The notes beneath the pieces were generated by a model that was not told the DNA's origin, searched no databases, and saw only the letters and a list, made by a program, of their open reading frames with translations. Shown here one piece after another: positions 1-64,000 of a DNA stretch of 64,000 nt. Positions within the stretch are counted from its first letter, which is position 1, and each line of letters opens with the position of its first letter. Position numbers and translations under genes: made by a program. This DNA is from a virus, in IMG/VR virus record IMGVR_UViG_3300049432_000151, positions 21,050-85,049 of that record; one strand, given 5' to 3'.

Positions 1-856
1 ATCTTTGCTGATAAAAATCGACCAAAAGATCGTGTGTGGGATGATCTGGCGTGGTTGGTTTGACCACAGAGGAGTGATTCGTTCCGGGAAGCAACGTAGC
101 CGGGCCGAAGTAGCGCCCCGCCGATTCGGCTGTCACAACTCGTTGCTTGGTGAGGAAGGGAATATACCGATAGTGAAGGATGAAATGATGTTCGTATGCT
201 TCCATCCCCGTCAATCGCGGTATTCGCTTCAGATCAACCAAGCGTTTGAATCGCGCGTCCAAATCCTTCAACAAATCACTACCCCATTGAAGATCCTGAC
301 CGGCCTCGTTCTCATACATCTCGGCGAGCCATTTCAACGAGTCCGCATTGTTCGATCCGTATGAGGGCGACGCGATCAGTAAAAGTCCTACCGTTTTGTC
401 TTTGAAGTCCGGCCAATCTTCCGTTAGAAGGTAGCGCACAACCACGCCGCCGAGGCTGTGCGCCACGAACAAAATGTTGCGCGCATCCATCACTCTTCGG
501 CCGAGCTGATCACGACGCTGTAGGCTGCGACTTACGGCATCGGCAGCGGCGCGGACACTGAAGTCAGAAGAGTCGGCCGCCGTGTAGTACCCGGCCAGAA
601 AGATTCCGCTCTCTTTAAAACGCAGGTCTTTTTGTACGAGCTGCGGCCAGTACGCTGGCGTCTTCCCTTCAGCGTACCAGGCATCTCCACTGTCCGACAG
701 CAACCCGTGTACGTAGACGATCACGGTGTTCTTGCTTCGAGCCTCGAACCACACGTTGTTCGGACGTGGTACTGCTTTCGAATAAACATCTCCTGCGGTC
801 ACTATCATCAGGAGAATCAGCGCGGATACGAATCGGTACGGTCTCGCGTAAGTCAC
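1..856 (-). CDS. Alpha/beta-hydrolase fold protein (lipase/esterase-like), 3' end runs off the window
   Basis: Not in the ORF track (no stop in window). Manual translation from GTG at 856 gives a hydrophobic N-terminus, VIVYVHGLLSD and NILFVAHSLGGVVVRY (nucleophile elbow). GAGGG RBS-like sequence upstream. Confidence 0.75.
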   Translation of the reverse strand, partial: MTYARPYRFVSALILLMIVTAGDVYSKAVPRPNNVWFEARSKNTVIVYVHGLLSDSGDAWYAEGKTPAYWPQLVQKDLRFKESGIFLAGYYTAADSSDFSVRAAADAVSRSLQRRDQLGRRVMDARNILFVAHSLGGVVVRYLLTEDWPDFKDKTVGLLLIASPSYGSNNADSLKWLAEMYENEAGQDLQWGSDLLKDLDARFKRLVDLKRIPRLTGMEAYEHHFILHYRYIPFLTKQRVVTAESAGRYFGPATLLPGTNHSSVVKPTTPDHPTHDLLVDFYQQR

Positions 857-1148
857 AATCTCACCCTCAGACGAGCGTGGCTTGACGCGTCTCGATCGAG
901 ACATTCATGCCGGAACATCTCGACCGAAGCTTCACTCCTTCGACTGGGGATACTTTGGAGTGTGCGTCCGACGCTAAATCCCTACCCTAGTCAGTGACAT
1001 TGTCCACCACTTCGACGCCGAGCGGACGCCGTGGACCTGGGAGCCCCGTCTGAGTTACGCCAACGGTGTGCCCTCCGGCCGATCTGCCCTGCGAAGAACG
1101 TCACCGAGCGCAGTGTCCGCGAGCGCGACGCCGTCGTAGCCTTTCGCG

Positions 1149-1377
1149 ATGCTTCGACGCTATGTCTTCTGCGCGGGTACCGCGACGTTGAGCGCAGCCG
1201 GTGGGCAACATCGTCGAGAACTGTGGATTGGCGTCGAGCTCGAGTCTCCGCGTGGGCGTCGACGTGCGAGCCTTCTCACGAGAGCATGGCTATGACCTCG
1301 TTCCCGCGGAGGCCTTCAGCGCCGAGGAGTTGGCCTCGATCGGTGTCGGCACCTTCGCTCACCTTCAAATCGTGTAG
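1149..1377 (+). pseudogene. Frameshifted paralog of the small ORF at 4061-4309
   Basis: MLRRYVFCAGTATLSAAGGQHRRELWIGVEL, then after ~7 extra nt at 1242-1248, RVGVDVRAFSREHGYDLVPAEAFSAEELASIGVGTFAHLQIV*. Aligns end to end with the 4061 ORF. Confidence 0.7.
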
Positions 1378-1466
1378 CGACTCCTTAGGAGGAAGCAACC
1401 GACCCTGACGACAGGTAAATACTGCACCGCCTAGTATCACCGCGGCCGTTGTTGATCGCCCCGTAC

Positions 1467-3734
1467 TTACTGAGCCGCCTGACTGCCGGCTTCGACCGTA
1501 GCGGTGACGGTGTAGGTAACCGGCCCCGGATAACCCTGTACGACGATCCACCAAAGTCCGGCCGCCGGGTTGCGGTGGATACACTGCTCCGTTCGCGCAC
1601 GTCCGCTTGCGGCACAGACGCGGCGATTACCTTTTGGTGGCTCGGCAAAGTTGGTATACAGGTCAACGTCCGATGAGCCTTGAACGTCGACGCGCAGGGT
1701 CTTTGCTTGGTTTGGGACTGTGATCGCATAGCTGCGCGCGCTATTGCGCGGCAGGGTTTCGCCAACTCTCGCTACGCCGCTCGTGAGGTCGAGGTACGGA
1801 CATGACGAGGTGAAGTCGACCGTCTTCGTAGTCGGGATACTCACCGTCTGCGTCGTCGGCGAGAACTCGCAGAACGGCTTTGTCAGCGTTACTCCGTAGG
1901 TGCCCGCGACAAGGTCCGTCACGGTGTACACGCCAGTATCACCATTCGCCGTGAAGCTTAGCGGCGTGGCGCCTTTAGTCAAAGTAATGCTTGTATATGG
2001 CGACGGAACGCGAATTTGCAAGGAGTACGTCAAGCGCGCGGTCACCGTTGGACTGACATCCGCCGCGGCTGCGTGTAGCGCGATCCACCAGCGACCGGGA
2101 CGCGGAACCTCTGCTTCGCACATCCTTTCCCCGACGCCGGACACCCGGCAAGGAGTGGAAGCGCCTGTTGCTTTGGAGCCGAAAGTTGCAAACAGCTCTC
2201 CGCCAGCGGCGTCGCTACTTGTGACATTCAACCCTTGAGTTCCCGGAGGCACATCGATCCAATAATATCGCCACCGACCGCGTTCGAGCCGCTGGCCTGC
2301 GGCTGGGTTTCCATCGAAGAGTGGAGTATCCACTTCCGCTCTAATTTCTTTCGGCGCCGGTGCAGGCAACTCCGCCGGCGCTGGGCTGAACCAGTTAGTG
2401 AAGGCCGTGCGGAACATGCCGTCGCGACGGTCGGAGAGCAGTAACACGGCGATGACCAGCGCGCCTGCGATTGCGATCGGCAGGCCCCCTGCCCAATTGA
2501 CTTTGGCGCCCGCGGATGGCGGGATCGCGGTCTCTGGTGCCGGCGCAGATTCAGCCAACTTCGAGCGAAAAAGCCACATGACAGCGACAAGCGCGAGAAC
2601 AGCCCAAGAGACGATTCCGACCGTCGAGAAACCCGGGATGTCGAACCACGCTGCAGCAAGCCGGACGAGCCAGCCGGTCAAAGCACACGGCACCGCTGCG
2701 GCTACCGCTATTTGATACGAGCGCTGCAGCGTTCGCTGTCCAGTCATATCGGTACGCCACATCTTCGCGAGTGCCGCCGTCCCCAACGGCAGGATCAGGA
2801 AAAGGAGGAAGCCGACAAGCACTGTTCCAGCGACGAACGGTGCTCGAGCTGGGTCGATGAGGGTTGTCGGTGCAGTCGACGTGCGTAGATATTCAACGAG
2901 CTTCGGCGCGAAAGCTCGCGCGCCCAGAAGCAAGGTGCCGGCGGCAACCGCCGTCAGAAGGTACTGAAGGAGATATTTCGCTTGAGATCTAAATCCGCGT
3001 AAGAAGTCGTCATAGATGCGCTGGGCAACGATGGCGATCACGGCACCGACAGCTGCGGGAAAACGCACCGGTACCTGGGCAAGCGCGCTAGGAACCGCGA
3101 TGGTGGTCATCCACACATCAGGGACCGCATCAAATGAACCCTGCGCGCGACTTCGGACGATTGCAATGATGACCCAGGTGATGACTATCGGCAAGAGGAG
3201 GAGTAGGCGGATGTCTGCGAATCGATGAAGCGCTGCGATTAGTTTGACATCAGCGGCCGGGTACAGCGTTCTAGGCAAGGCGCGCCCGAGACTATCGAGT
3301 AACAGGATAACCAAGTAGGCGACCTGAGCGCTCGCGAGCCATCGCGGGATTGTGGAGTTGTTCTTCTCGTCGCTTGTATGGACGTCCACTACATATGCAG
3401 CGATAGTCGCGTGAGCCATCAGATACGCGAAGTAAACCTCCGGTCGCGTCGGCCGGTGGAGCACTAGTAGCGCCGTGGGAAAAGCGAGGAAAGCGACACC
3501 CAGAAGGGAGCCGACGCTGGATGCGAATGACGTGGCTGTACTCGCAACCACGTGCAACACAACTGCGACTAGAAGAGTGGCGGTAGTAACGTCAACGCCA
3601 ATCGCGTCGGCACGATCGCGTGAAAATCCGGAGATATAGACCGCCAGCGTGATCCACAGTACCGCGTACACACAGATCACTGCGACGGTGTAGTCGCTGC
3701 GGAGCCAGGTGCTGGACTTCGGTTTCGCTGCCAC
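1467..3734 (-). CDS. Multi-pass membrane protein with C-terminal PPC (pre-peptidase C-terminal)-like domains
   Basis: 755 aa. Many hydrophobic segments in the N-terminal 430 aa. Two PPC-like repeats (WRYYWIDVPPG...PGRWWIAL; RSYAITVP...DVDLY...AGLWWIVVQGY). Confidence 0.7.
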   Translation of the reverse strand: MAAKPKSSTWLRSDYTVAVICVYAVLWITLAVYISGFSRDRADAIGVDVTTATLLVAVVLHVVASTATSFASSVGSLLGVAFLAFPTALLVLHRPTRPEVYFAYLMAHATIAAYVVDVHTSDEKNNSTIPRWLASAQVAYLVILLLDSLGRALPRTLYPAADVKLIAALHRFADIRLLLLLPIVITWVIIAIVRSRAQGSFDAVPDVWMTTIAVPSALAQVPVRFPAAVGAVIAIVAQRIYDDFLRGFRSQAKYLLQYLLTAVAAGTLLLGARAFAPKLVEYLRTSTAPTTLIDPARAPFVAGTVLVGFLLFLILPLGTAALAKMWRTDMTGQRTLQRSYQIAVAAAVPCALTGWLVRLAAAWFDIPGFSTVGIVSWAVLALVAVMWLFRSKLAESAPAPETAIPPSAGAKVNWAGGLPIAIAGALVIAVLLLSDRRDGMFRTAFTNWFSPAPAELPAPAPKEIRAEVDTPLFDGNPAAGQRLERGRWRYYWIDVPPGTQGLNVTSSDAAGGELFATFGSKATGASTPCRVSGVGERMCEAEVPRPGRWWIALHAAAADVSPTVTARLTYSLQIRVPSPYTSITLTKGATPLSFTANGDTGVYTVTDLVAGTYGVTLTKPFCEFSPTTQTVSIPTTKTVDFTSSCPYLDLTSGVARVGETLPRNSARSYAITVPNQAKTLRVDVQGSSDVDLYTNFAEPPKGNRRVCAASGRARTEQCIHRNPAAGLWWIVVQGYPGPVTYTVTATVEAGSQAAQ

Positions 3735-3886
3735 GGATTTTTTCCGTCATCATACGCCACCGTCTGGTCAGACAGCGACGGTTCCGAATCGGCTTCGCAA
3801 ACCGGTCGTGTCGACCGGTGTCACTGGCGCCACTGGCGCGGTCCTTCAATGGGGCAGAAGGCACTGGACTGACCGTGGCCTTCGAA

Positions 3887-3965
3887 TGCTACGATGATCC
3901 CCGAATCGTGGATGGGCTGAGCGACTAACCTTCCCGAGCTTTCGGTCAGCTCATTGCGTAGATTC
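3887..3965 (+). repeat. Structured repeat copy 1 (TGCTACGAT -10-like box plus ~60-nt hairpin); possible small RNA
   Basis: 3902-3954 nearly identical to 4718-4771. Arms GAATC..ATGGGCTGA and TCAGCTCAT..GATTC can pair. Confidence 0.6.
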
Positions 3966-4060
3966 GTGTCAGCTAACTCCTGGCTTTACCCGGCCGAAGC
4001 CTCTGATTTCCGGCGCGTACCGCAGTTCAACCGCGCAATGGTCCATCGCATGATCGCTTC

Positions 4061-4309
4061 GTGCACCGCCGCTTCGTCTTCTGCGCCGGCACGGCCACCA
4101 TCAGAGCCGGTGGCCACGAACACCGCCGAGAATTATGGATCGGAGTGGAAGTTCGGCGTGACGTCGATGTCCGCGCATTCTCGCGAGATCACGGTTATGA
4201 CCTGGTGCCGGCGGACGACTTCACCGCTGACGAGCTGGCGTCGATCGGCGTCCGGACGTTCGCTCTCCTGCACATCGACGGGGACTGCGGAAATACTTCC
4301 TCACCGTAG
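4061..4309 (+). CDS. Small hypothetical protein (82 aa)
   Basis: Conserved at amino-acid level with the paralog at 1149, with synonymous differences. CATGAT -10-like box 6 nt before the GTG. Confidence 0.6.
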   Translation: MHRRFVFCAGTATIRAGGHEHRRELWIGVEVRRDVDVRAFSRDHGYDLVPADDFTADELASIGVRTFALLHIDGDCGNTSSP

Positions 4310-4359
4310 TAGACTTGCAGCAGACGCAACGGTAGCTCGGCCCTACTCGCGCCCACCTA

Positions 4360-4701
4360 ATGCCAGTCTGCGGCACTGTCGTTGCGCCATCGGCGGACAC
4401 GAACACTCCTCGTGTGCCGATCGGCGGGACGCGACTAGAACTCGCAATCAAACGCGCGATCGCCGACATCGAAGCCTCGGGGCGCATGGTGCTGATGCCG
4501 GCGGACTTCGGCATCCCGGAACGCCGCTGCTTCACCCCGACCGAGCTCGCGCCGTTCCTCTACATCTGCCCGAAGACGGTGCAGCGGATGATTGATGACG
4601 AGATCCTGCTCGCGCTTCCGATGCGCGAGCGCGGTGAGCCGAAGATTCCCTACTCCGCGGTCGTGTACTACTTCCTGCGGCAGCAGGGAGCGATGAACTG
4701 A
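4360..4701 (+). CDS. Excisionase-like (MerR/HTH_17-type) DNA-binding protein
   Basis: C-terminal FTPTELAPFLYICPKTVQRMIDDEILLA...KIPYSAV resembles the xis-type winged HTH pattern. Confidence 0.6.
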   Translation: MPVCGTVVAPSADTNTPRVPIGGTRLELAIKRAIADIEASGRMVLMPADFGIPERRCFTPTELAPFLYICPKTVQRMIDDEILLALPMRERGEPKIPYSAVVYYFLRQQGAMN

Positions 4702-4703
4702 TC

Positions 4704-4779
4704 TGTTACGATTGCCGCGAATCGTGGATGGGCTGACCTACTGACCCTGCCCGAGTTTTCGGTCAGCTCATCCAGATTC
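4704..4779 (+). repeat. Structured repeat copy 2 (TGTTACGAT -10-like box plus hairpin)
   Basis: GAATC-G-TGGATGGGCTGACC ... GGTCAGCTCATCCA-GATTC long imperfect inverted repeat. Direct repeat of 3887-3965. Confidence 0.6.
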
Positions 4780-4784
4780 ACTTC

Positions 4785-4958
4785 CTACTTCTCCTTCCGA
4801 ACTCCCTTGAACGGCTTGTCATCGGACGTCTTCCGGTCCAAGAACTTGCCGGTCTCCGTGTCGCGCTTCGTCCAGTCGTCCGTCTTCGGGTTGTGAACCT
4901 GAGAACGGTCACGAACTGCGCCGACGCGACCGGGGCCCTTCGGTGGGTTTGTTGCCAT
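4785..4958 (-). CDS. Small basic hypothetical protein (57 aa), last gene of the XRE-ImmA operon
   Basis: Below ORF-track cutoff. MATNPPKGPGRVGAVRDRSQVHNPKTDDWTKRDTETGKFLDRKTSDDKPFKGVRKEK*, with a strong GGAGGTGA RBS. Confidence 0.75.
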   Translation of the reverse strand: MATNPPKGPGRVGAVRDRSQVHNPKTDDWTKRDTETGKFLDRKTSDDKPFKGVRKEK

Positions 4959-4986
4959 TGTCTCTCACCTCCTCTCTATTGAGATT

Positions 4987-6075
4987 TCAGCGCACAACGC
5001 GCAGCGCCGTCTGATCTTTGAAATAGATGTCTCGCAGCCTTGACTCGACCGTCATGAGGTTGTGCTCGAAGTCGTCGGCGGCCCAGCCGAGGTCCGTCTC
5101 GCACGTCGTGATCACCTTCTGCATCAGCGACGGCTGCTCGAGCGTTATGTCGAGTTCACGCGGTTCCCTCTTCCGGAATCCAAGAGCGGAAAACTTTGAC
5201 CACATGTAGCGCTGCTGGTTTGCGGTCAGTTTGCCCAGATCACCGGCACGTTTCAGCAGCGATGCCATGGATACCTTCCAGTACGGTTTCAAGCGGGCAA
5301 GCTGCGGCAACGTGATGTTGTTCAGGCTCGTGCGAATGTCGACCGCAGGCATCAAGAACTCCGCTGCGAACGCGTCTGCCTGCGCCTCCATCTCCGGGTT
5401 TGGGTGCGTGTGCATGACCAAGTGGCCGACCTCATGCGCAAGCGAATAGCGGTACCGGTCTCCCGGGAGACAGGAGTTCAGAAAGAACATCGGCGGCAAG
5501 CCTGGGTACCAGCGGCTAACCGCATCGAGGAGCGTCGTCTCAAAATCGAGCACGAACACCAGGCCACCTGCGCCCTCAACAAGTTGAGTGAGGTTGCTCA
5601 CCGGGCCCGACGGCACGCGCCACATGGCGCGGACGTGGCGTGCTATCTCAACGGCGTCCCGCGATTCGAGCGGGTCGTCGACGTCGATCAGCGGAAAGAC
5701 ATAGTCGCTCTCGAAGTCGATCGATTTGAGAATCTCTTCGAGGTGAATCCGAATGGTGTCAATGAGCGCGTGAAGGCGCGCGAGCTGCCTCTTCGGCATG
5801 ATCGCGCGCTTACGGTGGTAAATCTCCGTCACCCCTGTGCCGCTGTGCCGCCGGCCTGGCCGAGTAAAAAAGGCGGGTGTCCGCCCAAGCTGTGCGCTCA
5901 GCCGCTCGAGGAAAGCGTTATCAACGCCAGTCTCCTGAGCTTCCATCCTCGACAGCTTTCCTTGAGCGATCTCCAACCGCGCAGCGAGCTCCGTCTGCGT
6001 CAAGCCATCGGCTTCGCGCGCGAGCACGAGCATTTCTGGATTGATCGAGATGCGATCGCCGAACAAGTCAGCCAT
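4987..6075 (-). CDS. XRE-family HTH fused to ImmA/IrrE Zn-metallopeptidase (RmrA-like antitoxin/regulator)
   Basis: AREADGLTQTELAARLEIAQGKLSRME (HTH_3). RYSLAHEVGH (HExxH) and EAQADAFAAEFLMP. Start taken at ATG 6075, overlapping the upstream stop. Confidence 0.9.
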   Translation of the reverse strand: MADLFGDRISINPEMLVLAREADGLTQTELAARLEIAQGKLSRMEAQETGVDNAFLERLSAQLGRTPAFFTRPGRRHSGTGVTEIYHRKRAIMPKRQLARLHALIDTIRIHLEEILKSIDFESDYVFPLIDVDDPLESRDAVEIARHVRAMWRVPSGPVSNLTQLVEGAGGLVFVLDFETTLLDAVSRWYPGLPPMFFLNSCLPGDRYRYSLAHEVGHLVMHTHPNPEMEAQADAFAAEFLMPAVDIRTSLNNITLPQLARLKPYWKVSMASLLKRAGDLGKLTANQQRYMWSKFSALGFRKREPRELDITLEQPSLMQKVITTCETDLGWAADDFEHNLMTVESRLRDIYFKDQTALRVVR

Positions 6076-6724
6076 TCTTCTTCTCGTCTGATTTGGATTT
6101 GAAGGGCACAACCTTCGCTGCGTCCTTCTTTACTCTTACGGTCGTCTGCGGCGCTGAATGCCGGGGTGGCATCGCGGAGATCGGCTGCGTGCGCGCGTTC
6201 GGGTAAGGAAGATCGATCGAGTAGGCGACGCTGTCGACGCCAACCTGCTTCGGGAAGACGACGTGAGCGGATGAGATCGCGGTACCGAAACGATCCAGGA
6301 TGTAGCCAGCATCTAGACAAGCTGTGCTTTCAAGGAAGCCAGCCATGTCGCCATTTGCGAATTGCAGCGACTGCTGAGTCTCAATGTTCCGCGACCGCTT
6401 GTGAGAATCGAGCTTTTTGAAACGTACGCAAGCCGCGCCGTCGATGACCAACAGGAACATACCGCGCCGTTCCACAAATTGAATCCCGGCGACACCGTCG
6501 AACCGGCGCTTCACAGCGGCGACGATAAAATCGCGAATGTCAGAAGCCTGACTGCGAGCGTGAAGCTTGATCCTCTGCTCCTCCGGCAGGCGAAAATACT
6601 CGTCGAACCCTTCATGAACGCAGTTGGCGATCTCCTGAAGATGCGGCCGGAGGTGCCGTTTGACCTTCTCTCTCGGTATCCAGACTTTGACGTCACCCTT
6701 CACTTTTACCTCTCTCTCTAACAT
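6068..6724 (-). CDS. Hypothetical protein coupled to XRE-ImmA (putative RosmerTA-type toxin)
   Basis: 218 aa; 8-nt overlap with the peptidase gene. Contains VRFKKLD..RSRNIETQQ. Toxin role inferred from gene order only. Confidence 0.55.
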   Translation of the reverse strand: MLEREVKVKGDVKVWIPREKVKRHLRPHLQEIANCVHEGFDEYFRLPEEQRIKLHARSQASDIRDFIVAAVKRRFDGVAGIQFVERRGMFLLVIDGAACVRFKKLDSHKRSRNIETQQSLQFANGDMAGFLESTACLDAGYILDRFGTAISSAHVVFPKQVGVDSVAYSIDLPYPNARTQPISAMPPRHSAPQTTVRVKKDAAKVVPFKSKSDEKKNG

Positions 6725-6783
6725 GTTGAATTTGCTGCTTGTGGGCGAGCGGACACGAAAGAGATTTGCTTTTGATCCTCTCG

Positions 6784-6811
6784 ATTATACAGGGCGATTG
6801 ACCCCTGTCAA
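6784..6811 (-). promoter_or_regulatory. Consensus sigma70 promoter (TTGACA-N16-TATAAT) with overlapping palindromes
   Basis: Minus strand reads TTGACA ggggtcaatcgccctg TATAAT, 60 nt upstream of the 6724 start. TTGAC-N4-GTCAA and ACAGGG..CCCTGT inverted repeats overlap it. Confidence 0.7.
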
Positions 6812-6930
6812 CGCCAAAAGTCGGCCTTTCCTGGAATCGTCGCGGGGACAGGTCCGGACAAATTCGACTCCCTGATCACCCCGGCCTAACTCGCCTCATC
6901 GGACAGGCCGGGTCTAGCACCCTGCGCGGC

Positions 6931-7140
6931 ATGAAGATGCCCTGCACTGATCCGAACTGCTCCGAAGGCAAGCTCACCGTCATCCGCTCGCGCCATTACC
7001 CCGAGGCATCGCAGACGCGGCGTGTCTACCGTTGCGACCGATGCGGCCGGCTCGCTTCGTCCAGTGAAAAGCTGACGAACGGCAACCGGGCGTCGACCTA
7101 CCTGCCGCCCGCGAAAAAGTTCTCGCCATCCACCTGCTAG
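6931..7140 (+). CDS. Zinc-ribbon protein (Ogr/Delta- or NrdR N-terminal-like), possible transcription regulator
   Basis: CxxxxC...VIRSR...RRVYRCxxC...SSE pattern. Confidence 0.6.
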   Translation: MKMPCTDPNCSEGKLTVIRSRHYPEASQTRRVYRCDRCGRLASSSEKLTNGNRASTYLPPAKKFSPSTC

Positions 7141-7164
7141 ACGCGGCTCAGAAAGTGAGGAGTT

Positions 7165-8022
7165 ATGCAGCTCGTTATCGAAACTGCTACCTGTAGCACG
7201 TTCGCGGTTGCTCGTGAACCAGGAAAACCGCATCATTTCGCTACGGTGCCGATGGTGCGACAAGCACTCAGCACCCCCGCCGAAGCAGCGCAATCCGACA
7301 CGGACAATGTGATGGGCGAACAGCGGACGGTAGTCCGTTCGGCCGTGGTCCGGATGGTCGCGCGGTACGTTGCTCTTCGTCAGCGCGGACGGATTCGTTC
7401 CGCCGCCGGCCAAATAGCCATCGATGAGAGCCGCACCGGGCGCCTCCGGATCACGGACGCGGACCTTGACGGGCTCACCGATGTCCAAACACTCGACCTG
7501 ATCGCGCTGGCATCGCTGCGACGAGCGATCTACGCGGCACCTGAGAAGCGGACCGACGTCCGCTACGCCAGCGGAAACCTGATGCGGTCAGTCGCGCCGC
7601 TCCGCGTCATCGCGCAGATCGTCAGGTCAAGGCCGGCTCGCCACTCGGCGTCGTCTCCCGAAGATAGTGAGCTCAACCTCTGGCTGACGACAGTCGCCTC
7701 GAAGCTCCATCACATTCCGCGCGAGAACGCGTTGGCAATACTCGAGGCGGAGACGCGACGCTTCCGCCTGGTCGAGATTCGGAACGAGCTGCAGGCGGCG
7801 CGGTCTGCCGTACAGCGGTTTCGCAGCGGCGGCAAGAACGCAAAGAACCTGAGGCGCCTCGCTGATGAGCGCGTCGCGGAGATCCGCTCTCGCGAGGCGT
7901 TCGAGTCGGACCGCCTCACCCGGCTCGTTCGGACCCGGCTCTACAAAGACGGGCTTGAGCTGCTGTGGCGCGTCTGCACCGAGACGCCGGAGATCGAAGC
8001 CTACTGCTTCGGAGAAGAATGA
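7165..8022 (+). CDS. Hypothetical phage protein
   Basis: 285 aa, GAGGAG RBS, overlaps the next start. No recognised motif. Confidence 0.6.
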   Translation: MQLVIETATCSTFAVAREPGKPHHFATVPMVRQALSTPAEAAQSDTDNVMGEQRTVVRSAVVRMVARYVALRQRGRIRSAAGQIAIDESRTGRLRITDADLDGLTDVQTLDLIALASLRRAIYAAPEKRTDVRYASGNLMRSVAPLRVIAQIVRSRPARHSASSPEDSELNLWLTTVASKLHHIPRENALAILEAETRRFRLVEIRNELQAARSAVQRFRSGGKNAKNLRRLADERVAEIRSREAFESDRLTRLVRTRLYKDGLELLWRVCTETPEIEAYCFGEE

Positions 8023-8234
8023 ACCTTGTCGTCAGTCACCCCACATCGCGCGGCGGCGGAAGGCTGCTCCTGCCGGTCTGGGGGACTGCGCACATCGCAC
8101 TTGGCGGGCGCGTCTATGACGTCCCGCTGCTGGGCGAAAGCGTTGAAACACTCGTTGGGCTCGAAGTGGATGGCATGTCGCTCGACAAGGGCGAGGTCTG
8201 GTTCGAAGACATCCGCGAGGCGCACTCCCATTGA
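8019..8234 (+). CDS. Small hypothetical phage protein
   Basis: ATGA overlap with the upstream stop and TTGA overlap with the downstream start. Confidence 0.55.
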   Translation: MNLVVSHPTSRGGGRLLLPVWGTAHIALGGRVYDVPLLGESVETLVGLEVDGMSLDKGEVWFEDIREAHSH

Positions 8235-8806
8235 AGTCCGCATTCGATGAGATCCGTGCGGATGAGTACTCTGTCGCGAACGAAGCGGCGCAGCTCGGCC
8301 TGCTGCTGATCAACAAGGTCGAAGAACACGAGCACCTGCAGCCAGCGAACATCGGGTACGTCTTTCGAGATGACGAGATCCGGCGCCGCGGCAAGGTGGT
8401 TGGTGCCGAGGCAATCCTCGTCGAACGCATTCTGCAAAGCGACCCGCGATACGCGCGGCTCGTAAAGTGGGCGTTTCTCCGGGTCTTGGGCGCCGCCGAG
8501 CTGCCCGACTTCATCGTCCTCATCGACCACAACATCTGGGAAGGGCTCGACGTAGAGCAGCGCCTCGCGCTCGTGGACCACGAGTTGTCGCATTGCTCTT
8601 ACCAGACCGAGGACGACGGCGCGACCCAGAAGTTCCGCAAAGATGGATCGCCCCTCTGGGCCGTGCGCGGGCACGACGTTGAGGAGTTTGCGTCAGTGGT
8701 CCAGCGCAACGGCCTATGGAACGCCGAGCTGGTAACGTTCGCGCGCGCAATCGTCGATTCCTTGGCGACCCGCGGCACACCGGCTTACCTCGACGGAGCG
8801 CAGTAG
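8231..8806 (+). CDS. Putative phage metallopeptidase
   Basis: LALVDHELSH (HExxH) and GHDVEEF motifs; lies before the terminase genes. Confidence 0.8.
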   Translation: MKSAFDEIRADEYSVANEAAQLGLLLINKVEEHEHLQPANIGYVFRDDEIRRRGKVVGAEAILVERILQSDPRYARLVKWAFLRVLGAAELPDFIVLIDHNIWEGLDVEQRLALVDHELSHCSYQTEDDGATQKFRKDGSPLWAVRGHDVEEFASVVQRNGLWNAELVTFARAIVDSLATRGTPAYLDGAQ

Positions 8807-8809
8807 CAA

Positions 8810-9118
8810 CTATTTGATCGTGCCCGCGTCCTTGCTGCACGATGTCCAATCGTTGAGGCAGTTTTGATGGCATTTGTCCTGGATCGCGCCATTCTCTTCC
8901 TTCGATAGCTCCGCGCGGCGGCCCCGATGTAGAGCGTTGCACTTCTTCAGGCAGTTGCCGATCGCGAGGTTGCATCGGCCCTGTTTGTCATCAGGTTTTT
9001 TCGCGACGACCTTCGGCTTCTTAGTCTTCGATACCGTGGTGGTGGTCTGAGATTGCGTCGCGGGCAAAAGCGCGACGAAGGCGAACATAACCGCAAGCGC
9101 TAACGCTGATCTCACCAT
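8810..9118 (-). CDS. Small secreted Cys-rich protein (moron)
   Basis: Signal peptide; 6 Cys in a C-x6-C-x3-C ... C-x3-C-x6-C arrangement; GGAG RBS. Confidence 0.6.
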   Translation of the reverse strand: MVRSALALAVMFAFVALLPATQSQTTTTVSKTKKPKVVAKKPDDKQGRCNLAIGNCLKKCNALHRGRRAELSKEENGAIQDKCHQNCLNDWTSCSKDAGTIK

Positions 9119-9193
9119 GATTGATCTCCTGTTTCCGCTTCATGGAAGGAGAGCCATCCGGCTGCAAACCCCTACCCGCAAAATGGAACCGAC

Positions 9194-9523
9194 ATGACTG
9201 AACGAGGAGAGGGCTTCGTCGCGTCGAACCTGGCGAGCATGGCCGCAGAGATCGCTGCTCTCGACGCTGCTCCCGCTCCGCTCGTTGATCAGATCGTGGT
9301 GGACGCATCCGCACAGGGCTCACCCGCCGTCGTGTCGCTTCGGTGCGGTGATGAGGAGTTCGGGTGGCATGAGGTCCCCGGCGGACTTGCCGCCGTCTTC
9401 CAGCACGTGATGACACTCACCCATGAGTACGGCACGCGAATTGTCGAGGTCCACGGGAAGCATGAAGCCGTTGATCGATGGCTCGTACAACCCCTGAAGG
9501 ACTACGGCCACGCTGTTCGGTAG
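9194..9523 (+). CDS. Hypothetical protein resembling a degenerate terminase RNase H-like nuclease domain
   Basis: IVVDASAQGSPAVVSLRCG...EYGTRIVEVHG...LKDYGHAV pattern, judged by eye. Confidence 0.45.
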   Translation: MTERGEGFVASNLASMAAEIAALDAAPAPLVDQIVVDASAQGSPAVVSLRCGDEEFGWHEVPGGLAAVFQHVMTLTHEYGTRIVEVHGKHEAVDRWLVQPLKDYGHAVR

Positions 9524-9634
9524 CGCTGATTGTCGAACGGCCAAAGTCCAGTACCGAACGTGCGTCACTGACGGTCTTCACTCCGCCGACCTATGCGAAC
9601 AGAGTAGGACGATTACAGTCACGAAATCAGGCGA

Positions 9635-10687
9635 CTACCCTGCAACGCCGGAGAGCACGGCCTTCACCGTGGTTGCCGGCACATCCATTTGGAAGCTCTT
9701 GGACGATTGCCTGAGGATTGGACCGATAGGTTCACTGAAATCGCCGAGGTACGTATTCGCAGCGTCGAAAACACTAAAGTAGACACTGATGCTCAACTCT
9801 TTATCGGAAGCGTTGAAAGCTGATCCAACGATAGATGTTCTGCTTCCAGACTTAACGACACGCCACCCGGATATGCTCCAACGTTTATCGGCACCGCTGA
9901 AATCACCGCCGACGGGAGTCGCAAACTCGGCGCTGAAAGCCTTCTGAACTTCGCCGACCTCCTTAATACGTTGTTCGAGACGACGTCGCTCTTCATGAGG
10001 CAACCCGCTAGTTTGGCTCTTTGCGTACAACGCCGAAAAGAGTAGGGAAACGAGGTTACGATCGGCGTTCGTAGCGACCGCCCCCTCGAGTAGGACTATC
10101 GCTTCATCCCATCGTTGCGTGCTCGTCAGCGAATCTGCGAGTGCGGCAACGCGCTGGGGATCATTTGGCAGTTCCTTTAGCAGCGCACGGCGAACATTGA
10201 TCGCCGACTGCCAATCGGATGAGGCTTCGAAGTACCACGCCATCAGGTTTCTGGCTCGCACATCACGTGGATCACGAATGAGTACGTCGCGCAAGAGACG
10301 GCGAGCCTTCTCGCGCTGCTCCGGCGTGGCCGTTCGCGGCAATCGCGTAGGCGCTGATTCAGGGACTCTCACAACTGCAGGACCAAGACTAGTACCCGCG
10401 AGCAAGTCCCAAGCAGCGTCTAGGTCGCGTTCTGCCTCTAGCTGTGTCGTGCGCTCCGACGTGCGAGCCGTGGTGAGGTAGTTCGATACAACAATGACGC
10501 TATTAGTCACGCCGATAGTCAGACCCAATGCGGCAATCACTAACGTGACGCGATCCTTTGTTGCCATCCGGTCGGCCGCCGTAGGCGCCCGGGCTCCCTT
10601 GGGCGCTGGCGCGTTTGAGGCGTCGTCAGTTGAGGTTTCTGATTTAGTGGTGATGTCGCTCTCGGACATTTGCCCTACTCCCTGCAC
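9635..10687 (-). CDS. Membrane-anchored TPR protein with C-terminal FxLYD-like beta domain (moron)
   Basis: One TM segment, TPR-like helices (DPRDVRARNLMAWY..., PNDPQRVAALAD...), C-terminal IVGSAFN...VYFSVFDAANTYLG. Visibly lower GC. Confidence 0.65.
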   Translation of the reverse strand: MQGVGQMSESDITTKSETSTDDASNAPAPKGARAPTAADRMATKDRVTLVIAALGLTIGVTNSVIVVSNYLTTARTSERTTQLEAERDLDAAWDLLAGTSLGPAVVRVPESAPTRLPRTATPEQREKARRLLRDVLIRDPRDVRARNLMAWYFEASSDWQSAINVRRALLKELPNDPQRVAALADSLTSTQRWDEAIVLLEGAVATNADRNLVSLLFSALYAKSQTSGLPHEERRRLEQRIKEVGEVQKAFSAEFATPVGGDFSGADKRWSISGWRVVKSGSRTSIVGSAFNASDKELSISVYFSVFDAANTYLGDFSEPIGPILRQSSKSFQMDVPATTVKAVLSGVAG

Positions 10688-10835
10688 CGCGGTGCTACGC
10701 GTGTTGCCGGCTGTCTCTCTGACGACTAATGATTCCCATCGGTGAGGCCTCCACCGGCAAACATGCGCATTCCACAGGTAGTGAACTGGTTTTCTGAATT
10801 TGTGGCGTGCGGATTCACGTTCCGTCCGTAAGCAT

Positions 10836-11465
10836 ATGCTTCCCTACGTCCAGTCGTACAACGACCCGAAGATCGAGAAGGCGTATCACCGCTACCTGAA
10901 GGGTGACTCTCAGCGGGCCATCGCCAAGGCGCTGAACATCCCGCCGCGGACGGTCGCTCGGTACTGCAAGAAGGACGGCTGGCAATCGGAGCGTGAAGCC
11001 CGTCACGTGGCAGCAGAGGCCCCAAACGTGGCAGCAGTGGCAGCAACCGTCCAGACGCCTGCTGCCACCGAGGGACCTGTTCCGGAGAGTCGGATGGTCG
11101 GCATGGAGCGGATGCTCGGCGCACAGCAGCAGCTCACCGGGCTACTCGTCGAGGCGTTCAAGAAGGACGTCGAGAAGACGATCGCCGACGCGGCCACTGT
11201 CGGCAAGCCGATGAGCCGGTCGCAAATCGCGCAGCTCACGTCGCTCGGCAACAACCTGCTAACGATGCAGCGCAAGGCGTGGTGTGTACCGGACAAGATC
11301 GAGACGAAGGACACCACGCCAACCGCGCCTGATCGCGTGCGCACCCTGAAGGATGACGAACTCCAGAACCGCCTCACCGAGGCCCGTCGAGCTCGAGAAG
11401 AGGCCGATCGAAGAAGAGGAGCTGCTGCTCCTCGAGGAGGATCTGCGACGCCGAGCGTCAACTAG
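10836..11465 (+). CDS. terS: Terminase small subunit (N-terminal HTH)
   Basis: AYHRYLKGDSQRAIAKALNIPPRTVARYCKKDGW HTH; directly upstream of TerL. Confidence 0.7.
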   Translation: MLPYVQSYNDPKIEKAYHRYLKGDSQRAIAKALNIPPRTVARYCKKDGWQSEREARHVAAEAPNVAAVAATVQTPAATEGPVPESRMVGMERMLGAQQQLTGLLVEAFKKDVEKTIADAATVGKPMSRSQIAQLTSLGNNLLTMQRKAWCVPDKIETKDTTPTAPDRVRTLKDDELQNRLTEARRAREEADRRRGAAAPRGGSATPSVN

Positions 11466-12909
11466 CCTGCACGAGTTCGTTGCGCAGGCGTGGCACGTCG
11501 TCGAGCCCGCAGTACCGTTCAAAGACAACTGGCACGTCGGCGCGATCTGCGAGCACCTCGAGGCCATCTACCGGGGCGAGATCCTGCGGCTGCTCATCAA
11601 CGTTCCATTCCGCACGGCGAAGTCCACGATTGTCAGCGTCATGTCACCGGCGTGGCAGTGGATTCATCGGCCGGCTCACAAGTTCCTCTGCGGGTCGTAC
11701 GCGGCGAAGCTGGCGATCCGCGACAACCTCAAGATGCGGCGGCTGATCCAGTCGCCGTGGTACCAGGAGCGCTGGGGCCGCGGCTTCAACCTCGTCGACA
11801 ACAGCGACTGGGGCGACCCTGACGGCTTCAAGCTCACGGACGACCAGAACCAGAAGGTCCGGTTCGAGAACGACCGCACCGGATACCGCATCGCGTTCGG
11901 GTTCGACGGCGGCGTGATGGGCGATGGCGGCAACACCGTCATCATCGACGACCCTCACGATCGCAACCAGGCACACTCCGAGAAAGAGCGCGACAGGCAT
12001 CTCACCACGTTCGACGAGGCGGTTACGACTCGTCTCAATGACCCAACGCGAGATTCGATCGTGATCATCATGCAGCGACTGCATGAGAGCGATCTCTCAG
12101 GTCATGTGCTCGCGAAGGGCGGCTACGAACACGTCCTGATCCCGATGCACTACGACCCGAAGCGGTCGCGTGTGACGGTAACCGGGTGGGAAGATCCGCG
12201 CACGGAAGAGGGCCAGTTGATGCACCCCGATCGGTTCCCTGAGCCGGTCGTCGCGCAGATCGAAAAGGACATCGGCCCGTACGCGGCGGCCGGGCAGCTC
12301 GAGCAGCGACCCGCGCCATCGGAAGGCGGCATCCTCAAAAAGCAATGGTGGCGGTTCTACAACGACGACGAGCTGCCGGAGACGTTCGATCGCGAGTGCC
12401 AGATGTGGGATCTCGCGTTCAAGAAGACAAAGACGTCGAACTTCATCGCTGGCCAGGCGTGGGGCAAGAAGGGAGCGAACTGCTACCTGAAGCCCGACGA
12501 GGTCTACGCGCGGCTCGACTTCCCCGAAACGATCAAAGCAATGAAGGCGTTCTCGGTCCGGTATCCGCGCGGAGCTAAGCTGGTCGAGGACAAGGCCAAC
12601 GGGCCCGCGGCGATCTCGACGCTGAAAAATGACATCGCGGGCCTCATGCCCGTGGGCGAGGACGGCGGAGCCGAGGGCGTTGCGCATTCAGTCGCTCCAT
12701 ACATAGCCGCTGGCAACGTCTTCCTGCCGAACCCATACGACCGCCAGGGCAATCAGCGGCCTGACCGCGCTTGGGTATTGAGGCTCATCGCAAACGCGGC
12801 AACGTTTCCGAACGGGTCCATTCCGGCCGGGTCGCACGGTGACGACATCGTCGCGATGGTTTACGCAATTCACTACCTGATGCACCGACCGAAGGCGAGG
12901 GTGATCTGA
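11353..12909 (+). CDS. terL: Terminase large subunit
   Basis: LLINVPFRTAKS (Walker A variant), VIIDDPH (Walker B), IMQRLHESDL, nuclease motifs WDLAFK, LVEDKANG, HGDDIV. Confidence 0.95.
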   Translation: MTNSRTASPRPVELEKRPIEEEELLLLEEDLRRRASTSLHEFVAQAWHVVEPAVPFKDNWHVGAICEHLEAIYRGEILRLLINVPFRTAKSTIVSVMSPAWQWIHRPAHKFLCGSYAAKLAIRDNLKMRRLIQSPWYQERWGRGFNLVDNSDWGDPDGFKLTDDQNQKVRFENDRTGYRIAFGFDGGVMGDGGNTVIIDDPHDRNQAHSEKERDRHLTTFDEAVTTRLNDPTRDSIVIIMQRLHESDLSGHVLAKGGYEHVLIPMHYDPKRSRVTVTGWEDPRTEEGQLMHPDRFPEPVVAQIEKDIGPYAAAGQLEQRPAPSEGGILKKQWWRFYNDDELPETFDRECQMWDLAFKKTKTSNFIAGQAWGKKGANCYLKPDEVYARLDFPETIKAMKAFSVRYPRGAKLVEDKANGPAAISTLKNDIAGLMPVGEDGGAEGVAHSVAPYIAAGNVFLPNPYDRQGNQRPDRAWVLRLIANAATFPNGSIPAGSHGDDIVAMVYAIHYLMHRPKARVI

Positions 12910-13193
12910 TGCTCATGACGATCATTACGATTTTCGTCGTCACGCAGCTCGCGATCGCCGCCGTTGTGCTGCCGATCGCCTACATCCGGCGCCACGTTTA
13001 CCGCCGAAAGATGCTGTCGTTCTGCATGCGCGACTCGAATGGCGAGATCTACATCGTTGATCCGCAGACCGGCACGGCCCACAACTTCTCCAAGCTGCTC
13101 ACGGAACGGATGACGCCGTACAAACCGCGTTCTCCTCGGCAATCGAAGCGAGCACGCAGTCGCTTCCGTCGCCATCTCGCCGGGGCGCAATAG
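12909..13193 (+). CDS. Small membrane-anchored hypothetical protein
   Basis: TGATG coupling to terL; N-terminal TM segment, basic tail. Confidence 0.55.
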   Translation: MLMTIITIFVVTQLAIAAVVLPIAYIRRHVYRRKMLSFCMRDSNGEIYIVDPQTGTAHNFSKLLTERMTPYKPRSPRQSKRARSRFRRHLAGAQ

Positions 13194-13196
13194 CGG

Positions 13197-15635
13197 ATGA
13201 GGAACTTTCTTTCACTCCGCGGAGCCGGCGTTCTGCCTGGTATTCCGCGCAGTGACTCGTCTCCTCTCGCCGGCTTGCCCGTCCTGTTTCCGAACGGCAC
13301 TCAGTCGCGTGACGGTGCTGTGTTCACTCGCGACCAGCCACCCGGAACGCAGCGACGCACGCACGACGAGATCGCATGGGAGGCGGTCAACCGTCTCTTC
13401 AGCTCGTCGCAGATGACGGGAACGTACGCGCCGAAGGAGGCATACGCGCTGTCGCCATGGATGGCGCCGGCGATCAACGCATTCGCAGGGACCGTGGCAG
13501 CTCGGACCTTCCGCGTCATGGAGCGGAAGAAGGTGCTCGACGAGCACTGGCTCCTCGACCTGATCGCACGCCCCAACAGGATGCTCCGCACGAGCGAATA
13601 CGCGCTGCTGTACTACACCGCCGCGCTGTGGCGCTACGACGGCGAAGTGTTCTGGGAGCTTGAGTACGGCAGTGACCCAAAGAAGAAGCCGGGTGACCGC
13701 CGAAGCGTCAAGGCGCAACCCACAGCGATCTGGCTCTGGCACCGCGGCTGCGTGACGCCGGCGCTCGACTCGCGGACCCGCGAGTTCCTCGGATGGGAGA
13801 TCAATTTCGAAGGCGCTCGGAAGTTCGTTGATCGCCTCGACATGCTGCACCTCCCGCAGTTCGACCCAACGAAATTCAATCCGCTCGGCCCATCGCGCGG
13901 CACGTCGATCTGGCAGGCGAAGCGTCTCGCGATGACAAACGAGATCCGCGCGCAGCGTTGGAATACCGAATGGTGGAGTCGCGGTATCGCGCCGTCAGTC
14001 GCGTTCGTGAACAAAGATGGCAACGCCGTCGGCGACTCGCCGGAAGCGGAAGAGCAGTTCTTGGCCAAAGTGAAAGCGAAGGTCGCCGGAAAGAACGGCG
14101 AGCCGATGCTATTCCTCGGTGACTGGGTCATCCAGCAGCTCGAGGCCTCGCAGCGCGACGCTCAGTTCATCGAGGGCATGGACCAGAACCGTAAGGCGAT
14201 CCTAGCCGGCAACACGCCGCCGATTGCGATGGGTGACAACGAAGCAAACTACGCGAACGCCAATGCGCAGATCAAGGCGTGGCTGTCGTTCGACGTCATT
14301 CCTGCTCTTTCGTTCTTCGCATCGTGCATCGACGTCACGTTCATTTACGACGAGCCGCGGATCTGGACGGACTTCTCGACCGACGACATCGATGAGCTGC
14401 AGGAGGGCAAGGCAGCCCGTGTCGAACGGTATGTGAGCCTCATCCAGGCGCGTCACTCGCCGAAAGTCGCGGCACAGATCGCCGGCATCGACGTTGACCC
14501 GAGCATGCCCGGCTACGACCAGGTGTTCCTCTCGTTCTCGCAAATCCCGTACGAGTACGCCGTCGAAGGCCAGAGCGTCAGCGTGTCAAAGGATGACGAC
14601 CCAATGGGCGCCGACGCCGTACCAGCACAACAGGCCGCGGCTCGACCGAAACCCGTCGGGCAGGCAGCCGCAGACGAACCGACACCGCCAGCGGCCGCCG
14701 CCAAGAACGTCGAGCCAGCGCAGCGGACCCTCCGCATCGCGGTGCCGACCGATCCAACTCCGACACGAATTGTGAAGCCTATGTCATCCCGAGCCGCAGA
14801 CAGGGCTGACGACAAGATTCTCCGCGTCATTCTCGAGATCGTCGGCAAGGACACGAAGAAGCTCCGAGACAAGTCGCGTACATACCAGCTCCGCGCGTTC
14901 CAGGTCGGAACGGAGCAGGTCGGGAACGCTCTCGGTTTGGAGAAGTTCCTGCCGATCGACAACCCGCGTGTGATCGCGTTCCTTGAGGAGCGCGGCAACC
15001 TCATAACGTCGGTCCCGGAAGGCGTGGCGAACCGCATCTTCGCGAAGACGACAGGCCTGATTGAGAAGGGCACTACGCCGGAAGACATCGGGACCATCAT
15101 CCGCAAAGACTTCAACGTCCTCTCCGACTTCAAGGCGAGGCAGATCGGCCGGCAGGAAGTCGGCTCAGCGCTCAACGGCGGCCGTCACCTGCAGATGGTC
15201 GAAGAGGGCGTCGACGGTCGCGAGTGGCTATCGTCGAAAGACGCGCGCGTCCGGGACTCTCATGTCAGCGTCGACGGTGAAGTTGTCGAGGGCGTCGACG
15301 CGAAGTACTCGAACGGATTGCGCTACCCGCAGGATCCGGAAGGCGACGCATCAGAGACGATCAACTGCCGATGCATTGAACTGCCTGCTGTCGGCGGCGG
15401 GCAGCGCGCAGCTCGTTGCGCCGCACACCTGCGCGCGATCGGCGCGCTGGCCATTCGTGAGGCTGCAGCACAGAACGAAACGATCGACGAGCGCGCCGGG
15501 TACTGGCGTGCAGTCGTGCTGGCGAAGGATGTTCGGGCGATCGAGCGGCAGATGGCCAGTGCCATCAGCTCGGTCATCAACGGCTGGCGCGCGCCGATTC
15601 TGAAGGCGCTCGCTGAACTCGGCGTCGCGAAGTAG
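13197..15635 (+). CDS. Phage portal protein fused to MuF/SPP1 gp7 head morphogenesis domain
   Basis: HK97-like portal N-terminus (LIARPN...LWRYDGEVFW...ANYANA), Pro/Ala linker, then REWLSSKDARVRDSH...YPQDP...INCRC (MuF). Confidence 0.85.
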   Translation: MRNFLSLRGAGVLPGIPRSDSSPLAGLPVLFPNGTQSRDGAVFTRDQPPGTQRRTHDEIAWEAVNRLFSSSQMTGTYAPKEAYALSPWMAPAINAFAGTVAARTFRVMERKKVLDEHWLLDLIARPNRMLRTSEYALLYYTAALWRYDGEVFWELEYGSDPKKKPGDRRSVKAQPTAIWLWHRGCVTPALDSRTREFLGWEINFEGARKFVDRLDMLHLPQFDPTKFNPLGPSRGTSIWQAKRLAMTNEIRAQRWNTEWWSRGIAPSVAFVNKDGNAVGDSPEAEEQFLAKVKAKVAGKNGEPMLFLGDWVIQQLEASQRDAQFIEGMDQNRKAILAGNTPPIAMGDNEANYANANAQIKAWLSFDVIPALSFFASCIDVTFIYDEPRIWTDFSTDDIDELQEGKAARVERYVSLIQARHSPKVAAQIAGIDVDPSMPGYDQVFLSFSQIPYEYAVEGQSVSVSKDDDPMGADAVPAQQAAARPKPVGQAAADEPTPPAAAAKNVEPAQRTLRIAVPTDPTPTRIVKPMSSRAADRADDKILRVILEIVGKDTKKLRDKSRTYQLRAFQVGTEQVGNALGLEKFLPIDNPRVIAFLEERGNLITSVPEGVANRIFAKTTGLIEKGTTPEDIGTIIRKDFNVLSDFKARQIGRQEVGSALNGGRHLQMVEEGVDGREWLSSKDARVRDSHVSVDGEVVEGVDAKYSNGLRYPQDPEGDASETINCRCIELPAVGGGQRAARCAAHLRAIGALAIREAAAQNETIDERAGYWRAVVLAKDVRAIERQMASAISSVINGWRAPILKALAELGVAK

Positions 15636-15663
15636 CGCGCTTCCACGACGAAGGAGAACGAAC

Positions 15664-18024
15664 ATGCCGGACATCATCACGCCGTTCGAGATCGCGCGGC
15701 ACCCACTCCGCGGCACGAAAGAGATCAGCTCTGAACGGATCGTGCTCGTCGCCGCCGAGATGCGCGCGGCCGATGGCGCGAGCGACGAGCGGCCGATCGT
15801 CGAGATCACTTCGACGTCGACCGGTGAGGATCGCCACGGCTCGACGATCATCGAGTGGGACGACGCCACGTTCATGCGCACCGGTCACGTGTTGTGGGCG
15901 CACGACATCGTTCCGGCATACCCGTTCGTGGGCAAGAAGCTGTCGTCTCGGAAGGTGGGAAACAAGTCGGTCTCCGAGGTCGAGCTGCTCGTCAACCTGT
16001 GGCGCCACATGAACTGCAATCTCGCCGCGTTCCTCTGGGAGGCGTACCGCGATCACGGGATGGGCGCCATGTCCCGGGCGTTCATTCCTAAGGTGTGGAA
16101 GAACCGGACAGCGACCACGATCCCGACCGAGCTCGCGGAGAACATCGAGTACCTGAAGGTCGAGCAGACCGAAGAGAGCTTCGTCAACGTGCCTTCGAAC
16201 CGCGACTCTTTGGCACGCGCCATCGAACGTAAGCGCACTGCCGGCACATTCAACGACCAGCTCGCCCGGATGCTCGGATACGAGTTCACGCCGATCATCC
16301 TCCGAACTGAAAAGGAACCGTCAATGCCGACACGTACCCTCGAGTCTTTCCGATCCGATCTCGCGGGAGTTCTCACCCGCTGTGGATGTGAGCCGTACCG
16401 CGAGCCGAAACCCGAATCGCTGACGGACGAAGAGAAGACCACAGAGCTCGCGCTAATGACGGAGATGGCGGTCGCGATCCTCGCCACCATGGATGTCGCG
16501 CTGCGCGGCTGGAAGGCGACCCTCGAGAACTTTCAAAGGAACATCTACACGAACGTGGTCGTCGACGCGATGTATCGCATCGAGGGCCTGATCTGGCGCG
16601 CGAAGGAATGGTACGGGGCAGACCTCGTTCTCGCGATTCCGGAGCTCAGTGCCGACGATATGGAGAGGATTGCTTCCGCGGCGCCTGGCGCTGCAACTCG
16701 AGGTATCCGCTACGTCCAGCGCACGGTTCTGCCGACGACCGAGCGAGCTGCAACGCGCGCGAAGGTGACGGAACTCCTCCGCTGCTGCGGCTGCGGTCCT
16801 TACGAGGAACCGAAGCCCACGCTTCCGTCAGACGACGCGACGCGCGCTGCCGAAGTGACGATCCTCCGTGAACTCGCAGATCTCGCGATGCAATTGGCGG
16901 AAGCAGGCATGAGAGGCTGGAAGGGCGCCGAGACGGAGCAGTTGCGCGGCATGTCGTCGAGCCGCGTTTACGACGGCATGTGGCTCTTCGACTGGTGCGC
17001 CCGCTCACTGAGTGAGTGGTACGGCGAAGAGATTGACGCGATGCCTACCGTCGATCTCGTCGAGGTGGAGCGCGCATTGAAGGGCAGCGTGGCTGGGATC
17101 CGCGCCGGCGCCGTATTCGCGAAGAAGAACCTCGAGAAGATCGACCAGGTCATCGAGATCATGACCGAGCTCCGTGCGGCCGCGAACAAGCCGACCGCGG
17201 ACGACATCCCGGCGGAGGAGCGCAAGCGTCAGGCTCGAGCTGTTCAGTTCATCCGAATGGCCGGGCCGTTTGAGTTCGCGTCAACGCAGGTGAATCTTGA
17301 AGGCGAGGCGGCCGAGAAGATCCTCGCCCTGGCCGCGACGATTCCTGATGACGCGCTTGCAGAGAAGGGTCGCGAGACCGAACCGCACGTGACGGTGAAG
17401 TTCGGGATAGATCCAGAAGTCGGCGCGGTGTCGCTCGCCGAGACAATCGAAAACTCCGACTCCGCGAAGGAGATGGCAGAGCGCGGCGCAACGATGACAC
17501 TCGGTGCGACCGCAATCTTCGAAGCTGACGAATATGACGTCGTCTTTGTCACGGTCGACTCCCCCGACCTCCTCCTGCTGAACAAGATCATCTCCGAAGA
17601 CGTGCCGGTCACGGACACGCATCCTGAGTACATCCCGCACGTGACGCTCGCCTATGTGAAGAAGGGCGAGGGTCAGAAGTTCGCCGGCGACGAGACTCTC
17701 GCCGGCACGATCGTCACGTTCGACGCGATCACCTACTCCGACGTCGACGGGAACACTACGGACATTCAGTTCGCCGCCGAAGCTGCCCGAGCCGAAACGG
17801 AGACCGGTGAACGCAGCGGCATCCGGATCAACGGCGTGCCGATCGAACAGATCGCCGGCGTGACCTCATTCATCAGAATCAAAGACACCGGCAGCGTGGC
17901 GCGCGAGCACGTCACGACCAGCCAACCCATTCGTGTGCTCGCACCGGACGCTTCGCGAGATCGCCGCGAGGAGAGTCCCGCCACCGGGCGATCAGGTCTT
18001 TACGTGAAGCTGCTCAGCGACTGA
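15664..18024 (+). CDS. HK97-type prohead protease fused to a duplicated helical domain and a C-terminal 2H phosphoesterase (Acb1-like)
   Basis: Protease motifs EDRHG, LWAHD, AMSRAF, EESFVNVPSN. Two HxT motifs (EPHVTVKF, IPHVTLAY) in ~17270-17775. Confidence 0.85.
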   Translation: MPDIITPFEIARHPLRGTKEISSERIVLVAAEMRAADGASDERPIVEITSTSTGEDRHGSTIIEWDDATFMRTGHVLWAHDIVPAYPFVGKKLSSRKVGNKSVSEVELLVNLWRHMNCNLAAFLWEAYRDHGMGAMSRAFIPKVWKNRTATTIPTELAENIEYLKVEQTEESFVNVPSNRDSLARAIERKRTAGTFNDQLARMLGYEFTPIILRTEKEPSMPTRTLESFRSDLAGVLTRCGCEPYREPKPESLTDEEKTTELALMTEMAVAILATMDVALRGWKATLENFQRNIYTNVVVDAMYRIEGLIWRAKEWYGADLVLAIPELSADDMERIASAAPGAATRGIRYVQRTVLPTTERAATRAKVTELLRCCGCGPYEEPKPTLPSDDATRAAEVTILRELADLAMQLAEAGMRGWKGAETEQLRGMSSSRVYDGMWLFDWCARSLSEWYGEEIDAMPTVDLVEVERALKGSVAGIRAGAVFAKKNLEKIDQVIEIMTELRAAANKPTADDIPAEERKRQARAVQFIRMAGPFEFASTQVNLEGEAAEKILALAATIPDDALAEKGRETEPHVTVKFGIDPEVGAVSLAETIENSDSAKEMAERGATMTLGATAIFEADEYDVVFVTVDSPDLLLLNKIISEDVPVTDTHPEYIPHVTLAYVKKGEGQKFAGDETLAGTIVTFDAITYSDVDGNTTDIQFAAEAARAETETGERSGIRINGVPIEQIAGVTSFIRIKDTGSVAREHVTTSQPIRVLAPDASRDRREESPATGRSGLYVKLLSD

Positions 18025-18080
18025 GACGTCGGGAGCTAACGCAGCCGCAACCGTTCCACTCATTCACCCTTCAACCGCAC

Positions 18081-18110
18081 GAGGCCGCCGCGAGGCGGTC
18101 TTTGTCTTTT
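18081..18110 (+). terminator. Terminator-like hairpin upstream of the capsid gene
   Basis: GAGGCCGCC-GCGA-GGCGGTC-TTTGTCTTTT. Confidence 0.45.
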
Positions 18111-18121
18111 CAGGAGAAAAG

Positions 18122-19399
18122 ATGGCTACCAAAGATGTGACGCTCAATGACGTTGCCAATTTCGTCTTCGAGCAGATGTTCAACGACCCGAAGCTCCGTG
18201 AGGTTCCGGAGAACGAGCGCGCGGCATACGTCGCCAAGCGCTTCAATGCTCTCGCCGAGGAAGTCGCTGAGGCTCGCGCCGAGGCGAAGGTCACCGGCAT
18301 CCGCACGCAGATGACCGAGCTGCAGTCGGCGATGACCGAGATGCAGGAGCGCGCGACGCGCGCCGAGAAGTTCCGCGCCAACGACCACGGCTTCCACCGC
18401 GGCATCGATGGCAAGCTCCAGCCGAACGTCTCCCGCGAGACGGCGGAGACGCTCGTCACGATGATCCGCGCCATGAAGGACAAGGAGTTCGAAAAAGCAC
18501 GCGCCGTTTCGAGCGGCGTGGGCGCTGAAGGCGGATTCCTCCTCCAGACCGATGTCGCTGCCGACATCCTTCGCCTCGTCCCTGACACCGGTCTGTATCC
18601 GCAGATTGCGCGTCCGTGGCCGATGGGAACGAAGAAGGTCGACATCGGCAGCGTGCTCTCTCAGATGGGTGCGTACTGGCCCGAAGAGAACAACGCGATC
18701 ACGCCGAGCTTCCCTGGCTTCGGAAAGGTCTCGCTCGAGGCGAAGTTGCTCGGCGCGCTGATCCCAGTTCCTCTGACACTCATCGAGGATTCCACCCCCG
18801 AGCTCGGCCAGCTCTTCGCTGATCTGATCCGGGAGTGCATCGCACTCGAGATTGACCGCGTCGCCATCGTAGGCAAGTCGGCCGCGAACGGCGGAACGGA
18901 TCCGTTTGACGGTCTGCTCAACTCCACGGGCATCAAGGTGAAGGTCATGGACAATGGCCACACCTCGTTCAAGAACATCGGCTGGGAGTATCTGCAGGAC
19001 CTGCAGGACACCGTGCCGGAAGGTGCTCGCGACGACAACTCGTACCTCATCAACCAGTCGGTGTTCAACTTCCTGCGCAAGCAGAAGGACGCCGACGGTC
19101 AGCCGATCTGGCAGCGTCCTGCTGACGGTGAGCCGGGCACGTTGTGCGGTAAGCCGTACTTCAAGACCGAGCGGATGCCGGCGTACAGCGCGGCCGCTCA
19201 GCCTTCCAAGCGCAGCGCGCTGTACGGCAACTGGAAGAAGTGGGCAATCTTCGGCAACCGCAAGGAGCTGACGATCGCCACCTCTGACGTTGCGGGTGAC
19301 GCATTCAAGAACGTGCAGCTGATCCTGCGCGGAATCACGCGGGTCGGCTTTGCTTCGTTCGGGCCAGCGATCTCCACGCTCGAGACTGCGGCGAACTAG
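18122..19399 (+). CDS. Major capsid protein, HK97 fold
   Basis: N-terminal coiled-coil delta domain, GGFLLQTD, LEAKLLGALIPV...LIEDS, KQKDADGQPIW, LCGKPY, LYGNWK; AGGAG RBS. Confidence 0.95.
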   Translation: MATKDVTLNDVANFVFEQMFNDPKLREVPENERAAYVAKRFNALAEEVAEARAEAKVTGIRTQMTELQSAMTEMQERATRAEKFRANDHGFHRGIDGKLQPNVSRETAETLVTMIRAMKDKEFEKARAVSSGVGAEGGFLLQTDVAADILRLVPDTGLYPQIARPWPMGTKKVDIGSVLSQMGAYWPEENNAITPSFPGFGKVSLEAKLLGALIPVPLTLIEDSTPELGQLFADLIRECIALEIDRVAIVGKSAANGGTDPFDGLLNSTGIKVKVMDNGHTSFKNIGWEYLQDLQDTVPEGARDDNSYLINQSVFNFLRKQKDADGQPIWQRPADGEPGTLCGKPYFKTERMPAYSAAAQPSKRSALYGNWKKWAIFGNRKELTIATSDVAGDAFKNVQLILRGITRVGFASFGPAISTLETAAN

Positions 19400-19497
19400 T
19401 TCGCGTCAGCCTCCCCTCGTCTCTTCTCCCATCATCAACCATCTGATCGGTGCGGCGCGCTCCAGCCTGGGGCGCGTCGCACTCAGGAGACACGGCT

Positions 19498-20193
19498 ATG
19501 CCGTTCAACGAAAACAACGTGTTCTACCAGGACCCAGTCCTGCTGCCGGGCGCGCAGGTCACGCCTCGCATCGTCAACGCGGACGTCAGCCTTCCGGCGA
19601 CACCGTTCGACTTTGCGGATGCTCAGACGCTCTTCGCGAATCTGAACATTCACGAGTTCCTCGTCACCGCCCTCGCTGGCGCGAACAACGACCTCGCGTT
19701 CATCGCGCGGACGCCGGGCACCACGCCGACGGTTCGCGTAACGTTCACCGTCGCTGGCAACAACACCCCCCTCTCGATCGCAGTGGTCGGTGAGGACATC
19801 ACCGTCAACGTCGCAACCGGCGCCGGTGGTGCTGCTACGTCGACGGCTGCGCAGGTGAAGGCGGCGATCGAAGCGCACGCTGCGGCGAGCGCTCTGGTCG
19901 TCGTCGAGCTCGCGCCGGCCAATGATGGCACCGGTGTCGTCACTGCCCTGGCTCAGACCCCGCTCGCTGGGCCCACGGGCACCACGCCGACGATGGACGT
20001 CAAACTCCAGCACGGCATCACCGCGACCACTCTCGCGGACCATTCCGCCTTCGCACAGAAGACCGCCGCGTCCGTCGAGTTCAAGACGTTCGCGAACGTC
20101 GCGTCGAAGGGTCAGTGGGTCCTCGACCGCGGCGCCGACGCTGACGAAGTGTTCGCCGTCAGCATCGTCGCGCAGTACCGCCCGAAAGCGTAA
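19498..20193 (+). CDS. Putative head decoration protein with an inserted beta domain
   Basis: Follows the capsid gene, AGGAG RBS; GTTPTMDVKLQHG...AFAQKTA pattern. Confidence 0.5.
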   Translation: MPFNENNVFYQDPVLLPGAQVTPRIVNADVSLPATPFDFADAQTLFANLNIHEFLVTALAGANNDLAFIARTPGTTPTVRVTFTVAGNNTPLSIAVVGEDITVNVATGAGGAATSTAAQVKAAIEAHAAASALVVVELAPANDGTGVVTALAQTPLAGPTGTTPTMDVKLQHGITATTLADHSAFAQKTAASVEFKTFANVASKGQWVLDRGADADEVFAVSIVAQYRPKA

Positions 20194-20226
20194 CCGCGCA
20201 ACCCAACCATCATCAACGCATTCCGA

Positions 20227-20254
20227 GTGAGGGGCGGCTTCCGCCGCCTCTCAC
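20227..20254 (+). terminator. GC-rich hairpin (terminator or processing site)
   Basis: GTGAGGGGCGGC-TTCC-GCCGCCTCTCAC; no U tract. Confidence 0.35.
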
Positions 20255-20266
20255 GCTGGAGAATCG

Positions 20267-20665
20267 ATGCGATTCGAGATCACAACCGCGGTCCACTTCG
20301 GCTACATGCGGACGCCGGGTGTCTATGACGACATGACCGAAGCTGATGCGGCGAACCTGTCGGCACCGCGGGCAGGGCTGCCACACGGGTACGGGCGTGC
20401 CGTTGCTGAAGAGAACTCGCCAGTGGTGGCGCCCGTTGTCGCACCGCTTCAGCCGGCAGTCGAGGACACAAATGATGAAACCACCGCAGAGAAATCCGAG
20501 CCGCCCTCCAGCGGAACGGGATCGAATGATCCGGCAACAGGATCATCGAACACGGATCCGAAACAACCTGCCGAGTTCACCTGCCCCACCTGCAGCAAGT
20601 CCTTCACCGAGTCCGCAGACCCGGCAGTCTCCCTCTCCGGACACAGACGTTCGAAGAAACACTGA
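20267..20665 (+). CDS. Hypothetical phage protein with C-terminal C2H2-like zinc finger
   Basis: FTCPTCSKSF...LSGHRRSKKH; GGAG RBS. Confidence 0.6.
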   Translation: MRFEITTAVHFGYMRTPGVYDDMTEADAANLSAPRAGLPHGYGRAVAEENSPVVAPVVAPLQPAVEDTNDETTAEKSEPPSSGTGSNDPATGSSNTDPKQPAEFTCPTCSKSFTESADPAVSLSGHRRSKKH

Positions 20666-20675
20666 GGAGTGACGC

Positions 20676-20849
20676 GTGCCAGGCGGCTACTCACACAGCA
20701 ACGTCGAGGACTTCGAGCGGAACGAGGGTGATCGCAAGGCTTCGAACCTGCGGATCGCGTTGCTCGTGATGCTCTGGGACCTGCTGCTTCACCTCATCGA
20801 CGTTCGATACGGGTCACTTTTCCGCGCGTTGTTTGAGTACAGGTTCTAA
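20676..20849 (+). CDS. Small hypothetical protein (57 aa)
   Basis: Below cutoff. GAGGAG RBS, GTG start, fills the operon gap: MPGGYSHSNVEDFERNEGDRKASNLRIALLVMLWDLLLHLIDVRYGSLFRALFEYRF*. Confidence 0.55.
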   Translation: MPGGYSHSNVEDFERNEGDRKASNLRIALLVMLWDLLLHLIDVRYGSLFRALFEYRF

Positions 20850-20852
20850 CCG

Positions 20853-21155
20853 ATGGCGAAGAACGGGCCCGACCAGTACGACGTGATCATCACTAATCCG
20901 AGCGAGGTCATACCTCTCGGCGATGAATTGCCGATCAGGGGAACAGTTCTGATCGTGGCTCGAGAGGAGAACGTCGGGCGGCCAAAGTTCGGCGTTGTCG
21001 GCGTGCTCTCTCCCGTGAGCTCCGGTAAGCGGCTGCGTCGAGAAGACGTCGTAACGCTTGACCATCCTGGCGGCATACGCCTCAGCCAGTACGGCATAAC
21101 CGGTGGCAACGTCGGCGACGGTGTGACGATCATCCATGGAGGCTGGTCACTGTGA
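20853..21155 (+). CDS. Small beta-rich virion-associated hypothetical protein
   Basis: 100 aa within the operon; GTGA overlap with the next gene. Confidence 0.6.
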   Translation: MAKNGPDQYDVIITNPSEVIPLGDELPIRGTVLIVAREENVGRPKFGVVGVLSPVSSGKRLRREDVVTLDHPGGIRLSQYGITGGNVGDGVTIIHGGWSL

Positions 21156-22876
21156 AGTTACTTGCCTCACTGGTTGCCGTGTCGCTCCTTGCGGGACCGG
21201 TATTCGCGCAGAACCGCGAGGTCGACGCGAACATCTACGTCAACGGCCAGCCGGTGACCGCGCTGAACCCGTTGCCGATTACGGGCCTCGCCGGCGGTGG
21301 CGGCGGCGGTTCGGTGCAGCTGCAATTGAGGAGCGCGCTGAGCGTCTGGACGGATCTCGGCTACTGCGCCGGCTGTCTCAACATGCCGATCCAAGGCACA
21401 GTTTCAATCACCGGATCCGTAGCGGTTACAGGAGGCCTCACCGACGCTCAGCTTCGGGCGAGCGGTGTAGCCGTGACCGGCACTTTCTGGCAGGCGACAC
21501 AACCGGTGAGCGGCACGCTCGGCCGGTCGTGGACTCTTGCCAGCGGCACAGACAGCGTCGCTATCTCAGGTTCGATCTCGAACACGTCGTTCAACGTCGG
21601 CAACTTCCCGTCCACATACGACACCAGCGATCGCGCCGCGCGTCTGCTGGGCATCGTGTACGGCGAACAGGGCCAGCTCGCGCAGCGCACGACGACGCGC
21701 GACCTGTTCATGCAACTGCGGACCGGAGGCGCTGAGTACGACGCACGGCAGATCCGGACCATTACCGAAACTCTCGTCACCAAGGGCGCCGGAGCCGTCG
21801 TCGCCGAATCGTTGGCCGTCCGTTGCGTCAACGCTGCCGGCAACGCCTTTGAGTCGTGCGCAGGCGCAGGCGGTCCGGGCGGTGGAACCGTGGCGATCGA
21901 CCAGACCGGAACAGCAAACGACGTCGAAGTCACGAACTCCTCGATCGCCGTCACGGGAACATTCTGGCAGGCTACCCAACCCGTGAGCGGCACCTTCTGG
22001 CAGGCGACGCAGCCTGTCAGCGGTCCTGTGACAGACGCGCAGCTCCGCGCGACCGCGGTTCCGGTCTCCGGTACGTTCTGGCAAGCAACGCAACCAGTCA
22101 GCGGGCCGCTCACGGACGCGCAGTTGCGCGCGACGGCGGTGCCGGTCAGCGGCTTCCCGACGACCGCGGCGTCCACCGCTGTGGCGGTCCGGTGCGTGAA
22201 CACAGCCGGCAACGCGTTCGAAGCGTGCGGCGGCTCGAGCTCGGGCGGAGGTGCGACGGCAACAGCAGCCGCGCCGACGTATCTGGAAGGTGCAGCCGCA
22301 GCTCTTTCGGTTGACCTCAGTGGGGGCTTGCGCGTCGAGACGAAGTACGGTGGCGCTCACAGTTCAGTGACGCCAGCCGACGCAGCGATGACGGGCGGCT
22401 ACGCCGAGGCAGAGGCAGCAGCGCTAGACTCGAGCGGCGTGGTCGAAGGCGACATCACGCGCAACAAATCGGACATTGAAGGCCGGCAGTTCATGCGGAC
22501 CGATCATCCGAACAGCTTCTTCTGTGCGATGACGTCGACGGCTGTCGCGGCCACGGTCATCACCGGGTGCGTCGGTGCCGGCGGCGCAACGATGGCGTCA
22601 CCTGGAGCTGGGCTGCGGCGCTACATCACGGACATTTCATACAACTCCTCGATCATCTCCACGACGGCGAACTTTATGCAGCTCAGCTACGGCACCGGCG
22701 CTACCTGCGCGACCGGCAACGTGCCGTTCTATCGTGGCAGCAACTCGGTGGCGTTTCTCACTGTCACAGAGCCGATCGTCACTCCGATCCGCACCGGCGT
22801 GGCCACAGACGTTTGCTTCATTCACCCTGGCGCCGGCACGAGGCAGATCAACATCCGCGGCTACGTCGCGCCGTAA
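21152..22876 (+). CDS. Fibre-like beta-repeat protein with Sec signal peptide
   Basis: MKLLASLVAVSLLAGPVFA/Q; GTFWQATQPVSG x4, TDAQLRA x3, AVRCVNxAGNAFExC x2; GGAGG RBS. Confidence 0.75.
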   Translation: MKLLASLVAVSLLAGPVFAQNREVDANIYVNGQPVTALNPLPITGLAGGGGGGSVQLQLRSALSVWTDLGYCAGCLNMPIQGTVSITGSVAVTGGLTDAQLRASGVAVTGTFWQATQPVSGTLGRSWTLASGTDSVAISGSISNTSFNVGNFPSTYDTSDRAARLLGIVYGEQGQLAQRTTTRDLFMQLRTGGAEYDARQIRTITETLVTKGAGAVVAESLAVRCVNAAGNAFESCAGAGGPGGGTVAIDQTGTANDVEVTNSSIAVTGTFWQATQPVSGTFWQATQPVSGPVTDAQLRATAVPVSGTFWQATQPVSGPLTDAQLRATAVPVSGFPTTAASTAVAVRCVNTAGNAFEACGGSSSGGGATATAAAPTYLEGAAAALSVDLSGGLRVETKYGGAHSSVTPADAAMTGGYAEAEAAALDSSGVVEGDITRNKSDIEGRQFMRTDHPNSFFCAMTSTAVAATVITGCVGAGGATMASPGAGLRRYITDISYNSSIISTTANFMQLSYGTGATCATGNVPFYRGSNSVAFLTVTEPIVTPIRTGVATDVCFIHPGAGTRQINIRGYVAP

Positions 22877-22900
22877 TCCACCAACCAACAAAGGAGCAAC

Positions 22901-23356
22901 ATGAAACGAGCACTCGTCCTCGTCCTGGCACTGGTGTGCCTCTTCACCCTCACGTCGTGCGTCGGCAATCCTCCACCGCATTCGGGAGCGACACTCGACG
23001 CGCCGGAGCGGATCCTGCTCCCTGCAGCGAAGTCGGCCTGCGCCATCTACACGAAAGCGCGGCCGCAGGTTGCCGCATTCAAAGCGTGGGCGACTGTGAA
23101 CTGGAACGCGACGGTTCCAGGGACGAACACTCCGATCATTGCGGCCGAGATGAAAGCGACACTCCTCGAGTTCGACGCATACGTGCCCGCGCTGAAGATC
23201 GTAGGCAACGCGTCGTGCTCGGCCAGCCTCGTCGAATACGAGTCAGCACTCTCTCCTCTTCCATCTGAGCGGCATTTCGATTGGGACCGCGTGCTCAACA
23301 TCACCGCGAAGGTCGCCGGCGTCGCACTCGACCTCCATCAGCAGGGGGCGTTCTAG
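22901..23356 (+). CDS. Lipoprotein
   Basis: MKRALVLVLALVCLFTLTSC lipobox-like signal; AAGGAG RBS. Confidence 0.7.
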   Translation: MKRALVLVLALVCLFTLTSCVGNPPPHSGATLDAPERILLPAAKSACAIYTKARPQVAAFKAWATVNWNATVPGTNTPIIAAEMKATLLEFDAYVPALKIVGNASCSASLVEYESALSPLPSERHFDWDRVLNITAKVAGVALDLHQQGAF

Positions 23357-23358
23357 CC

Positions 23359-23709
23359 ATGGCGCTAAAGACAGGTGATAAGGCCACACCGCCTGCCGTG
23401 AGCGCGAGCCCAGAATCCGTTGAGACGGCAACGGCAACTGCACCAACTCCCGGACCGAAGCCGGATGGAATCGTCATCAATCCCGCTCGCGAGAGCCGGA
23501 AGCTCACCATCCTGACGATTGAGGAAGGTCCCGAGGTCCTCGCCGAGACGACCGTCGACGGTGACGCATCCGCAGTGATTGGCCGTGTACTCGAGGCGGT
23601 CAAGAAGCACGGGGTCACCGTCATCCGCGTCTGGCAGCACGGCGAGGGGAAGCTGATCGCCGAAGCGCTTCGGCAGGTCGCGGGGCTCAAAGTTCTCGAG
23701 CTGAAGTGA
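23359..23709 (+). CDS. Hypothetical protein resembling an inactive terminase nuclease domain
   Basis: IVINPARES..LTIL..EEG.EVL...DASAVIGRVLEAVKKHGVTVIRVWQHGEGKLIAEALRQ, judged by eye. Confidence 0.5.
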   Translation: MALKTGDKATPPAVSASPESVETATATAPTPGPKPDGIVINPARESRKLTILTIEEGPEVLAETTVDGDASAVIGRVLEAVKKHGVTVIRVWQHGEGKLIAEALRQVAGLKVLELK

Positions 23710-23717
23710 GGTACCCC

Positions 23718-25145
23718 ATGAAACGCACTCTCTCAGCGGCGATCGTCGCGGCAACGCTCGTGGTCTATCCAGCCTGCGCGCAGTTCGACTTTCGCGGCAT
23801 CGGCACGCACACGATGACCTATCAGGTCTTCAAGAACGCTCCAACGTTGCCATCGGTCTCAAAGCTCGGCGAGACGCTCATCGTCATGGACCCGTTGTGC
23901 AACTGCCTGAAGATCTCGATGAACGGCACGGCGTTCCAAACGCTCGTTCAGACACCGGGCGCGGGCGGTACCGTTCTCAGTGTCTTCGGCCGTGGCGGCG
24001 CGGTCGTGGCGAACTTCGGCGACTACACGGGTGCGCAGGTCCAGGCGACGCCATTCAACACGATTGCCGGTACGAACGTTCAGACGCAGCTGCAGCAGAT
24101 CGACGCACGGATCACCGCGTCCGCGATCACGACCGTGTTCGGCCGGGCCGGAGCTGTTGCTGGCCTCGCTGGCGACTACACCGCCGTAAAGATCACCTCG
24201 ACCGCTTCAGGCTCGATCGGATCCACCGACGTGCAGGCAGCGATTGCTGAGATCGCGAGTGAGAAGTTGGACGGCACCGTCGCCAACACCTATACCGCGC
24301 TCCAGACCTACAACTCACCAACCGCTGCGGTGAGGATCAAGCCGTCGTCGGCTCCGGGCGCAAACGCGAAGCTCTTCGAGCTGCGGTCTAACCTCGATGC
24401 GTCACTCGCATGGTGGGATGCCGAAGGCGACGAGACCGTCAACAGCAGCTACCTCACTTCCGGATCGATCGACACACTCACCGCCCTGACTCTCAAGACT
24501 GCGGGCGTCACGCGCGCTACGATCAATTCGACTGGGGCTACGTTCGCAGGCGTACTGGCGGCGCCGCAGGCAGTCTTTAATTACACGAACGGCGGAGCAG
24601 TCATCGGAACCACGATCGTGGTGACGAACGCTCTGGGTAGTAACGGCATCGGCGTGGACTCTACGGCCACTGCAACTGGCGCAATCGGCTTGAAGGGCAC
24701 GGCCACCAACACGTCCGGCATCGGTGTCAGCGGTACCTGTTCGGCCGCTGCGAACTGTATCGGCGTGCGTGCCGAAACTACCAGCACAAACGTGAACGCG
24801 ACCGCCATCACCGCGGCGGCGGCGCGCGGAACGACTGTGTTCGCTCAAGCGAATGACGCCCTGAACACCAAGTCGACAATCGTCGCTCGTGACTTCGGTC
24901 AGGCAGCGGACACCAAGATGATCGATGCGCAGAGCTCGGGCGGCACTTCGGTGGGCTGGATTGATCGCGAGGGTGACGCCGGGTTCAAGACGATCACCAT
25001 CACGGCCACGGCGTTCGCCTCACTTGGGACGCCTACGAACGGGTCGATCTACTACTGCAACGACTGCACGATCGCAAACCCGTGTGCGGGCAGCGGGACC
25101 GGTGCACTCGCGAAACGCTTGAACGGCGTGTGGGTCTGCAACTGA
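23718..25145 (+). CDS. Fibre-like protein with Sec signal peptide
   Basis: MKRTLSAAIVAATLVVYPACA/Q; VFGRxGAV..xGDYT x2 (phage fibre-type repeat), beta-helix-like G-I-G-V repeats, Cys-rich C-terminus. Confidence 0.75.
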   Translation: MKRTLSAAIVAATLVVYPACAQFDFRGIGTHTMTYQVFKNAPTLPSVSKLGETLIVMDPLCNCLKISMNGTAFQTLVQTPGAGGTVLSVFGRGGAVVANFGDYTGAQVQATPFNTIAGTNVQTQLQQIDARITASAITTVFGRAGAVAGLAGDYTAVKITSTASGSIGSTDVQAAIAEIASEKLDGTVANTYTALQTYNSPTAAVRIKPSSAPGANAKLFELRSNLDASLAWWDAEGDETVNSSYLTSGSIDTLTALTLKTAGVTRATINSTGATFAGVLAAPQAVFNYTNGGAVIGTTIVVTNALGSNGIGVDSTATATGAIGLKGTATNTSGIGVSGTCSAAANCIGVRAETTSTNVNATAITAAAARGTTVFAQANDALNTKSTIVARDFGQAADTKMIDAQSSGGTSVGWIDREGDAGFKTITITATAFASLGTPTNGSIYYCNDCTIANPCAGSGTGALAKRLNGVWVCN

Positions 25146-25195
25146 TCAGGCCCGTCCCCCGCTCATTCCCACAGATCGACCGTCAAGGAGTTCTG

Positions 25196-28100
25196 ATGAT
25201 GAAGAGACTCGCAATCGCGGTTCTGCTGATGCTGACGCTGCCCGCGTCCGCACAGTACAACCGCCCTTCAACGTCGACATCGACGTACATCTGGGCGTTC
25301 AAGCCGACCGCTGTGGCGCCTCCTGTCGCCGAGACTGGCGTGGGTAAGATCTATCTCGATCCGACCTGCGGCTGCCTGAAGTGGAGTTACAGCGGGTCCG
25401 TCTGGGCAAACCTCTACACGCCTGGGCTTGTCTACGTCGCCACCTTCAACGGCCGGACGCAGGCGGTCGTCCCAGCAAACGGGGACTACACCGCGACACA
25501 GGTGACAAACACGCCGGCCGGGGCGGTAGCCGGCACGACGGTGCAGAGCGCACTGAATGAACTTGACACTGAGAAGGCGCCGCTCGCCTCGCCTACCTTC
25601 ACGGGCACCGTTACGGTGCCCTCGCCGTTCACCCTGGGCGCCACGTCGATCACGGTCACCGGGACGGAGATCAATCGACTCGCCGGGGTCGCGTCGAACG
25701 TTCAGACACAGATCGATGCGAAAGCGCCTCTCGCGTCGCCGGCATTGACCGGAACGCCATCCGCACCGACAGCAGCGGTGGACACGAACACGACGCAGAT
25801 CGCAACGACTGCGTACGTCGTCGGTCAGGCGTACCTGAAAAGTGCGACTGCAGCGTCGACATACGAGACGCAGGCGGCACATGCGGCCGACGTCTCTACG
25901 ATCAACGCCGCCATCGCGCTGAAGGCGCCACTCGCATCTCCGACGTTCACAGGAACGGTCACAGCTCCGTCAATCACCGGCGGCATCACGCCCGGCACCG
26001 CTTCGACGTCCACGACAATCGCAAAGAGTGGCATCGGCAGCAGCGTCGCCGTTCAGGTGCAAGCCTCAGCCGCAGCTGACCGAGCGCTGATGTCGCTGTC
26101 AGCTGGCGACGGCACGACGTCCGGACGATTCTCCTTCGTTGACTACATTGCCAACGAGACGACACCTCAGAGGTGGCGCGCGGGTATGAATGGGACGAAG
26201 GACTTTGTCGTCCGTGATGAAACGGGGACGCGGACCCCGATCAGCATCGCGCAGTCAGACGGGACGATCATTCTCACCGCCCCGAGTGCGGCGGCTGTCT
26301 TTATGAACACGGGCTACGCGCGGCTGAGGCATGCCGCGGCTGGAAACACGACGTTCGACGTTCAATCCAACGGAGCAGCAAACAACGCGTCGATCGGCAT
26401 CATGAGCGGCGATGGGACAACGTCTAGCCGCTTCGCTGTTGTCAGCTTCGCTTCCTCTGAGACGGTTCCTCAGTCTTGGGCAACGGGCATGTATTCCAGC
26501 AAGAACTGGGTCGTCAGGGACGACACGGCTGGGCGCACACCAATCTCCATCGCTCAGACCGACGGCCTCGTCTCAATCGCGAACGGCTTGAGCGTCACCT
26601 CCGCAAGCGGCAACACCTTCGTAGCGATCACAACGGTCGCCGATGCGGTTGCTCGAGTCCACGCCAATTCGGCGACTCACGCGGCGCAGGTTGACGTCGT
26701 TTCAGGTAACGCAACGACCTCATCTCGAAACTCGTTCATTCGTATTCGGTCGAGTGAAACAGCGACGCAAGAGTGGCGCATCGGAATGGAGGCTAGCAAG
26801 AACTTCTCAATCAACGACACGACGGCGGGTAAGTCGCGCATCGTTTTGCGGCAGGACGTGCCGGGCCTCGTCGGTATCAATGGCTCACCGTCCGCTGGCA
26901 CGCTCGATGTTCGACCCGCGGACGGCTCGGTTGCAGCGTCAGTGGCAGCGACGGCGCCAAACACAACCGGTGCTGCAACAGTTCGGGTGTCCAGCGGAGA
27001 CGGTACAACGTCCGCGCGGGCTGCGTACCTCGACGTGGTCTCAAGCGAAACGTCGACTCAGCGATGGATCGCGGGCATGAACGGCACTAAGAACTTCGTC
27101 GTGACCGACATTACCGGCTCTCGAACGCCGATCAGCGTTGCTCAGACCGACGGTGGCGTCACCTTTTCTGCTCGCATCGGAGTCGGCGTCGCGGCGGCGA
27201 CCGGGTTGGAGCGCATTAAAGGCTACGGCACTGATGCTTCCGAATACCTGACCATCGAAAACGCAAGCACGACAGGTGCTTCGATCATGAACTCCGTGGC
27301 CGGGAACGGAACGACGTCGAGTCGCAACTCCTACCTCCGCCTTTTTTCGAATGAGACGATTACGCAAGAGTGGCGAGCTGGGATGCAGGGCGACAAGACC
27401 TACAGAATTCGCAACCAGACCGCATCCCGAGATCAGATGGTGTTTCGCGACGATCTCGCGTACGTAGGTATCAATGCCACACCGTCCTATCACCTCGATG
27501 TTCAGGACGCGACAGCGAGTGCAACAGTTCGGGTCCGCTCTTCTGCCGCTGCCACCAATGCGATCTTTCGCGCTGAAGGCGGAAGTGGAACGAGCGTAGC
27601 TGGCGTCATTCTCTCGGCGGGCGACGGCACCACCTCTAACCGTAACGCGTACACGCAATTCGTAGCCAACGAAACGTCCTCGCAAACGTGGAACGCGGGA
27701 ATGGTTGGTTCAAAAGATTGGCGCATCTCGGATGCAACGGGTGCGCGCGTTCCGCTCAGCATCGCGCAGACCGACGGCCTCGTCACGTTCGCTAATGGCC
27801 TCGACGCCAGCACGGGTGATCAGCGGGTGAAGGGCTACAAGTTGCAGGCTTTCACACTGCGCATCGTGAACACGGCCGGGGTGATTCAGCACTCGATCTT
27901 CGCCACGTCCACGGCGTTCGCGACCACGATCACTGGAGCCACAGCGACGCTAGCGAACACACCGACCGTCGACGCGGCGACGCCGTTCGTGTCAGGCGGC
28001 GGGCTGATGTCGGGAGCGACTGAGAACTTCGTGTTCGACACAGCTACCGCACAGGGAGTCGAGATTATCGGGGTCGCAAGCGTGGAGTTCTATTCCGCTG

Positions 28101-28288
28101 GCGCGACTGGCACAGCAGCGCCGCCGCTTCCACTCTTTCACTTGCGCAACATCAACGTAAACGGCACCACGATCACGCGACCCGCAATCGGGTTTTACAA
28201 CTCACTCTCGGCGGCGTGGAATCTCACGACGGCGAACCTCGCAGCCGGCAAGGAAATCCGGGTCAAATTCCTCGGCTACATCAAATGA
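25196..28288 (+). CDS. Long tail-fibre-like protein with Sec signal peptide
   Basis: AAGGAG RBS then MMKRLAIAVLLMLTLPASA/Q; KAPLASP(T/A)(F/L)TGT x3 and TPSAPTAAVDTNTTQIATTAYV (classic phage fibre repeat); six G(D/N)(G/A)TTS repeats. Confidence 0.8.
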   Translation: MMKRLAIAVLLMLTLPASAQYNRPSTSTSTYIWAFKPTAVAPPVAETGVGKIYLDPTCGCLKWSYSGSVWANLYTPGLVYVATFNGRTQAVVPANGDYTATQVTNTPAGAVAGTTVQSALNELDTEKAPLASPTFTGTVTVPSPFTLGATSITVTGTEINRLAGVASNVQTQIDAKAPLASPALTGTPSAPTAAVDTNTTQIATTAYVVGQAYLKSATAASTYETQAAHAADVSTINAAIALKAPLASPTFTGTVTAPSITGGITPGTASTSTTIAKSGIGSSVAVQVQASAAADRALMSLSAGDGTTSGRFSFVDYIANETTPQRWRAGMNGTKDFVVRDETGTRTPISIAQSDGTIILTAPSAAAVFMNTGYARLRHAAAGNTTFDVQSNGAANNASIGIMSGDGTTSSRFAVVSFASSETVPQSWATGMYSSKNWVVRDDTAGRTPISIAQTDGLVSIANGLSVTSASGNTFVAITTVADAVARVHANSATHAAQVDVVSGNATTSSRNSFIRIRSSETATQEWRIGMEASKNFSINDTTAGKSRIVLRQDVPGLVGINGSPSAGTLDVRPADGSVAASVAATAPNTTGAATVRVSSGDGTTSARAAYLDVVSSETSTQRWIAGMNGTKNFVVTDITGSRTPISVAQTDGGVTFSARIGVGVAAATGLERIKGYGTDASEYLTIENASTTGASIMNSVAGNGTTSSRNSYLRLFSNETITQEWRAGMQGDKTYRIRNQTASRDQMVFRDDLAYVGINATPSYHLDVQDATASATVRVRSSAAATNAIFRAEGGSGTSVAGVILSAGDGTTSNRNAYTQFVANETSSQTWNAGMVGSKDWRISDATGARVPLSIAQTDGLVTFANGLDASTGDQRVKGYKLQAFTLRIVNTAGVIQHSIFATSTAFATTITGATATLANTPTVDAATPFVSGGGLMSGATENFVFDTATAQGVEIIGVASVEFYSAGATGTAAPPLPLFHLRNINVNGTTITRPAIGFYNSLSAAWNLTTANLAAGKEIRVKFLGYIK

Positions 28289-28698
28289 GCATGCGTAACC
28301 GCATCGCCTCTGTCGTCGTGACCATTGGCCTCATCGCGGCCACGCTGGGCAACGCGCTACTCCTCGTGAGCTGCGCGAGCGAGCGGACGGTGCGACGCGA
28401 GTCCGCGTACCTCCTCGCGGCGACGACCGCTGACATGGAAACGACGTTCGCCGTAGTACGCCGCGGAGGCGCCGAGGCCAACCCGGTCATGAAGCCCTTT
28501 GTAGACCGCGGCAGGCCTGCAACCTACGCGCTGCAGCTCGCGATCGACGGAGCACTCATCTGGTACGCGATGCGACTGAAAGAACGTGGCGACCCGCGAT
28601 GGCACTGGCCACTCCGGATCGTCGCATTCGGCCATCTCGGCGCAGCAACTTGGAACGCGACACAGATCCGCAAAGCGGAGAAGGATAAAGATCGATGA
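28285..28698 (+). CDS. Membrane protein, DUF5658-like
   Basis: ADMETT...GGAEANP motif with hydrophobic helices; ATGA overlaps on both sides. Confidence 0.6.
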   Translation: MSMRNRIASVVVTIGLIAATLGNALLLVSCASERTVRRESAYLLAATTADMETTFAVVRRGGAEANPVMKPFVDRGRPATYALQLAIDGALIWYAMRLKERGDPRWHWPLRIVAFGHLGAATWNATQIRKAEKDKDR

Positions 28699-29126
28699 AA
28701 CGATTCACTCTCGCAGCACTCCTCCTGCTCGTCTCGCTCTCAGCATTCGGCGACGGCAAGGTCGTCACGCCTGCGCCGGAGGATCCGGTCGAGGCATGGC
28801 GCTTCCTCGACGTTCGCAACGCGATCGCTGATCCGGCCGCGCCTGTGGCCATCATCGAGGTGGGCTACTTCACAAAGTCGGGTAAGTTTCATCACGCCTC
28901 GACGGTGAACCTGCAGGGCCCGGCGTATCACCAGTTCCTCGGCGCGATCGTCACCGTGGCCGATGCCGCCTACGAAGCGACCCTGACCATGATGGTGACC
29001 AAGGCCGACGGAACGACGGTGACCGTCCCCGACACTCAGTCGATCTTCCGCTTCCGCATCGCGAAATACCTTCTCGCTATCGGCGAGCTGCCCGCCAGCG
29101 TCACCGCCGAGAAGCTCCCGAAGTAA
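28695..29126 (+). CDS. Secreted hypothetical protein (possible fibre chaperone)
   Basis: MKRFTLAALLLLVSLSAFG signal peptide; AAGGA RBS. Confidence 0.6.
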   Translation: MKRFTLAALLLLVSLSAFGDGKVVTPAPEDPVEAWRFLDVRNAIADPAAPVAIIEVGYFTKSGKFHHASTVNLQGPAYHQFLGAIVTVADAAYEATLTMMVTKADGTTVTVPDTQSIFRFRIAKYLLAIGELPASVTAEKLPK

Positions 29127-29135
29127 GGAACTGAC

Positions 29136-29699
29136 ATGCTCGTCACTCCCGAAGAGGCGGCCTCCTTCATCGGAGGCGAAGCGAACGCCCAAGATCCGAC
29201 TCTCGTGCGCCTGACGGCAGCCGTCTGCTCCGCCGTACAGAAATCGTGTGGCCGCTTCTTCGAGTACGCCGAGAGAACCGACTACGTGCGCGGCTTCGGG
29301 CTCGACTACGTCTTTCTCACGGACGCGCCGATCGCCGAGATTGTCGAGGTGCGCATTGATCCGACCGGCTTGTTCGCCGGCGGGACCGTGCCGATCGATC
29401 AATTCTTCTTCCGTCCGGGAGAGGATGACCGCCGGCTTTGGTGGCGAAACGGTAAGTTTCCCGAAGCCGACATCGTAGCGCGCGTCACTCGGCGCGCGGG
29501 GTATCAGGTAACCGGCGACACCCAGCCACAGCTGCCCGCCGACATCAAGACGGTCATCCTCGATGAGATCGCGGCGCGGATACAGCGTGGTTCGGCCGAG
29601 GTGATGAAGTCGGAGACGATCGGCAGCTACAGCTACACCAGATTTGACGGTGCGTTCAATCCTCAGAACCTCGCGTGGCTGCGCCCTTACCGGCTATGA
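29136..29699 (+). CDS. Head-tail connector (gp6/gp15-like)
   Basis: MLVTPEEAASFIG...AGY...LPADIK...KSETIGSYSYT...LRPYR. Confidence 0.85.
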   Translation: MLVTPEEAASFIGGEANAQDPTLVRLTAAVCSAVQKSCGRFFEYAERTDYVRGFGLDYVFLTDAPIAEIVEVRIDPTGLFAGGTVPIDQFFFRPGEDDRRLWWRNGKFPEADIVARVTRRAGYQVTGDTQPQLPADIKTVILDEIAARIQRGSAEVMKSETIGSYSYTRFDGAFNPQNLAWLRPYRL

Positions 29700-30016
29700 A
29701 CAATCTCCTTCGGCACCGCTGCGCGATCGAACGACGGGACGCAGTCCAGGCTAGCGCCTCCGGCGAAACCATTCAGAACTGGCAGACGATCGCGGATGGC
29801 GTTCCGTGCCTACTCGATGCGAAGGGCGGCTCCGCGCGGCAAGGCGAGTACGGTCGTACGACGCCCGTCAACTTCGTCGGCTTCTTCCGGTGGATGACCG
29901 ATCTCCAGGTGGACGATCGCATCGTGGTGAACGATCAACGCTACGCCGTCACCTTTCTCGCGGACCGTAGCGGGCACCACATCGAGGCGGACCTAGCGCT
30001 CGTAATCGCACCGTGA
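29696..30016 (+). CDS. Head closure/head-tail joining protein
   Basis: HRCAIER...GETIQNWQTIADGVPC...DRIVVNDQRY; expected synteny. Confidence 0.8.
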   Translation: MNNLLRHRCAIERRDAVQASASGETIQNWQTIADGVPCLLDAKGGSARQGEYGRTTPVNFVGFFRWMTDLQVDDRIVVNDQRYAVTFLADRSGHHIEADLALVIAP

Positions 30017-30423
30017 GCGTCGAGTGGGATCCGAAATTTGATGCGCAGCTCGATGACGTCATCCGGAAGAAGCTCACGAACATCGTCCGTCGAATAGCGC
30101 GAAAGGTTGACGACCTGTTTCGATTGCCGAAGTCGGGCCGCTTCTACGGTAAGCATCAAGCCTCCGCACCAGGCGAGGCTCCGGGCATTGAGACGGCCGC
30201 GCTGCGAAAAAGCGTGACAACGTCCGTACAGAAAGTGGGCGACTCCTGGGCGGGAGACGTCGGCCCCTCACTGCAATCAGGTCGGGCGGAGATCGCCAGC
30301 ATGCTGGAGTTCGGAACGTCGAACATCGAGCCCCGACCAGCCTGGCGGCCGGCACTTGAAGCGGTCATCGCTGAAGAAGAGCGAGTTGGCAGCAACACAG
30401 TCACAATCACAACGGAGGCCTGA
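30013..30423 (+). CDS. HK97 gp10-like neck/tail protein
   Basis: ASAPGEAP...LEFGTSNIEPRPAWRPAL. Confidence 0.85.
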   Translation: MSVEWDPKFDAQLDDVIRKKLTNIVRRIARKVDDLFRLPKSGRFYGKHQASAPGEAPGIETAALRKSVTTSVQKVGDSWAGDVGPSLQSGRAEIASMLEFGTSNIEPRPAWRPALEAVIAEEERVGSNTVTITTEA

Positions 30424-30836
30424 TGCAGAGTGTCAAGCAGAGTCTCCGCGCGCGAGCGATCGCGGACGCGACGCTCGTTGCCGCGTTGGGTGGGCAGTAC
30501 TTCTATCACCGCAATCCCGCAACGTCGCTCAGTCAGCTGCTGACCGATGCGACCAAAGCGGTCGTGACGTACTGGCTCGTCGTCGGAACGCCGGATGAGG
30601 AACTGCCGAGGTCCGACGAGTTGTATCAGATGGACATTTGGTCGAAGACCGCAGACAAGAACGACGCGGTCGCGGAGCTGCTCGTTGCACGCTTCGATCA
30701 GAAGCCGCTCGCTATGACAGGCCGCCGGCTCGGCCGCATCGTGCACGTCGCTCCAGTGCTCGAGTTCTATGAGCCCGAGACCGAGCTTCACCACAAAGCG
30801 ATTCAGTTTCGAATCATCAGCTACGCCGCATCGTAA
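30423..30836 (+). CDS. Tail completion/terminator protein
   Basis: YQMDIWSK...YEPETELHHKAIQF; synteny. Confidence 0.75.
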   Translation: MQSVKQSLRARAIADATLVAALGGQYFYHRNPATSLSQLLTDATKAVVTYWLVVGTPDEELPRSDELYQMDIWSKTADKNDAVAELLVARFDQKPLAMTGRRLGRIVHVAPVLEFYEPETELHHKAIQFRIISYAAS

Positions 30837-30897
30837 CCAACTTTCGGCCGTTCGGCCGGCTCACCACCAATCTCAAACCGCATAGAAGGAGATCACC

Positions 30898-31464
30898 ATG
30901 GGTGACGTAGCGAAACTTTTCAACGGGCCGGTGCAGATGCTTATCGACATCGCCGGCTCGCTCGCCGACATCGGCTTCACGAAGGGCGGCCTGAAGATCG
31001 ATGTGACGCCGAAGGTGCAGGCGTTCACCGTTGATCAGCAGGGCGACACTGAAGTGAAGCGCGTGCTCAAAGGTGTCGACGTGAAGGTGATGTTCTCCTG
31101 CGCCGAGTACACGCTCGACAATCTGAAGCGTGCGCTGGTCAATGGCATCACCCTTCAAGACGACGTTACGGCCACGAAGAAGAAGCTGTCCATCCGTCCT
31201 CTCGCTGGAAAGTCGTTGGCGGGGACGAAGTGGGTCTTTAAGCCGATCGATCCGCTGACCGGCGTCGGCAGCATCGATGCGAACACGTGGGTCACGGTGC
31301 CGAAAGGCGTTCCGGATGAATCCACTGTGTCGCTCCTTCTGTCTCCGGACGACCTGACGCTGATCCCGATCACGCTCGACTGTCTCCCGGATAGCGCGAA
31401 CAAAGATGAGGTCATCTTCTTCGGCGACGGCTCCGTCGTCGACGCGAACGAGTCCGGCTTCTAA
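30898..31464 (+). CDS. Major tail (tube) protein
   Basis: DIGFTKGGLKI...AEYTLDNL; AAGGAG RBS; synteny. Confidence 0.8.
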   Translation: MGDVAKLFNGPVQMLIDIAGSLADIGFTKGGLKIDVTPKVQAFTVDQQGDTEVKRVLKGVDVKVMFSCAEYTLDNLKRALVNGITLQDDVTATKKKLSIRPLAGKSLAGTKWVFKPIDPLTGVGSIDANTWVTVPKGVPDESTVSLLLSPDDLTLIPITLDCLPDSANKDEVIFFGDGSVVDANESGF

Positions 31465-31504
31465 ACGAAAGGACGGGGAGGCTTGCCCTCCCCGCCTCAA
31501 TTCA

Positions 31505-31855
31505 ATGTCAGAAACGAAACCGACCGAAGTTATCGATGCGGACGCGTTCGATCCGCTCCCGACCCGCCAGGTCAAAATCGGCAGCAGCGCGTACGGCGCT
31601 CTCTCGGTCCTCGACGTGGACCAGCTGACGCTCATGAAGCTGAAGCGATTCGATGACCACCTGAAGCTGCTCGAGCTGAATGAGCAGATCGCGTTCATCT
31701 CCGGCCTGATCATGAAGTTCGTTCCGACGCTGCCGTCCGAAGTCCTTTCCGACTGGCCTGCGAACAAGCTGATCTGGCTCCTCGGCAAGGTGACGGCTCC
31801 GCCCAAAGGCGAGGTGGCCGACCCTTTAGCGATGAGCCCAGCCGCATCGAATTAG
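31505..31855 (+). CDS. Tail assembly chaperone (gpG-like)
   Basis: Between tail tube and tape measure genes; ends after a slippery heptamer. Confidence 0.75.
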   Translation: MSETKPTEVIDADAFDPLPTRQVKIGSSAYGALSVLDVDQLTLMKLKRFDDHLKLLELNEQIAFISGLIMKFVPTLPSEVLSDWPANKLIWLLGKVTAPPKGEVADPLAMSPAASN

Positions 31856-32133
31856 CGCAGCAGTTTGCGGCTCTCGCTGCGTTCTACGGCTGGGATCACG
31901 ATTCGATGATGGGACTGTCGTCGCGTCAGGTGCAGGCGTATCACCGGCAGATCGGCCGCCTCCGAGCCGCGAACGACATGCGTCTGCTGAGGATCATCCG
32001 AGCGCCTCATCTGAAGCCGGACGCGCAGAACGATCTGTGGCGTGAGCTGCAGCAGGAAGCGCGCGGCACCCCTGAGAAGACGATCACAGTTTCCAACAAC
32101 GAAGAACTGAAGCATCTGCTACGCAGACAGTGA
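31822..32133 (+). CDS. Tail assembly chaperone gpT part, reached by -1 frameshift at C CCT TTA (31822-31828)
   Basis: In-phase XXXYYYZ heptamer; the -1 frame is open from the site to 32133 (SDEPSRIELAQQFAALAAFYGWDHDSMMGL...). Confidence 0.75.
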   Translation, partial: PFSDEPSRIELAQQFAALAAFYGWDHDSMMGLSSRQVQAYHRQIGRLRAANDMRLLRIIRAPHLKPDAQNDLWRELQQEARGTPEKTITVSNNEELKHLLRRQ

Positions 32134-32141
32134 GGTAATCG

Positions 32142-33644
32142 ATGGGTCTACTCGGCAAATGGTTTGTCCGCGTCGAAGTCGACAAGGGCAAGGCGACGCG
32201 TGACGTCCGCCAATTTGAAGCCGACGTAGATCGTTCAGCAAAGGCGGTTCAGCGTTCTACCAAGCAGCTGGGTGGCGAATCGTTCAACCAGCTGAAGCGC
32301 GCGACGATGGGTTTCGACAACGTCGCGGAATCACTCGGCGACGTTGGCGGGAAAGCCGGCTCTCTCGTCGGAAAGATCACCCTCGTTACCCTCGCGCTGC
32401 AGCAGGGCTGGAGGGTCGGCCGATCGTTCGGGCAGGCGATCGGCGTCAACTACGCAGCGTGGGACGGTCTGATTGGCAGCATCAAGACCCACACAAAAAG
32501 CGTCGTCGACAACATCGGCGACATCGAGCTCGCGCTGCTGCGAATCGCCACACTGCAGAACGTCGACGTCAACCAGGGCAACCTTCTCGCTCCGATCAAA
32601 GCCGGCAGCAGTCTTCGCGGAGCGCGCATGGGAATGTACATGGCGGATCCCGGTGCCGAGCTGGCGAAGCAGTTCCGGACCGAGCAGGAGAAGCTGGCCG
32701 ACGTTATGGGCACCCGCCTGCTTCAGATGGACATTGAGGCCGCGCAGGTGACGAACAACACGGTCCGTCTTCGCGACCTGACGCTCCAGATGATCGAGCG
32801 ACAGGCCTACGAACTGAAGCAGCAGGGCTTCGATGAAACCGCGATTAAGTACCTCACCGATCGCGCCAAGGCCGTGGAGCGGCTCAGAGCAGCGGAGGAA
32901 GACCGGCTCCCCACGTCCGGTGGTCCCGGCTTCTTGTCGGCGAAGCTGATGACCCCGCAAACCGACGAAGAGGGACGACTCGCTGCAGCGGCGCAGTCGA
33001 ACGACTTTGCCGCGGCGGTGGCCTCAGGAGCGCGCTCCTTCGCCGGGGCTAACCTGACGGCCGCTCGCACGACACTTGGCAAGCTTTCCGACGAGTACCG
33101 TCGCAACGCCGAGACTATGGTGAACGTCTACCGCGATGCGACGATGGCGGTTGAGGGGCTGTTCACGGACGTTCTGTACGCCGGAATCACCGGCAACCTC
33201 GATCAGATCGATGACGCATTCAAAGCGACACTGAAAAGCATCGCGCGCGAGATCTCGAGCTTCCTGGCGCAGAAAGCGGTGATGAAGCTCTTCGGTATGG
33301 CGCTCGGTGCCGGCGGCGGATTCGTGGCCGCGGCGGACGGCGGCGTGTTCAAGGGCGGCATCTCAACGCCGATGCGCGCATTCGCGTCAGGCGGCGTCGT
33401 GACTCAGCCCACCGTCGGCCTCGTCGGGGAGGGTCGATACAACGAAGCCGTCGTGCCTCTGCCTGACGGCAACTCGATACCGGTGGTTATGAGCGGCGAC
33501 CGCGAGGTCGTGGTTCGCATCACGAACATGCTGGTCAATGATCCTGCCGCCGCTCGCGTGTCATCGGAGGAGATTATCAACACCGTTCAGACAGACATCC
33601 TCCGCGGCGGTCCGACCTACCGCGCGATCCGGTCGAGGAAATAG
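32142..33644 (+). CDS. Tail tape measure protein
   Basis: 500 aa, Ala/Gly-rich helical; C-terminal FASGGVVTQPT..VGEGRYNEAVVPL. Confidence 0.85.
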   Translation: MGLLGKWFVRVEVDKGKATRDVRQFEADVDRSAKAVQRSTKQLGGESFNQLKRATMGFDNVAESLGDVGGKAGSLVGKITLVTLALQQGWRVGRSFGQAIGVNYAAWDGLIGSIKTHTKSVVDNIGDIELALLRIATLQNVDVNQGNLLAPIKAGSSLRGARMGMYMADPGAELAKQFRTEQEKLADVMGTRLLQMDIEAAQVTNNTVRLRDLTLQMIERQAYELKQQGFDETAIKYLTDRAKAVERLRAAEEDRLPTSGGPGFLSAKLMTPQTDEEGRLAAAAQSNDFAAAVASGARSFAGANLTAARTTLGKLSDEYRRNAETMVNVYRDATMAVEGLFTDVLYAGITGNLDQIDDAFKATLKSIAREISSFLAQKAVMKLFGMALGAGGGFVAAADGGVFKGGISTPMRAFASGGVVTQPTVGLVGEGRYNEAVVPLPDGNSIPVVMSGDREVVVRITNMLVNDPAAARVSSEEIINTVQTDILRGGPTYRAIRSRK

Positions 33645-33647
33645 CCA

Positions 33648-34022
33648 GTGCCGGCATACGAGGAGTTCCCGGTACTGTCGGACGAAGCGGTCATCCGTCA
33701 CGGCAGGTTCAAGTACCAGCGGCCGAACGTGAAGACCGACTACGAGGCCGGGCCCGAAGAGGTTCGGCTCCTGACGAGTCAGGGTCGGTACAGCGAGATA
33801 CCAGTCACGATGGTGCTCCGCGCTGACACGGACTTTCAAACTGTGATGACGTTCCTGGAAGCGCGCGGCATGGAAGCGGAGCCGTTCTACTACACGCATC
33901 CGTTCCTCGGTCGCGGGCTCGTTCGCTACAACTCCAGCGAGCTGGAAATCGATCCGATCATCAACGGCAACCCGGCTTGGTTCCAAATCGAACTGGTCTT
34001 CCGAGGTCAGTGGAATGCTTAG
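33648..34022 (+). CDS. Distal tail protein (lambda gpM-like)
   Basis: FLEARGMEAEPFYYTHP; synteny. Confidence 0.7.
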   Translation: MPAYEEFPVLSDEAVIRHGRFKYQRPNVKTDYEAGPEEVRLLTSQGRYSEIPVTMVLRADTDFQTVMTFLEARGMEAEPFYYTHPFLGRGLVRYNSSELEIDPIINGNPAWFQIELVFRGQWNA

Positions 34023-34575
34023 CATCCCAGCGTTCGTCGCAGAGAAGGAGAAGCGCTCCGGGAAGGCGTTTCTCCACCTGCTCGAGATCGAATACTCGGA
34101 CGGACAGTTCGTGAGGTACGTCCGGTACGACAAGCCGAACAGCGGCTGGGAAACTGAGCCGGGACAATGGCAGTCGTCGATCGCGCCCGACGGCTCACCA
34201 CTCCTCTTCGAGGGTGTCTTCTGGTCGCCATTCCCGATGTCAAAGCCGACACGGTCAGAGTCAGCGAACGGAGAGATTCCGGTACTCGACATCTCAATCT
34301 CCGGCGTAGGCCGAGAGATCGCTTCAATACTCGAGTTCTACGATATAGAGCAGCGGCCCGGGCGCACCGTCCGCGTTCACCCGGATCATCTCGCGGATCC
34401 GACAGCGAAGCGGGAATCGAAGTTCATCGTGAAGTCCGCGCGCGTGCTCGCCAACACCGCGATCATCACGGTGACACCGCTCATCTTCGACCCGCTGGCG
34501 ACGTACCTCCCGCGGCAACGCGTCAGCTCGGCGAAGTTCCCCGGGATCCTCGGCGCCGGTCACTCCATTCGATAA
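34015..34575 (+). CDS. Tail tip protein (gpL/DUF1833-like)
   Basis: LLEIEY...FEGVFWSPFP...GEIPVLDISIS; synteny. Confidence 0.7.
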   Translation: MLSIPAFVAEKEKRSGKAFLHLLEIEYSDGQFVRYVRYDKPNSGWETEPGQWQSSIAPDGSPLLFEGVFWSPFPMSKPTRSESANGEIPVLDISISGVGREIASILEFYDIEQRPGRTVRVHPDHLADPTAKRESKFIVKSARVLANTAIITVTPLIFDPLATYLPRQRVSSAKFPGILGAGHSIR

Positions 34576-34578
34576 CAC

Positions 34579-34920
34579 ATGCGATTCTCACAGCAGGCCG
34601 CGCAGGCTCTCACCAGCCTGGTCGGGATGAAGTACGCCCGGATGAATTGCTGGCGTGTCGTCCAGTTCGCGTACAACGTGCAAGGCGTAAAGCTGCCCGA
34701 CTACTGGTCAGCGCTTTCGCTGTTCCGAACGCTCGGTCCTACTGAGGAGCGTCAGCCGTTCGACGTGGCTGTCATTCGGAACCACTCGATCGTCACCAAC
34801 CACGTCGGCCTCTACCTCGGCGACGGTCAGATCCTGCACTCCATGGAAGACACAGGCGTCGTCTGTCAGCCGCTCTCGCGCATCGAGCGAGTGGTCGGCT
34901 TCCTCCGCCTCCACACCTGA
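34579..34920 (+). CDS. NlpC/P60 tail assembly protein (gpK-like)
   Basis: NCWRVV...NHVGLYLGDGQILH. Confidence 0.85.
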   Translation: MRFSQQAAQALTSLVGMKYARMNCWRVVQFAYNVQGVKLPDYWSALSLFRTLGPTEERQPFDVAVIRNHSIVTNHVGLYLGDGQILHSMEDTGVVCQPLSRIERVVGFLRLHT

Positions 34921-37900
34921 TGATCAAAGTTCACGTACCCACTGGCCTGCCGACCTCTGGCGGGAAGCTGGAGTTCTGCTCGTACGAGCGCGACTTCCGT
35001 CCTGGCGCTTCGGTCGCGGACTACCTGATCGAGCTGGCCATCCTGCCGGAGCTCGTGTCACACGTCATCTACAACGGCGGATCGCTCTCACCGGAGAAGA
35101 CTGTCCGGTATCGGACGAAGCCGAAGGGCTTCTGGCGCCGCATGCTCCGGCTGAGTCCCGCGAAAATCGCCGTCCTTCAGTCCGATCTCGAAGCAGCCAC
35201 ACCTCGCGACGGTGATGAGTTTCATGTCATCCCGAGCGTCGAAGGAAAGAACGCCGCTCAGATCCTCGGAGCGGTAAGTGCCGCCGTCGTCATTGCCGCC
35301 GGCTTCTACGTTGGCGGTCCATCTGGAGCTCTGTTCGCGGCGAAGGCTTGGGGTCTCTACGCGTACGCCGCTGGATCGTTCGCCGGCTCGCTGCTCACAC
35401 CGCGCGCGGACAACATCAAAGCGCCTGGCGACGACGGTCCGACAACTCACACGTGGGGCGGTCTGCTGAATGAAGACCGAGAGGGCGTTCCCGTCCCCAT
35501 TGTGTTCGGTAAGAACCGCACCGGCATCGTGCGTGTGGGCGCTTTCATCCGACGCAGCAAAGGCATTCCAGGTTACACGAATGGCGTCGAGACGCTGCAC
35601 ATCCTCGGGCTCGTCTCAGTCGGTCCGGTGCACTCGATCGGCGACATTCGGGTGAACGACCAGCCGTACACGAACTTCCCCGGCGTGACCGTCGAGACGC
35701 GCCTGGGCACAACAGGCCAAGCGCCGCTGAAGGGTTTCAGCGTTGTAGCTAACACGTTCCCGCTGAGTGTCGAGCTCACGCCGAGCGGCTACACCTATTC
35801 GACTCGCGCGAACTTTCCGGTTGATTCGCTTGAGGTGTTGCTCACGATCCCCGCTCTGTTCCACGTTGACGAGGATCGCGGCGAGCAGAAGACCAACGCG
35901 ACGCGTTACCGGTACCGCCATCGCCTGAAGGGTGGAGCCTTCGGAGCGTGGACGGATGTCGAGGTGAAACGCTCTTCGCGGAGCGCAGTGCTTGAGACCG
36001 TCCGCATCGAGAACCTCACACGCGGCGAGTACGACGTCGAGATCCAGTTTGTCAGCGCTGACCACGTCAATGACCAGCGTGATGCGTGGAAAATCTTCCT
36101 CACCGGTGTCACCGAGGAGCTGGAGGATCTACGCACGTATGACGGCTATGCAATGGTGGCTGTGCGCGCGATCGCGCGTGAGGACCTGAACGGGCAGATC
36201 CCGAACATCTCCGTACTCTGCGAAGGTCTCGAGCTGGAGACGTGGAACGGATCCGGGTTCACAGCGCCGGCGTACCTTTCCGGTGCCGAGGAAATCGGCC
36301 GTTCCCCGGCGTGGATCATTCTGAAGCTGCTGCGCGACCGATCCGTCAGGGATGCGGTAACAGGCGAATACACCTACGAGGCGTTCGGTCTCGGCGACTG
36401 GATCACGGACGATCAAATCGACCTCGACTCCTTCCTCACGCTCGCCGACCGCGCGAATGAGGCGGTAACCGCCAAGCGGATCGTGAAGGATTCGAACGGC
36501 GCTGAGAACGCCGAGGAGTTTCAGGAGCCGCGCTTCCTGCTCGACATCGTCGTCAACCAAGAGCAGCGCGCGCTCGAGCTCATTCGCACATTGTTGGCAA
36601 CGTGCCGGGCATTCCTTGTCTTCTCTGGCAACCAGTGGCGAGTTGTCTGCGAGATGCCCAAGACGCCGGTTCAGCTCTTCACGATGGGCAACATCAAGAA
36701 GGGTTCCTTCTCGATCGCCTACAACGCAGACCGGACAATCAACGCCCTCGTCCCGCAGTTCATCGACGCGGATCGCGACTACGAATTCACGACACACGAG
36801 CCGATCGACGGCCCGGGTGTGACGCACTACAACCAGCCGCGACGTAGCGAAAACCAGCAGTTTGTGGGCATCACGCGCCGGACTCAGGTCATCCGCGAAG
36901 CGCTCTACAACCTGAACAAGCGGTGGTACATCCGTCGGTTGATCGGGTTCACGGCCGGAACCGCCGGAATCCTTGCCGAAGCCGGAGATCTGATTCACGT
37001 ACAGCACGACATCCCGCAGTGGGGCTTCGGCGGTTGCGCGCTTGCGAGTACTCCCAACGGCCTCACCAGCTCGGACACTCTCGTCGTGCTCGGCCGCGAG
37101 GTCACCCTCGAGGCGGGTAAGACTTACCAGCTCGTCGTCCGATTCCAAGATGGATCCCATGACGAAGGTGAGTCTCGCACCGTAGCGGACGGCCCTGGGA
37201 CGTACAGTGCGCTCTACGTCACGACGCCGTTCTCACGCCCCGTACAGGAGAACGACATCTGGTGGTTCGGCGAGGTCTCGCCGCAGCCGTGCACCGTCGT
37301 TGAGATCGCTGAGACGGACGGCGACGAGGATGAGCGGCAGCTTCTCGCCGTCGAGTACAACGAGTCGATCGAGAACGACGAGACGGTCGTCGTCGTACCG
37401 CAGTTGTCGAACCTGCCGAGGTTCCTCGCTCCCCCTCCTCCGATCACATCGGGCGAAGCGAAAGAGATCATCTCCGCGCGCAACGATGGCCGGTGGTCAT
37501 CGACGATCGTCGTCCAGTGGACGCCACCGACAGCGCAGAGCGGCTACGGGGTTTACTCGCACGCCGATGTAGACATTTCGTTCGATGGCGGCACGTCGTG
37601 GGTGCCGGCGCCGAACGGCCAAGGGCTGGGCTCCGACTACCGCATCACGGACGCAGAGCACGGCACTCCGTACAAGTTCCGCATCACACCTATCTCCACA
37701 CGTGGTATCGCGAACCGGGCAGGCGCGTTCACGACAGCGTCACTGACGACACAGGGCAAAACGACCGCACCGCCGACACCGACCGGTTTCGTTGGTGCGG
37801 TGGAGGATGGCGTATTCCTCTTCTCGTGGAACCCGGTTGCAATCGATGACCTGCAGCGTGAGGTGGAGTACGAGGTTCGCACTTCGAATCCCGCTAACTG

Positions 37901-40259
37901 GAAGACCGATCTCACCGGCCTGCTTTGGCGCGGGAAGACGATCCGCTTTCAGATTGACGACCCGACGCAGCGGTCGTACACGCTGTACCTCCGTGCGGTC
38001 GACAAGTTCTCGAACTACTCCGCTGGCGCCGCAACGACCACCCTGACCGATACAGCGCCTGCAGCTCCGTCGATCATCTCGATCACAAGATTCAAGAATC
38101 AGCTGAAGGTGAAGGTCGGGGCGGCCGCTGACAGCGACGTGTTCGCGCAACGCCTGCATGCCTCGCAGTCAACAGGCTTCACGCCTGATGAGAGCAGCAT
38201 TGTCAGCGGTATCGTCGGCCCGAACGGCGGCGAGTTCGTCGTCCCGATTACCGCATCGGGCAACTGGTATTTCAGGCTCGCGGCTGAGGATTGGCTGTCC
38301 GATCGGCTGAACGACTGGATCTACTCGCCGCAGGCCTCGAGCTCAATCATCGTGGTCTCACCGGTTGATCCCACCGCTGTGACGCTGACGATCCTCGATC
38401 GCCCGGACAAGCCGATGGGGTCCGTGAGGAATCCGGACAACACGGTGATGCCGATCAAGCTGAAGGCAGCGAACGTCGGCTTCACTTTCAGCGACGTCGT
38501 CAATCCGGCGAACTCGCTCATTGGGTTTGACGTTCTCATATACGAGAGCGTCGATGGTCCGTCAACGCCGGCGGCGCAGCACTTCCTCACGAACGTCGCG
38601 GACCGCGCGCATTTGTTTCTGAACTTTCAGCCGAAAGGCGCGAGCACCTACATCGCGGCGGTGCGCGCCGTCTACGTCGACGGGCTGACGTCGAATCTTG
38701 TCACCCATACGGGAGTCGTGATTCCCCAGGAGACGAATCCGAACTTCCGCGACGCTGATGATCGCAACGTCACCGCACTTGCGGAGAGCTTCGAAGGAGC
38801 CGGCGTTCCAACAGGCATCACTGTGCCAATTGGGACGATCATCACGGTGGCCAATGGGCTTCTAATCCTAGCAACGACGGCATCCGGCGCCAAGATCACG
38901 TGGAATCTAGCGACGTGGGTGGCGGCGTACCTTGACCGCCACTACGCGCTCTCCGAAGCGGTTGTTCTGCTGCGCGTCTTGTTCAGTGGCGCGTCGTACA
39001 ACCAAGCGGCGCGTCCCTACATTGAAAAAGGCGCATCTACTTACAACCTCGATCCTGTAGCGGTTGACGGCAACCTGCACACTTATCGTCTAAAAGTCGG
39101 CGGTGTAACAACCTCCGCGGAAATCATCTCCCTGGTTGTGCCGGCCGCGTTCATGCCGAGTGGCTCGGCAGTGGCCTTGTCTGCCATTGCCGTCGCGTAC
39201 GAGAACTTCGATGAGTCGCTCGACGGCTACATGGACCGCGCGCAACGAGCGCGCGATCAGTTTGGAAAGGATCCGACAGGAGGAGGCTTCTTCCTCCAGT
39301 CGCCATTTCGAAACTCCGACGACAGCGGGCAGATCACTCTCATCGACGGTAACGGGATGACGTGGCTGCGCACCGGCGGCGGTGCGGAGTTCGCGCTAAA
39401 GTATGCCCACAAGATTGTGCTGTCTGACGTTTACGACGGCCTCGTTCTCAACTGGGACACGCTGTACGGCAGCAACCCCTCAGTCGATCCTCCGGTACGA
39501 AAACCGTCAGCCAGCAACAAAGCCCGCTTCATCGTGGAAGCGGTTGCGCCCGTTCAGCCTAACCCCGCCGCGTATCCGGTTCGCCGGTACGCGGAGATCA
39601 CGATGGTCAACGACTCCAACTTCCAAGTGAACCTGATGGAGTCATACGGCGGAACAAAGGGTAGCTATCGCGACGTCGCGCCGGCGACTCCCGGGTGGAA
39701 CGTTGCTGCGAAGAAGAGTCAGATTCTCAAACACGCGACGCATTCGCACAGCGCGAACGATGGCAGTGACGGATGGTACGACTTCACACCCCTAAGCCCA
39801 GCCACATTGCCGAACACCGGCGCCGCGTACTATCGCGTGGTCGCGTGGTTGAAGACCACGTTTCCAGTTCAGAAGAAAGCGAACGGTTCGTATTACTGGG
39901 TGAAGTTGCTGCTCGATGCCTGGGCGTCCGCACCCGTGGCCGCGTCGAACCCGCTCACTTTATCCAGCGCTGGACTGGCGAATCTGCAGCTCACATTCAA
40001 GGGAGTCACTGACGGTACCGAAGCCCGAATGCCGGTTGTGTTTGCCGCGTCGACGCTCGGGGCGATGCAGTCGTACGCCCACGCGTTGAAGTTCGACTGG
40101 TGGTCGACGGTGCTCGAATCCGGAGCGCCCGGCGGAGCTGAGCCGAGCGCCGTGTACCTTGACGCGGTCGAGGTCTACTGGATGAACAGCGCGGCTTACT
40201 CGCCCGTCACTTCGACGCAGGGCTACAACATCAATCTCATCGCCGGGGAGGCGTTCTAA
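34920..40259 (+). CDS. Tail tip/host specificity protein J with fused gpI-like N-terminus and FN3-like domains
   Basis: 1779 aa; DGDEFHVIPSVEG, GVPVPIVFG, SPAWIIL, LFTMGNI, EAGDLIHV, FN3-like segments. Confidence 0.9.
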   Translation: MIKVHVPTGLPTSGGKLEFCSYERDFRPGASVADYLIELAILPELVSHVIYNGGSLSPEKTVRYRTKPKGFWRRMLRLSPAKIAVLQSDLEAATPRDGDEFHVIPSVEGKNAAQILGAVSAAVVIAAGFYVGGPSGALFAAKAWGLYAYAAGSFAGSLLTPRADNIKAPGDDGPTTHTWGGLLNEDREGVPVPIVFGKNRTGIVRVGAFIRRSKGIPGYTNGVETLHILGLVSVGPVHSIGDIRVNDQPYTNFPGVTVETRLGTTGQAPLKGFSVVANTFPLSVELTPSGYTYSTRANFPVDSLEVLLTIPALFHVDEDRGEQKTNATRYRYRHRLKGGAFGAWTDVEVKRSSRSAVLETVRIENLTRGEYDVEIQFVSADHVNDQRDAWKIFLTGVTEELEDLRTYDGYAMVAVRAIAREDLNGQIPNISVLCEGLELETWNGSGFTAPAYLSGAEEIGRSPAWIILKLLRDRSVRDAVTGEYTYEAFGLGDWITDDQIDLDSFLTLADRANEAVTAKRIVKDSNGAENAEEFQEPRFLLDIVVNQEQRALELIRTLLATCRAFLVFSGNQWRVVCEMPKTPVQLFTMGNIKKGSFSIAYNADRTINALVPQFIDADRDYEFTTHEPIDGPGVTHYNQPRRSENQQFVGITRRTQVIREALYNLNKRWYIRRLIGFTAGTAGILAEAGDLIHVQHDIPQWGFGGCALASTPNGLTSSDTLVVLGREVTLEAGKTYQLVVRFQDGSHDEGESRTVADGPGTYSALYVTTPFSRPVQENDIWWFGEVSPQPCTVVEIAETDGDEDERQLLAVEYNESIENDETVVVVPQLSNLPRFLAPPPPITSGEAKEIISARNDGRWSSTIVVQWTPPTAQSGYGVYSHADVDISFDGGTSWVPAPNGQGLGSDYRITDAEHGTPYKFRITPISTRGIANRAGAFTTASLTTQGKTTAPPTPTGFVGAVEDGVFLFSWNPVAIDDLQREVEYEVRTSNPANWKTDLTGLLWRGKTIRFQIDDPTQRSYTLYLRAVDKFSNYSAGAATTTLTDTAPAAPSIISITRFKNQLKVKVGAAADSDVFAQRLHASQSTGFTPDESSIVSGIVGPNGGEFVVPITASGNWYFRLAAEDWLSDRLNDWIYSPQASSSIIVVSPVDPTAVTLTILDRPDKPMGSVRNPDNTVMPIKLKAANVGFTFSDVVNPANSLIGFDVLIYESVDGPSTPAAQHFLTNVADRAHLFLNFQPKGASTYIAAVRAVYVDGLTSNLVTHTGVVIPQETNPNFRDADDRNVTALAESFEGAGVPTGITVPIGTIITVANGLLILATTASGAKITWNLATWVAAYLDRHYALSEAVVLLRVLFSGASYNQAARPYIEKGASTYNLDPVAVDGNLHTYRLKVGGVTTSAEIISLVVPAAFMPSGSAVALSAIAVAYENFDESLDGYMDRAQRARDQFGKDPTGGGFFLQSPFRNSDDSGQITLIDGNGMTWLRTGGGAEFALKYAHKIVLSDVYDGLVLNWDTLYGSNPSVDPPVRKPSASNKARFIVEAVAPVQPNPAAYPVRRYAEITMVNDSNFQVNLMESYGGTKGSYRDVAPATPGWNVAAKKSQILKHATHSHSANDGSDGWYDFTPLSPATLPNTGAAYYRVVAWLKTTFPVQKKANGSYYWVKLLLDAWASAPVAASNPLTLSSAGLANLQLTFKGVTDGTEARMPVVFAASTLGAMQSYAHALKFDWWSTVLESGAPGGAEPSAVYLDAVEVYWMNSAAYSPVTSTQGYNINLIAGEAF

Positions 40260-40720
40260 TGTTCAAGTCGATCACTGCTCTCCGAGCTGCTTCAGAGCAG
40301 CTCCTGAGTTCATTCATCAGTTTCCGCGACGGGGGCGAGCTCGACGCTGCGACAGACGTCAGCGGCGGCCAGAAGAAAGTTCATGAAGCTCGCGGCGTGG
40401 GCAAACGCGCGAAGACCTTCCTCGAGCTTGCCGATCGTTACATCAGCGATCCCGGGTTCAATGCTCTTCCACCCGATCTCCAGGAGGACATGACAACGCT
40501 GAAGACGGAAGCCTCGCTCGTCGCGGCGGAATTGGGTGATGCCGTCGATCCGGACGCCATCTTCGCGAGACTTTCGCCCGAGCAGAAAGCGGCCATCACG
40601 GACGCCCTATTCGTGAATGACAGCGCGGTCCTCGAGCACGCGAAGGCGCGGCTCAAAGGACAGAAACGCGGGTTACCCGCCGGGGCGGCGCCGGTCGGCG
40701 ACTCGAAACCCAAGAAGTAA
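40259..40720 (+). CDS. Hypothetical phage protein
   Basis: TAATG coupling to J; GGGGAGG RBS. Confidence 0.65.
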   Translation: MFKSITALRAASEQLLSSFISFRDGGELDAATDVSGGQKKVHEARGVGKRAKTFLELADRYISDPGFNALPPDLQEDMTTLKTEASLVAAELGDAVDPDAIFARLSPEQKAAITDALFVNDSAVLEHAKARLKGQKRGLPAGAAPVGDSKPKK

Positions 40721-40781
40721 CCCATCCGACAGAACCCAACGAAATCAGGCGAGCGATCTCGCCATGCCGGAGGTGTGCGCA

Positions 40782-41153
40782 ATGCCAGATATAGAGGAGG
40801 GGAGGTTGTCGATCAGGAAAAGATCAGAACCTCCTTCGCCGGACGACGAGATGATCGACCTCTTTCAGTTTCAGGCGCGGACAGAGCAGCGCCTCGACGA
40901 TCACGATGATGAGATCGAGCGCTCACGCTCGGCTCGCGAGGAGTACATCCCTCGATTTCAGAACATGGAGAAAGTGGTGCTCGAGTTGACGAACACGGTC
41001 GTACCGAAACTAACGAACGCGATTGACGCCATGACCACGGAGCTCGTCGCGCAACGCACATACCGAGCTGTGATGGTGAAGATCTTCAGCTGGGGCCTAG
41101 CCACCGCGACAGCGATCGCGATCGCTGTAATCAGCGCGAAGCTCGGCGCGTAG
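40782..41153 (+). CDS. Holin-like/XhlA-like coiled-coil protein with C-terminal TM
   Basis: GGAGG RBS; coiled coil then IFSWGLATATAIAIAVISA; directly before the endolysin. Confidence 0.5.
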   Translation: MPDIEEGRLSIRKRSEPPSPDDEMIDLFQFQARTEQRLDDHDDEIERSRSAREEYIPRFQNMEKVVLELTNTVVPKLTNAIDAMTTELVAQRTYRAVMVKIFSWGLATATAIAIAVISAKLGA

Positions 41154-41190
41154 TCATCCCTCCTCGTACCCCCCAAAAGGCAGGCGACCC

Positions 41191-41712
41191 TTGTTCAAGA
41201 TTGTCTTTGACAACGCTGCGCGCGACGCGGCTCGGATCAGCACGCTCGATCGACAAGTCATCACCGACCTAGCGACAGCTGCGGGTATCCCATTCGTAGT
41301 CATTACACGTACGGCCTCCACACCAGAAGAGCAGGCCTTGGCCATGTACCGCAACTGCGTGGTCGACGGTCCGCAGAACGACCTCGATATGTACAGCAAG
41401 TACGGAGATCTCGTCGTTCAGGTCTACATCGATCACGTTGAGAAGGGCGTGACGGCGCAGGCCGTGGTCGTGGGGGCAATGACGCGGATGATCAAGCAGA
41501 TCGGACCCGAGCGAGTCTCGCACCACTGCGTAACCGACTGGAGCAAGCTGCACGTCCTCGACATCTCGAGCTCGCGCATCGAAGCAGCGAAGCGGGCCCC
41601 GTTCGAGGCTGCGATCGCAGCCGACAAGCGGATCAGCCGGCACTTCTCGCCGTTCACAAAACCAAAGGATCCAGCGTTCCACCTCGAGATCCTGCAGTCG
41701 GCGAACGCATGA
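41191..41712 (+). CDS. Putative endolysin, peptidase M15-like
   Basis: ITRTASTPEEQ...VSHH...VLDI...FHLEI (H/D/H Zn-ligand pattern). Confidence 0.6.
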   Translation: MFKIVFDNAARDAARISTLDRQVITDLATAAGIPFVVITRTASTPEEQALAMYRNCVVDGPQNDLDMYSKYGDLVVQVYIDHVEKGVTAQAVVVGAMTRMIKQIGPERVSHHCVTDWSKLHVLDISSSRIEAAKRAPFEAAIAADKRISRHFSPFTKPKDPAFHLEILQSANA

Positions 41713-41987
41713 GCCTGGTCGCGGTTGTGTCGCCGGCCGAGCGGTCGATGCGTGCTCTCTCTGACTACGCTCGAGCTGTATGTCCAGCCGAAGTGATGAC
41801 GCTCGACCTCTCGCACCGCGACGTGCTCGAGGCGCTCATCGGAAAGCGGTACCTCTGCGGCGACGACGGCACGGTGCTGCCGACGCGTCAAGGTCTCTGC
41901 CCGTCATGTGCTGGCCACGTCGAGCCTTTCGACGCGCACAGACGAGATGTCGTGGGCCGGCTGTGGAGCGAGCTGCAGGCAATGTGA
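41709..41987 (+). CDS. Small hypothetical protein with CxxC
   Basis: ATGA overlap; LCPSCAGH. Confidence 0.5.
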   Translation: MSLVAVVSPAERSMRALSDYARAVCPAEVMTLDLSHRDVLEALIGKRYLCGDDGTVLPTRQGLCPSCAGHVEPFDAHRRDVVGRLWSELQAM

Positions 41988-42058
41988 GACCGCGTGGCGC
42001 GGGTCGCGTCGCGTCCTCGTAGTAGCCGGACAAATCCAACCAAACATCGAGGTGCGCA

Positions 42059-42487
42059 ATGATGAAGCGTGCCGTGCTCGCCGCCCTTGTGGCGGCGTTT
42101 TCATTTCAGTGCGCGTCGCGGCCACGGCCGAGTCCGACGCCAAGGAACCCGATCGCCGCTTGCGTCGTGTCCTGTCCGGACGGATTCAGTTTTCGTCGGC
42201 AGCATCTCTGCCGCGCTGGCCGTCGGCACTTCGAGGAAGGCCGCGCCATCGGAGAAAACGTAACTCGCGGCGCCGACGGCGGGATCCTCTCCGCTTTCTG
42301 GATTTTCTGCATCGGCCAGTGGAAGCCGGACGGCACCTGCACCGAGACAGCTGACTACCCGAAAGAAGACGTCGAACTGCAGTCGTGCAGCTCGCTGATC
42401 CACTCCATCGACAGCAGCCGCGAGCCGTCTGAGCGCGGGCGCCGTGAAGGCGAACCGCTGCCGTGGAACCTGCCTGCGAACCCTTAG
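42059..42487 (+). CDS. Cys-rich lipoprotein
   Basis: MKRAVLAALVAAFSFQC signal; GAGG RBS. Confidence 0.6.
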   Translation: MMKRAVLAALVAAFSFQCASRPRPSPTPRNPIAACVVSCPDGFSFRRQHLCRAGRRHFEEGRAIGENVTRGADGGILSAFWIFCIGQWKPDGTCTETADYPKEDVELQSCSSLIHSIDSSREPSERGRREGEPLPWNLPANP

Positions 42488-42519
42488 CCCTTAACCCACA
42501 ACCCGAAAGGAATCACCTC

Positions 42520-43137
42520 ATGCGCTTCATCAGCGGTCAGCTCCGCATCACCATCGGTATGCTCATTCTCCTCGTGTCGCTGCCCGCGGTCGCCGGCGAC
42601 GTCGTCCTGCCGTTCTACAACGCTGACGGCTTCACGTCCGCGGTCGTGTACTCGAATCGCACCGCTTCGGACATTGCTCTCCCGTCCGACAGTCGGGTCA
42701 GCCCTTCGGTCGCTGAGATCGTGAAGGCTCAGGCGGCGATCCGAAAGACCGTCACGCTTCCCAGCTTCGGCGTGCTCTCCGTCCCAGCGCCGGCGGGTTT
42801 GACGGTGTACGCGGAACTGACGTCTCCGTTCGGTGCGGTCATTCGCATCAAGCCGCTCCAGGCCGTTGCGAGTGCAAACCTCTACGAGCTGCTCACGAGC
42901 GACGGCTACAACTCGGCCATCTTCATCGGAGCTCTCTCGCCGACCGTCGCTCGCATCGTGAACGGCACCGAGGCGTCCATCCCTGCCGGCGGCGCCGTCA
43001 TTCTCCCGGCGTCAGCCGAGACGGTCGCCGTGGAGAACAAGCTCGCCTTCGGAACCCAAGGCGCCGCTCCGATCTACGTCTTCGCCTATGTGAACCATCA
43101 CAGCACAGGATCCCTCTTCGCTATCCAGCCCGAATGA
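42520..43137 (+). CDS. Secreted beta-rich hypothetical protein
   Basis: AAAGGA RBS; signal peptide ending LPAVA/G. Confidence 0.65.
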   Translation: MRFISGQLRITIGMLILLVSLPAVAGDVVLPFYNADGFTSAVVYSNRTASDIALPSDSRVSPSVAEIVKAQAAIRKTVTLPSFGVLSVPAPAGLTVYAELTSPFGAVIRIKPLQAVASANLYELLTSDGYNSAIFIGALSPTVARIVNGTEASIPAGGAVILPASAETVAVENKLAFGTQGAAPIYVFAYVNHHSTGSLFAIQPE

Positions 43138-43322
43138 AATCCGCCGAGCGAGAGCTCGAGGTCCTTGCGACCTTCGTCCACGGTTCCCTCGCTGCGCTTC
43201 ATGTGTTGGGTGTGGTGTTTAACGCGCGACGCGGGAACCGTGGCGAAGCTGCCGTGCACCTGGCCGCCGCAGCGTTCGATGTATGGGCAATGCAGAGGCA
43301 CTCAAGGAGGTCGCATGCGTGA
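43134..43322 (+). CDS. Small membrane hypothetical protein
   Basis: ATGA overlap; two hydrophobic stretches. Confidence 0.5.
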   Translation: MKSAERELEVLATFVHGSLAALHVLGVVFNARRGNRGEAAVHLAAAAFDVWAMQRHSRRSHA

Positions 43323-43779
43323 GCCGCACTTCGACTGCGCCGAGTGTCTTCTCCCGGTCCTGAAGAGGATCGGCACGAATAGGTTCGTCATCAGGGAACA
43401 TTCGATCGTCTTCACCGGCTCTGACGGCATTCGTCGCGAGGCGCCTATCGGCATGTTCACCGACGGCGGCTCGATCATGTGGCTCATCGAGCCGATCGCG
43501 GGCGATCCCATCGACTCGCCCGCTCTGCCCGGGTTCCTGGTGCACGACGCTGATTATCAAAGTGCACCGGCCTCAGATGCATCGTTCTGGCGCGCGAACC
43601 AGTCGCCGCTTCGGCGCGCAGCCGACGGTCGACTGAAAGAGGCGTGCGCCGTTCTTAACCTCGCTTGGTGGAGACGCCAAGCGATCTACCACGGAGTCCG
43701 TATCGGCGGATGGCGTGCATGGATGCTTCACGCGCGCGACAAAGTCGGTCAGAGTCGCGGCGAGGCCGCTGAACTTTGA
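43315..43779 (+). CDS. DUF1353-like phage protein
   Basis: GMFTDGGSI...LVHDADY...RRAAD...IYHGVRIGG; AAGGAGG RBS. Confidence 0.8.
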   Translation: MREPHFDCAECLLPVLKRIGTNRFVIREHSIVFTGSDGIRREAPIGMFTDGGSIMWLIEPIAGDPIDSPALPGFLVHDADYQSAPASDASFWRANQSPLRRAADGRLKEACAVLNLAWWRRQAIYHGVRIGGWRAWMLHARDKVGQSRGEAAEL

Positions 43780-43811
43780 AGTTGACAGTACGCGGCAGCC
43801 ACTCGTCTGCA

Positions 43812-44327
43812 CTACGCCTCAAGGCCGGCGTACCACGCAACTATGGTGTTCGCGTTGTTTCTGAACGCCCGGTCATCGGTCAGCCGTATCGCATCGCCCG
43901 TTTTCGTGTAGTTCGACGAGCTGCAATGAATTATGTTCACGACACCGCCGGCCACGTCATGCACGATCCCAACGTGACCGATGTATTTCTTCGGCGCTTT
44001 CCCAGGCGCGACGATCTTCCCTGCCGGGAAAACGAGGAGCCCGCCGGGAACGGCACTTTGAAGGCGCGAGAAGAATCCGACCTCCTGCCTCGCGTCATGA
44101 ACGATCGCGTCGGTATTGATCCATCCCCCGTTGAATACGCGGTAAAGCGGATGCTCCGTCTTTCTGCTGATTCCCAACGCCCAGCACACGAAACCACTGC
44201 AGTCACACCTGCCTTGCACGTTCATGGGCAGTGAATGCTCGGGGAACATACCGCCAGCGCCGAGCTCGTACACCGCGCCCTGACCTATCGCGCTGCTCGC
44301 GCGCGCCAATAACGTTGCGACGTCCAT
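43812..44327 (-). CDS. NlpC/P60-CHAP-type peptidoglycan hydrolase
   Basis: CDCSGFVCWALG...GHVGIV...IIHCSS; GGAGGAG RBS. Confidence 0.8.
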   Translation of the reverse strand: MDVATLLARASSAIGQGAVYELGAGGMFPEHSLPMNVQGRCDCSGFVCWALGISRKTEHPLYRVFNGGWINTDAIVHDARQEVGFFSRLQSAVPGGLLVFPAGKIVAPGKAPKKYIGHVGIVHDVAGGVVNIIHCSSSNYTKTGDAIRLTDDRAFRNNANTIVAWYAGLEA

Positions 44328-44338
44328 CGTGTCTCCTC

Positions 44339-45958
44339 CTACTGCTCGGCAGCGGTCGTTGGCGACGCGGTACTGCCGGTGTTTCGATTCTGGATGTCCG
44401 CGAACCCGAAACCGACGTAGTAGTAAAAACGGTCGCCGGGTACGTTCAGGTTCCATCCGGCGCCGACATGCAAGCGATCACGGAACAGCCCGAATACCGG
44501 ACCAGCACCGACCTCAAGATTCTGAGTCGTGTCAAAGTCTAGGTATGAGACGTTGATTCCGGCGGAGAGGCCGTTAAACACGACCCATCGCGTTTCGGAT
44601 CGTCGCGCGCGGTGCGAGAAGAGGAGTGAGATACCGGCCGCGCCCTTGAAGTTGGAGGTCTGTGTGTTAGCCGCCGGCTCGCTGCTTCGCTTAACTAACA
44701 TGAAGGACGGTGAGACATTTGTCGCAAATCCGAAGTCGCGGATGTAGAGCGGCGGCAACGGTACAGTCCGATATGTCGTGGCGTTCTCGCTCGGATACAC
44801 GCGAAGGTTGATGTACAGCGTGTCGCCGACTTTCGCGTCCTGCGTCCGAAGATTAATGTAGCCGTTGGGTACCTCGCTCGACAGCGTCGCAGCGGTGCGG
44901 AGATCCTGTTCACGGGGCGGGAACAGTTTCGCAAGCGCAGCGATTGTTTCCACGATGCTGGCACGCACACGTGCCTCACTTTCAACCCCTGCGCGAATCT
45001 GCTCGTCAAGTTCTGTCAGTGCGCGGTTTCGGCTCTCGGCCTCGGTCGCAGCGTTTGATGTAACTTGTTCGCGCGCGGCTCGTGCGGTTCTTGCAGCTTG
45101 CAGAGCGGTCTGCGCGTCAGCGATCTCCTGCGGCGTTCCGTTAGCAGCGGTGACAGTCTGCAACCGCGCCGCAGCAATGTCCTCCACCGTTAACGCCTGT
45201 TCCAACGCGGTACGTGCGGCTTGCAATGACGCTGTCGCCTGCTGCGACGACGTAAGCAACTGAGGTCGGCGTGGCTCGAGACTCTCGATACTCGTGCGCG
45301 CAGCACGAATCGCGATTAGGTCTGACGCTAAGTCTTCGCGCCTAGCAGTGAGATCGCTGATACTTGTCTGCAGAATGTCGCTTGTTGCCTCTGAGACTGC
45401 GTCGTTCGCGGTGCTCGCTGTAAGACTGTCGAGGACATCCTGTGCGCGGCTTATCAGGACGCTACCGACAGCTCCTCGCGCGGAGCCGACGCGCCGCATG
45501 AACGTGCGGAGTTCTGGAAGTGAAATGCTGCGGAGTCCGACGCGCACTGCATCAGTCGGTTTGCCAACCTCCGTGTAGTTCTGTACCTCTACCGCACGAG
45601 ACCCGATCCGCGCCTCAAATGAGATTTTTTTACGCGCGTAGTCCGGATCGGCATCGAGCGCCGACGCGTCGACGCAGAGTATGAGAAGGCTGTCGGCATC
45701 AACGTGCAACCTGCCGGGCTTCTCCCAAGCATCAACGGAGATATTTTCCGTCCCGTCGTACTCGGCGACGGTGAGGAAGGGCAGTGTAGGGAGCGGCTTA
45801 ACCGTTTGGCAGTCTACGCTGTTCCTAGCGCTGGAGGTGGTGCGAGTGGCGGTGGCCTCTGTCTTTGCTGCGGTGGCGCGATTTGTCGATGTGGCGGGAC
45901 GGTCCTGCGCCGAAGCGCAGATTGACGTGGCGAGGGCGAGCAGCAGCGCGAAGCGCAT
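44339..45958 (-). CDS. Secreted protein with central coiled coil and C-terminal beta-strand domain
   Basis: Signal peptide; Ala/Gln-rich helix; alternating aromatic/Gly strands at the C-terminus; AGGAG RBS. Confidence 0.65.
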   Translation of the reverse strand: MRFALLLALATSICASAQDRPATSTNRATAAKTEATATRTTSSARNSVDCQTVKPLPTLPFLTVAEYDGTENISVDAWEKPGRLHVDADSLLILCVDASALDADPDYARKKISFEARIGSRAVEVQNYTEVGKPTDAVRVGLRSISLPELRTFMRRVGSARGAVGSVLISRAQDVLDSLTASTANDAVSEATSDILQTSISDLTARREDLASDLIAIRAARTSIESLEPRRPQLLTSSQQATASLQAARTALEQALTVEDIAAARLQTVTAANGTPQEIADAQTALQAARTARAAREQVTSNAATEAESRNRALTELDEQIRAGVESEARVRASIVETIAALAKLFPPREQDLRTAATLSSEVPNGYINLRTQDAKVGDTLYINLRVYPSENATTYRTVPLPPLYIRDFGFATNVSPSFMLVKRSSEPAANTQTSNFKGAAGISLLFSHRARRSETRWVVFNGLSAGINVSYLDFDTTQNLEVGAGPVFGLFRDRLHVGAGWNLNVPGDRFYYYVGFGFADIQNRNTGSTASPTTAAEQ

Positions 45959-46196
45959 GAGACACTCCTGAAGAATCCGTATTTTTATGGAAGCTAAGTG
46001 GGGAGTGACGTGGCTCGCCTTTTCCCTACCCGCACAGCGGACACCGACTTATCCCTCCAACACGGAACACGGTGTCACGCTCGCTCGGCTCACTAGCGGC
46101 AGAATATCGCTTGCTACTTTACCGGCCGTCAGCATTCGCTACCGCGACGCCGCGGGCCGCGACCGTCCCAGCTACTTTTCGATCGAGAAAACGCGA

Positions 46197-47042
46197 TCAA
46201 AAGGCGCTGTAATCTATGAATCCCTTGTTGATCGACGCAACTTTGCGCGAGTCTCGGCGGAACACGCCGATTCCATCTCGAGACCCGTCATCGTTTGTGT
46301 TTCCTTCGATCGTCACTAGGCGGCCATTCGCGACGCCGAGAACAATTCCGGAATGGCCCTTGCCGCCACCTGTATCAATGATGAAGAGCGCGCCAGGCCG
46401 GACGAGCGTGGGATCATCGGTCGCCGCCGCGCCGGTGACGCGGGTAACGTTCGGTTCGGTGCGCGCGAGCCGCCAATGCTCTAGCACGCCGGCCGTCTTG
46501 ATATGCGGACTGCGGATGGTGAGCGCCGCAGCTGCCTGCATGTAGCAGAAGTGCGTAAAAGCTACGCACCATGCGTAACTAGCCTTTGCGGGATTCTTTC
46601 CGACGCTTCGTAGGTATTCATCGATTTCAGGCCCGCGGTTGGATCCGACAGGATCCTCCATCACACCGACCTGCGAAGCGGCGAAGACGATAACGGCTTC
46701 AGTTAACTCGGACGTTGCAACGAAATTCGATGGGACACTACTCGCTCCGAACAATGCGCCCCAAGTCAAAGATCCGACGTGACCATCCACTTTTAGCGGA
46801 CGCTTCGTCACGTCCAAATGACGAGCTTGGAACAGCCTGACAGCTCTGTCGGTCGCTACATCGAACACGCCGTTCTCAGCTATGGGGCCGCACCCGATTT
46901 GATTTAGACGGACCTGGATCTGATGTACTGCAGCGTCAGTACTGCCACGCTTTTGCAGAACGCCGGGATAGGGCGTCGCCGAAGCATCGGTGTCAGGCAT
47001 GCGAGTGGCGCTGCTTGCCGGCGGATAGCTTGGCGCGCTCAA
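46197..47042 (-). CDS. Peptidoglycan-binding domain plus CHAP amidase
   Basis: LQKRGS...GVFD..T..AVRLFQ...VDGHVGSLTW; WCVAF...GHSGIV...TIEGNT. Confidence 0.85.
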   Translation of the reverse strand: MSAPSYPPASSATRMPDTDASATPYPGVLQKRGSTDAAVHQIQVRLNQIGCGPIAENGVFDVATDRAVRLFQARHLDVTKRPLKVDGHVGSLTWGALFGASSVPSNFVATSELTEAVIVFAASQVGVMEDPVGSNRGPEIDEYLRSVGKNPAKASYAWCVAFTHFCYMQAAAALTIRSPHIKTAGVLEHWRLARTEPNVTRVTGAAATDDPTLVRPGALFIIDTGGGKGHSGIVLGVANGRLVTIEGNTNDDGSRDGIGVFRRDSRKVASINKGFIDYSAF

Positions 47043-47057
47043 AGAGCGCGAACGGTC

Positions 47058-47546
47058 TCAACCTTCATCCTCCTTGTGCTTCGTCGAGATCGCACTCTCG
47101 TCGAGGCCGTGAGCCGCAAGCCGATCCGCCAATGAGCGGTCAGCACGCAAAATGTCGAGCAGCAACTCCAACGGTGGGATGCCCACGTGCCCGTGCTGCT
47201 CGATGATGCGCGTCATTATTTGTCGCATGACCGCATCTGCCGGCGGTGGCTTGTGCACCGCCAGGCATTCGTTGGATGGCACAGCGATTCCTTTGCGTTC
47301 AAACTCCTGCTCGAAGTTACGCTGGCACGCCTCGAATCGCATCGCCTGCGGGTCTTCTACACTCTCAAGCAGTTCCGCATGATTTAGTCCCGCATGGGCA
47401 CAGAATTTGACTACGGACGGAGTCCGCAGAAGTGCCGCGACCACTCGGCGGGTCGCGGTTTCGGGCTCCCCTGCAACCCCGGCCACCGCTCCCGCCCAGA
47501 AAGTAGCGAGATACGTCTCACGTCTGTGACGCCAAGCGATCTCCAT
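47058..47546 (-). CDS. Hypothetical protein, Clp N-terminal-repeat-like
   Basis: IPPLELLLDILRAD...LAAHGLD resembles a ClpN repeat; weak match. Confidence 0.45.
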   Translation of the reverse strand: MEIAWRHRRETYLATFWAGAVAGVAGEPETATRRVVAALLRTPSVVKFCAHAGLNHAELLESVEDPQAMRFEACQRNFEQEFERKGIAVPSNECLAVHKPPPADAVMRQIMTRIIEQHGHVGIPPLELLLDILRADRSLADRLAAHGLDESAISTKHKEDEG

Positions 47547-47555
47547 GTCAAATCT

Positions 47556-48263
47556 TTACGGGTTCGGAACGTTCTGTTTGCATTTTCCCCAGCATGCCTC
47601 GTTGCCGAAAACCCCACAATGCGAGAGGGTTGTGTTGCAGTATGAGTCCGAACACACCGATGTAGTCATCCACCCGGCACCACATTCCCAAATGCCCGAG
47701 CACGTGCACTTCGGAGTTGCGTCGCCGACATCGTTCACACCCACTTTCATCCGCTGCAACATTGCGCCCGCTGCGTTCTCAGCGGGGATCATCGGACCGT
47801 GACCCAAGCGAAGAAACGCTTCAGTGTAGATCTCCCGCGACAGAACGGCCTTAGCGTCAGTCTTGAACGCTTCGAGAGCGTTGGTTTTTGCGTCGTATCC
47901 AATCGAGCCGACCTGAAGGTCAAACCAGCCGGGACTGGCGGCCAGACTCGCTCCGCGTGCGAGAATCTCCCTCGCCTCGGGCGAGAGCGCTGGATGATCT
48001 CGAACGTACTTCTCGATGTTGTACGACCACAGGGCGCCGAGCGTGGCCGAACGTAGCCCCCATGTTTGCTCGCGCTGTAGCTCGAGCGGCAGATCGGCTA
48101 GCGCAAAGTAGAGCTGCTCCACTTCGCTCTGCGAGACTTGTTTCAGCCGTGCACACGACTGTTCGTCCGTGCCGCCACTGCCGGTGGGATCACTGCCTGG
48201 TTCCACCGCCTGTGCGGCGAGAGCCAGCAAAATAACAGCAAACGTCACAAGCATTTTCCTCAT
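47556..48263 (-). CDS. Bacteriocin fulvocin C-related precursor
   Basis: Signal peptide, helical middle domain (ALWSYNIEKYVRDHPALSPE), C-terminal 8-Cys peptide CTCS...C...C...C...CGVFGNEACWGKC. Confidence 0.7.
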   Translation of the reverse strand: MRKMLVTFAVILLALAAQAVEPGSDPTGSGGTDEQSCARLKQVSQSEVEQLYFALADLPLELQREQTWGLRSATLGALWSYNIEKYVRDHPALSPEAREILARGASLAASPGWFDLQVGSIGYDAKTNALEAFKTDAKAVLSREIYTEAFLRLGHGPMIPAENAAGAMLQRMKVGVNDVGDATPKCTCSGIWECGAGWMTTSVCSDSYCNTTLSHCGVFGNEACWGKCKQNVPNP

Positions 48264-49600
48264 CGTTTTTTCTCCTCTTCGCCATTTAAGATATTTGCAT
48301 GGTCGCGAGTCGTCGCGACCAGACGCTGCACTAGAACCTCGTCGACGTACGCGCGGAGTACAGAGATGCGGTACGGAAGAAACACCGTCTCGAGAGCGGG
48401 CGATAGCCGCACCGCTTGTGCCGTTGAGTCGTCTTTTACATGCTCACCAGTCTCGAACGCGCTCGGAAAGACGTCCCGGCCACCAACTGGGCCTGGCTTC
48501 CCATGGCACCCGACGCAGTTCTGTGTCTCCGACCGGTCGATAATCTCTTCCGGAGTGAGGGCGCTGCCAATTCGGAGCAGCTCGGCGGCAATGTCGTCTC
48601 GAAACTGCTGCCCCGCCTCCGTCCGCATCGATCGTCGAAAAGGCAAGCGGTAGTTGAAACCCGCTTGCACACCGCTAATGTCCGTAATTGCATAGGAGAG
48701 ATCGGTACTCATCGAATATCGGTTCACACCCGAACGGGCGAGCGACTGCACCTGCCGAAGAAAATCGCGCCGAAAAGCTGCGCCGCGCTCACCCGCTACG
48801 TTCGTGTCGAAGAGGTTTCCGTCAGGCGTGTTGTGAAGCGGAACGCGGGTCAGGCGGGCAGCGCACGGATGGAAGGCGGAACAATCTCGCCTTATCGCGA
48901 ACTCGGCGAAGTTCGGCCGCCCATCTCCGACTTCGCTGGTACGGACGCGTCCGTACTGCTCGAAAGTCGCGCGGCTGAGCACAGGCGGAAGTTGTTCGAT
49001 ACCGTCGAAGAAGAACGCCGATAGCTTTGCGGCGCGCTCTTGGTCGGAACGCAGATTCGCCAGCTCCCACCAGAACGCAGCGATTGGTGCACAGCCAAGC
49101 TTTCCGAGCGCCGGACTCGGATTGGCGACGACTGTCTCGAAGGCGACATGTAGCCGACGTCGCTGACCATTGCGGTGCGAAAAGATTACCCTGTACTCGC
49201 CACAGTTCGAGTAGTCATCCGGGGCGAGATCGAATCGGTTGATTACGGCGATCGGCCTGACGTTCGCCCATCCGATCGAGGCCGCCGGCAGCCATCTGAC
49301 GTTCCCCCGCATCGCGACAAATCCCGCGAGCGGTACGACCGCTTGTCGCTGCTCGAACGTTGTTCGTGTCGTATTGAAGACGTCGAGCCACGCGTCTGCC
49401 GAACTTGAGCTGACCGCAGTCACTACTTTCTCAAACGAAAAAGGCGATAACGAGTGGCCGTCCGTGATAACGAAGGCTCGGCCGGCCACCACTTTACTCG
49501 TCGATTCGAGGGAGTCATAAGGGTCGCTTCCGGCGACGTGCGCCGCGATACAGAGCACAGCGATGATCTTGGCGCTGGCGAGAAGATAGCGCTCCACCAT
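48260..49600 (-). CDS. Secreted hypothetical protein with CxxCH haem-binding motif
   Basis: Start taken at MVERYLLA (signal-like); NRFDLA...CGEYRVIF; QNCVGCHG; overlaps the next start. Confidence 0.65.
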   Translation of the reverse strand: MVERYLLASAKIIAVLCIAAHVAGSDPYDSLESTSKVVAGRAFVITDGHSLSPFSFEKVVTAVSSSSADAWLDVFNTTRTTFEQRQAVVPLAGFVAMRGNVRWLPAASIGWANVRPIAVINRFDLAPDDYSNCGEYRVIFSHRNGQRRRLHVAFETVVANPSPALGKLGCAPIAAFWWELANLRSDQERAAKLSAFFFDGIEQLPPVLSRATFEQYGRVRTSEVGDGRPNFAEFAIRRDCSAFHPCAARLTRVPLHNTPDGNLFDTNVAGERGAAFRRDFLRQVQSLARSGVNRYSMSTDLSYAITDISGVQAGFNYRLPFRRSMRTEAGQQFRDDIAAELLRIGSALTPEEIIDRSETQNCVGCHGKPGPVGGRDVFPSAFETGEHVKDDSTAQAVRLSPALETVFLPYRISVLRAYVDEVLVQRLVATTRDHANILNGEEEKKR

Positions 49601-50115
49601 CACGCGACACGTGGACCACTTTTTTTGCACGATTAACAGAGGAGTGATGGACGGACGGCTTTCCCTACCACGCTCGCCAAAACATTTCGGCGAGCCCCGC
49701 GGCCACACCGCATTCACCGCACGCGGCGGCTTAAGGCGTGCCGCACCACTGCGAGTCCGATACTCGACGTCCGATAGGGGGTCAGTCGCACCGAGCATCT
49801 GGTCTTCCGCGACTTCGGATGCTCTTTCCAGATGGGGAGGAACGGAATCATCCGGCTCCGCGGCAGATCGCGGCATGTCCAGCAGCTGAAACGCACTCGA
49901 GGCGCGCGTTGCTCCTGCGCGCGCGTCTCGAACTTCGGGGCGGCGCGGCAACCCACCTTCGACGGCGATCTGACCGTCAACCGCGAGCCGATTTTCGAAT
50001 CACGAGGTAGGGAAACGTGCTCCGGCATCACTCCATGGGAAAGCTCAAACAGCACGAAGGTGGGAGAACGCTCGCAGTGCGGGTGTATTCACTTCGGTGG
50101 GTGTTTACGGGAGAG

Positions 50116-50916
50116 ATGATGGTCCAACTGTCTTGGGTACAGCAAAGGCAGCTGTTGCAGTTCTTCACTGCTTCGATCCGCGACTATCCGAGTTATCCCG
50201 TAGTGATAAGCGAGGGAGACTCGTGGTTTTCATTTCCCGTTCACGCGAACATCATCGATCACCTCGACGACATGGTCGGACGGCGTATGTCGCTCCTGCG
50301 TCTCGAGCGCAGCGGTGATGAGCTGGTCGCGATGACCACCGAGTCGAAATTGAAAACGCTCGGCGGCTATCTTCAACGGTACAAACCGCACGTGCTTCTG
50401 TGGAGCGGCGGTGGAAACGACATCGTCGGGCCGGAGCTCCTCAAGTTCATCGCACCCCGCGGAAACACATTCGACGTGACCGCGGCGCTTGGGACTCAAA
50501 CGCTCAAGAAGCGCTTTGCCGATATTAATGCTGGGTACCAGCGAGTCATCGCGATGCGCGATGCCAAGGCACCCGCATGCGTGATCATCACGCACGGGTA
50601 CGGAAACGCCATTCCATCTGGCCGAAAAGCGAAGCTGCTCGGAATCACCGCGGGCCCGTGGATCAAGCCTTTTCTCGAAGCTCAGGGCTACACAACGAAG
50701 AAGGAGCAGCAAACGATCCTCGATGAACTGCTCGGAAGGTTCAACGCGATCGTCGATGGGTACGTCGGCGCGGGCTTCATCAAGTGCGATGTAGCAAGCG
50801 TGGTCGGTCCAGACGAGTGGAACGATGAACTCCATCCCACTAGAAAGGGGTTCGAGGATGCGGCGACCGTCTTCCACGCCGAGCTCCGGAAGCAACTGCC
50901 GGCGAAGTTCCCCTGA
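50116..50916 (+). CDS. SGNH/GDSL-family hydrolase
   Basis: SEGDSWF, SGGGNDI, NDELHPT. Confidence 0.85.
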   Translation: MMVQLSWVQQRQLLQFFTASIRDYPSYPVVISEGDSWFSFPVHANIIDHLDDMVGRRMSLLRLERSGDELVAMTTESKLKTLGGYLQRYKPHVLLWSGGGNDIVGPELLKFIAPRGNTFDVTAALGTQTLKKRFADINAGYQRVIAMRDAKAPACVIITHGYGNAIPSGRKAKLLGITAGPWIKPFLEAQGYTTKKEQQTILDELLGRFNAIVDGYVGAGFIKCDVASVVGPDEWNDELHPTRKGFEDAATVFHAELRKQLPAKFP

Positions 50917-51189
50917 GTAGACCGCCCGACTAAGCACGGGAACAACGAAGTGGGTACGGATACACCCAACCCTTGTCACTCCCCAATCGACGCAACTTCA
51001 ATCGAGGGGGTTCCGATGCGATCCAGAGAAGTCGCCTTACTATTCGCTCGCTTCATCCTTATAGGCTGTCCGCCAGCAATGGATCAAACTAATGTTGAAG
51101 TGCCCGGCACGAGCACGCAACCACCCGCAGCAACTCAAATTGCAGTGAGTGCTTTAGCATCGACGCGTTCCGAACAGGAGTAAGACTTC

Positions 51190-51513
51190 ATGGAAGACGA
51201 TGTTCAGTTCACCTCTGGCGACGAGATCCCTGCGCAGCAGCTTGGTGCTGCGGTAAAGCAAGGCCTTGAGATACGCGTGGTGATGGTTCAGGATGACGGC
51301 GCCACGGTAGCTTTCAATCTGACTACTGCCTTCGTTGACGCTCAGGGCAATTTTGGCGGGCAAGGGGCGCCGTACTACGAGATGACGAGCTATGCGTCTC
51401 TCATCGGCAGCGGTAAGCAGTTTGCCCGGGCCGTCAATGCGAGCGGCGTTTTCGTGGACATCCCGAAAGGCCAGATCCGAACGGCGAGCTCAATACGGTT
51501 TATCGCTCGTTAG
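51190..51513 (+). CDS. Hypothetical protein
   Basis: 107 aa, AGGAG RBS. Confidence 0.55.
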   Translation: MEDDVQFTSGDEIPAQQLGAAVKQGLEIRVVMVQDDGATVAFNLTTAFVDAQGNFGGQGAPYYEMTSYASLIGSGKQFARAVNASGVFVDIPKGQIRTASSIRFIAR

Positions 51514-51554
51514 GGCTCTCGAGATCACCGCCCTCGCAGCCAAGGTTCGGAGCC

Positions 51555-51878
51555 TTACGGCCGCCACTCCATCGTCAACGCCTCGAAGTGCTGCTGCGGC
51601 GTGAGCACGTCGTGGGCTCGCCGCTCGAACTCCTTGAACCTCGCCATGACAGCTGGGTCTCTCACCGCAGCGTAGAGCTCCGGGACGATGGCGTGAACCG
51701 CTTCCCCGAGGAAGGTGATCTGCGCGTCCGTGAGCTCGTCCCGATGGCGCTCGAGCCACCCGGCGACCTGGGATCGGACCAGTTCAGCTTTGCCATCCGG
51801 AGTGAGCGCGTTGAAGATGCGCAAACGCTGATCCCAGGTCAGGGCGCGGAAGTCGTCGTAGGGAATCGGCACGAACAT
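51555..51878 (-). CDS. Stand-alone helical domain resembling the fulvocin-C-related pro-domain
   Basis: YDDFRALTWDQRLRIFNALTPDGKAELVRSQVAGWLERH..LTDAQITFL; no signal peptide, no Cys. Confidence 0.55.
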   Translation of the reverse strand: MFVPIPYDDFRALTWDQRLRIFNALTPDGKAELVRSQVAGWLERHRDELTDAQITFLGEAVHAIVPELYAAVRDPAVMARFKEFERRAHDVLTPQQHFEALTMEWRP

Positions 51879-51960
51879 CCGTCACAAACGTACCACGCGT
51901 TCAGCGTAGCGGCCGGCGAAGATTCTCGCAGGTTGGGAGAGTACGCCTCTTCGCGGCGAT

Positions 51961-52512
51961 ATGCTCGACATACTCATGTCGAGGTCTGAAGACGAGGCGA
52001 TCGCGAAGTCGCTCGGTAAGTGGTCTCAGGCGGGATTTCCGCACCGTGGCTGGACGTGCGTGGAAGTCGAGGACAACGGCCAGGCAGGTCCGATATGTGA
52101 AATGTGCGAGTCTCGAAGGATTCGTTACATCCATCACATGTCGCACCCCGACGTAGCCACCTCGCTCGCGTGCGGCTGCGTCTGTGCGGGCTACATGGAA
52201 GGCGACCTCGCCGCTGCGCGACGGCGCGACGCGCTCATGACTTCAAGAGCAGGCAAACGGTCACGTTGGCTGACGCGCAAGTGGAAGGAATCTGCGAAAG
52301 GAAACGACTGGATCAAAGCCGACGGCTTCGCTGTCACGATCTATCGCGACAAACGCGGCTACTCGAAGGCTGCCGTCGTTTCAGACGAACGCGATTTCAA
52401 GCACTTCACTCGTCAGTCATATCGCGACCCGTCCGACGCGAAGTTAGCCGCGTTCGACTTAATTACGCGCGTTTTGGCTGAAGAAGAAGAGCGTCGAAAT
52501 GAGGTTCGCTGA
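51961..52512 (+). CDS. Zn-binding hypothetical protein
   Basis: CEMC...IRYIHHMSH...CGCVCA. Confidence 0.65.
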   Translation: MLDILMSRSEDEAIAKSLGKWSQAGFPHRGWTCVEVEDNGQAGPICEMCESRRIRYIHHMSHPDVATSLACGCVCAGYMEGDLAAARRRDALMTSRAGKRSRWLTRKWKESAKGNDWIKADGFAVTIYRDKRGYSKAAVVSDERDFKHFTRQSYRDPSDAKLAAFDLITRVLAEEEERRNEVR

Positions 52513-52522
52513 TGGTAGCGCA

Positions 52523-52969
52523 TCAGGCGCTGAGGCGCGCGCTGGACTGTCGCACGCGAACCGACTTGCGTGCGACCTGGCCGCGCACGCGTAAGGCGGC
52601 GCGATCGACTGCGCGCATGATCTCAAAGTCCCAGACGCGAACGACGCACCATCCCATGCGGCGCAAGGCCCTGCGCTGCCTGACGTCGCGCTGGCGGGTC
52701 CTCTCGATCTTCTCTCGCCAGTAGGGCTGAAGCCCTTCGCTCCACCGCTCAAACTGATAGCCGTGCCAAAAGCGGCCGTCGATAAAAACCGCCACGCGCG
52801 CCGATCGAAACACGATGTCGGGCCGACCTGGCAGATCACTGCTATGAAGCTGAAAGCGAAGTCCGAGCCGGTGCAGGGCTGAGCGCAACCGCACCTCAGG
52901 CGCGGTGTTCTTGTTCTTCACGCGCGACATTGCGTAGCTTCGCTGCTGTCGCGTCAGATTGTCCGTCAT
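52523..52969 (-). CDS. vsr: Very short patch repair endonuclease
   Basis: RSYAMSRVKNKNTAPE, LPGRPDIVF, FIDGRFWHG, GWCVVRVWDFE. Confidence 0.95.
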   Translation of the reverse strand: MTDNLTRQQRSYAMSRVKNKNTAPEVRLRSALHRLGLRFQLHSSDLPGRPDIVFRSARVAVFIDGRFWHGYQFERWSEGLQPYWREKIERTRQRDVRQRRALRRMGWCVVRVWDFEIMRAVDRAALRVRGQVARKSVRVRQSSARLSA

Positions 52970-54060
52970 CGGCGAGGTCGTTTCAGGATCTGCTCGTGGC
53001 GCTCGATCGCGTCGCGGATCGTGGAAGCCGCGATGGCGGCGAAGAGCGGCGGCACTGCGTTCCCGATCATGCCGCACACCTGATCGATGTGCTCTGACTT
53101 GAATACATAGTCTTCGGAAAATGTCTGCAAGAGAGCCGCCTCCCGCACCGAGATCGTCGTGCGACGCCGGTCAGGATGACCGAAGCGTCCCTTAGCCGGC
53201 GTTGTGCAGCCGGTCGTGATCGTCGGCGATTCGCGGTCCCACGACATGCGTCCGTAGACGTTCGTGAATCCGACGTAGCCTTCCTGATGACAATGAGGTC
53301 TTACACTCTCGGGTACTTCCAGCCACGTCTTGCCAGGCATTGCAACGCGCAGACGATCGCGCGTTTGCGGTTGAAGGTCTCGAACTACGTGCCATTTCTC
53401 TTGCAGCGGACTTCCATCTCGGCGTGCAGCTGATAGTCGCTTCGCTGCGCGCATGTGACCTATGGTCTCGCGCACGGTTGCCCAGTGCGGCAGCTCGCCG
53501 TCTCCTCGCTTTGAGTGAGTAGCTTCGGGAAAAGGGATCGCGAAGCCGCGGCCAGCGAGAAGAACCAAGCGGCGTCGCGACTGTGGTACGCCATAGTCAG
53601 CCATCTGAATCGTCTTCCATTGCGGAAGGTAACCAAGCGCATTCAGCCGCGCGACGAACTCCTCGAAAATCGCCTGCCCGCGTGTGAGGAGACCCGGGAC
53701 GTTCTCCATGAAAACTGCTGTCGGACGAAGTTCTTCAACTAAACGCGACATCTGCAGAACGAGCTGATTCCGCGGATCTTCTCGCTTCACTTTCTCGGTG
53801 AGGGAGCAGAAGCCTTGGCAAGGTGCACAACCGGCGATGAGCGCGATTGGTGCGGCGGCGGACCGTCGAAGTACTCGCGGACTCACGTCGCAAATATCGA
53901 CTTGAAACATCTTCGTCGACCGATGATTCGCTCTATACGTCTCCGCAGCAACTTCATTGACTTCAACCGCCGCTGCGACTCGGAAGCCGCCATTTTTCAT
54001 CCCGACGGTGAGTCCGCCGCAGCCAGCGAAGAGATCGATCGCGACTAATTTTCGCTTCAT
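52966..54060 (-). CDS. dcm: C5 DNA cytosine methyltransferase
   Basis: DLFAGCGG, APCQGF, MENVPG, PQSRRR, IGNAVPP. Confidence 0.95.
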   Translation of the reverse strand: MKRKLVAIDLFAGCGGLTVGMKNGGFRVAAAVEVNEVAAETYRANHRSTKMFQVDICDVSPRVLRRSAAAPIALIAGCAPCQGFCSLTEKVKREDPRNQLVLQMSRLVEELRPTAVFMENVPGLLTRGQAIFEEFVARLNALGYLPQWKTIQMADYGVPQSRRRLVLLAGRGFAIPFPEATHSKRGDGELPHWATVRETIGHMRAAKRLSAARRDGSPLQEKWHVVRDLQPQTRDRLRVAMPGKTWLEVPESVRPHCHQEGYVGFTNVYGRMSWDRESPTITTGCTTPAKGRFGHPDRRRTTISVREAALLQTFSEDYVFKSEHIDQVCGMIGNAVPPLFAAIAASTIRDAIERHEQILKRPRR

Positions 54061-54061
54061 T

Positions 54062-55987
54062 CTACGAAGCGGTTTTTGGCACTGCGACCGGTTTCAGTTT
54101 GCGCTGCCGCGCGTACTCGGGCGCGTACTTTTTCAAAACCCGCCTCACTTCCCCGTAATACTCAGTCGCTTTCGCATACAAATCGCTGTACGACTCAACG
54201 AAGATTTGCTGTTGCGCAAGCATGTTCCTGCGCTGAAGAACCTCCGGGTTCGAAGTCAGATGACCTACGATCAGGAGCCCCGATGCGGAATTGGGCGAGT
54301 GCGGGCCGGTATTTACGATCTTCGACCTAGCCCAAAAAACATAGTCAGCAATCTGTTCGAGATCCTTCTTCGAAAGCACCTTCTCGGGCCTCTTCAACTC
54401 GACCACAGTTAATTTTCCGCTCACCGCCATACCGAGAAGATCGATGCGGCGGTCTTCGGCTGAGATAGTCTTTTTCTCGGGAAACTGCTCGCGTAGCATC
54501 TTGGTGTATGTCGCTTGGCCGTCCACCTCTGTCCACGCCTGGTCGATAAGCCAAGGGTGGGCCTCGAAGAGTGGCTGCATCTGTTGGACTTCGAGCGCCC
54601 CGTTCTCAATAAACTCGTGGAGTTGATCTATTGCGGCAAGCCTGCCGTCTGAGAGGCGGAGGTGTTCACGAGCTTCGATGAGGCGCCATTCATCGAAGAG
54701 CTGAAGGAGCATGTCGATGTTTGAGCCCTTTTCCTCGATCTCGTCGACGAGCTCGCGAAACGCATAGTGCTCGACGCTCGCCTTTACGATGTCGAGCAGC
54801 GGTTCAGCGCTCTCTGAATCGAGTCGATCGTCATCGACCAAAATGTTGACGAGCCGTTCCGCGACACGGCGCTCGTGCGCGCTTCGTGAAGTCAACCACT
54901 GATCAAAATTGCCGACCTTAATGATCCGGTTGGTTTTCTCTTCTTTTCGCGCTTTCACCCAGCTGTCGAAGGCCCATTTCATCAGCTCCTGTCCCCAATC
55001 CTCGAGCGCTTCGCCTTGGGGGGACTCCCACACAACCGAATTGCGCGCCGTGGCAGCCAAGTCGTCCTCTTCGTCGAGGAAGTCAGCATGAACTTCGCCG
55101 ATGACGTGCGCACGCGCAAACTGCGCATGCGTGCTCGAGAAGTTGAAGAAACTACCCAGCTCGACAGCTTTGTTGTTGGCGAAAATGTCGATCCCACGTT
55201 CCGTCTGCGCCGCCTCTGGAAGAAACCCCAACCATCCAGATGTCTTCAGGCCGGGACCAACCTTTGGGACCGGGATCTCGTCGAGCGACCACGATATTTT
55301 GCAATCCTCGCGGCGGATGCGGTCACCTGGACCGATCGGTTTCCCGTTCACGTACACCTGAAACTTCGTGCCGATGAAGCGAGCGCGGCGAGCCAAGCCC
55401 CTGCGAACAATCTGGGGTGAAAACGGTAGCTTGCGGTGGAAACCGCGTAGGCGAACCTCGGTTCCGCTTGGGTCTTTCGTCTTGCCGGTTCGATCGTCGA
55501 CGACTTCCGGCTCGTACGGTTTTGTGCCGTACTTCTGAGCCCATTTCTTTATTGCGAAGTAGTTGAACCTGAGCGTCACGGCGAAGCCGTTCGCGATGGT
55601 TCGGACATCCATCTCGCCCGCGACACCGAAGGCTGAGAGCTTTCCTAGTCCTTTTCTGCCGGTCACTCTAACTTTGTTGTTTTTCGACATCACGTCGGCA
55701 GAGTTTTGGCCGCGTCGATTCCGTCCGATCGGCAGGTACTCCTTGACGAGCTCATCCGGTGTCATTCCATGGCCGTAGTCGCGCACGACCACTTCGGTCA
55801 CTGGGGTGATGGGACCCTCTGGAATGGTGATCTCGATCTTAGGCGCCTCCGCATCGTAAGCGTTCGAGACGATCTCGGCTATCACCGGCGGAAGCGTGCT
55901 GTACAGACGCAGGCCGAGATGATCGATGGTGTTCGATTCGAACGCCATTGCGAACTTGGGCAGAGCTGCCTGCTTCACGGTAGCCAT
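54062..55987 (-). CDS. GHKL (MORC-like) ATPase fused to C-terminal PD-(D/E)xK nuclease
   Basis: EIVSNAYDA, DYGHGM, GRKGLGKLS, SGTEV; C-terminal RRIDLL...VVELKRP. Confidence 0.85.
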   Translation of the reverse strand: MATVKQAALPKFAMAFESNTIDHLGLRLYSTLPPVIAEIVSNAYDAEAPKIEITIPEGPITPVTEVVVRDYGHGMTPDELVKEYLPIGRNRRGQNSADVMSKNNKVRVTGRKGLGKLSAFGVAGEMDVRTIANGFAVTLRFNYFAIKKWAQKYGTKPYEPEVVDDRTGKTKDPSGTEVRLRGFHRKLPFSPQIVRRGLARRARFIGTKFQVYVNGKPIGPGDRIRREDCKISWSLDEIPVPKVGPGLKTSGWLGFLPEAAQTERGIDIFANNKAVELGSFFNFSSTHAQFARAHVIGEVHADFLDEEDDLAATARNSVVWESPQGEALEDWGQELMKWAFDSWVKARKEEKTNRIIKVGNFDQWLTSRSAHERRVAERLVNILVDDDRLDSESAEPLLDIVKASVEHYAFRELVDEIEEKGSNIDMLLQLFDEWRLIEAREHLRLSDGRLAAIDQLHEFIENGALEVQQMQPLFEAHPWLIDQAWTEVDGQATYTKMLREQFPEKKTISAEDRRIDLLGMAVSGKLTVVELKRPEKVLSKKDLEQIADYVFWARSKIVNTGPHSPNSASGLLIVGHLTSNPEVLQRRNMLAQQQIFVESYSDLYAKATEYYGEVRRVLKKYAPEYARQRKLKPVAVPKTAS

Positions 55988-56310
55988 CTACCAAATCTTA
56001 GCAGGGCGAAAGGCGGACGAACGTAGGCGAGGCAGGATCGCGGCGCATTCAGTTGACCGCTGGCGACGCGAACGAAAGCTGCATTGCGCGCTCGTACACG
56101 ATCGTGCGAGCTTTCTCGACCGTGCGGCGTGTGCGTTCGCTACCCAACTGCGGACGAGGAAATCGGGATGACGGCTCGTCGATACTGCGTCATCAGCGGT
56201 TCGAGAATCGTCCTCCCTCCCCAGCCACCGGCAACGTGCCGGTGCGTTTGTTGGCCCAGTCTTCCTGACGCTGTACTACTCCAGGATGGCTTTGCGCGGA
56301 GTCGAAGCGG

Positions 56311-56508
56311 CTAGCGCTTCGTGAATGGGCGATCGGGTGCGCGTTTGTCCCCGATCGTGCGGAGGCGGCTGCACAGATCGTCGACCACTTCACGCGTCTG
56401 GTCGGCGGTCAGCTTCTTCGTGAGTTCGCGGGTAAGCGTCTCCAGCGCGGAAACGACTGAAGACAGCTCGATCGGAAGGTCGGGCTGCTGAGGTTCTTTT
56501 TCGGCCAC
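56311..56508 (-). CDS. Small hypothetical protein
   Basis: 65 aa amphipathic helical ORF downstream of 56537-57595. Confidence 0.4.
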   Translation of the reverse strand: MAEKEPQQPDLPIELSSVVSALETLTRELTKKLTADQTREVVDDLCSRLRTIGDKRAPDRPFTKR

Positions 56509-56536
56509 CGGTGGTAATGAAGAGCAAGAATCGCGC

Positions 56537-57595
56537 TCATTCCCTCAATGAGAGCAGACCATCGCCGTAAAGGACGCGAATCGTGCTCTCTTTGAGCTCG
56601 CTCTCGCCCTGCCACGTCAGCCGATACGTCAGGGTGTGTTGCCGCTCATCGAGCTCGATCAGCTCAAACCGGCCGCCCCGCACCGGGAATGGCGGCCTAT
56701 AGCGCGCGATGACGCGTCGCGCATCCTCAACCGGATAGTCGATGTCGTCGGCAGTCAGCAGCCGCGCGAGCGACTCCGCGTCACCTCCTCCGACAAGGCG
56801 CGAGAAGCTCGCGGCGAAGAGTCTGGAGCGCAGCGAGTAGTCGATGAGCGGGCTGTGGAAGCTGCGCACCCGGTCCTGGTAGATCGTGAGCGAGATCGGT
56901 CCGCCTTTGTCGCCGCGCAGCGTCGCATCGAAGCGCTGATGACTGCTCGACTCTTCCGATGTCGTGAAGGTCGCGGAAATGTGCTCGCCGAGGAGTGAGC
57001 GGTAGTCTTCGACGGCAGCTCGCAGGGCTTCGGGTCCACCCGGGACATACGCGCCCATCGATACATCGAGACGATTGTCGCCGTTGAGCATCGCAACGAA
57101 TGACTGCAGCAGTGCCTCACCGTCGGCGCGCGTCATCGGATCGATCCGATCGAGAATCAGGTCCGCACGAAATCGCTCCGGCTGGAGGGCCGGCGAAGTC
57201 GTTCGGAATTGCACGCCTTCGATGTTGCGCGTCGTCGTCGCGCCGCCGAGCATCGCTTCCACCAAGACGCACGTGATGAGATCGGGCCCACGCCCTGCCT
57301 CGACGGTCACGGAGTAATCGCCCCGATCGTCCGCGAAGATCTGCAATTTCTCTCCAGCGGGTGCACACCCGGGCAGGGCCACGGTTACCGATACCAACGC
57401 GTGAGCCGCGGGCGTGGAGCCACCCGGCTCGCGCACGTGGCCATGAATCGTCGCAGCCAGGACGAGCCGATCGGGCTGGGGCGGGACTGGAGGTGGGGTC
57501 GAAGGAACGGGCGCCGATAGCGGCGCCGACGCGCATCCAACCATCAGGACGACGGAGCAGATGACTGCGAACGTGCGGCACGTCACATTTCGCAA
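56537..57595 (-). CDS. Lipoprotein with carboxypeptidase-regulatory-like domain
   Basis: LMVGC lipobox; IHGHVREPGG...ADDRGDYSV. Confidence 0.65.
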   Translation of the reverse strand: MRNVTCRTFAVICSVVLMVGCASAPLSAPVPSTPPPVPPQPDRLVLAATIHGHVREPGGSTPAAHALVSVTVALPGCAPAGEKLQIFADDRGDYSVTVEAGRGPDLITCVLVEAMLGGATTTRNIEGVQFRTTSPALQPERFRADLILDRIDPMTRADGEALLQSFVAMLNGDNRLDVSMGAYVPGGPEALRAAVEDYRSLLGEHISATFTTSEESSSHQRFDATLRGDKGGPISLTIYQDRVRSFHSPLIDYSLRSRLFAASFSRLVGGGDAESLARLLTADDIDYPVEDARRVIARYRPPFPVRGGRFELIELDERQHTLTYRLTWQGESELKESTIRVLYGDGLLSLRE

Positions 57596-57722
57596 CCCTG
57601 CAAACGCCGCGCTGAGCCTGACGATGGTAAGTTTATTTTCCTGACTTCGTGATGTGTATCACCGGACTCGACTTATCCGGCACCTCGATTGCTCGGCTAC
57701 CCGTCCGGCCCCTGGCGCATCG

Positions 57723-58682
57723 ATGAAAACCGAGGAACAGCACAATCGAAGGAAGAGCGAAGATGCTCCGGCGATCCGGATTCTTGCGGTTGACGACGAT
57801 CCTGCGTATCTGCGTTACCTCCGTCTTGTGCTCACTCGCGCCGGTTTCGAGATCGACGTTGCGTACGACGGCGCCGCGGCGATCGAGCGGATTCGCGAGG
57901 GGGCGCCGGTTGACCTTTTGCTCATCGACCTGACGATGCCCGGCCTCGATGGCATCGAGACTGTTCGCCACATTCAGCAGGAGTCACACCTTCCTGGTCT
58001 TTACACCATCCTCCTCACCGCGAGCGATGGCGTCGACCTGAAACTGCGCGCGCTCGACGAGGGCCTCGACGACTTCATTACCAAGAGCTCGCCCGAGTCG
58101 GAGATCCTGGCGAAGATCCGAAGTGCGGCGCGGCGGCTGCAGCTCGAGCGTCAACTGCACATCGAGAATGAGCAGCTCCATGCACTGGCACTGACCGACG
58201 AGCTCACCGGAATCGGAAATCGCCGCGCGATTTTTCAGGCTGGCGAAGCGATCCTCAACGCCGAGCGACAGCTCAGCGTCGGCCTTTTCGACCTCGACCG
58301 GTTCAAGCAGGTGAATGACACTTACGGTCACCTCGCTGGTGACAGGATCCTCTCGGACGTAGCGGCGATGTTCAAGAGCCACACGCGCTACGGCGACTTG
58401 ATCGGGCGGTACGGCGGCGACGAATTCGTTCTGCTTCTACCAGATACGGGGCCCGACGAGGCCCGCCAGATTGCTGAGCGCATCGCTGCCAAAATCCGTC
58501 AGCTCGTTTGGACGATTAACGGCGCTCAGGTCAGCGTGAGCGTGCAGTTCGGTGTGGCCACATGCCCCGGCACTGCGCGGACGCTTCCCGATTTGCTGGC
58601 CTGCTGCGATCAGGCCCTGTACCGCGGGAAAAAGCGCGCCCGAACGGCAGCGCGCGCACAGGGACGCGTTTCCAAGGGCTAG
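57723..58682 (+). CDS. Response regulator receiver-diguanylate cyclase
   Basis: ILAVDDD, LIDLTMPGLDG, TDELTGIGNRR, FKQVNDTYGH, GRYGGDEF. Confidence 0.95.
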   Translation: MKTEEQHNRRKSEDAPAIRILAVDDDPAYLRYLRLVLTRAGFEIDVAYDGAAAIERIREGAPVDLLLIDLTMPGLDGIETVRHIQQESHLPGLYTILLTASDGVDLKLRALDEGLDDFITKSSPESEILAKIRSAARRLQLERQLHIENEQLHALALTDELTGIGNRRAIFQAGEAILNAERQLSVGLFDLDRFKQVNDTYGHLAGDRILSDVAAMFKSHTRYGDLIGRYGGDEFVLLLPDTGPDEARQIAERIAAKIRQLVWTINGAQVSVSVQFGVATCPGTARTLPDLLACCDQALYRGKKRARTAARAQGRVSKG

Positions 58683-58880
58683 GTAGCGGCTAGCTGGTAG
58701 CGGGTAGCTGAGCGTTCGCCGCGTTTGCCGTTTGCCGTTCGCCGTTCGCCGTTCGCCGTTCGCCGTTGACCGTAGTTGTTCATCGTTCATCGTTCATCGT
58801 TCATCGTTCCGCTTCCCGCTTCCCGCTCCCCGCTTCCCGCTTCCCGCTTCCCGCTTCCCGCTACCCGCTACCCGCTACCC
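58682..58880. repeat. Blocks of heptamer tandem repeats (GGTAGCG, CGTTCGC, CGTTCAT, CGCTTCC, CGCTACC)
   Basis: Directly visible; the outer blocks are reverse complements of each other. Confidence 0.9.
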
Positions 58881-58902
58881 GTTTCATGCGAAACTCCTTC
58901 AC

Positions 58903-59325
58903 GTGAAGGGGCCTTGCCGCTGGTGCAAGGGAGCAGTCGCCGGACGACGGCGTACGTTCTGCTCCGATGGGTGCGTTCACGAGTGGCGTCTCCGCTCGAG
59001 CACGAGCTACCTCAGGAAGTGCGTCCTCAAGCGCGACCGCGGCATCTGCCGTCTGTGCGGCATCGACACCGTAAAGCAACGGCGGTCGATCATGCGGCTG
59101 CCCTTCGCGCAGCGAATGAGTGAGCTGCAGAACCTGATCGATGCCGGCATCATCTCGCGCCGTCGCAAGAGTTGGTGGGAGGCTGACCACATCCTCCCCG
59201 TTGTCGAAGGCGGCGACTCCAACCTCGAGAACATCCGCACGCTCTGCATCCCCTGCCATCGTGGCGAAACATGGGAGCTGCGCCGCCGGCGCCGTCTCGG
59301 CCAACGGCAAACGGCCAACGGCTAA
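58903..59325 (+). CDS. HNH endonuclease
   Basis: CRWC..FCSDGC; RDRGICRLC...ADHILPVVEGG..NLENIRTLCIPCH. Confidence 0.9.
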   Translation: MKGPCRWCKGAVAGRRRTFCSDGCVHEWRLRSSTSYLRKCVLKRDRGICRLCGIDTVKQRRSIMRLPFAQRMSELQNLIDAGIISRRRKSWWEADHILPVVEGGDSNLENIRTLCIPCHRGETWELRRRRRLGQRQTANG

Positions 59326-59327
59326 CC

Positions 59328-61415
59328 TCACCAGACCCGGATTCTCGCCTCCCGTGCGAGATACAACTTGTCCCCCGGCTTCACCCCGAACGCTCCGTAC
59401 CAGGCGTCCGTATTGCGCACCGTCGCGGCGCGGAACTCTCCGGGCGAATGGCTGTTCGTGATGAGCGACGATCGCATCGCTTCCGGGCGCGCCTTGCTGC
59501 GCCAGATCTGCGCGAACGACACGAAAAAGCGCTGGTCGCCGCTGAGGCCCTGTGAAGCCGGCGCTTCGTTCCCCGCATAGGAGGCGCGATACCCGTCGTA
59601 CGCCGCGGCGATCCCTGCGACGTCAGCGATGTTCTCACTCAGCGTGAGCTTGCCGTTGAGACGCATCCCGGGCAGTGGCTGGTACGTGTCGTATTGCGCG
59701 GCGAGGCGTTCTCCGGCGGCGTTGAAGTGCGCGAAGTCTTCCTTCGTCCACCAGTTCGACAGCCGTCCTTCAGCGTCGAACAACGCGCCCTGGTCATCGA
59801 AGCTGTGGCTGATCTCATGACCGATCACGGTGCCGATGCCGCCGTAGTTCTGCACACGGTCCGTCTTCGCATCGAAGAATGGCGGATTGAGAATGGCCGC
59901 GGGGAAGTTCATCGCATTCTGCAGCGGCAGATTGACCGCGTTGACCGTCTGCGGCGTCATCCACCATTCGGTCTTGTCGACCGGCTGTCCCAGTTTGGCC
60001 AGGACTCCGCGATATTTGAACAGAGCGGCCCGCTCTGCGTTGCCTAACGCGTCGTCGCGTGAGATCTCCAGCGGCGTGTAGTCGGTCCACTTCTCCGGAT
60101 AGCCGATGCCGACATACATCGTCGCAAGCTTGGCCTTCGCCTTTTCTTTCGTCGCCGGCGCCATCCACTCCAGGCGATCGACGCGCGCACCGAACGCGGC
60201 CACGATGTTCTTCACCATCTCCTGCGCCGCTGCCTTCGCTTCGGGTGGAAAGTAGCGGGCGACATACATCCTGCCAACGGCGTTACCCATCGCCTCGTTC
60301 GTCGCGGTGACGCCGCGCTTCCAGCGCTCGCGTTGCTGCGGAGCTCCAGTCAGCGCCGTCCCGTGAAACTTGAAGTGCTCGACATCGAACGGCTTCGACA
60401 GAAGGGGCGCCGCGCGGTCGATCGCGTGGAACGTCAGGTACTCCTTCCACACGCTGAGCGGCTCGCTGGCAACGGCAGCGGAGATACCGGTGAATGCCGG
60501 CGGTTGCCAGACGTAGAGATGCGGCTGCGCTTCGAGACCGGCGGCAGAAAAATAGGCGGTCCAATCGAGGCCCGGCGCGTTCTTCGCGAAATCCGCGAGA
60601 GGCCACCGCTGCGCACGCTGCACCTGAACAGACTCGGTGCGCGTCGAATGCGCGCGGGCGATTTTCTCCTCGAGCGCGTAGACCCGCGCAGCACGCGCGG
60701 TCGCGTCCGAAACGTTTGCCAGCGTGAGAGCCGCGGCGATGTGCTCACGGTATTTCTGCTGAAGCGCCCGGCTCTTTTCATCCGTTCCGATGTAGTTCTC
60801 GCGATCGGGCATCGCGATACCGCCCTGCAGCAGATAGCCCACATTCTTTGTCGGATCGGCAAAGTCCGGAGATGCCCACAGCCCGAAGAGCCGTGACGTG
60901 TGGAACTGCGTGTTGTTCAACGCGTCGACGTCGGCACGCAGCTGGGATCCGAGGAAGCGGGCGAGCGCGGTCTTGTCGGAGATGGCGTCGATGCGCGCCA
61001 GCTCCGGCGAGAGCGGTGACAACCCTTTGCGATCGATCGTCGTTTCATCCATGTAGGCGGCGTAGAAGTCACCAACCCTCTTCTCTTCGGCATCCGTGGA
61101 TTTCGCGGCGTTCCCGATCAGGTCAACCGTGCGCTTGCTCGCCTCCTCGGTAAGGATGGCAAACGAGCCATAGTTGGAACGGTCGGGCGGGATCTCCGTC
61201 TTTGCCAGCCACGTTCCGTTGCCGTAGCGGAAAAAATCGTCGCCAGGCTTGACGCTCCGATCCATCCCGGCGAGGTCGAGGCCGTGCGACTCCGTGTCAG
61301 CCGTCACCGTCGCCGGCGCCTTCTTGTCGCTATGCTCTTCCACAGCACGACATCCAGTGAGAAGGATCACACATACGACTCCGGAGAACACGAGCGGCCG
61401 GCGAATCACGTTCAT
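59328..61415 (-). CDS. M13 family metalloendopeptidase (PepO/neprilysin-like), lipoprotein
   Basis: LTGC lipobox; PGDDFFRY, TVNAVN, VIGHEISH, ENIAD. Start taken at 61415. Confidence 0.95.
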   Translation of the reverse strand: MNVIRRPLVFSGVVCVILLTGCRAVEEHSDKKAPATVTADTESHGLDLAGMDRSVKPGDDFFRYGNGTWLAKTEIPPDRSNYGSFAILTEEASKRTVDLIGNAAKSTDAEEKRVGDFYAAYMDETTIDRKGLSPLSPELARIDAISDKTALARFLGSQLRADVDALNNTQFHTSRLFGLWASPDFADPTKNVGYLLQGGIAMPDRENYIGTDEKSRALQQKYREHIAAALTLANVSDATARAARVYALEEKIARAHSTRTESVQVQRAQRWPLADFAKNAPGLDWTAYFSAAGLEAQPHLYVWQPPAFTGISAAVASEPLSVWKEYLTFHAIDRAAPLLSKPFDVEHFKFHGTALTGAPQQRERWKRGVTATNEAMGNAVGRMYVARYFPPEAKAAAQEMVKNIVAAFGARVDRLEWMAPATKEKAKAKLATMYVGIGYPEKWTDYTPLEISRDDALGNAERAALFKYRGVLAKLGQPVDKTEWWMTPQTVNAVNLPLQNAMNFPAAILNPPFFDAKTDRVQNYGGIGTVIGHEISHSFDDQGALFDAEGRLSNWWTKEDFAHFNAAGERLAAQYDTYQPLPGMRLNGKLTLSENIADVAGIAAAYDGYRASYAGNEAPASQGLSGDQRFFVSFAQIWRSKARPEAMRSSLITNSHSPGEFRAATVRNTDAWYGAFGVKPGDKLYLAREARIRVW

Positions 61416-61533
61416 GGCGCGCATTTTCCGCGCAACCGGCGCGCGGCATGGCAACGAAACAGGGACAGTCGAACGAGGCATACCGGTTGCGATAGCCAGG
61501 TGTAACAAATCGTTCCAAAGCAGGACCACGAAA

Positions 61534-62139
61534 ATGAAAGTATCCCGTTTGCAAAGGTTTAGCGCCCTGGTGCTCGCCGTGACGCTCGCCGCGCCACTGT
61601 CGCTTGTCGCGGAAACCCGCACTCCACGCAGGACATCGCTCTCCGACCTCGCCCGCGATCTCGAGCAGGCACTGGGTCGCGGCAGCGTCTCTGTCACTGG
61701 CGCGCGGACACCGCAGCGCACGTCTCCGCGCGCGGACGCGTCGTCGCTGAGCGCGCAGACGCTCGTGGACGAGATGAATCGCGAACGCGCCGCAAAGGGC
61801 ATGAGCCCCCTCAGGTTGAACAGCCAGCTCTCTGCCGCTGCCGGCGATCGAGTCTCGGACATGTTCGACAATGAATATTTCGACCACGTCGCGCCCGACG
61901 GGACGAGCCCATTCACCTGGGTCGATAAGCGCGGCTACCGCTACAGCGTGATCGGCGAGAATCTCGCGGTTGGCTACCCGACCTCGGCCCGCGTGGTGGG
62001 CGGCTGGATGAGCTCTCCCGGCCATCGCGCGAACATCCTCAAGCGCGACTTCGACGAGATCGGCATCGCCGTGGCGTCGGGTGCTCCGATCCGCGGGTAT
62101 AGCGGTCCGCTGGTAGTTGCGATGTACGCGGCGAGGTAA
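61534..62139 (+). CDS. CAP (SCP) domain secreted protein
   Basis: MNRERA..PLRLN..YFDH..GENLA..WMSSPGHRANIL. Confidence 0.9.
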   Translation: MKVSRLQRFSALVLAVTLAAPLSLVAETRTPRRTSLSDLARDLEQALGRGSVSVTGARTPQRTSPRADASSLSAQTLVDEMNRERAAKGMSPLRLNSQLSAAAGDRVSDMFDNEYFDHVAPDGTSPFTWVDKRGYRYSVIGENLAVGYPTSARVVGGWMSSPGHRANILKRDFDEIGIAVASGAPIRGYSGPLVVAMYAAR

Positions 62140-62144
62140 GGCGA

Positions 62145-62213
62145 AATCACCACAGAGGCACAGAGCACACAGAGAGTACTTCTCTCTGTGCCCTCTGTGC
62201 CTCTGTGGTGATT
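62145..62213. repeat. Long intergenic inverted repeat (REP-like hairpin)
   Basis: AATCACCACAGAGGCACAGAG ... CTCTGTGCCTCTGTGGTGATT. Confidence 0.85.
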
Positions 62214-62263
62214 GCTTTTCAAACCCTCAGCGGCGAGGCCGATGCCCGGCGTATCCTGCGCGC

Positions 62264-63988
62264 ATGCGACGCGCAATACTCCTCCCTCTTCTGATGATGA
62301 CCAGCGTTCCCGCCGGCTACTGGCCGGCGGAGAAGGCCGCGCCGATTCTGGCGAAGATCGAGACGATTCGTCTTGCACCCGATCTCACTCCGCTCAGTGC
62401 TGGCGAACAGGCCGCACTGAAGGACCTCTACGCGGTGGGCGACATCTTCCAGGACCTCTATGAAGAGTCGCGCCATCACCAGGCCCTCAGCGCCCGGGCG
62501 GCACTCCGGAAAAGCGGGCGGGAGGACCTGCTGACCCTCTATCGGCTTTCACAGGGTCCAATCGTCACGACGCTCGAGAACAAGCGCGAGGCGTTCCTTC
62601 CCGTCGTTCCGGAAGTCGCCGCTCGCAACGTTTATCCGATCGACGCCACGCGCGAGGAGATGAAAGCGTTCCTCACCGCACATCCGGATCAGCGCGACGA
62701 CATCCTCGGCGAACGGACCGTCGTTCGCCGTGCCACGAAAGAGAATATCCAGCGTGATCTGAAAGCTCTCGCCACGCATCCGGCGATCGAGGTATTGCAT
62801 CCGACCCTGAAGCCGCGCCTCACCTCGCTGGCACCCTCGGCAAAGACGCTCTACGCAGTGCCTTACTCCGTGGCCTACGCCGATCAGTTGAGCAAAGCAC
62901 ATCGCCTCCTCCGCAGCGCGGCGGACCACGTCGAGTCCAGCGACGAGGAGTTCGCGCGCTACCTGCGCAACCGCGCACGCGATCTTCTGTCGAACGATTA
63001 TGAGAGCGGCGACGCGTCATGGGTGACCGGCCGCTTCAAGCGCCTCAATGCGCAGATCGGTGCATATGAGACTTACGACGACGCCCTTTTCGGTGTGAAG
63101 GCATTTCACAGCGTCGGACTGCTCATTTCGAATGAGAAGGCGACGACCGAGCTTCGCAGCGCGCTGGGCGGTCTCCAGGCGATCGAAGATGCGCTGCCCT
63201 ACTCGCCTCACAAACGCATTCGCGAAGACATCCCCGTCGGCGTCTATCACGTGATTTCCGACTACGGCCAGGCGCGCGGAACGAATACCGCGACGATTCT
63301 TCCTAACGATCCGCTGTTCTCGCGCCGCTACGGACGGACGATTCTGCTTCGCGAGAACATCATGACCAACCCCGACATCTTCGCCGCGTCGCAGCGCGTA
63401 TGGCGCGCCGCGACGGCCGACGTGCACGCGAACGACCTCGCGCCGCAGGGCGACTTCCAGCGCACCCTCTGGCACGAGATCGGTCACTACCTCGGGCCCG
63501 ACCGCGACAAAGCCGGCAGAACGATCGATGCAGCGCTCGAGGATTACGCGGACGGAATGGAGGAGATGAAGTCCGATCTCGTCTCCTTGTTCTCGTTCCA
63601 CAAGCGAAGCGTCCCCGCCGAAACGTTGAGCGCTGTGCGTGCCGCCGGGATTCGTCGCACGCTCCAGAACGTGCAGCCACGCCGCGATCAGCCGTATCAG
63701 ACGATGCAGCTCATCCAGTTCAACTGGTTCATGGAGAACGGGCTGATCACGCCCGATCCGCAGACGGCCCGGCTGACGATCAACTACGACCGCTACAACG
63801 AGGTGGTCAGCTCGCTGCTGCGAGAAGTGCTCGCGCTTCAGTACAACGGCGACAAGGCCGCAGCGGCGAAGTTCTTCGACCGCTGGACAAAGTGGACGCC
63901 GGAAGTACACGGCAAGCTGGCGGAACGGATCCGCGCCGCGCAGGGCGCGCGGTGGCGGAATGTAAGGTACGGCGCGCTAGGAGAGTAG
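62264..63988 (+). CDS. M49 (dipeptidyl-peptidase III-like) metallopeptidase
   Basis: IGAYETYDD.LFGVKA, ILPND, WHEIGHYLG, EEMKSD. Confidence 0.8.
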   Translation: MRRAILLPLLMMTSVPAGYWPAEKAAPILAKIETIRLAPDLTPLSAGEQAALKDLYAVGDIFQDLYEESRHHQALSARAALRKSGREDLLTLYRLSQGPIVTTLENKREAFLPVVPEVAARNVYPIDATREEMKAFLTAHPDQRDDILGERTVVRRATKENIQRDLKALATHPAIEVLHPTLKPRLTSLAPSAKTLYAVPYSVAYADQLSKAHRLLRSAADHVESSDEEFARYLRNRARDLLSNDYESGDASWVTGRFKRLNAQIGAYETYDDALFGVKAFHSVGLLISNEKATTELRSALGGLQAIEDALPYSPHKRIREDIPVGVYHVISDYGQARGTNTATILPNDPLFSRRYGRTILLRENIMTNPDIFAASQRVWRAATADVHANDLAPQGDFQRTLWHEIGHYLGPDRDKAGRTIDAALEDYADGMEEMKSDLVSLFSFHKRSVPAETLSAVRAAGIRRTLQNVQPRRDQPYQTMQLIQFNWFMENGLITPDPQTARLTINYDRYNEVVSSLLREVLALQYNGDKAAAAKFFDRWTKWTPEVHGKLAERIRAAQGARWRNVRYGALGE

Positions 63989-64000
63989 TGGGGGGGGGGC

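What the first reader, a model, noticed from the sequence alone, without database searches (positions are those of the whole stretch)
21152..29126. Exported fibre module inside the virion operon: phage fibre-repeat proteins with signal peptides and paired cysteines
Seen: between the capsid and head-tail connector genes, three fibre-like proteins (21152, 23718, 25196) each begin after a good RBS with a typical Sec signal (MK(R)-hydrophobic core-small residue/Q). They sit with a lipoprotein (22901), a membrane protein (28285) and another secreted protein (28695). The mature regions carry phage fibre signatures (KAPLASPxxTGT, FxGRxxAV..GDYT). 23718 and 25196 share an N-terminal DPxCxCLK motif. 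Mature Cys counts are even (10, 8, 2). Known: tailed-phage structural proteins normally assemble in the cytoplasm without signal peptides. Inference: these fibres are exported, disulfide-folded in the periplasm and docked onto virions during or after lysis, or they form a prophage-encoded surface adhesin or appendage anchored by the lipoprotein/membrane proteins. This is the best candidate for an undescribed system in the window.
Basis: partly seen in the sequence, partly recalled or inferred. Interest (0 to 1): 0.88.

Follow-up and report, generated by a model that had tools for sequence, protein, structure and literature searches.

The report
Phage fibre proteins with export signals
In the middle of its particle-building genes, a soil phage encodes three fibre proteins and three small partners that all begin with bacterial secretion signals, so they probably fold outside the cytoplasm where tailed-phage particles are built; what they do there is still open.

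Summary
In the late operon of a TipJ-type siphophage or prophage from a soil metagenome, six of the seven genes at 21152-29126 start with Sec-type or lipoprotein-type leaders. Only 1 of 24 other late-operon genes does.

- **Fibre nature:** 25196 carries P1 S / P2 H-type fibre repeats. Residues 22-245 of 23718 model as a trimer, score 0.80 against a best control of 0.00.
- **Leaders are conserved:** all ten database proteins that carry the shared N-terminal module have a leader ending just before a conserved Q-F-D.
- **Leaders track particular end domains, not fibre repeats:** 81 of 108 proteins with the C-terminal Cys knob have one, against 7 of 119 generic fibre relatives.
- **Cysteines:** all lie in local pairs.
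- **Seen elsewhere:** leader-bearing fibre or tailspike genes sit inside the virion modules of unrelated IMG/VR phages (L095, L112).
- **Host:** the knob family is mostly in Acidobacteriota MAGs, 7 of 11 loci.

Export is well supported. Docking onto virions, and a surface-adhesin role, are untested. My searches found no paper describing this. The same scan has noted the phenomenon before on other DNA in at least seven genomes.

The parts
20853..21155 (+). 100-aa gene of unknown function. Its stop overlaps the GTG start of 21152, so it ties the block to the upstream head genes.
   Evidence: ORF list. No family match.
21152..22876 (+). Leader-bearing repeat protein of 574 aa. It has four FWQATQPVSG and three xTDAQLRA repeats, two VRCVNxAGNAFExC cysteine loops, and a C-terminal beta-sandwich domain (about residues 440-574) with four invariant cysteines.
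   Evidence: motifs and cysteines; alignment A2, invariant C458, C473, C519, C555; pLDDT 63-85 in most 10-residue blocks of 450-574; best VIA Z 8.2, generic jelly-roll or CBM-like fold.
21152..21208 (+). Predicted Sec signal peptide of 21152 (residues 1-19, cleavage VFA|Q).
   Evidence: GGAGG lies upstream. No earlier in-frame start exists.
22901..23356 (+). Predicted lipoprotein of 151 aa, with lipobox LTS|C at C20.
   Evidence: No family match.
23359..23709 (+). 116-aa protein without a leader, the only predicted cytoplasmic product of the block. Function unknown.
   Evidence: No family match.
23718..25145 (+). Leader-bearing trimeric fibre-like protein of 475 aa: leader 1-21, N-terminal module 22 to about 85 with DPLCNCLK, two GRxxAV..GDY units, and a C-terminal Cys knob (C447, C450, C456, C474).
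   Evidence: knob family; N-module family; trimer of residues 22-245: score 0.80, best control 0.00, pLDDT 88-89, runs agree in at least 90% of contacts.
25196..28288 (+). Leader-bearing tail-fibre-like protein of 1030 aa: leader 1-19, the same N-terminal module (DPTCGCLK), three KAPLASPxxTG fibre repeats, and six repeats of about 100 aa (GDGTTSxR ... PISIAQxDG).
   Evidence: phrog_454 1.3e-12, phrog_7032 8.2e-12; tblastn to P1/P7 S and P2-type fibres over residues about 94-280.
28285..28698 (+). 137-aa membrane protein, DUF5658. Its start overlaps the stop of 25196.
   Evidence: Pfam PF18902, 27 bits against a cut-off of 25.2. Hydrophobic segments seen.
28695..29126 (+). 143-aa secreted protein (leader 1-19). 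Its start overlaps the stop of 28285.
   Evidence: The nearest ESM Atlas cluster is viral hypothetical proteins (score 0.90, 178 shared features, a lead only).
18122..19399 (+). HK97-type major capsid gene, marking the upstream boundary of the context.
   Evidence: PF05065, 112.9 bits.
29675..30016 (+). Head-completion or neck gene, marking the downstream boundary of the context.
   Evidence: DUF3599, 28.6 bits against 25. Phage_HCP, 24.4 bits, just under its cut-off of 25.
34920..40259 (+). TipJ-related central tail fibre of 1779 aa without a leader. It is the only fibre-type gene outside the block.
   Evidence: NF040662 E 2.1e-23, but 82.5 bits is under the cut-off of 140. No leader.

Best explanation
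The block is a seven-gene cassette read as part of the phage's late (virion) operon. Six of its seven products leave the cytoplasm.

**What the three large proteins are.** They are phage-fibre-type trimers that carry ordinary Sec signal peptides. They cross the inner membrane unfolded and are cut by signal peptidase I just before a conserved glutamine. They then fold and trimerise in the periplasm, where their locally paired cysteines can form disulfides.

**Architecture.** Two of them (23718, 25196) share a leader-linked N-terminal module (QFD...DPxCxCLK) at the base of the trimer. Standard fibre shaft repeats follow, then different distal domains. This is the layout of a common docking end plus variable binding ends. 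The third (21152) ends in a beta-sandwich domain of the kind found on fibre tips and carbohydrate-binding modules.

**Partners.** A lipoprotein, a DUF5658 membrane protein and a small secreted protein are made with them in the envelope.

**Function.** The cassette therefore works in the cell envelope, most likely by binding surface glycans or receptors late in infection. It is not part of cytoplasmic particle assembly.

**Shown here:** gene order and coupling, leader features and their conservation, fibre homology, the modelled trimer, and the cysteine pattern.

**Inferred:** actual export, cleavage, disulfides, and the target. Whether the fibres finally sit on particles, on the envelope or on debris is open. 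Rivals 1-3 below are refinements of this reading. Rival 4 excludes it.
For: 1. **Concentration of leaders.** 6 of 7 block genes are leader-like, against 1 of 24 other late-operon genes, p = 6.4e-5. This uses my own rule-based test.
2. **Starts.** Ribosome-binding sites precede the leader-containing starts. 21152 has no earlier in-frame start.
3. **The N-module is never seen without a leader.** Every database hit that aligns from residue 1-7 of the mature module begins at its own residue 18-31. All ten have a K/R-hydrophobic-AxA/G leader followed by Q, and nine of them by F-D. Mean hydropathy of leader residues 5-16 is 2.3-2.9 in 9 of 9 aligned sequences.
4. **Leaders track terminal domains, not repeats**.
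   - Cys knob: 81 of 108.
   - GYIAP-type C-terminal domain: 11 of 19, against 10 of 100 other repeat relatives.
   - Generic relatives of the 25196 shaft: 7 of 119.
5. **Cysteines are in local pairs.** In 21152: 72/75, 225/236, 348/359, 458/473, 519/555. In 23718: 61/63, 341/347 and four in the knob. C458, C473, C519 and C555 are invariant in 10 of 10 sequences.
6. **Fibre nature.** PHROG tail-fibre hits and tblastn hits to P1, P7 and P2 fibres. The homotrimer model of residues 22-245 of 23718 scored 0.80 against a best control of 0.00. That mark was reached by 20 of 30 solved pairs and 1 of 23 single chains, with partner pLDDT 88-89 and runs agreeing in at least 90% of contacts. The interface includes residues 62-64 beside the CxC. 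No sequence relative is in the PDB.
7. **One operon.** Gaps are 0-50 bp and there are three start/stop overlaps. There is no excess of promoter-like sites (1 found, 1.7 expected) or terminator-like sites (9 found, 10.0 expected) in 18000-31000.
8. **Recurrence.**
   - L095 lies in a record rated 100% complete. Three consecutive leader-bearing genes, including a knob fibre, sit between the portal and the major head gene.
   - In L112 a leader-bearing tailspike-like gene (phrog_2234, 8.8e-15) lies two genes before the endolysin.
   - In IMG/VR loci, 12 of 20 knob genes are leader-like against 74 of 606 other genes, p = 1.1e-6.
Against: - No trained signal-peptide predictor was available. My rule also flags about 12% of background genes (74 of 606).
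- Nothing shows that the proteins are made, exported or cleaved. No RNA-holding run was listed.
- The same repeats and the same knob also occur on proteins without leaders: 58 of 64 IMG/VR repeat relatives and 27 of 108 knob proteins. So these domains can presumably fold in the cytoplasm too.
- The four knob cysteines (CxxC-5-C-17-C) could bind zinc instead of forming disulfides.
- The CxC of the N-module is lost in 3 of 10 relatives.
- The trimer pass may owe something to likeness to solved phage fibre folds. It used three copies and my own alignment, which differs from the tool's calibration.
- The host is inferred, not known.
Confidence: 0.72

Rival explanations
1. Refinement 1, two-compartment virion assembly. 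The exported fibres are true virion parts (side tail fibres or head fibres). They mature in the periplasm and dock through the shared N-terminal module onto DNA-filled particles only when lysis merges the compartments.
For: - The block sits inside the virion operon and is translationally coupled to head and neck genes.
- 25196 has shaft repeats of virion tail fibres.
- Outside the block, the phage has only the TipJ-type central fibre.
- Leaderless relatives of 21152 sit three small genes after a capsid-gene homologue in L025 and two in L002. This is similar to the place 21152 occupies.
- In L112 the leader-bearing tailspike-like gene holds the usual last-tail-gene place, two genes before the endolysin.
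- From textbook knowledge: fibres and tails of lambda and T4 join particles in vitro, so joining after lysis is physically possible.
Against: - I found no precedent in four literature searches.
- No docking partner was identified.
- The N-module was never seen without a leader, and never in the IMG/VR or JGI contigs scanned.
- L095's phage has further unassigned leaderless tail genes, so the leader-bearing genes need not be its only receptor binders.
- Earlier checks of the same bold claim on other DNA in this scan priced it at 9 to 30 in 100.
Confidence: 0.25
2. Refinement 2, an envelope-acting accessory that is not part of the particle. The exported fibres bind the phage's own receptor or the host's surface polysaccharide from within the envelope late in infection. 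This masks or sequesters the receptor or polysaccharide, so that progeny are not lost on debris and superinfection is blocked. In function this resembles the T5 Llp lipoprotein, or a receptor-destroying enzyme without the enzyme.
For: - The fibres are co-encoded with a lipoprotein, a membrane protein and a secreted protein.
- Leaders go with particular end domains that look like binding tips: beta-sandwich, CBM-like, best Z 8.2.
- Many knob-family relatives carry pectate-lyase or beta-helix domains typical of polysaccharide depolymerases (PF12708, PF13229).
- The Sec route alone delivers only to the periplasm (textbook).
Against: - No homology to known exclusion proteins or defence systems (PHROG, PADLOC).
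- The partner genes are not conserved (and no phmmer matches).
- Nothing identifies a ligand.
Confidence: 0.3
3. Refinement 3, lysogenic-conversion adhesin. The cassette is also expressed from the prophage and puts phage-derived fibres on the host cell surface, like the MAT fibres of Bdellovibrio.
For: The architecture matches MAT fibres: signal peptide, conserved N-terminal domain right after it, trimeric fibre, variable tips (PMC10769870, passages read). A lipoprotein and a membrane protein could serve as anchors.
Against: - No promoter-like or terminator-like signals set the block apart (a sigma-70 consensus scan only).
- The block is tightly coupled to late genes.
- The N-module profile gave only 1 weak hit (E 2.7e-4) in 401 genomes of the phylum of an Acidobacteriota MAG. 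So it is not a common chromosomal surface family.
- No route across the outer membrane is encoded in the block.
Confidence: 0.1
4. No export. The hydrophobic N-termini are not working signal peptides. They are either artefacts of start choice or N-terminal anchors or assembly segments, and the proteins are ordinary fibres assembled in the cytoplasm.
For: - Tailed-phage parts are normally cytoplasmic.
- Leaderless relatives with the same repeats and knob exist.
- Later in-frame starts exist in all three fibre genes.
- One paper reads predicted signal peptides on phage capsid proteins as likely prohead-protease substrates (PMC10367356, passages read).
Against: - The leaders have the full n-h-c layout with AxA|Q.
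- The leaders vary more in sequence (39% pairwise identity, against 49% for the mature module) while all keep hydrophobicity.
- The leaders end exactly where conservation of the mature module begins, in 10 of 10 relatives.
- Ribosome-binding sites precede the leader-containing starts.
- Six neighbouring genes share the feature.
Confidence: 0.08

Closest known systems
Bdellovibrio bacteriovorus MAT (mosaic adhesive trimer) fibres (PMC10769870; passages read)
   Same: Both are phage-tail-fibre-like trimers with a signal peptide, a conserved beta-rich domain immediately after it, a long shaft and swappable tip domains. Both are thought to dock by the N-terminal domain on an unidentified partner.
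   Different: MAT genes are chromosomal genes of a predator and are shown on its surface and in an invasion vesicle. Here the genes lie inside the virion operon of a tailed phage. The N-module is about 60-80 aa rather than about 130 aa. Homology of the N-domains was not tested, because no MAT sequence was at hand.
Pantoea stewartii WceF (PMC7949094; passages read)
   Same: An exported bacterial protein with a phage tailspike fold, including a P22-like N-terminal domain. It acts on the cell's own exopolysaccharide.
   Different: WceF uses a Tat signal, is a beta-helix enzyme, and sits in an EPS biosynthesis cluster. The leaders here have K-R or K-K, not twin arginines. The three window proteins show no beta-helix family match, and they are phage-encoded.
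Tail fibres of P1 (S), P7, P2 (H) and relatives (phrog_454, phrog_7032, phrog_2631)
   Same: 25196 shares the shaft repeats (KAPLASPxFTGxP type) over residues about 94-280, at 39-49% identity.
   Different: No record covers 80% or more of the query (0 of 80). Only 7 of 119 database relatives found with residues 1-500 have a leader-like N-terminus. Those fibres are made and assembled in the cytoplasm (textbook).
Signal-peptide genes of Porphyromonas gingivalis phages (PMC10367356; passages read)
   Same: Phage genes with Sec signal peptides whose predicted cleavage exposes an N-terminal glutamine. The authors read them as modifiers of the host envelope.
   Different: The passages call them genes of unknown function and do not describe them as fibres or as lying in a virion module. 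The list is in Supplementary Data 4, which I could not see.
Phage T5 Llp lipoprotein beside the receptor-binding gene
   Same: An exported phage lipoprotein encoded next to host-recognition genes that masks the receptor late in infection.
   Different: There is no sequence likeness to 22901 (no PHROG hit at a useful E-value). Here the fibres themselves also carry leaders.

Membership tests
Sec (signal peptidase I) substrates | A positively charged n-region, a hydrophobic h-region of about 10-15 residues, and small residues at -3 and -1 before the cut | tested here: met
   Met for 21152, 23718, 25196 and 28695, by reading and by my own rule-based script. No trained predictor was available.
Sec (signal peptidase I) substrates | Actual translocation and cleavage | not testable with these tools
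   Needs reporter fusions or N-terminal sequencing.
Bacterial lipoproteins (signal peptidase II) | A lipobox [LVI][ASTVI][GAS]C at the end of a leader | tested here: met
   22901 has LTS|C at residue 20. 28285 has LVS|C at residue 30, but it is a multi-pass DUF5658 protein, so that case is inconclusive.
Tat substrates (as WceF) | A twin-arginine motif in the n-region | tested here: not met
   The leaders read MK, MKR, MMKR. None has RR.
Phage tail fibre, P1 S / P2 H shaft-repeat type | A significant match to the tail-fibre profiles or proteins | tested here: met
   25196 only: phrog_454 1.3e-12, phrog_7032 8.2e-12, and tblastn hits in 80 phage records. 21152 and 23718 have no such hit.
Phage tail fibre (any) | Homotrimeric shaft | tested here: met
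   Model only. Residues 22-245 of 23718 in three copies scored 0.80 against a best control of 0.00. That mark was reached by 20 of 30 solved pairs and 1 of 23 single chains, with pLDDT 88-89 and runs agreeing in at least 90% of contacts.
Phage tail fibre (any) | Presence in the virion | not testable with these tools
   No cultured relative and no proteome.
Mtd_N (PF18454) repeat proteins | A Pfam match over the gathering score | tested here: inconclusive
   No Pfam hit at E up to 0.1 for 23718 or 25196. However, many relatives carry a precomputed PF18454 hit, and ESM Atlas look-alikes of 23718 are Mtd_N/HylP clusters at 0.88, a lead only.
Bdellovibrio MAT fibres | Signal peptide followed directly by a family-wide conserved N-terminal domain | tested here: met
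   The architecture is met: 10 of 10 N-module relatives. Homology to the MAT N-domain itself was not tested.
Bdellovibrio MAT fibres | Display on the producing cell's surface | not testable with these tools
   Would need localisation experiments.
DUF5658 (PF18902) | A score over the Pfam gathering cut-off | tested here: met
   28285 scores 27.0 bits against 25.2, E 8e-6.
Known anti-phage defence or exclusion proteins | A match to a PADLOC model | tested here: not met
   0 of 7 block proteins match at E up to 0.01.

The most novel reading that the evidence does not exclude
Tailed phages of soil Acidobacteriota, and other lineages noted by this scan, build their host-recognition fibres by a two-compartment route. 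The fibres are exported by Sec, become disulfide-locked in the periplasm, and are added to cytoplasm-assembled particles only at lysis, through a dedicated leader-linked docking module (QFD...DPxCxCLK).
Probability: 0.25. Interest if true: 0.9.

Novelty: new variant of a known kind. Interest (0 to 1): 0.62.

Why it matters
Tailed-phage particles are taken to be assembled entirely in the cytoplasm. This assumption underlies host-range prediction, the annotation of receptor-binding proteins, and phage engineering. Here, and in other uncultured soil phages, fibre- and tailspike-like proteins inside the virion modules carry conserved secretion signals and disulfide-type cysteine patterns.

There are two ways this could matter:
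- **If the proteins end up on the particle,** part of phage assembly takes place outside the cytoplasm and depends on host Sec and Dsb functions.
- **If they do not,** phages deploy a second, exported set of receptor-binding proteins in the host envelope. That would be a new kind of late function, such as receptor masking, glycan binding or debris avoidance.

Either way, these genes would be mis-scored by tools that treat every fibre-like gene as a virion part. The family also gives a defined, testable handle (the leader plus N-module) in Acidobacteriota, a phylum for which I know of no cultured phage; that is recall and was not searched.

Tried and rejected
**Close relatives of the phage**
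- Single-protein pattern scans of IMG/VR found no relative for the capsid protein, 23718, 25196 or 28695.
- So whether close relatives keep the block at this position could not be tested.
- tblastn and phmmer of 25 window proteins against the fetched loci found only distant terminase, capsid and phosphoesterase-domain matches.

**Context of the N-module relatives**
- The N-module profile found nothing in IMG/VR or in the JGI metagenome contigs.
- P0363 and P0481 as queries fetched only repeat-sharing loci, not their own contigs.
- The profile gave 0 of 5, then 1 weak hit in 401, in genomes of the phylum of an Acidobacteriota MAG.

**Structure**
- Monomer AlphaFold2 models were poor: 21152 mean pLDDT 42.3, usable only for about residues 440-574, and 23718 mean pLDDT 42.9. 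I did not fold-search the second model.
- The fold search for the 21152 C-terminal domain gave only generic beta-sandwich matches, best Z 8.2. No specific family is claimed.
- The PDB holds no sequence relative of the knob or of the N-terminal 245 residues.

**An idea dropped**
- I thought the N-module might be a shortened copy of the C-terminal Cys knob. hhalign of A4 against A1 only re-found the N-module itself, so this is untested.

**Partners**
- DUF5658 was not found in 5 of 5 other phage records with leader-bearing fibres.
- There are no PADLOC hits and no NCBIfam hits for the block.
- Neighbours of leader-bearing knob genes are only weakly enriched for leaders: 11 of 46 against 74 of 606, p = 0.027.

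**Expression**
- The one listed sequencing run holding the stretch is a soil metagenome DNA run that may be the source. No RNA holder was listed.

**Literature**
- Six searches found no paper that describes signal peptides on tail fibres within a tailed-phage virion operon.
- Supplements were closed and I did not ask for them. Supplementary Data 4 of PMC10367356 might list fibre-like genes among its signal-peptide genes.

Full report
**Setting**

The window is part of an 85,049-base virus record. The only listed run holding the stretch is a soil metagenome.

The + strand carries a late operon (Pfam, NCBIfam):
- terminase large subunit, 11353-12909
- a portal-MuF fusion, 13197-15635 (PF04860 3.4e-28, PF04233)
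- a long protein ending in a 2H-phosphoesterase domain, 15664-18024
- an HK97-type capsid gene, 18122-19399 (PF05065, 112.9 bits)
- three small genes
- the block of the finding, 21152-29126
- neck and tail-completion genes: 29675 (DUF3599, 28.6 bits) and 30423 (gp17-like, 24.3 bits, just under its cut-off)
- a tape-measure-sized gene
- a 1779-aa TipJ-related central fibre, 34920-40259 (E 2.1e-23, under the curated cut-off)

GC content is even across the block at 0.61-0.64.

**The observation**

All six leaders are there.
- 21152, 23718 and 25196 have a K/R start, a 12-15-residue hydrophobic core, and VFA|Q, ACA|Q and ASA|Q.
- 22901 has a lipobox, LTS|C.
- 28695 has a classical leader.
- 28285 is a DUF5658 membrane protein (27 bits against 25.2).

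Shine-Dalgarno-like sequences precede five of the six starts. The sixth start overlaps the previous stop. 21152 has no earlier in-frame start.

My own rule-based leader test (not a trained predictor) finds 6 of 7 block genes leader-like, against 1 of 24 other late-operon genes, p = 6.4e-5.

Gaps between block genes are 0-50 bp, with three start/stop overlaps. A consensus scan of 18000-31000 shows no excess of promoter-like sites (1 against 1.7 expected) or terminator-like sites (9 against 10.0 expected). By structure, the block is part of the late operon.

**What the proteins are**

*25196* is a tail-fibre relative.
- PHROG tail-fibre families match at 1e-12 to 1e-9.
- tblastn hits 80 phage records over residues about 94-280, including P1 and P7 S and P2-type fibres. 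None covers 80% of the query.
- After the three KAPLASPxxTG repeats come six repeats of about 100 residues.

*23718* has no family hit.
- It shares its first 80 or so mature residues with 25196 (alignment A3).
- It has two GRxxAV..GDY units.
- Three copies of residues 22-245, with a 10-row alignment, model as an intertwined trimer. The score is 0.80 against a best control of 0.00. That mark was reached by 20 of 30 solved pairs and 1 of 23 single chains. Partner pLDDT is 88-89 and the runs agree in at least 90% of contacts. The interface includes residues 62-64 next to the CxC.
- The model supports trimerisation but does not show it. The job differs from the tool's calibration: three copies and my own alignment.
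- The PDB holds no sequence relative.

*21152* is built of FWQATQPVSG and xTDAQLRA repeats, two VRCVNxAGNAFExC loops and a C-terminal domain.
- That C-terminal domain is the only part modelled with confidence (pLDDT 63-85 in most 10-residue blocks of 450-574).
- It is a beta-sandwich whose best structural matches are generic: Z up to 8.2 to viral jelly rolls, carbohydrate-binding modules and fibre-tip or cement proteins.

**Are the leaders conserved?**

Yes, and they go with particular end domains.

1. *The N-module.* I searched mature residues 21-120 of 23718 against 1.84 billion representatives. This gave 416 hits, most through the GDY-type repeat.
   - Besides the query itself, the ten hits that align from residue 1-7 of the module all begin at their own residue 18-31.
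   - All ten have a leader followed by Q, and nine of them by F-D.
   - None starts with the module itself.
   - In the alignment, the leader keeps high hydropathy (2.3-2.9) while being less conserved than the mature module (39% against 49% pairwise identity).
   - The CxC is kept in 7 and lost in 3.
2. *The 23718 C-terminal knob* (ATAFASLGTPxNGxxYCxDCTIANPCAGxGTGALAKRLNGVWVCN) is what most of its 125 database relatives share.
   - 81 of 108 proteins with the knob motif are leader-like.
   - Many carry pectate-lyase or beta-helix domains.
3. *21152.* Of 119 listed relatives, the 19 that end in the same GYIAP-type domain are leader-like in 11 cases, and the other 100 in 10. C458, C473, C519 and C555 are invariant in 10 of 10 aligned proteins.
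4. *Generic relatives of the 25196 shaft* are leader-like in only 7 of 119.

So there is a distinct class of leader-bearing fibre-like proteins that borrows shaft repeats from ordinary fibres.

**Where else, and in what context?**

- *Host range of the knob family.* The knob pattern found 11 loci among the genomes of 185,579 species. Seven lie in Acidobacteriota MAGs. The others are an unclassified bacterium, Methylomirabilia, Myxococcales and Heliomicrobium. It also found 30 loci in IMG/VR. The host of this phage is therefore probably an acidobacterium. That is an inference.
- *Leader frequency in IMG/VR.* 12 of 20 knob genes are leader-like against 74 of 606 other genes, p = 1.1e-6. By a looser rule over viral plus genome loci, the figure is 18 of 29.
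- *L095* lies in a record rated 100% complete. Three consecutive leader-bearing genes (157 aa, a 666-aa knob fibre, 715 aa) lie between the portal (phrog_156, 2.1e-15) and the major head gene (phrog_14242, 3.1e-21).
- *L112.* A leader-bearing 686-aa tailspike-like gene (phrog_2234, 8.8e-15) lies at the end of a run of large genes, two genes before an endolysin.
- *L052 and L069.* Leader-bearing FWQATQPVSG proteins lie among packaging and head genes.
- *Results pointing the other way.*
  - 58 of 64 IMG/VR repeat relatives of 21152 have no leader.
  - The commonest of these lie two or three small genes after a capsid-gene homologue, similar to the place of 21152 (L025, L002).
  - L095's phage has further leaderless, unassigned tail genes.
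- *Partners are not conserved.* The small partner genes of the window have no relatives in the fetched loci. DUF5658 is missing from five other such records.

**Mechanism**

The best-supported reading is that the three fibres, the lipoprotein and the 143-aa protein are Sec substrates made late in infection. They are cut before Gln20-22 (for 28695, before Asp20) and fold in the periplasm.

All cysteines of the mature fibres lie in close pairs:
- 72/75, 225/236, 348/359, 458/473 and 519/555 in 21152
- 61/63, 341/347 and the four knob cysteines in 23718
- 58/60 in 25196

This is the pattern of disulfide loops in exported proteins. In the trimer model the CxC lies at the subunit interface, so an inter-chain knot is possible. 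That is inference. The knob's four cysteines could instead bind zinc.

The shared, always leader-linked N-module plus different distal ends is the layout of a common docking end with variable binding ends.

I put 0.72 on export and envelope maturation. What happens next is open:
- joining particles at lysis: 0.25
- acting in the envelope as receptor or glycan binders that are not part of the particle: 0.30
- a surface adhesin of the lysogen: 0.10
- no export at all: 0.08

**Comparison with what is known**

- *Bdellovibrio MAT fibres.* These are signal peptide, conserved domain right after it, trimeric phage-like shaft, swappable tips (PMC10769870, passages read). The architecture is the same. 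The genes differ in being chromosomal and shown on a cell surface.
- *Pantoea WceF.* A Tat-exported tailspike-like trimer in an EPS cluster (PMC7949094, passages read). The leaders here lack twin arginines.
- *Porphyromonas phages.* They encode Sec-signal genes whose cleavage exposes glutamine, read as envelope modifiers (PMC10367356, passages read).
- *Soil prophage CAZymes.* 5% carry signal peptides (PMC13507307, passages read).
- None of the passages I read places leader-bearing fibres inside a tailed-phage virion operon. Six searches found no such paper.
- *This scan's own earlier notes.* They describe the same phenomenon in at least seven other genomes. Later checks priced the bold reading, that virion parts are exported, at 9-30 in 100. 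I used those odds to temper mine. They are not independent evidence.

**Verdict**

This is a new variant of a known kind: phage-fibre proteins with export signals, here in a virion operon and with a defined leader-linked N-module. It is not unique to this window. Interest 0.62.

Noticed in passing
window 21152-29126 and fetched proteins P0002-P0505: The residue after the predicted cut is very often glutamine (A|QN, A|QF, A|QY here). Of 143 leader-like fetched proteins, 87 have [AGS]Q within residues 13-36, against 77 of 362 leaderless ones. This resembles the 'Q rule' that PMC10367356 describes as a Bacteroidetes feature, but the setting here is probably acidobacterial.
   Followed up: partly
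window 15664-18024: A 786-aa gene between the portal and capsid genes ends in a 2H-phosphoesterase domain (PF13563 2.1e-7; Acb1 0.0019, under its cut-off). A relative of that C-terminal part (E 1.3e-37) lies two genes after a leader-bearing repeat protein in L069 (13367-15529).
   Followed up: no
IMG/VR loci such as L025 9533-12175, L002 7978-10596: A widespread leaderless family of FWQATQPVSG-repeat proteins (about 770-880 aa, ending VMIKAHD) sits two or three small genes after a capsid-gene homologue. In all, 419 IMG/VR stretches encode repeat relatives. Their function seems unknown: PHROG gave no useful hit for 21152.
   Followed up: partly
P0003 and P0409: P0003 carries the Cys knob twice, right after its leader and again at the C-terminus. 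P0409 (122 aa) is just a leader, the N-module and a small Cys-containing C-terminal piece. So the modules occur as minimal stand-alone proteins.
   Followed up: no
L093 7612-8894, L095 7698-8171, L099 1965-5695, L105 10182-11117, L113 7391-8211: Small or mid-sized leader-bearing proteins flank the leader-bearing knob fibres in several phages. By eye, some end in a sequence pattern like the C-terminal beta-sandwich of 21152. This was not tested by profile comparison.
   Followed up: no
window 42059-43137: Downstream of the tail genes lie a lipoprotein-like gene (MMKRAVLAALVAAFSFQC...) and an overlapping membrane-protein gene. Together they look like a spanin pair of the lysis cassette.
   Followed up: no
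window 12909-13193 and 8810-9118 (-): There are two more small hydrophobic or leader-bearing genes. One is a 94-aa membrane protein between the terminase and portal genes. The other is a 102-aa secreted protein on the minus strand in the early region, with predicted cut TQS|QTTTT.
   Followed up: no
window 23359-23709: This is the only leaderless gene of the block (116 aa) and matches no family. Another first-reader note reads it as a dead terminase-nuclease-like protein. I did not test that.
   Followed up: no
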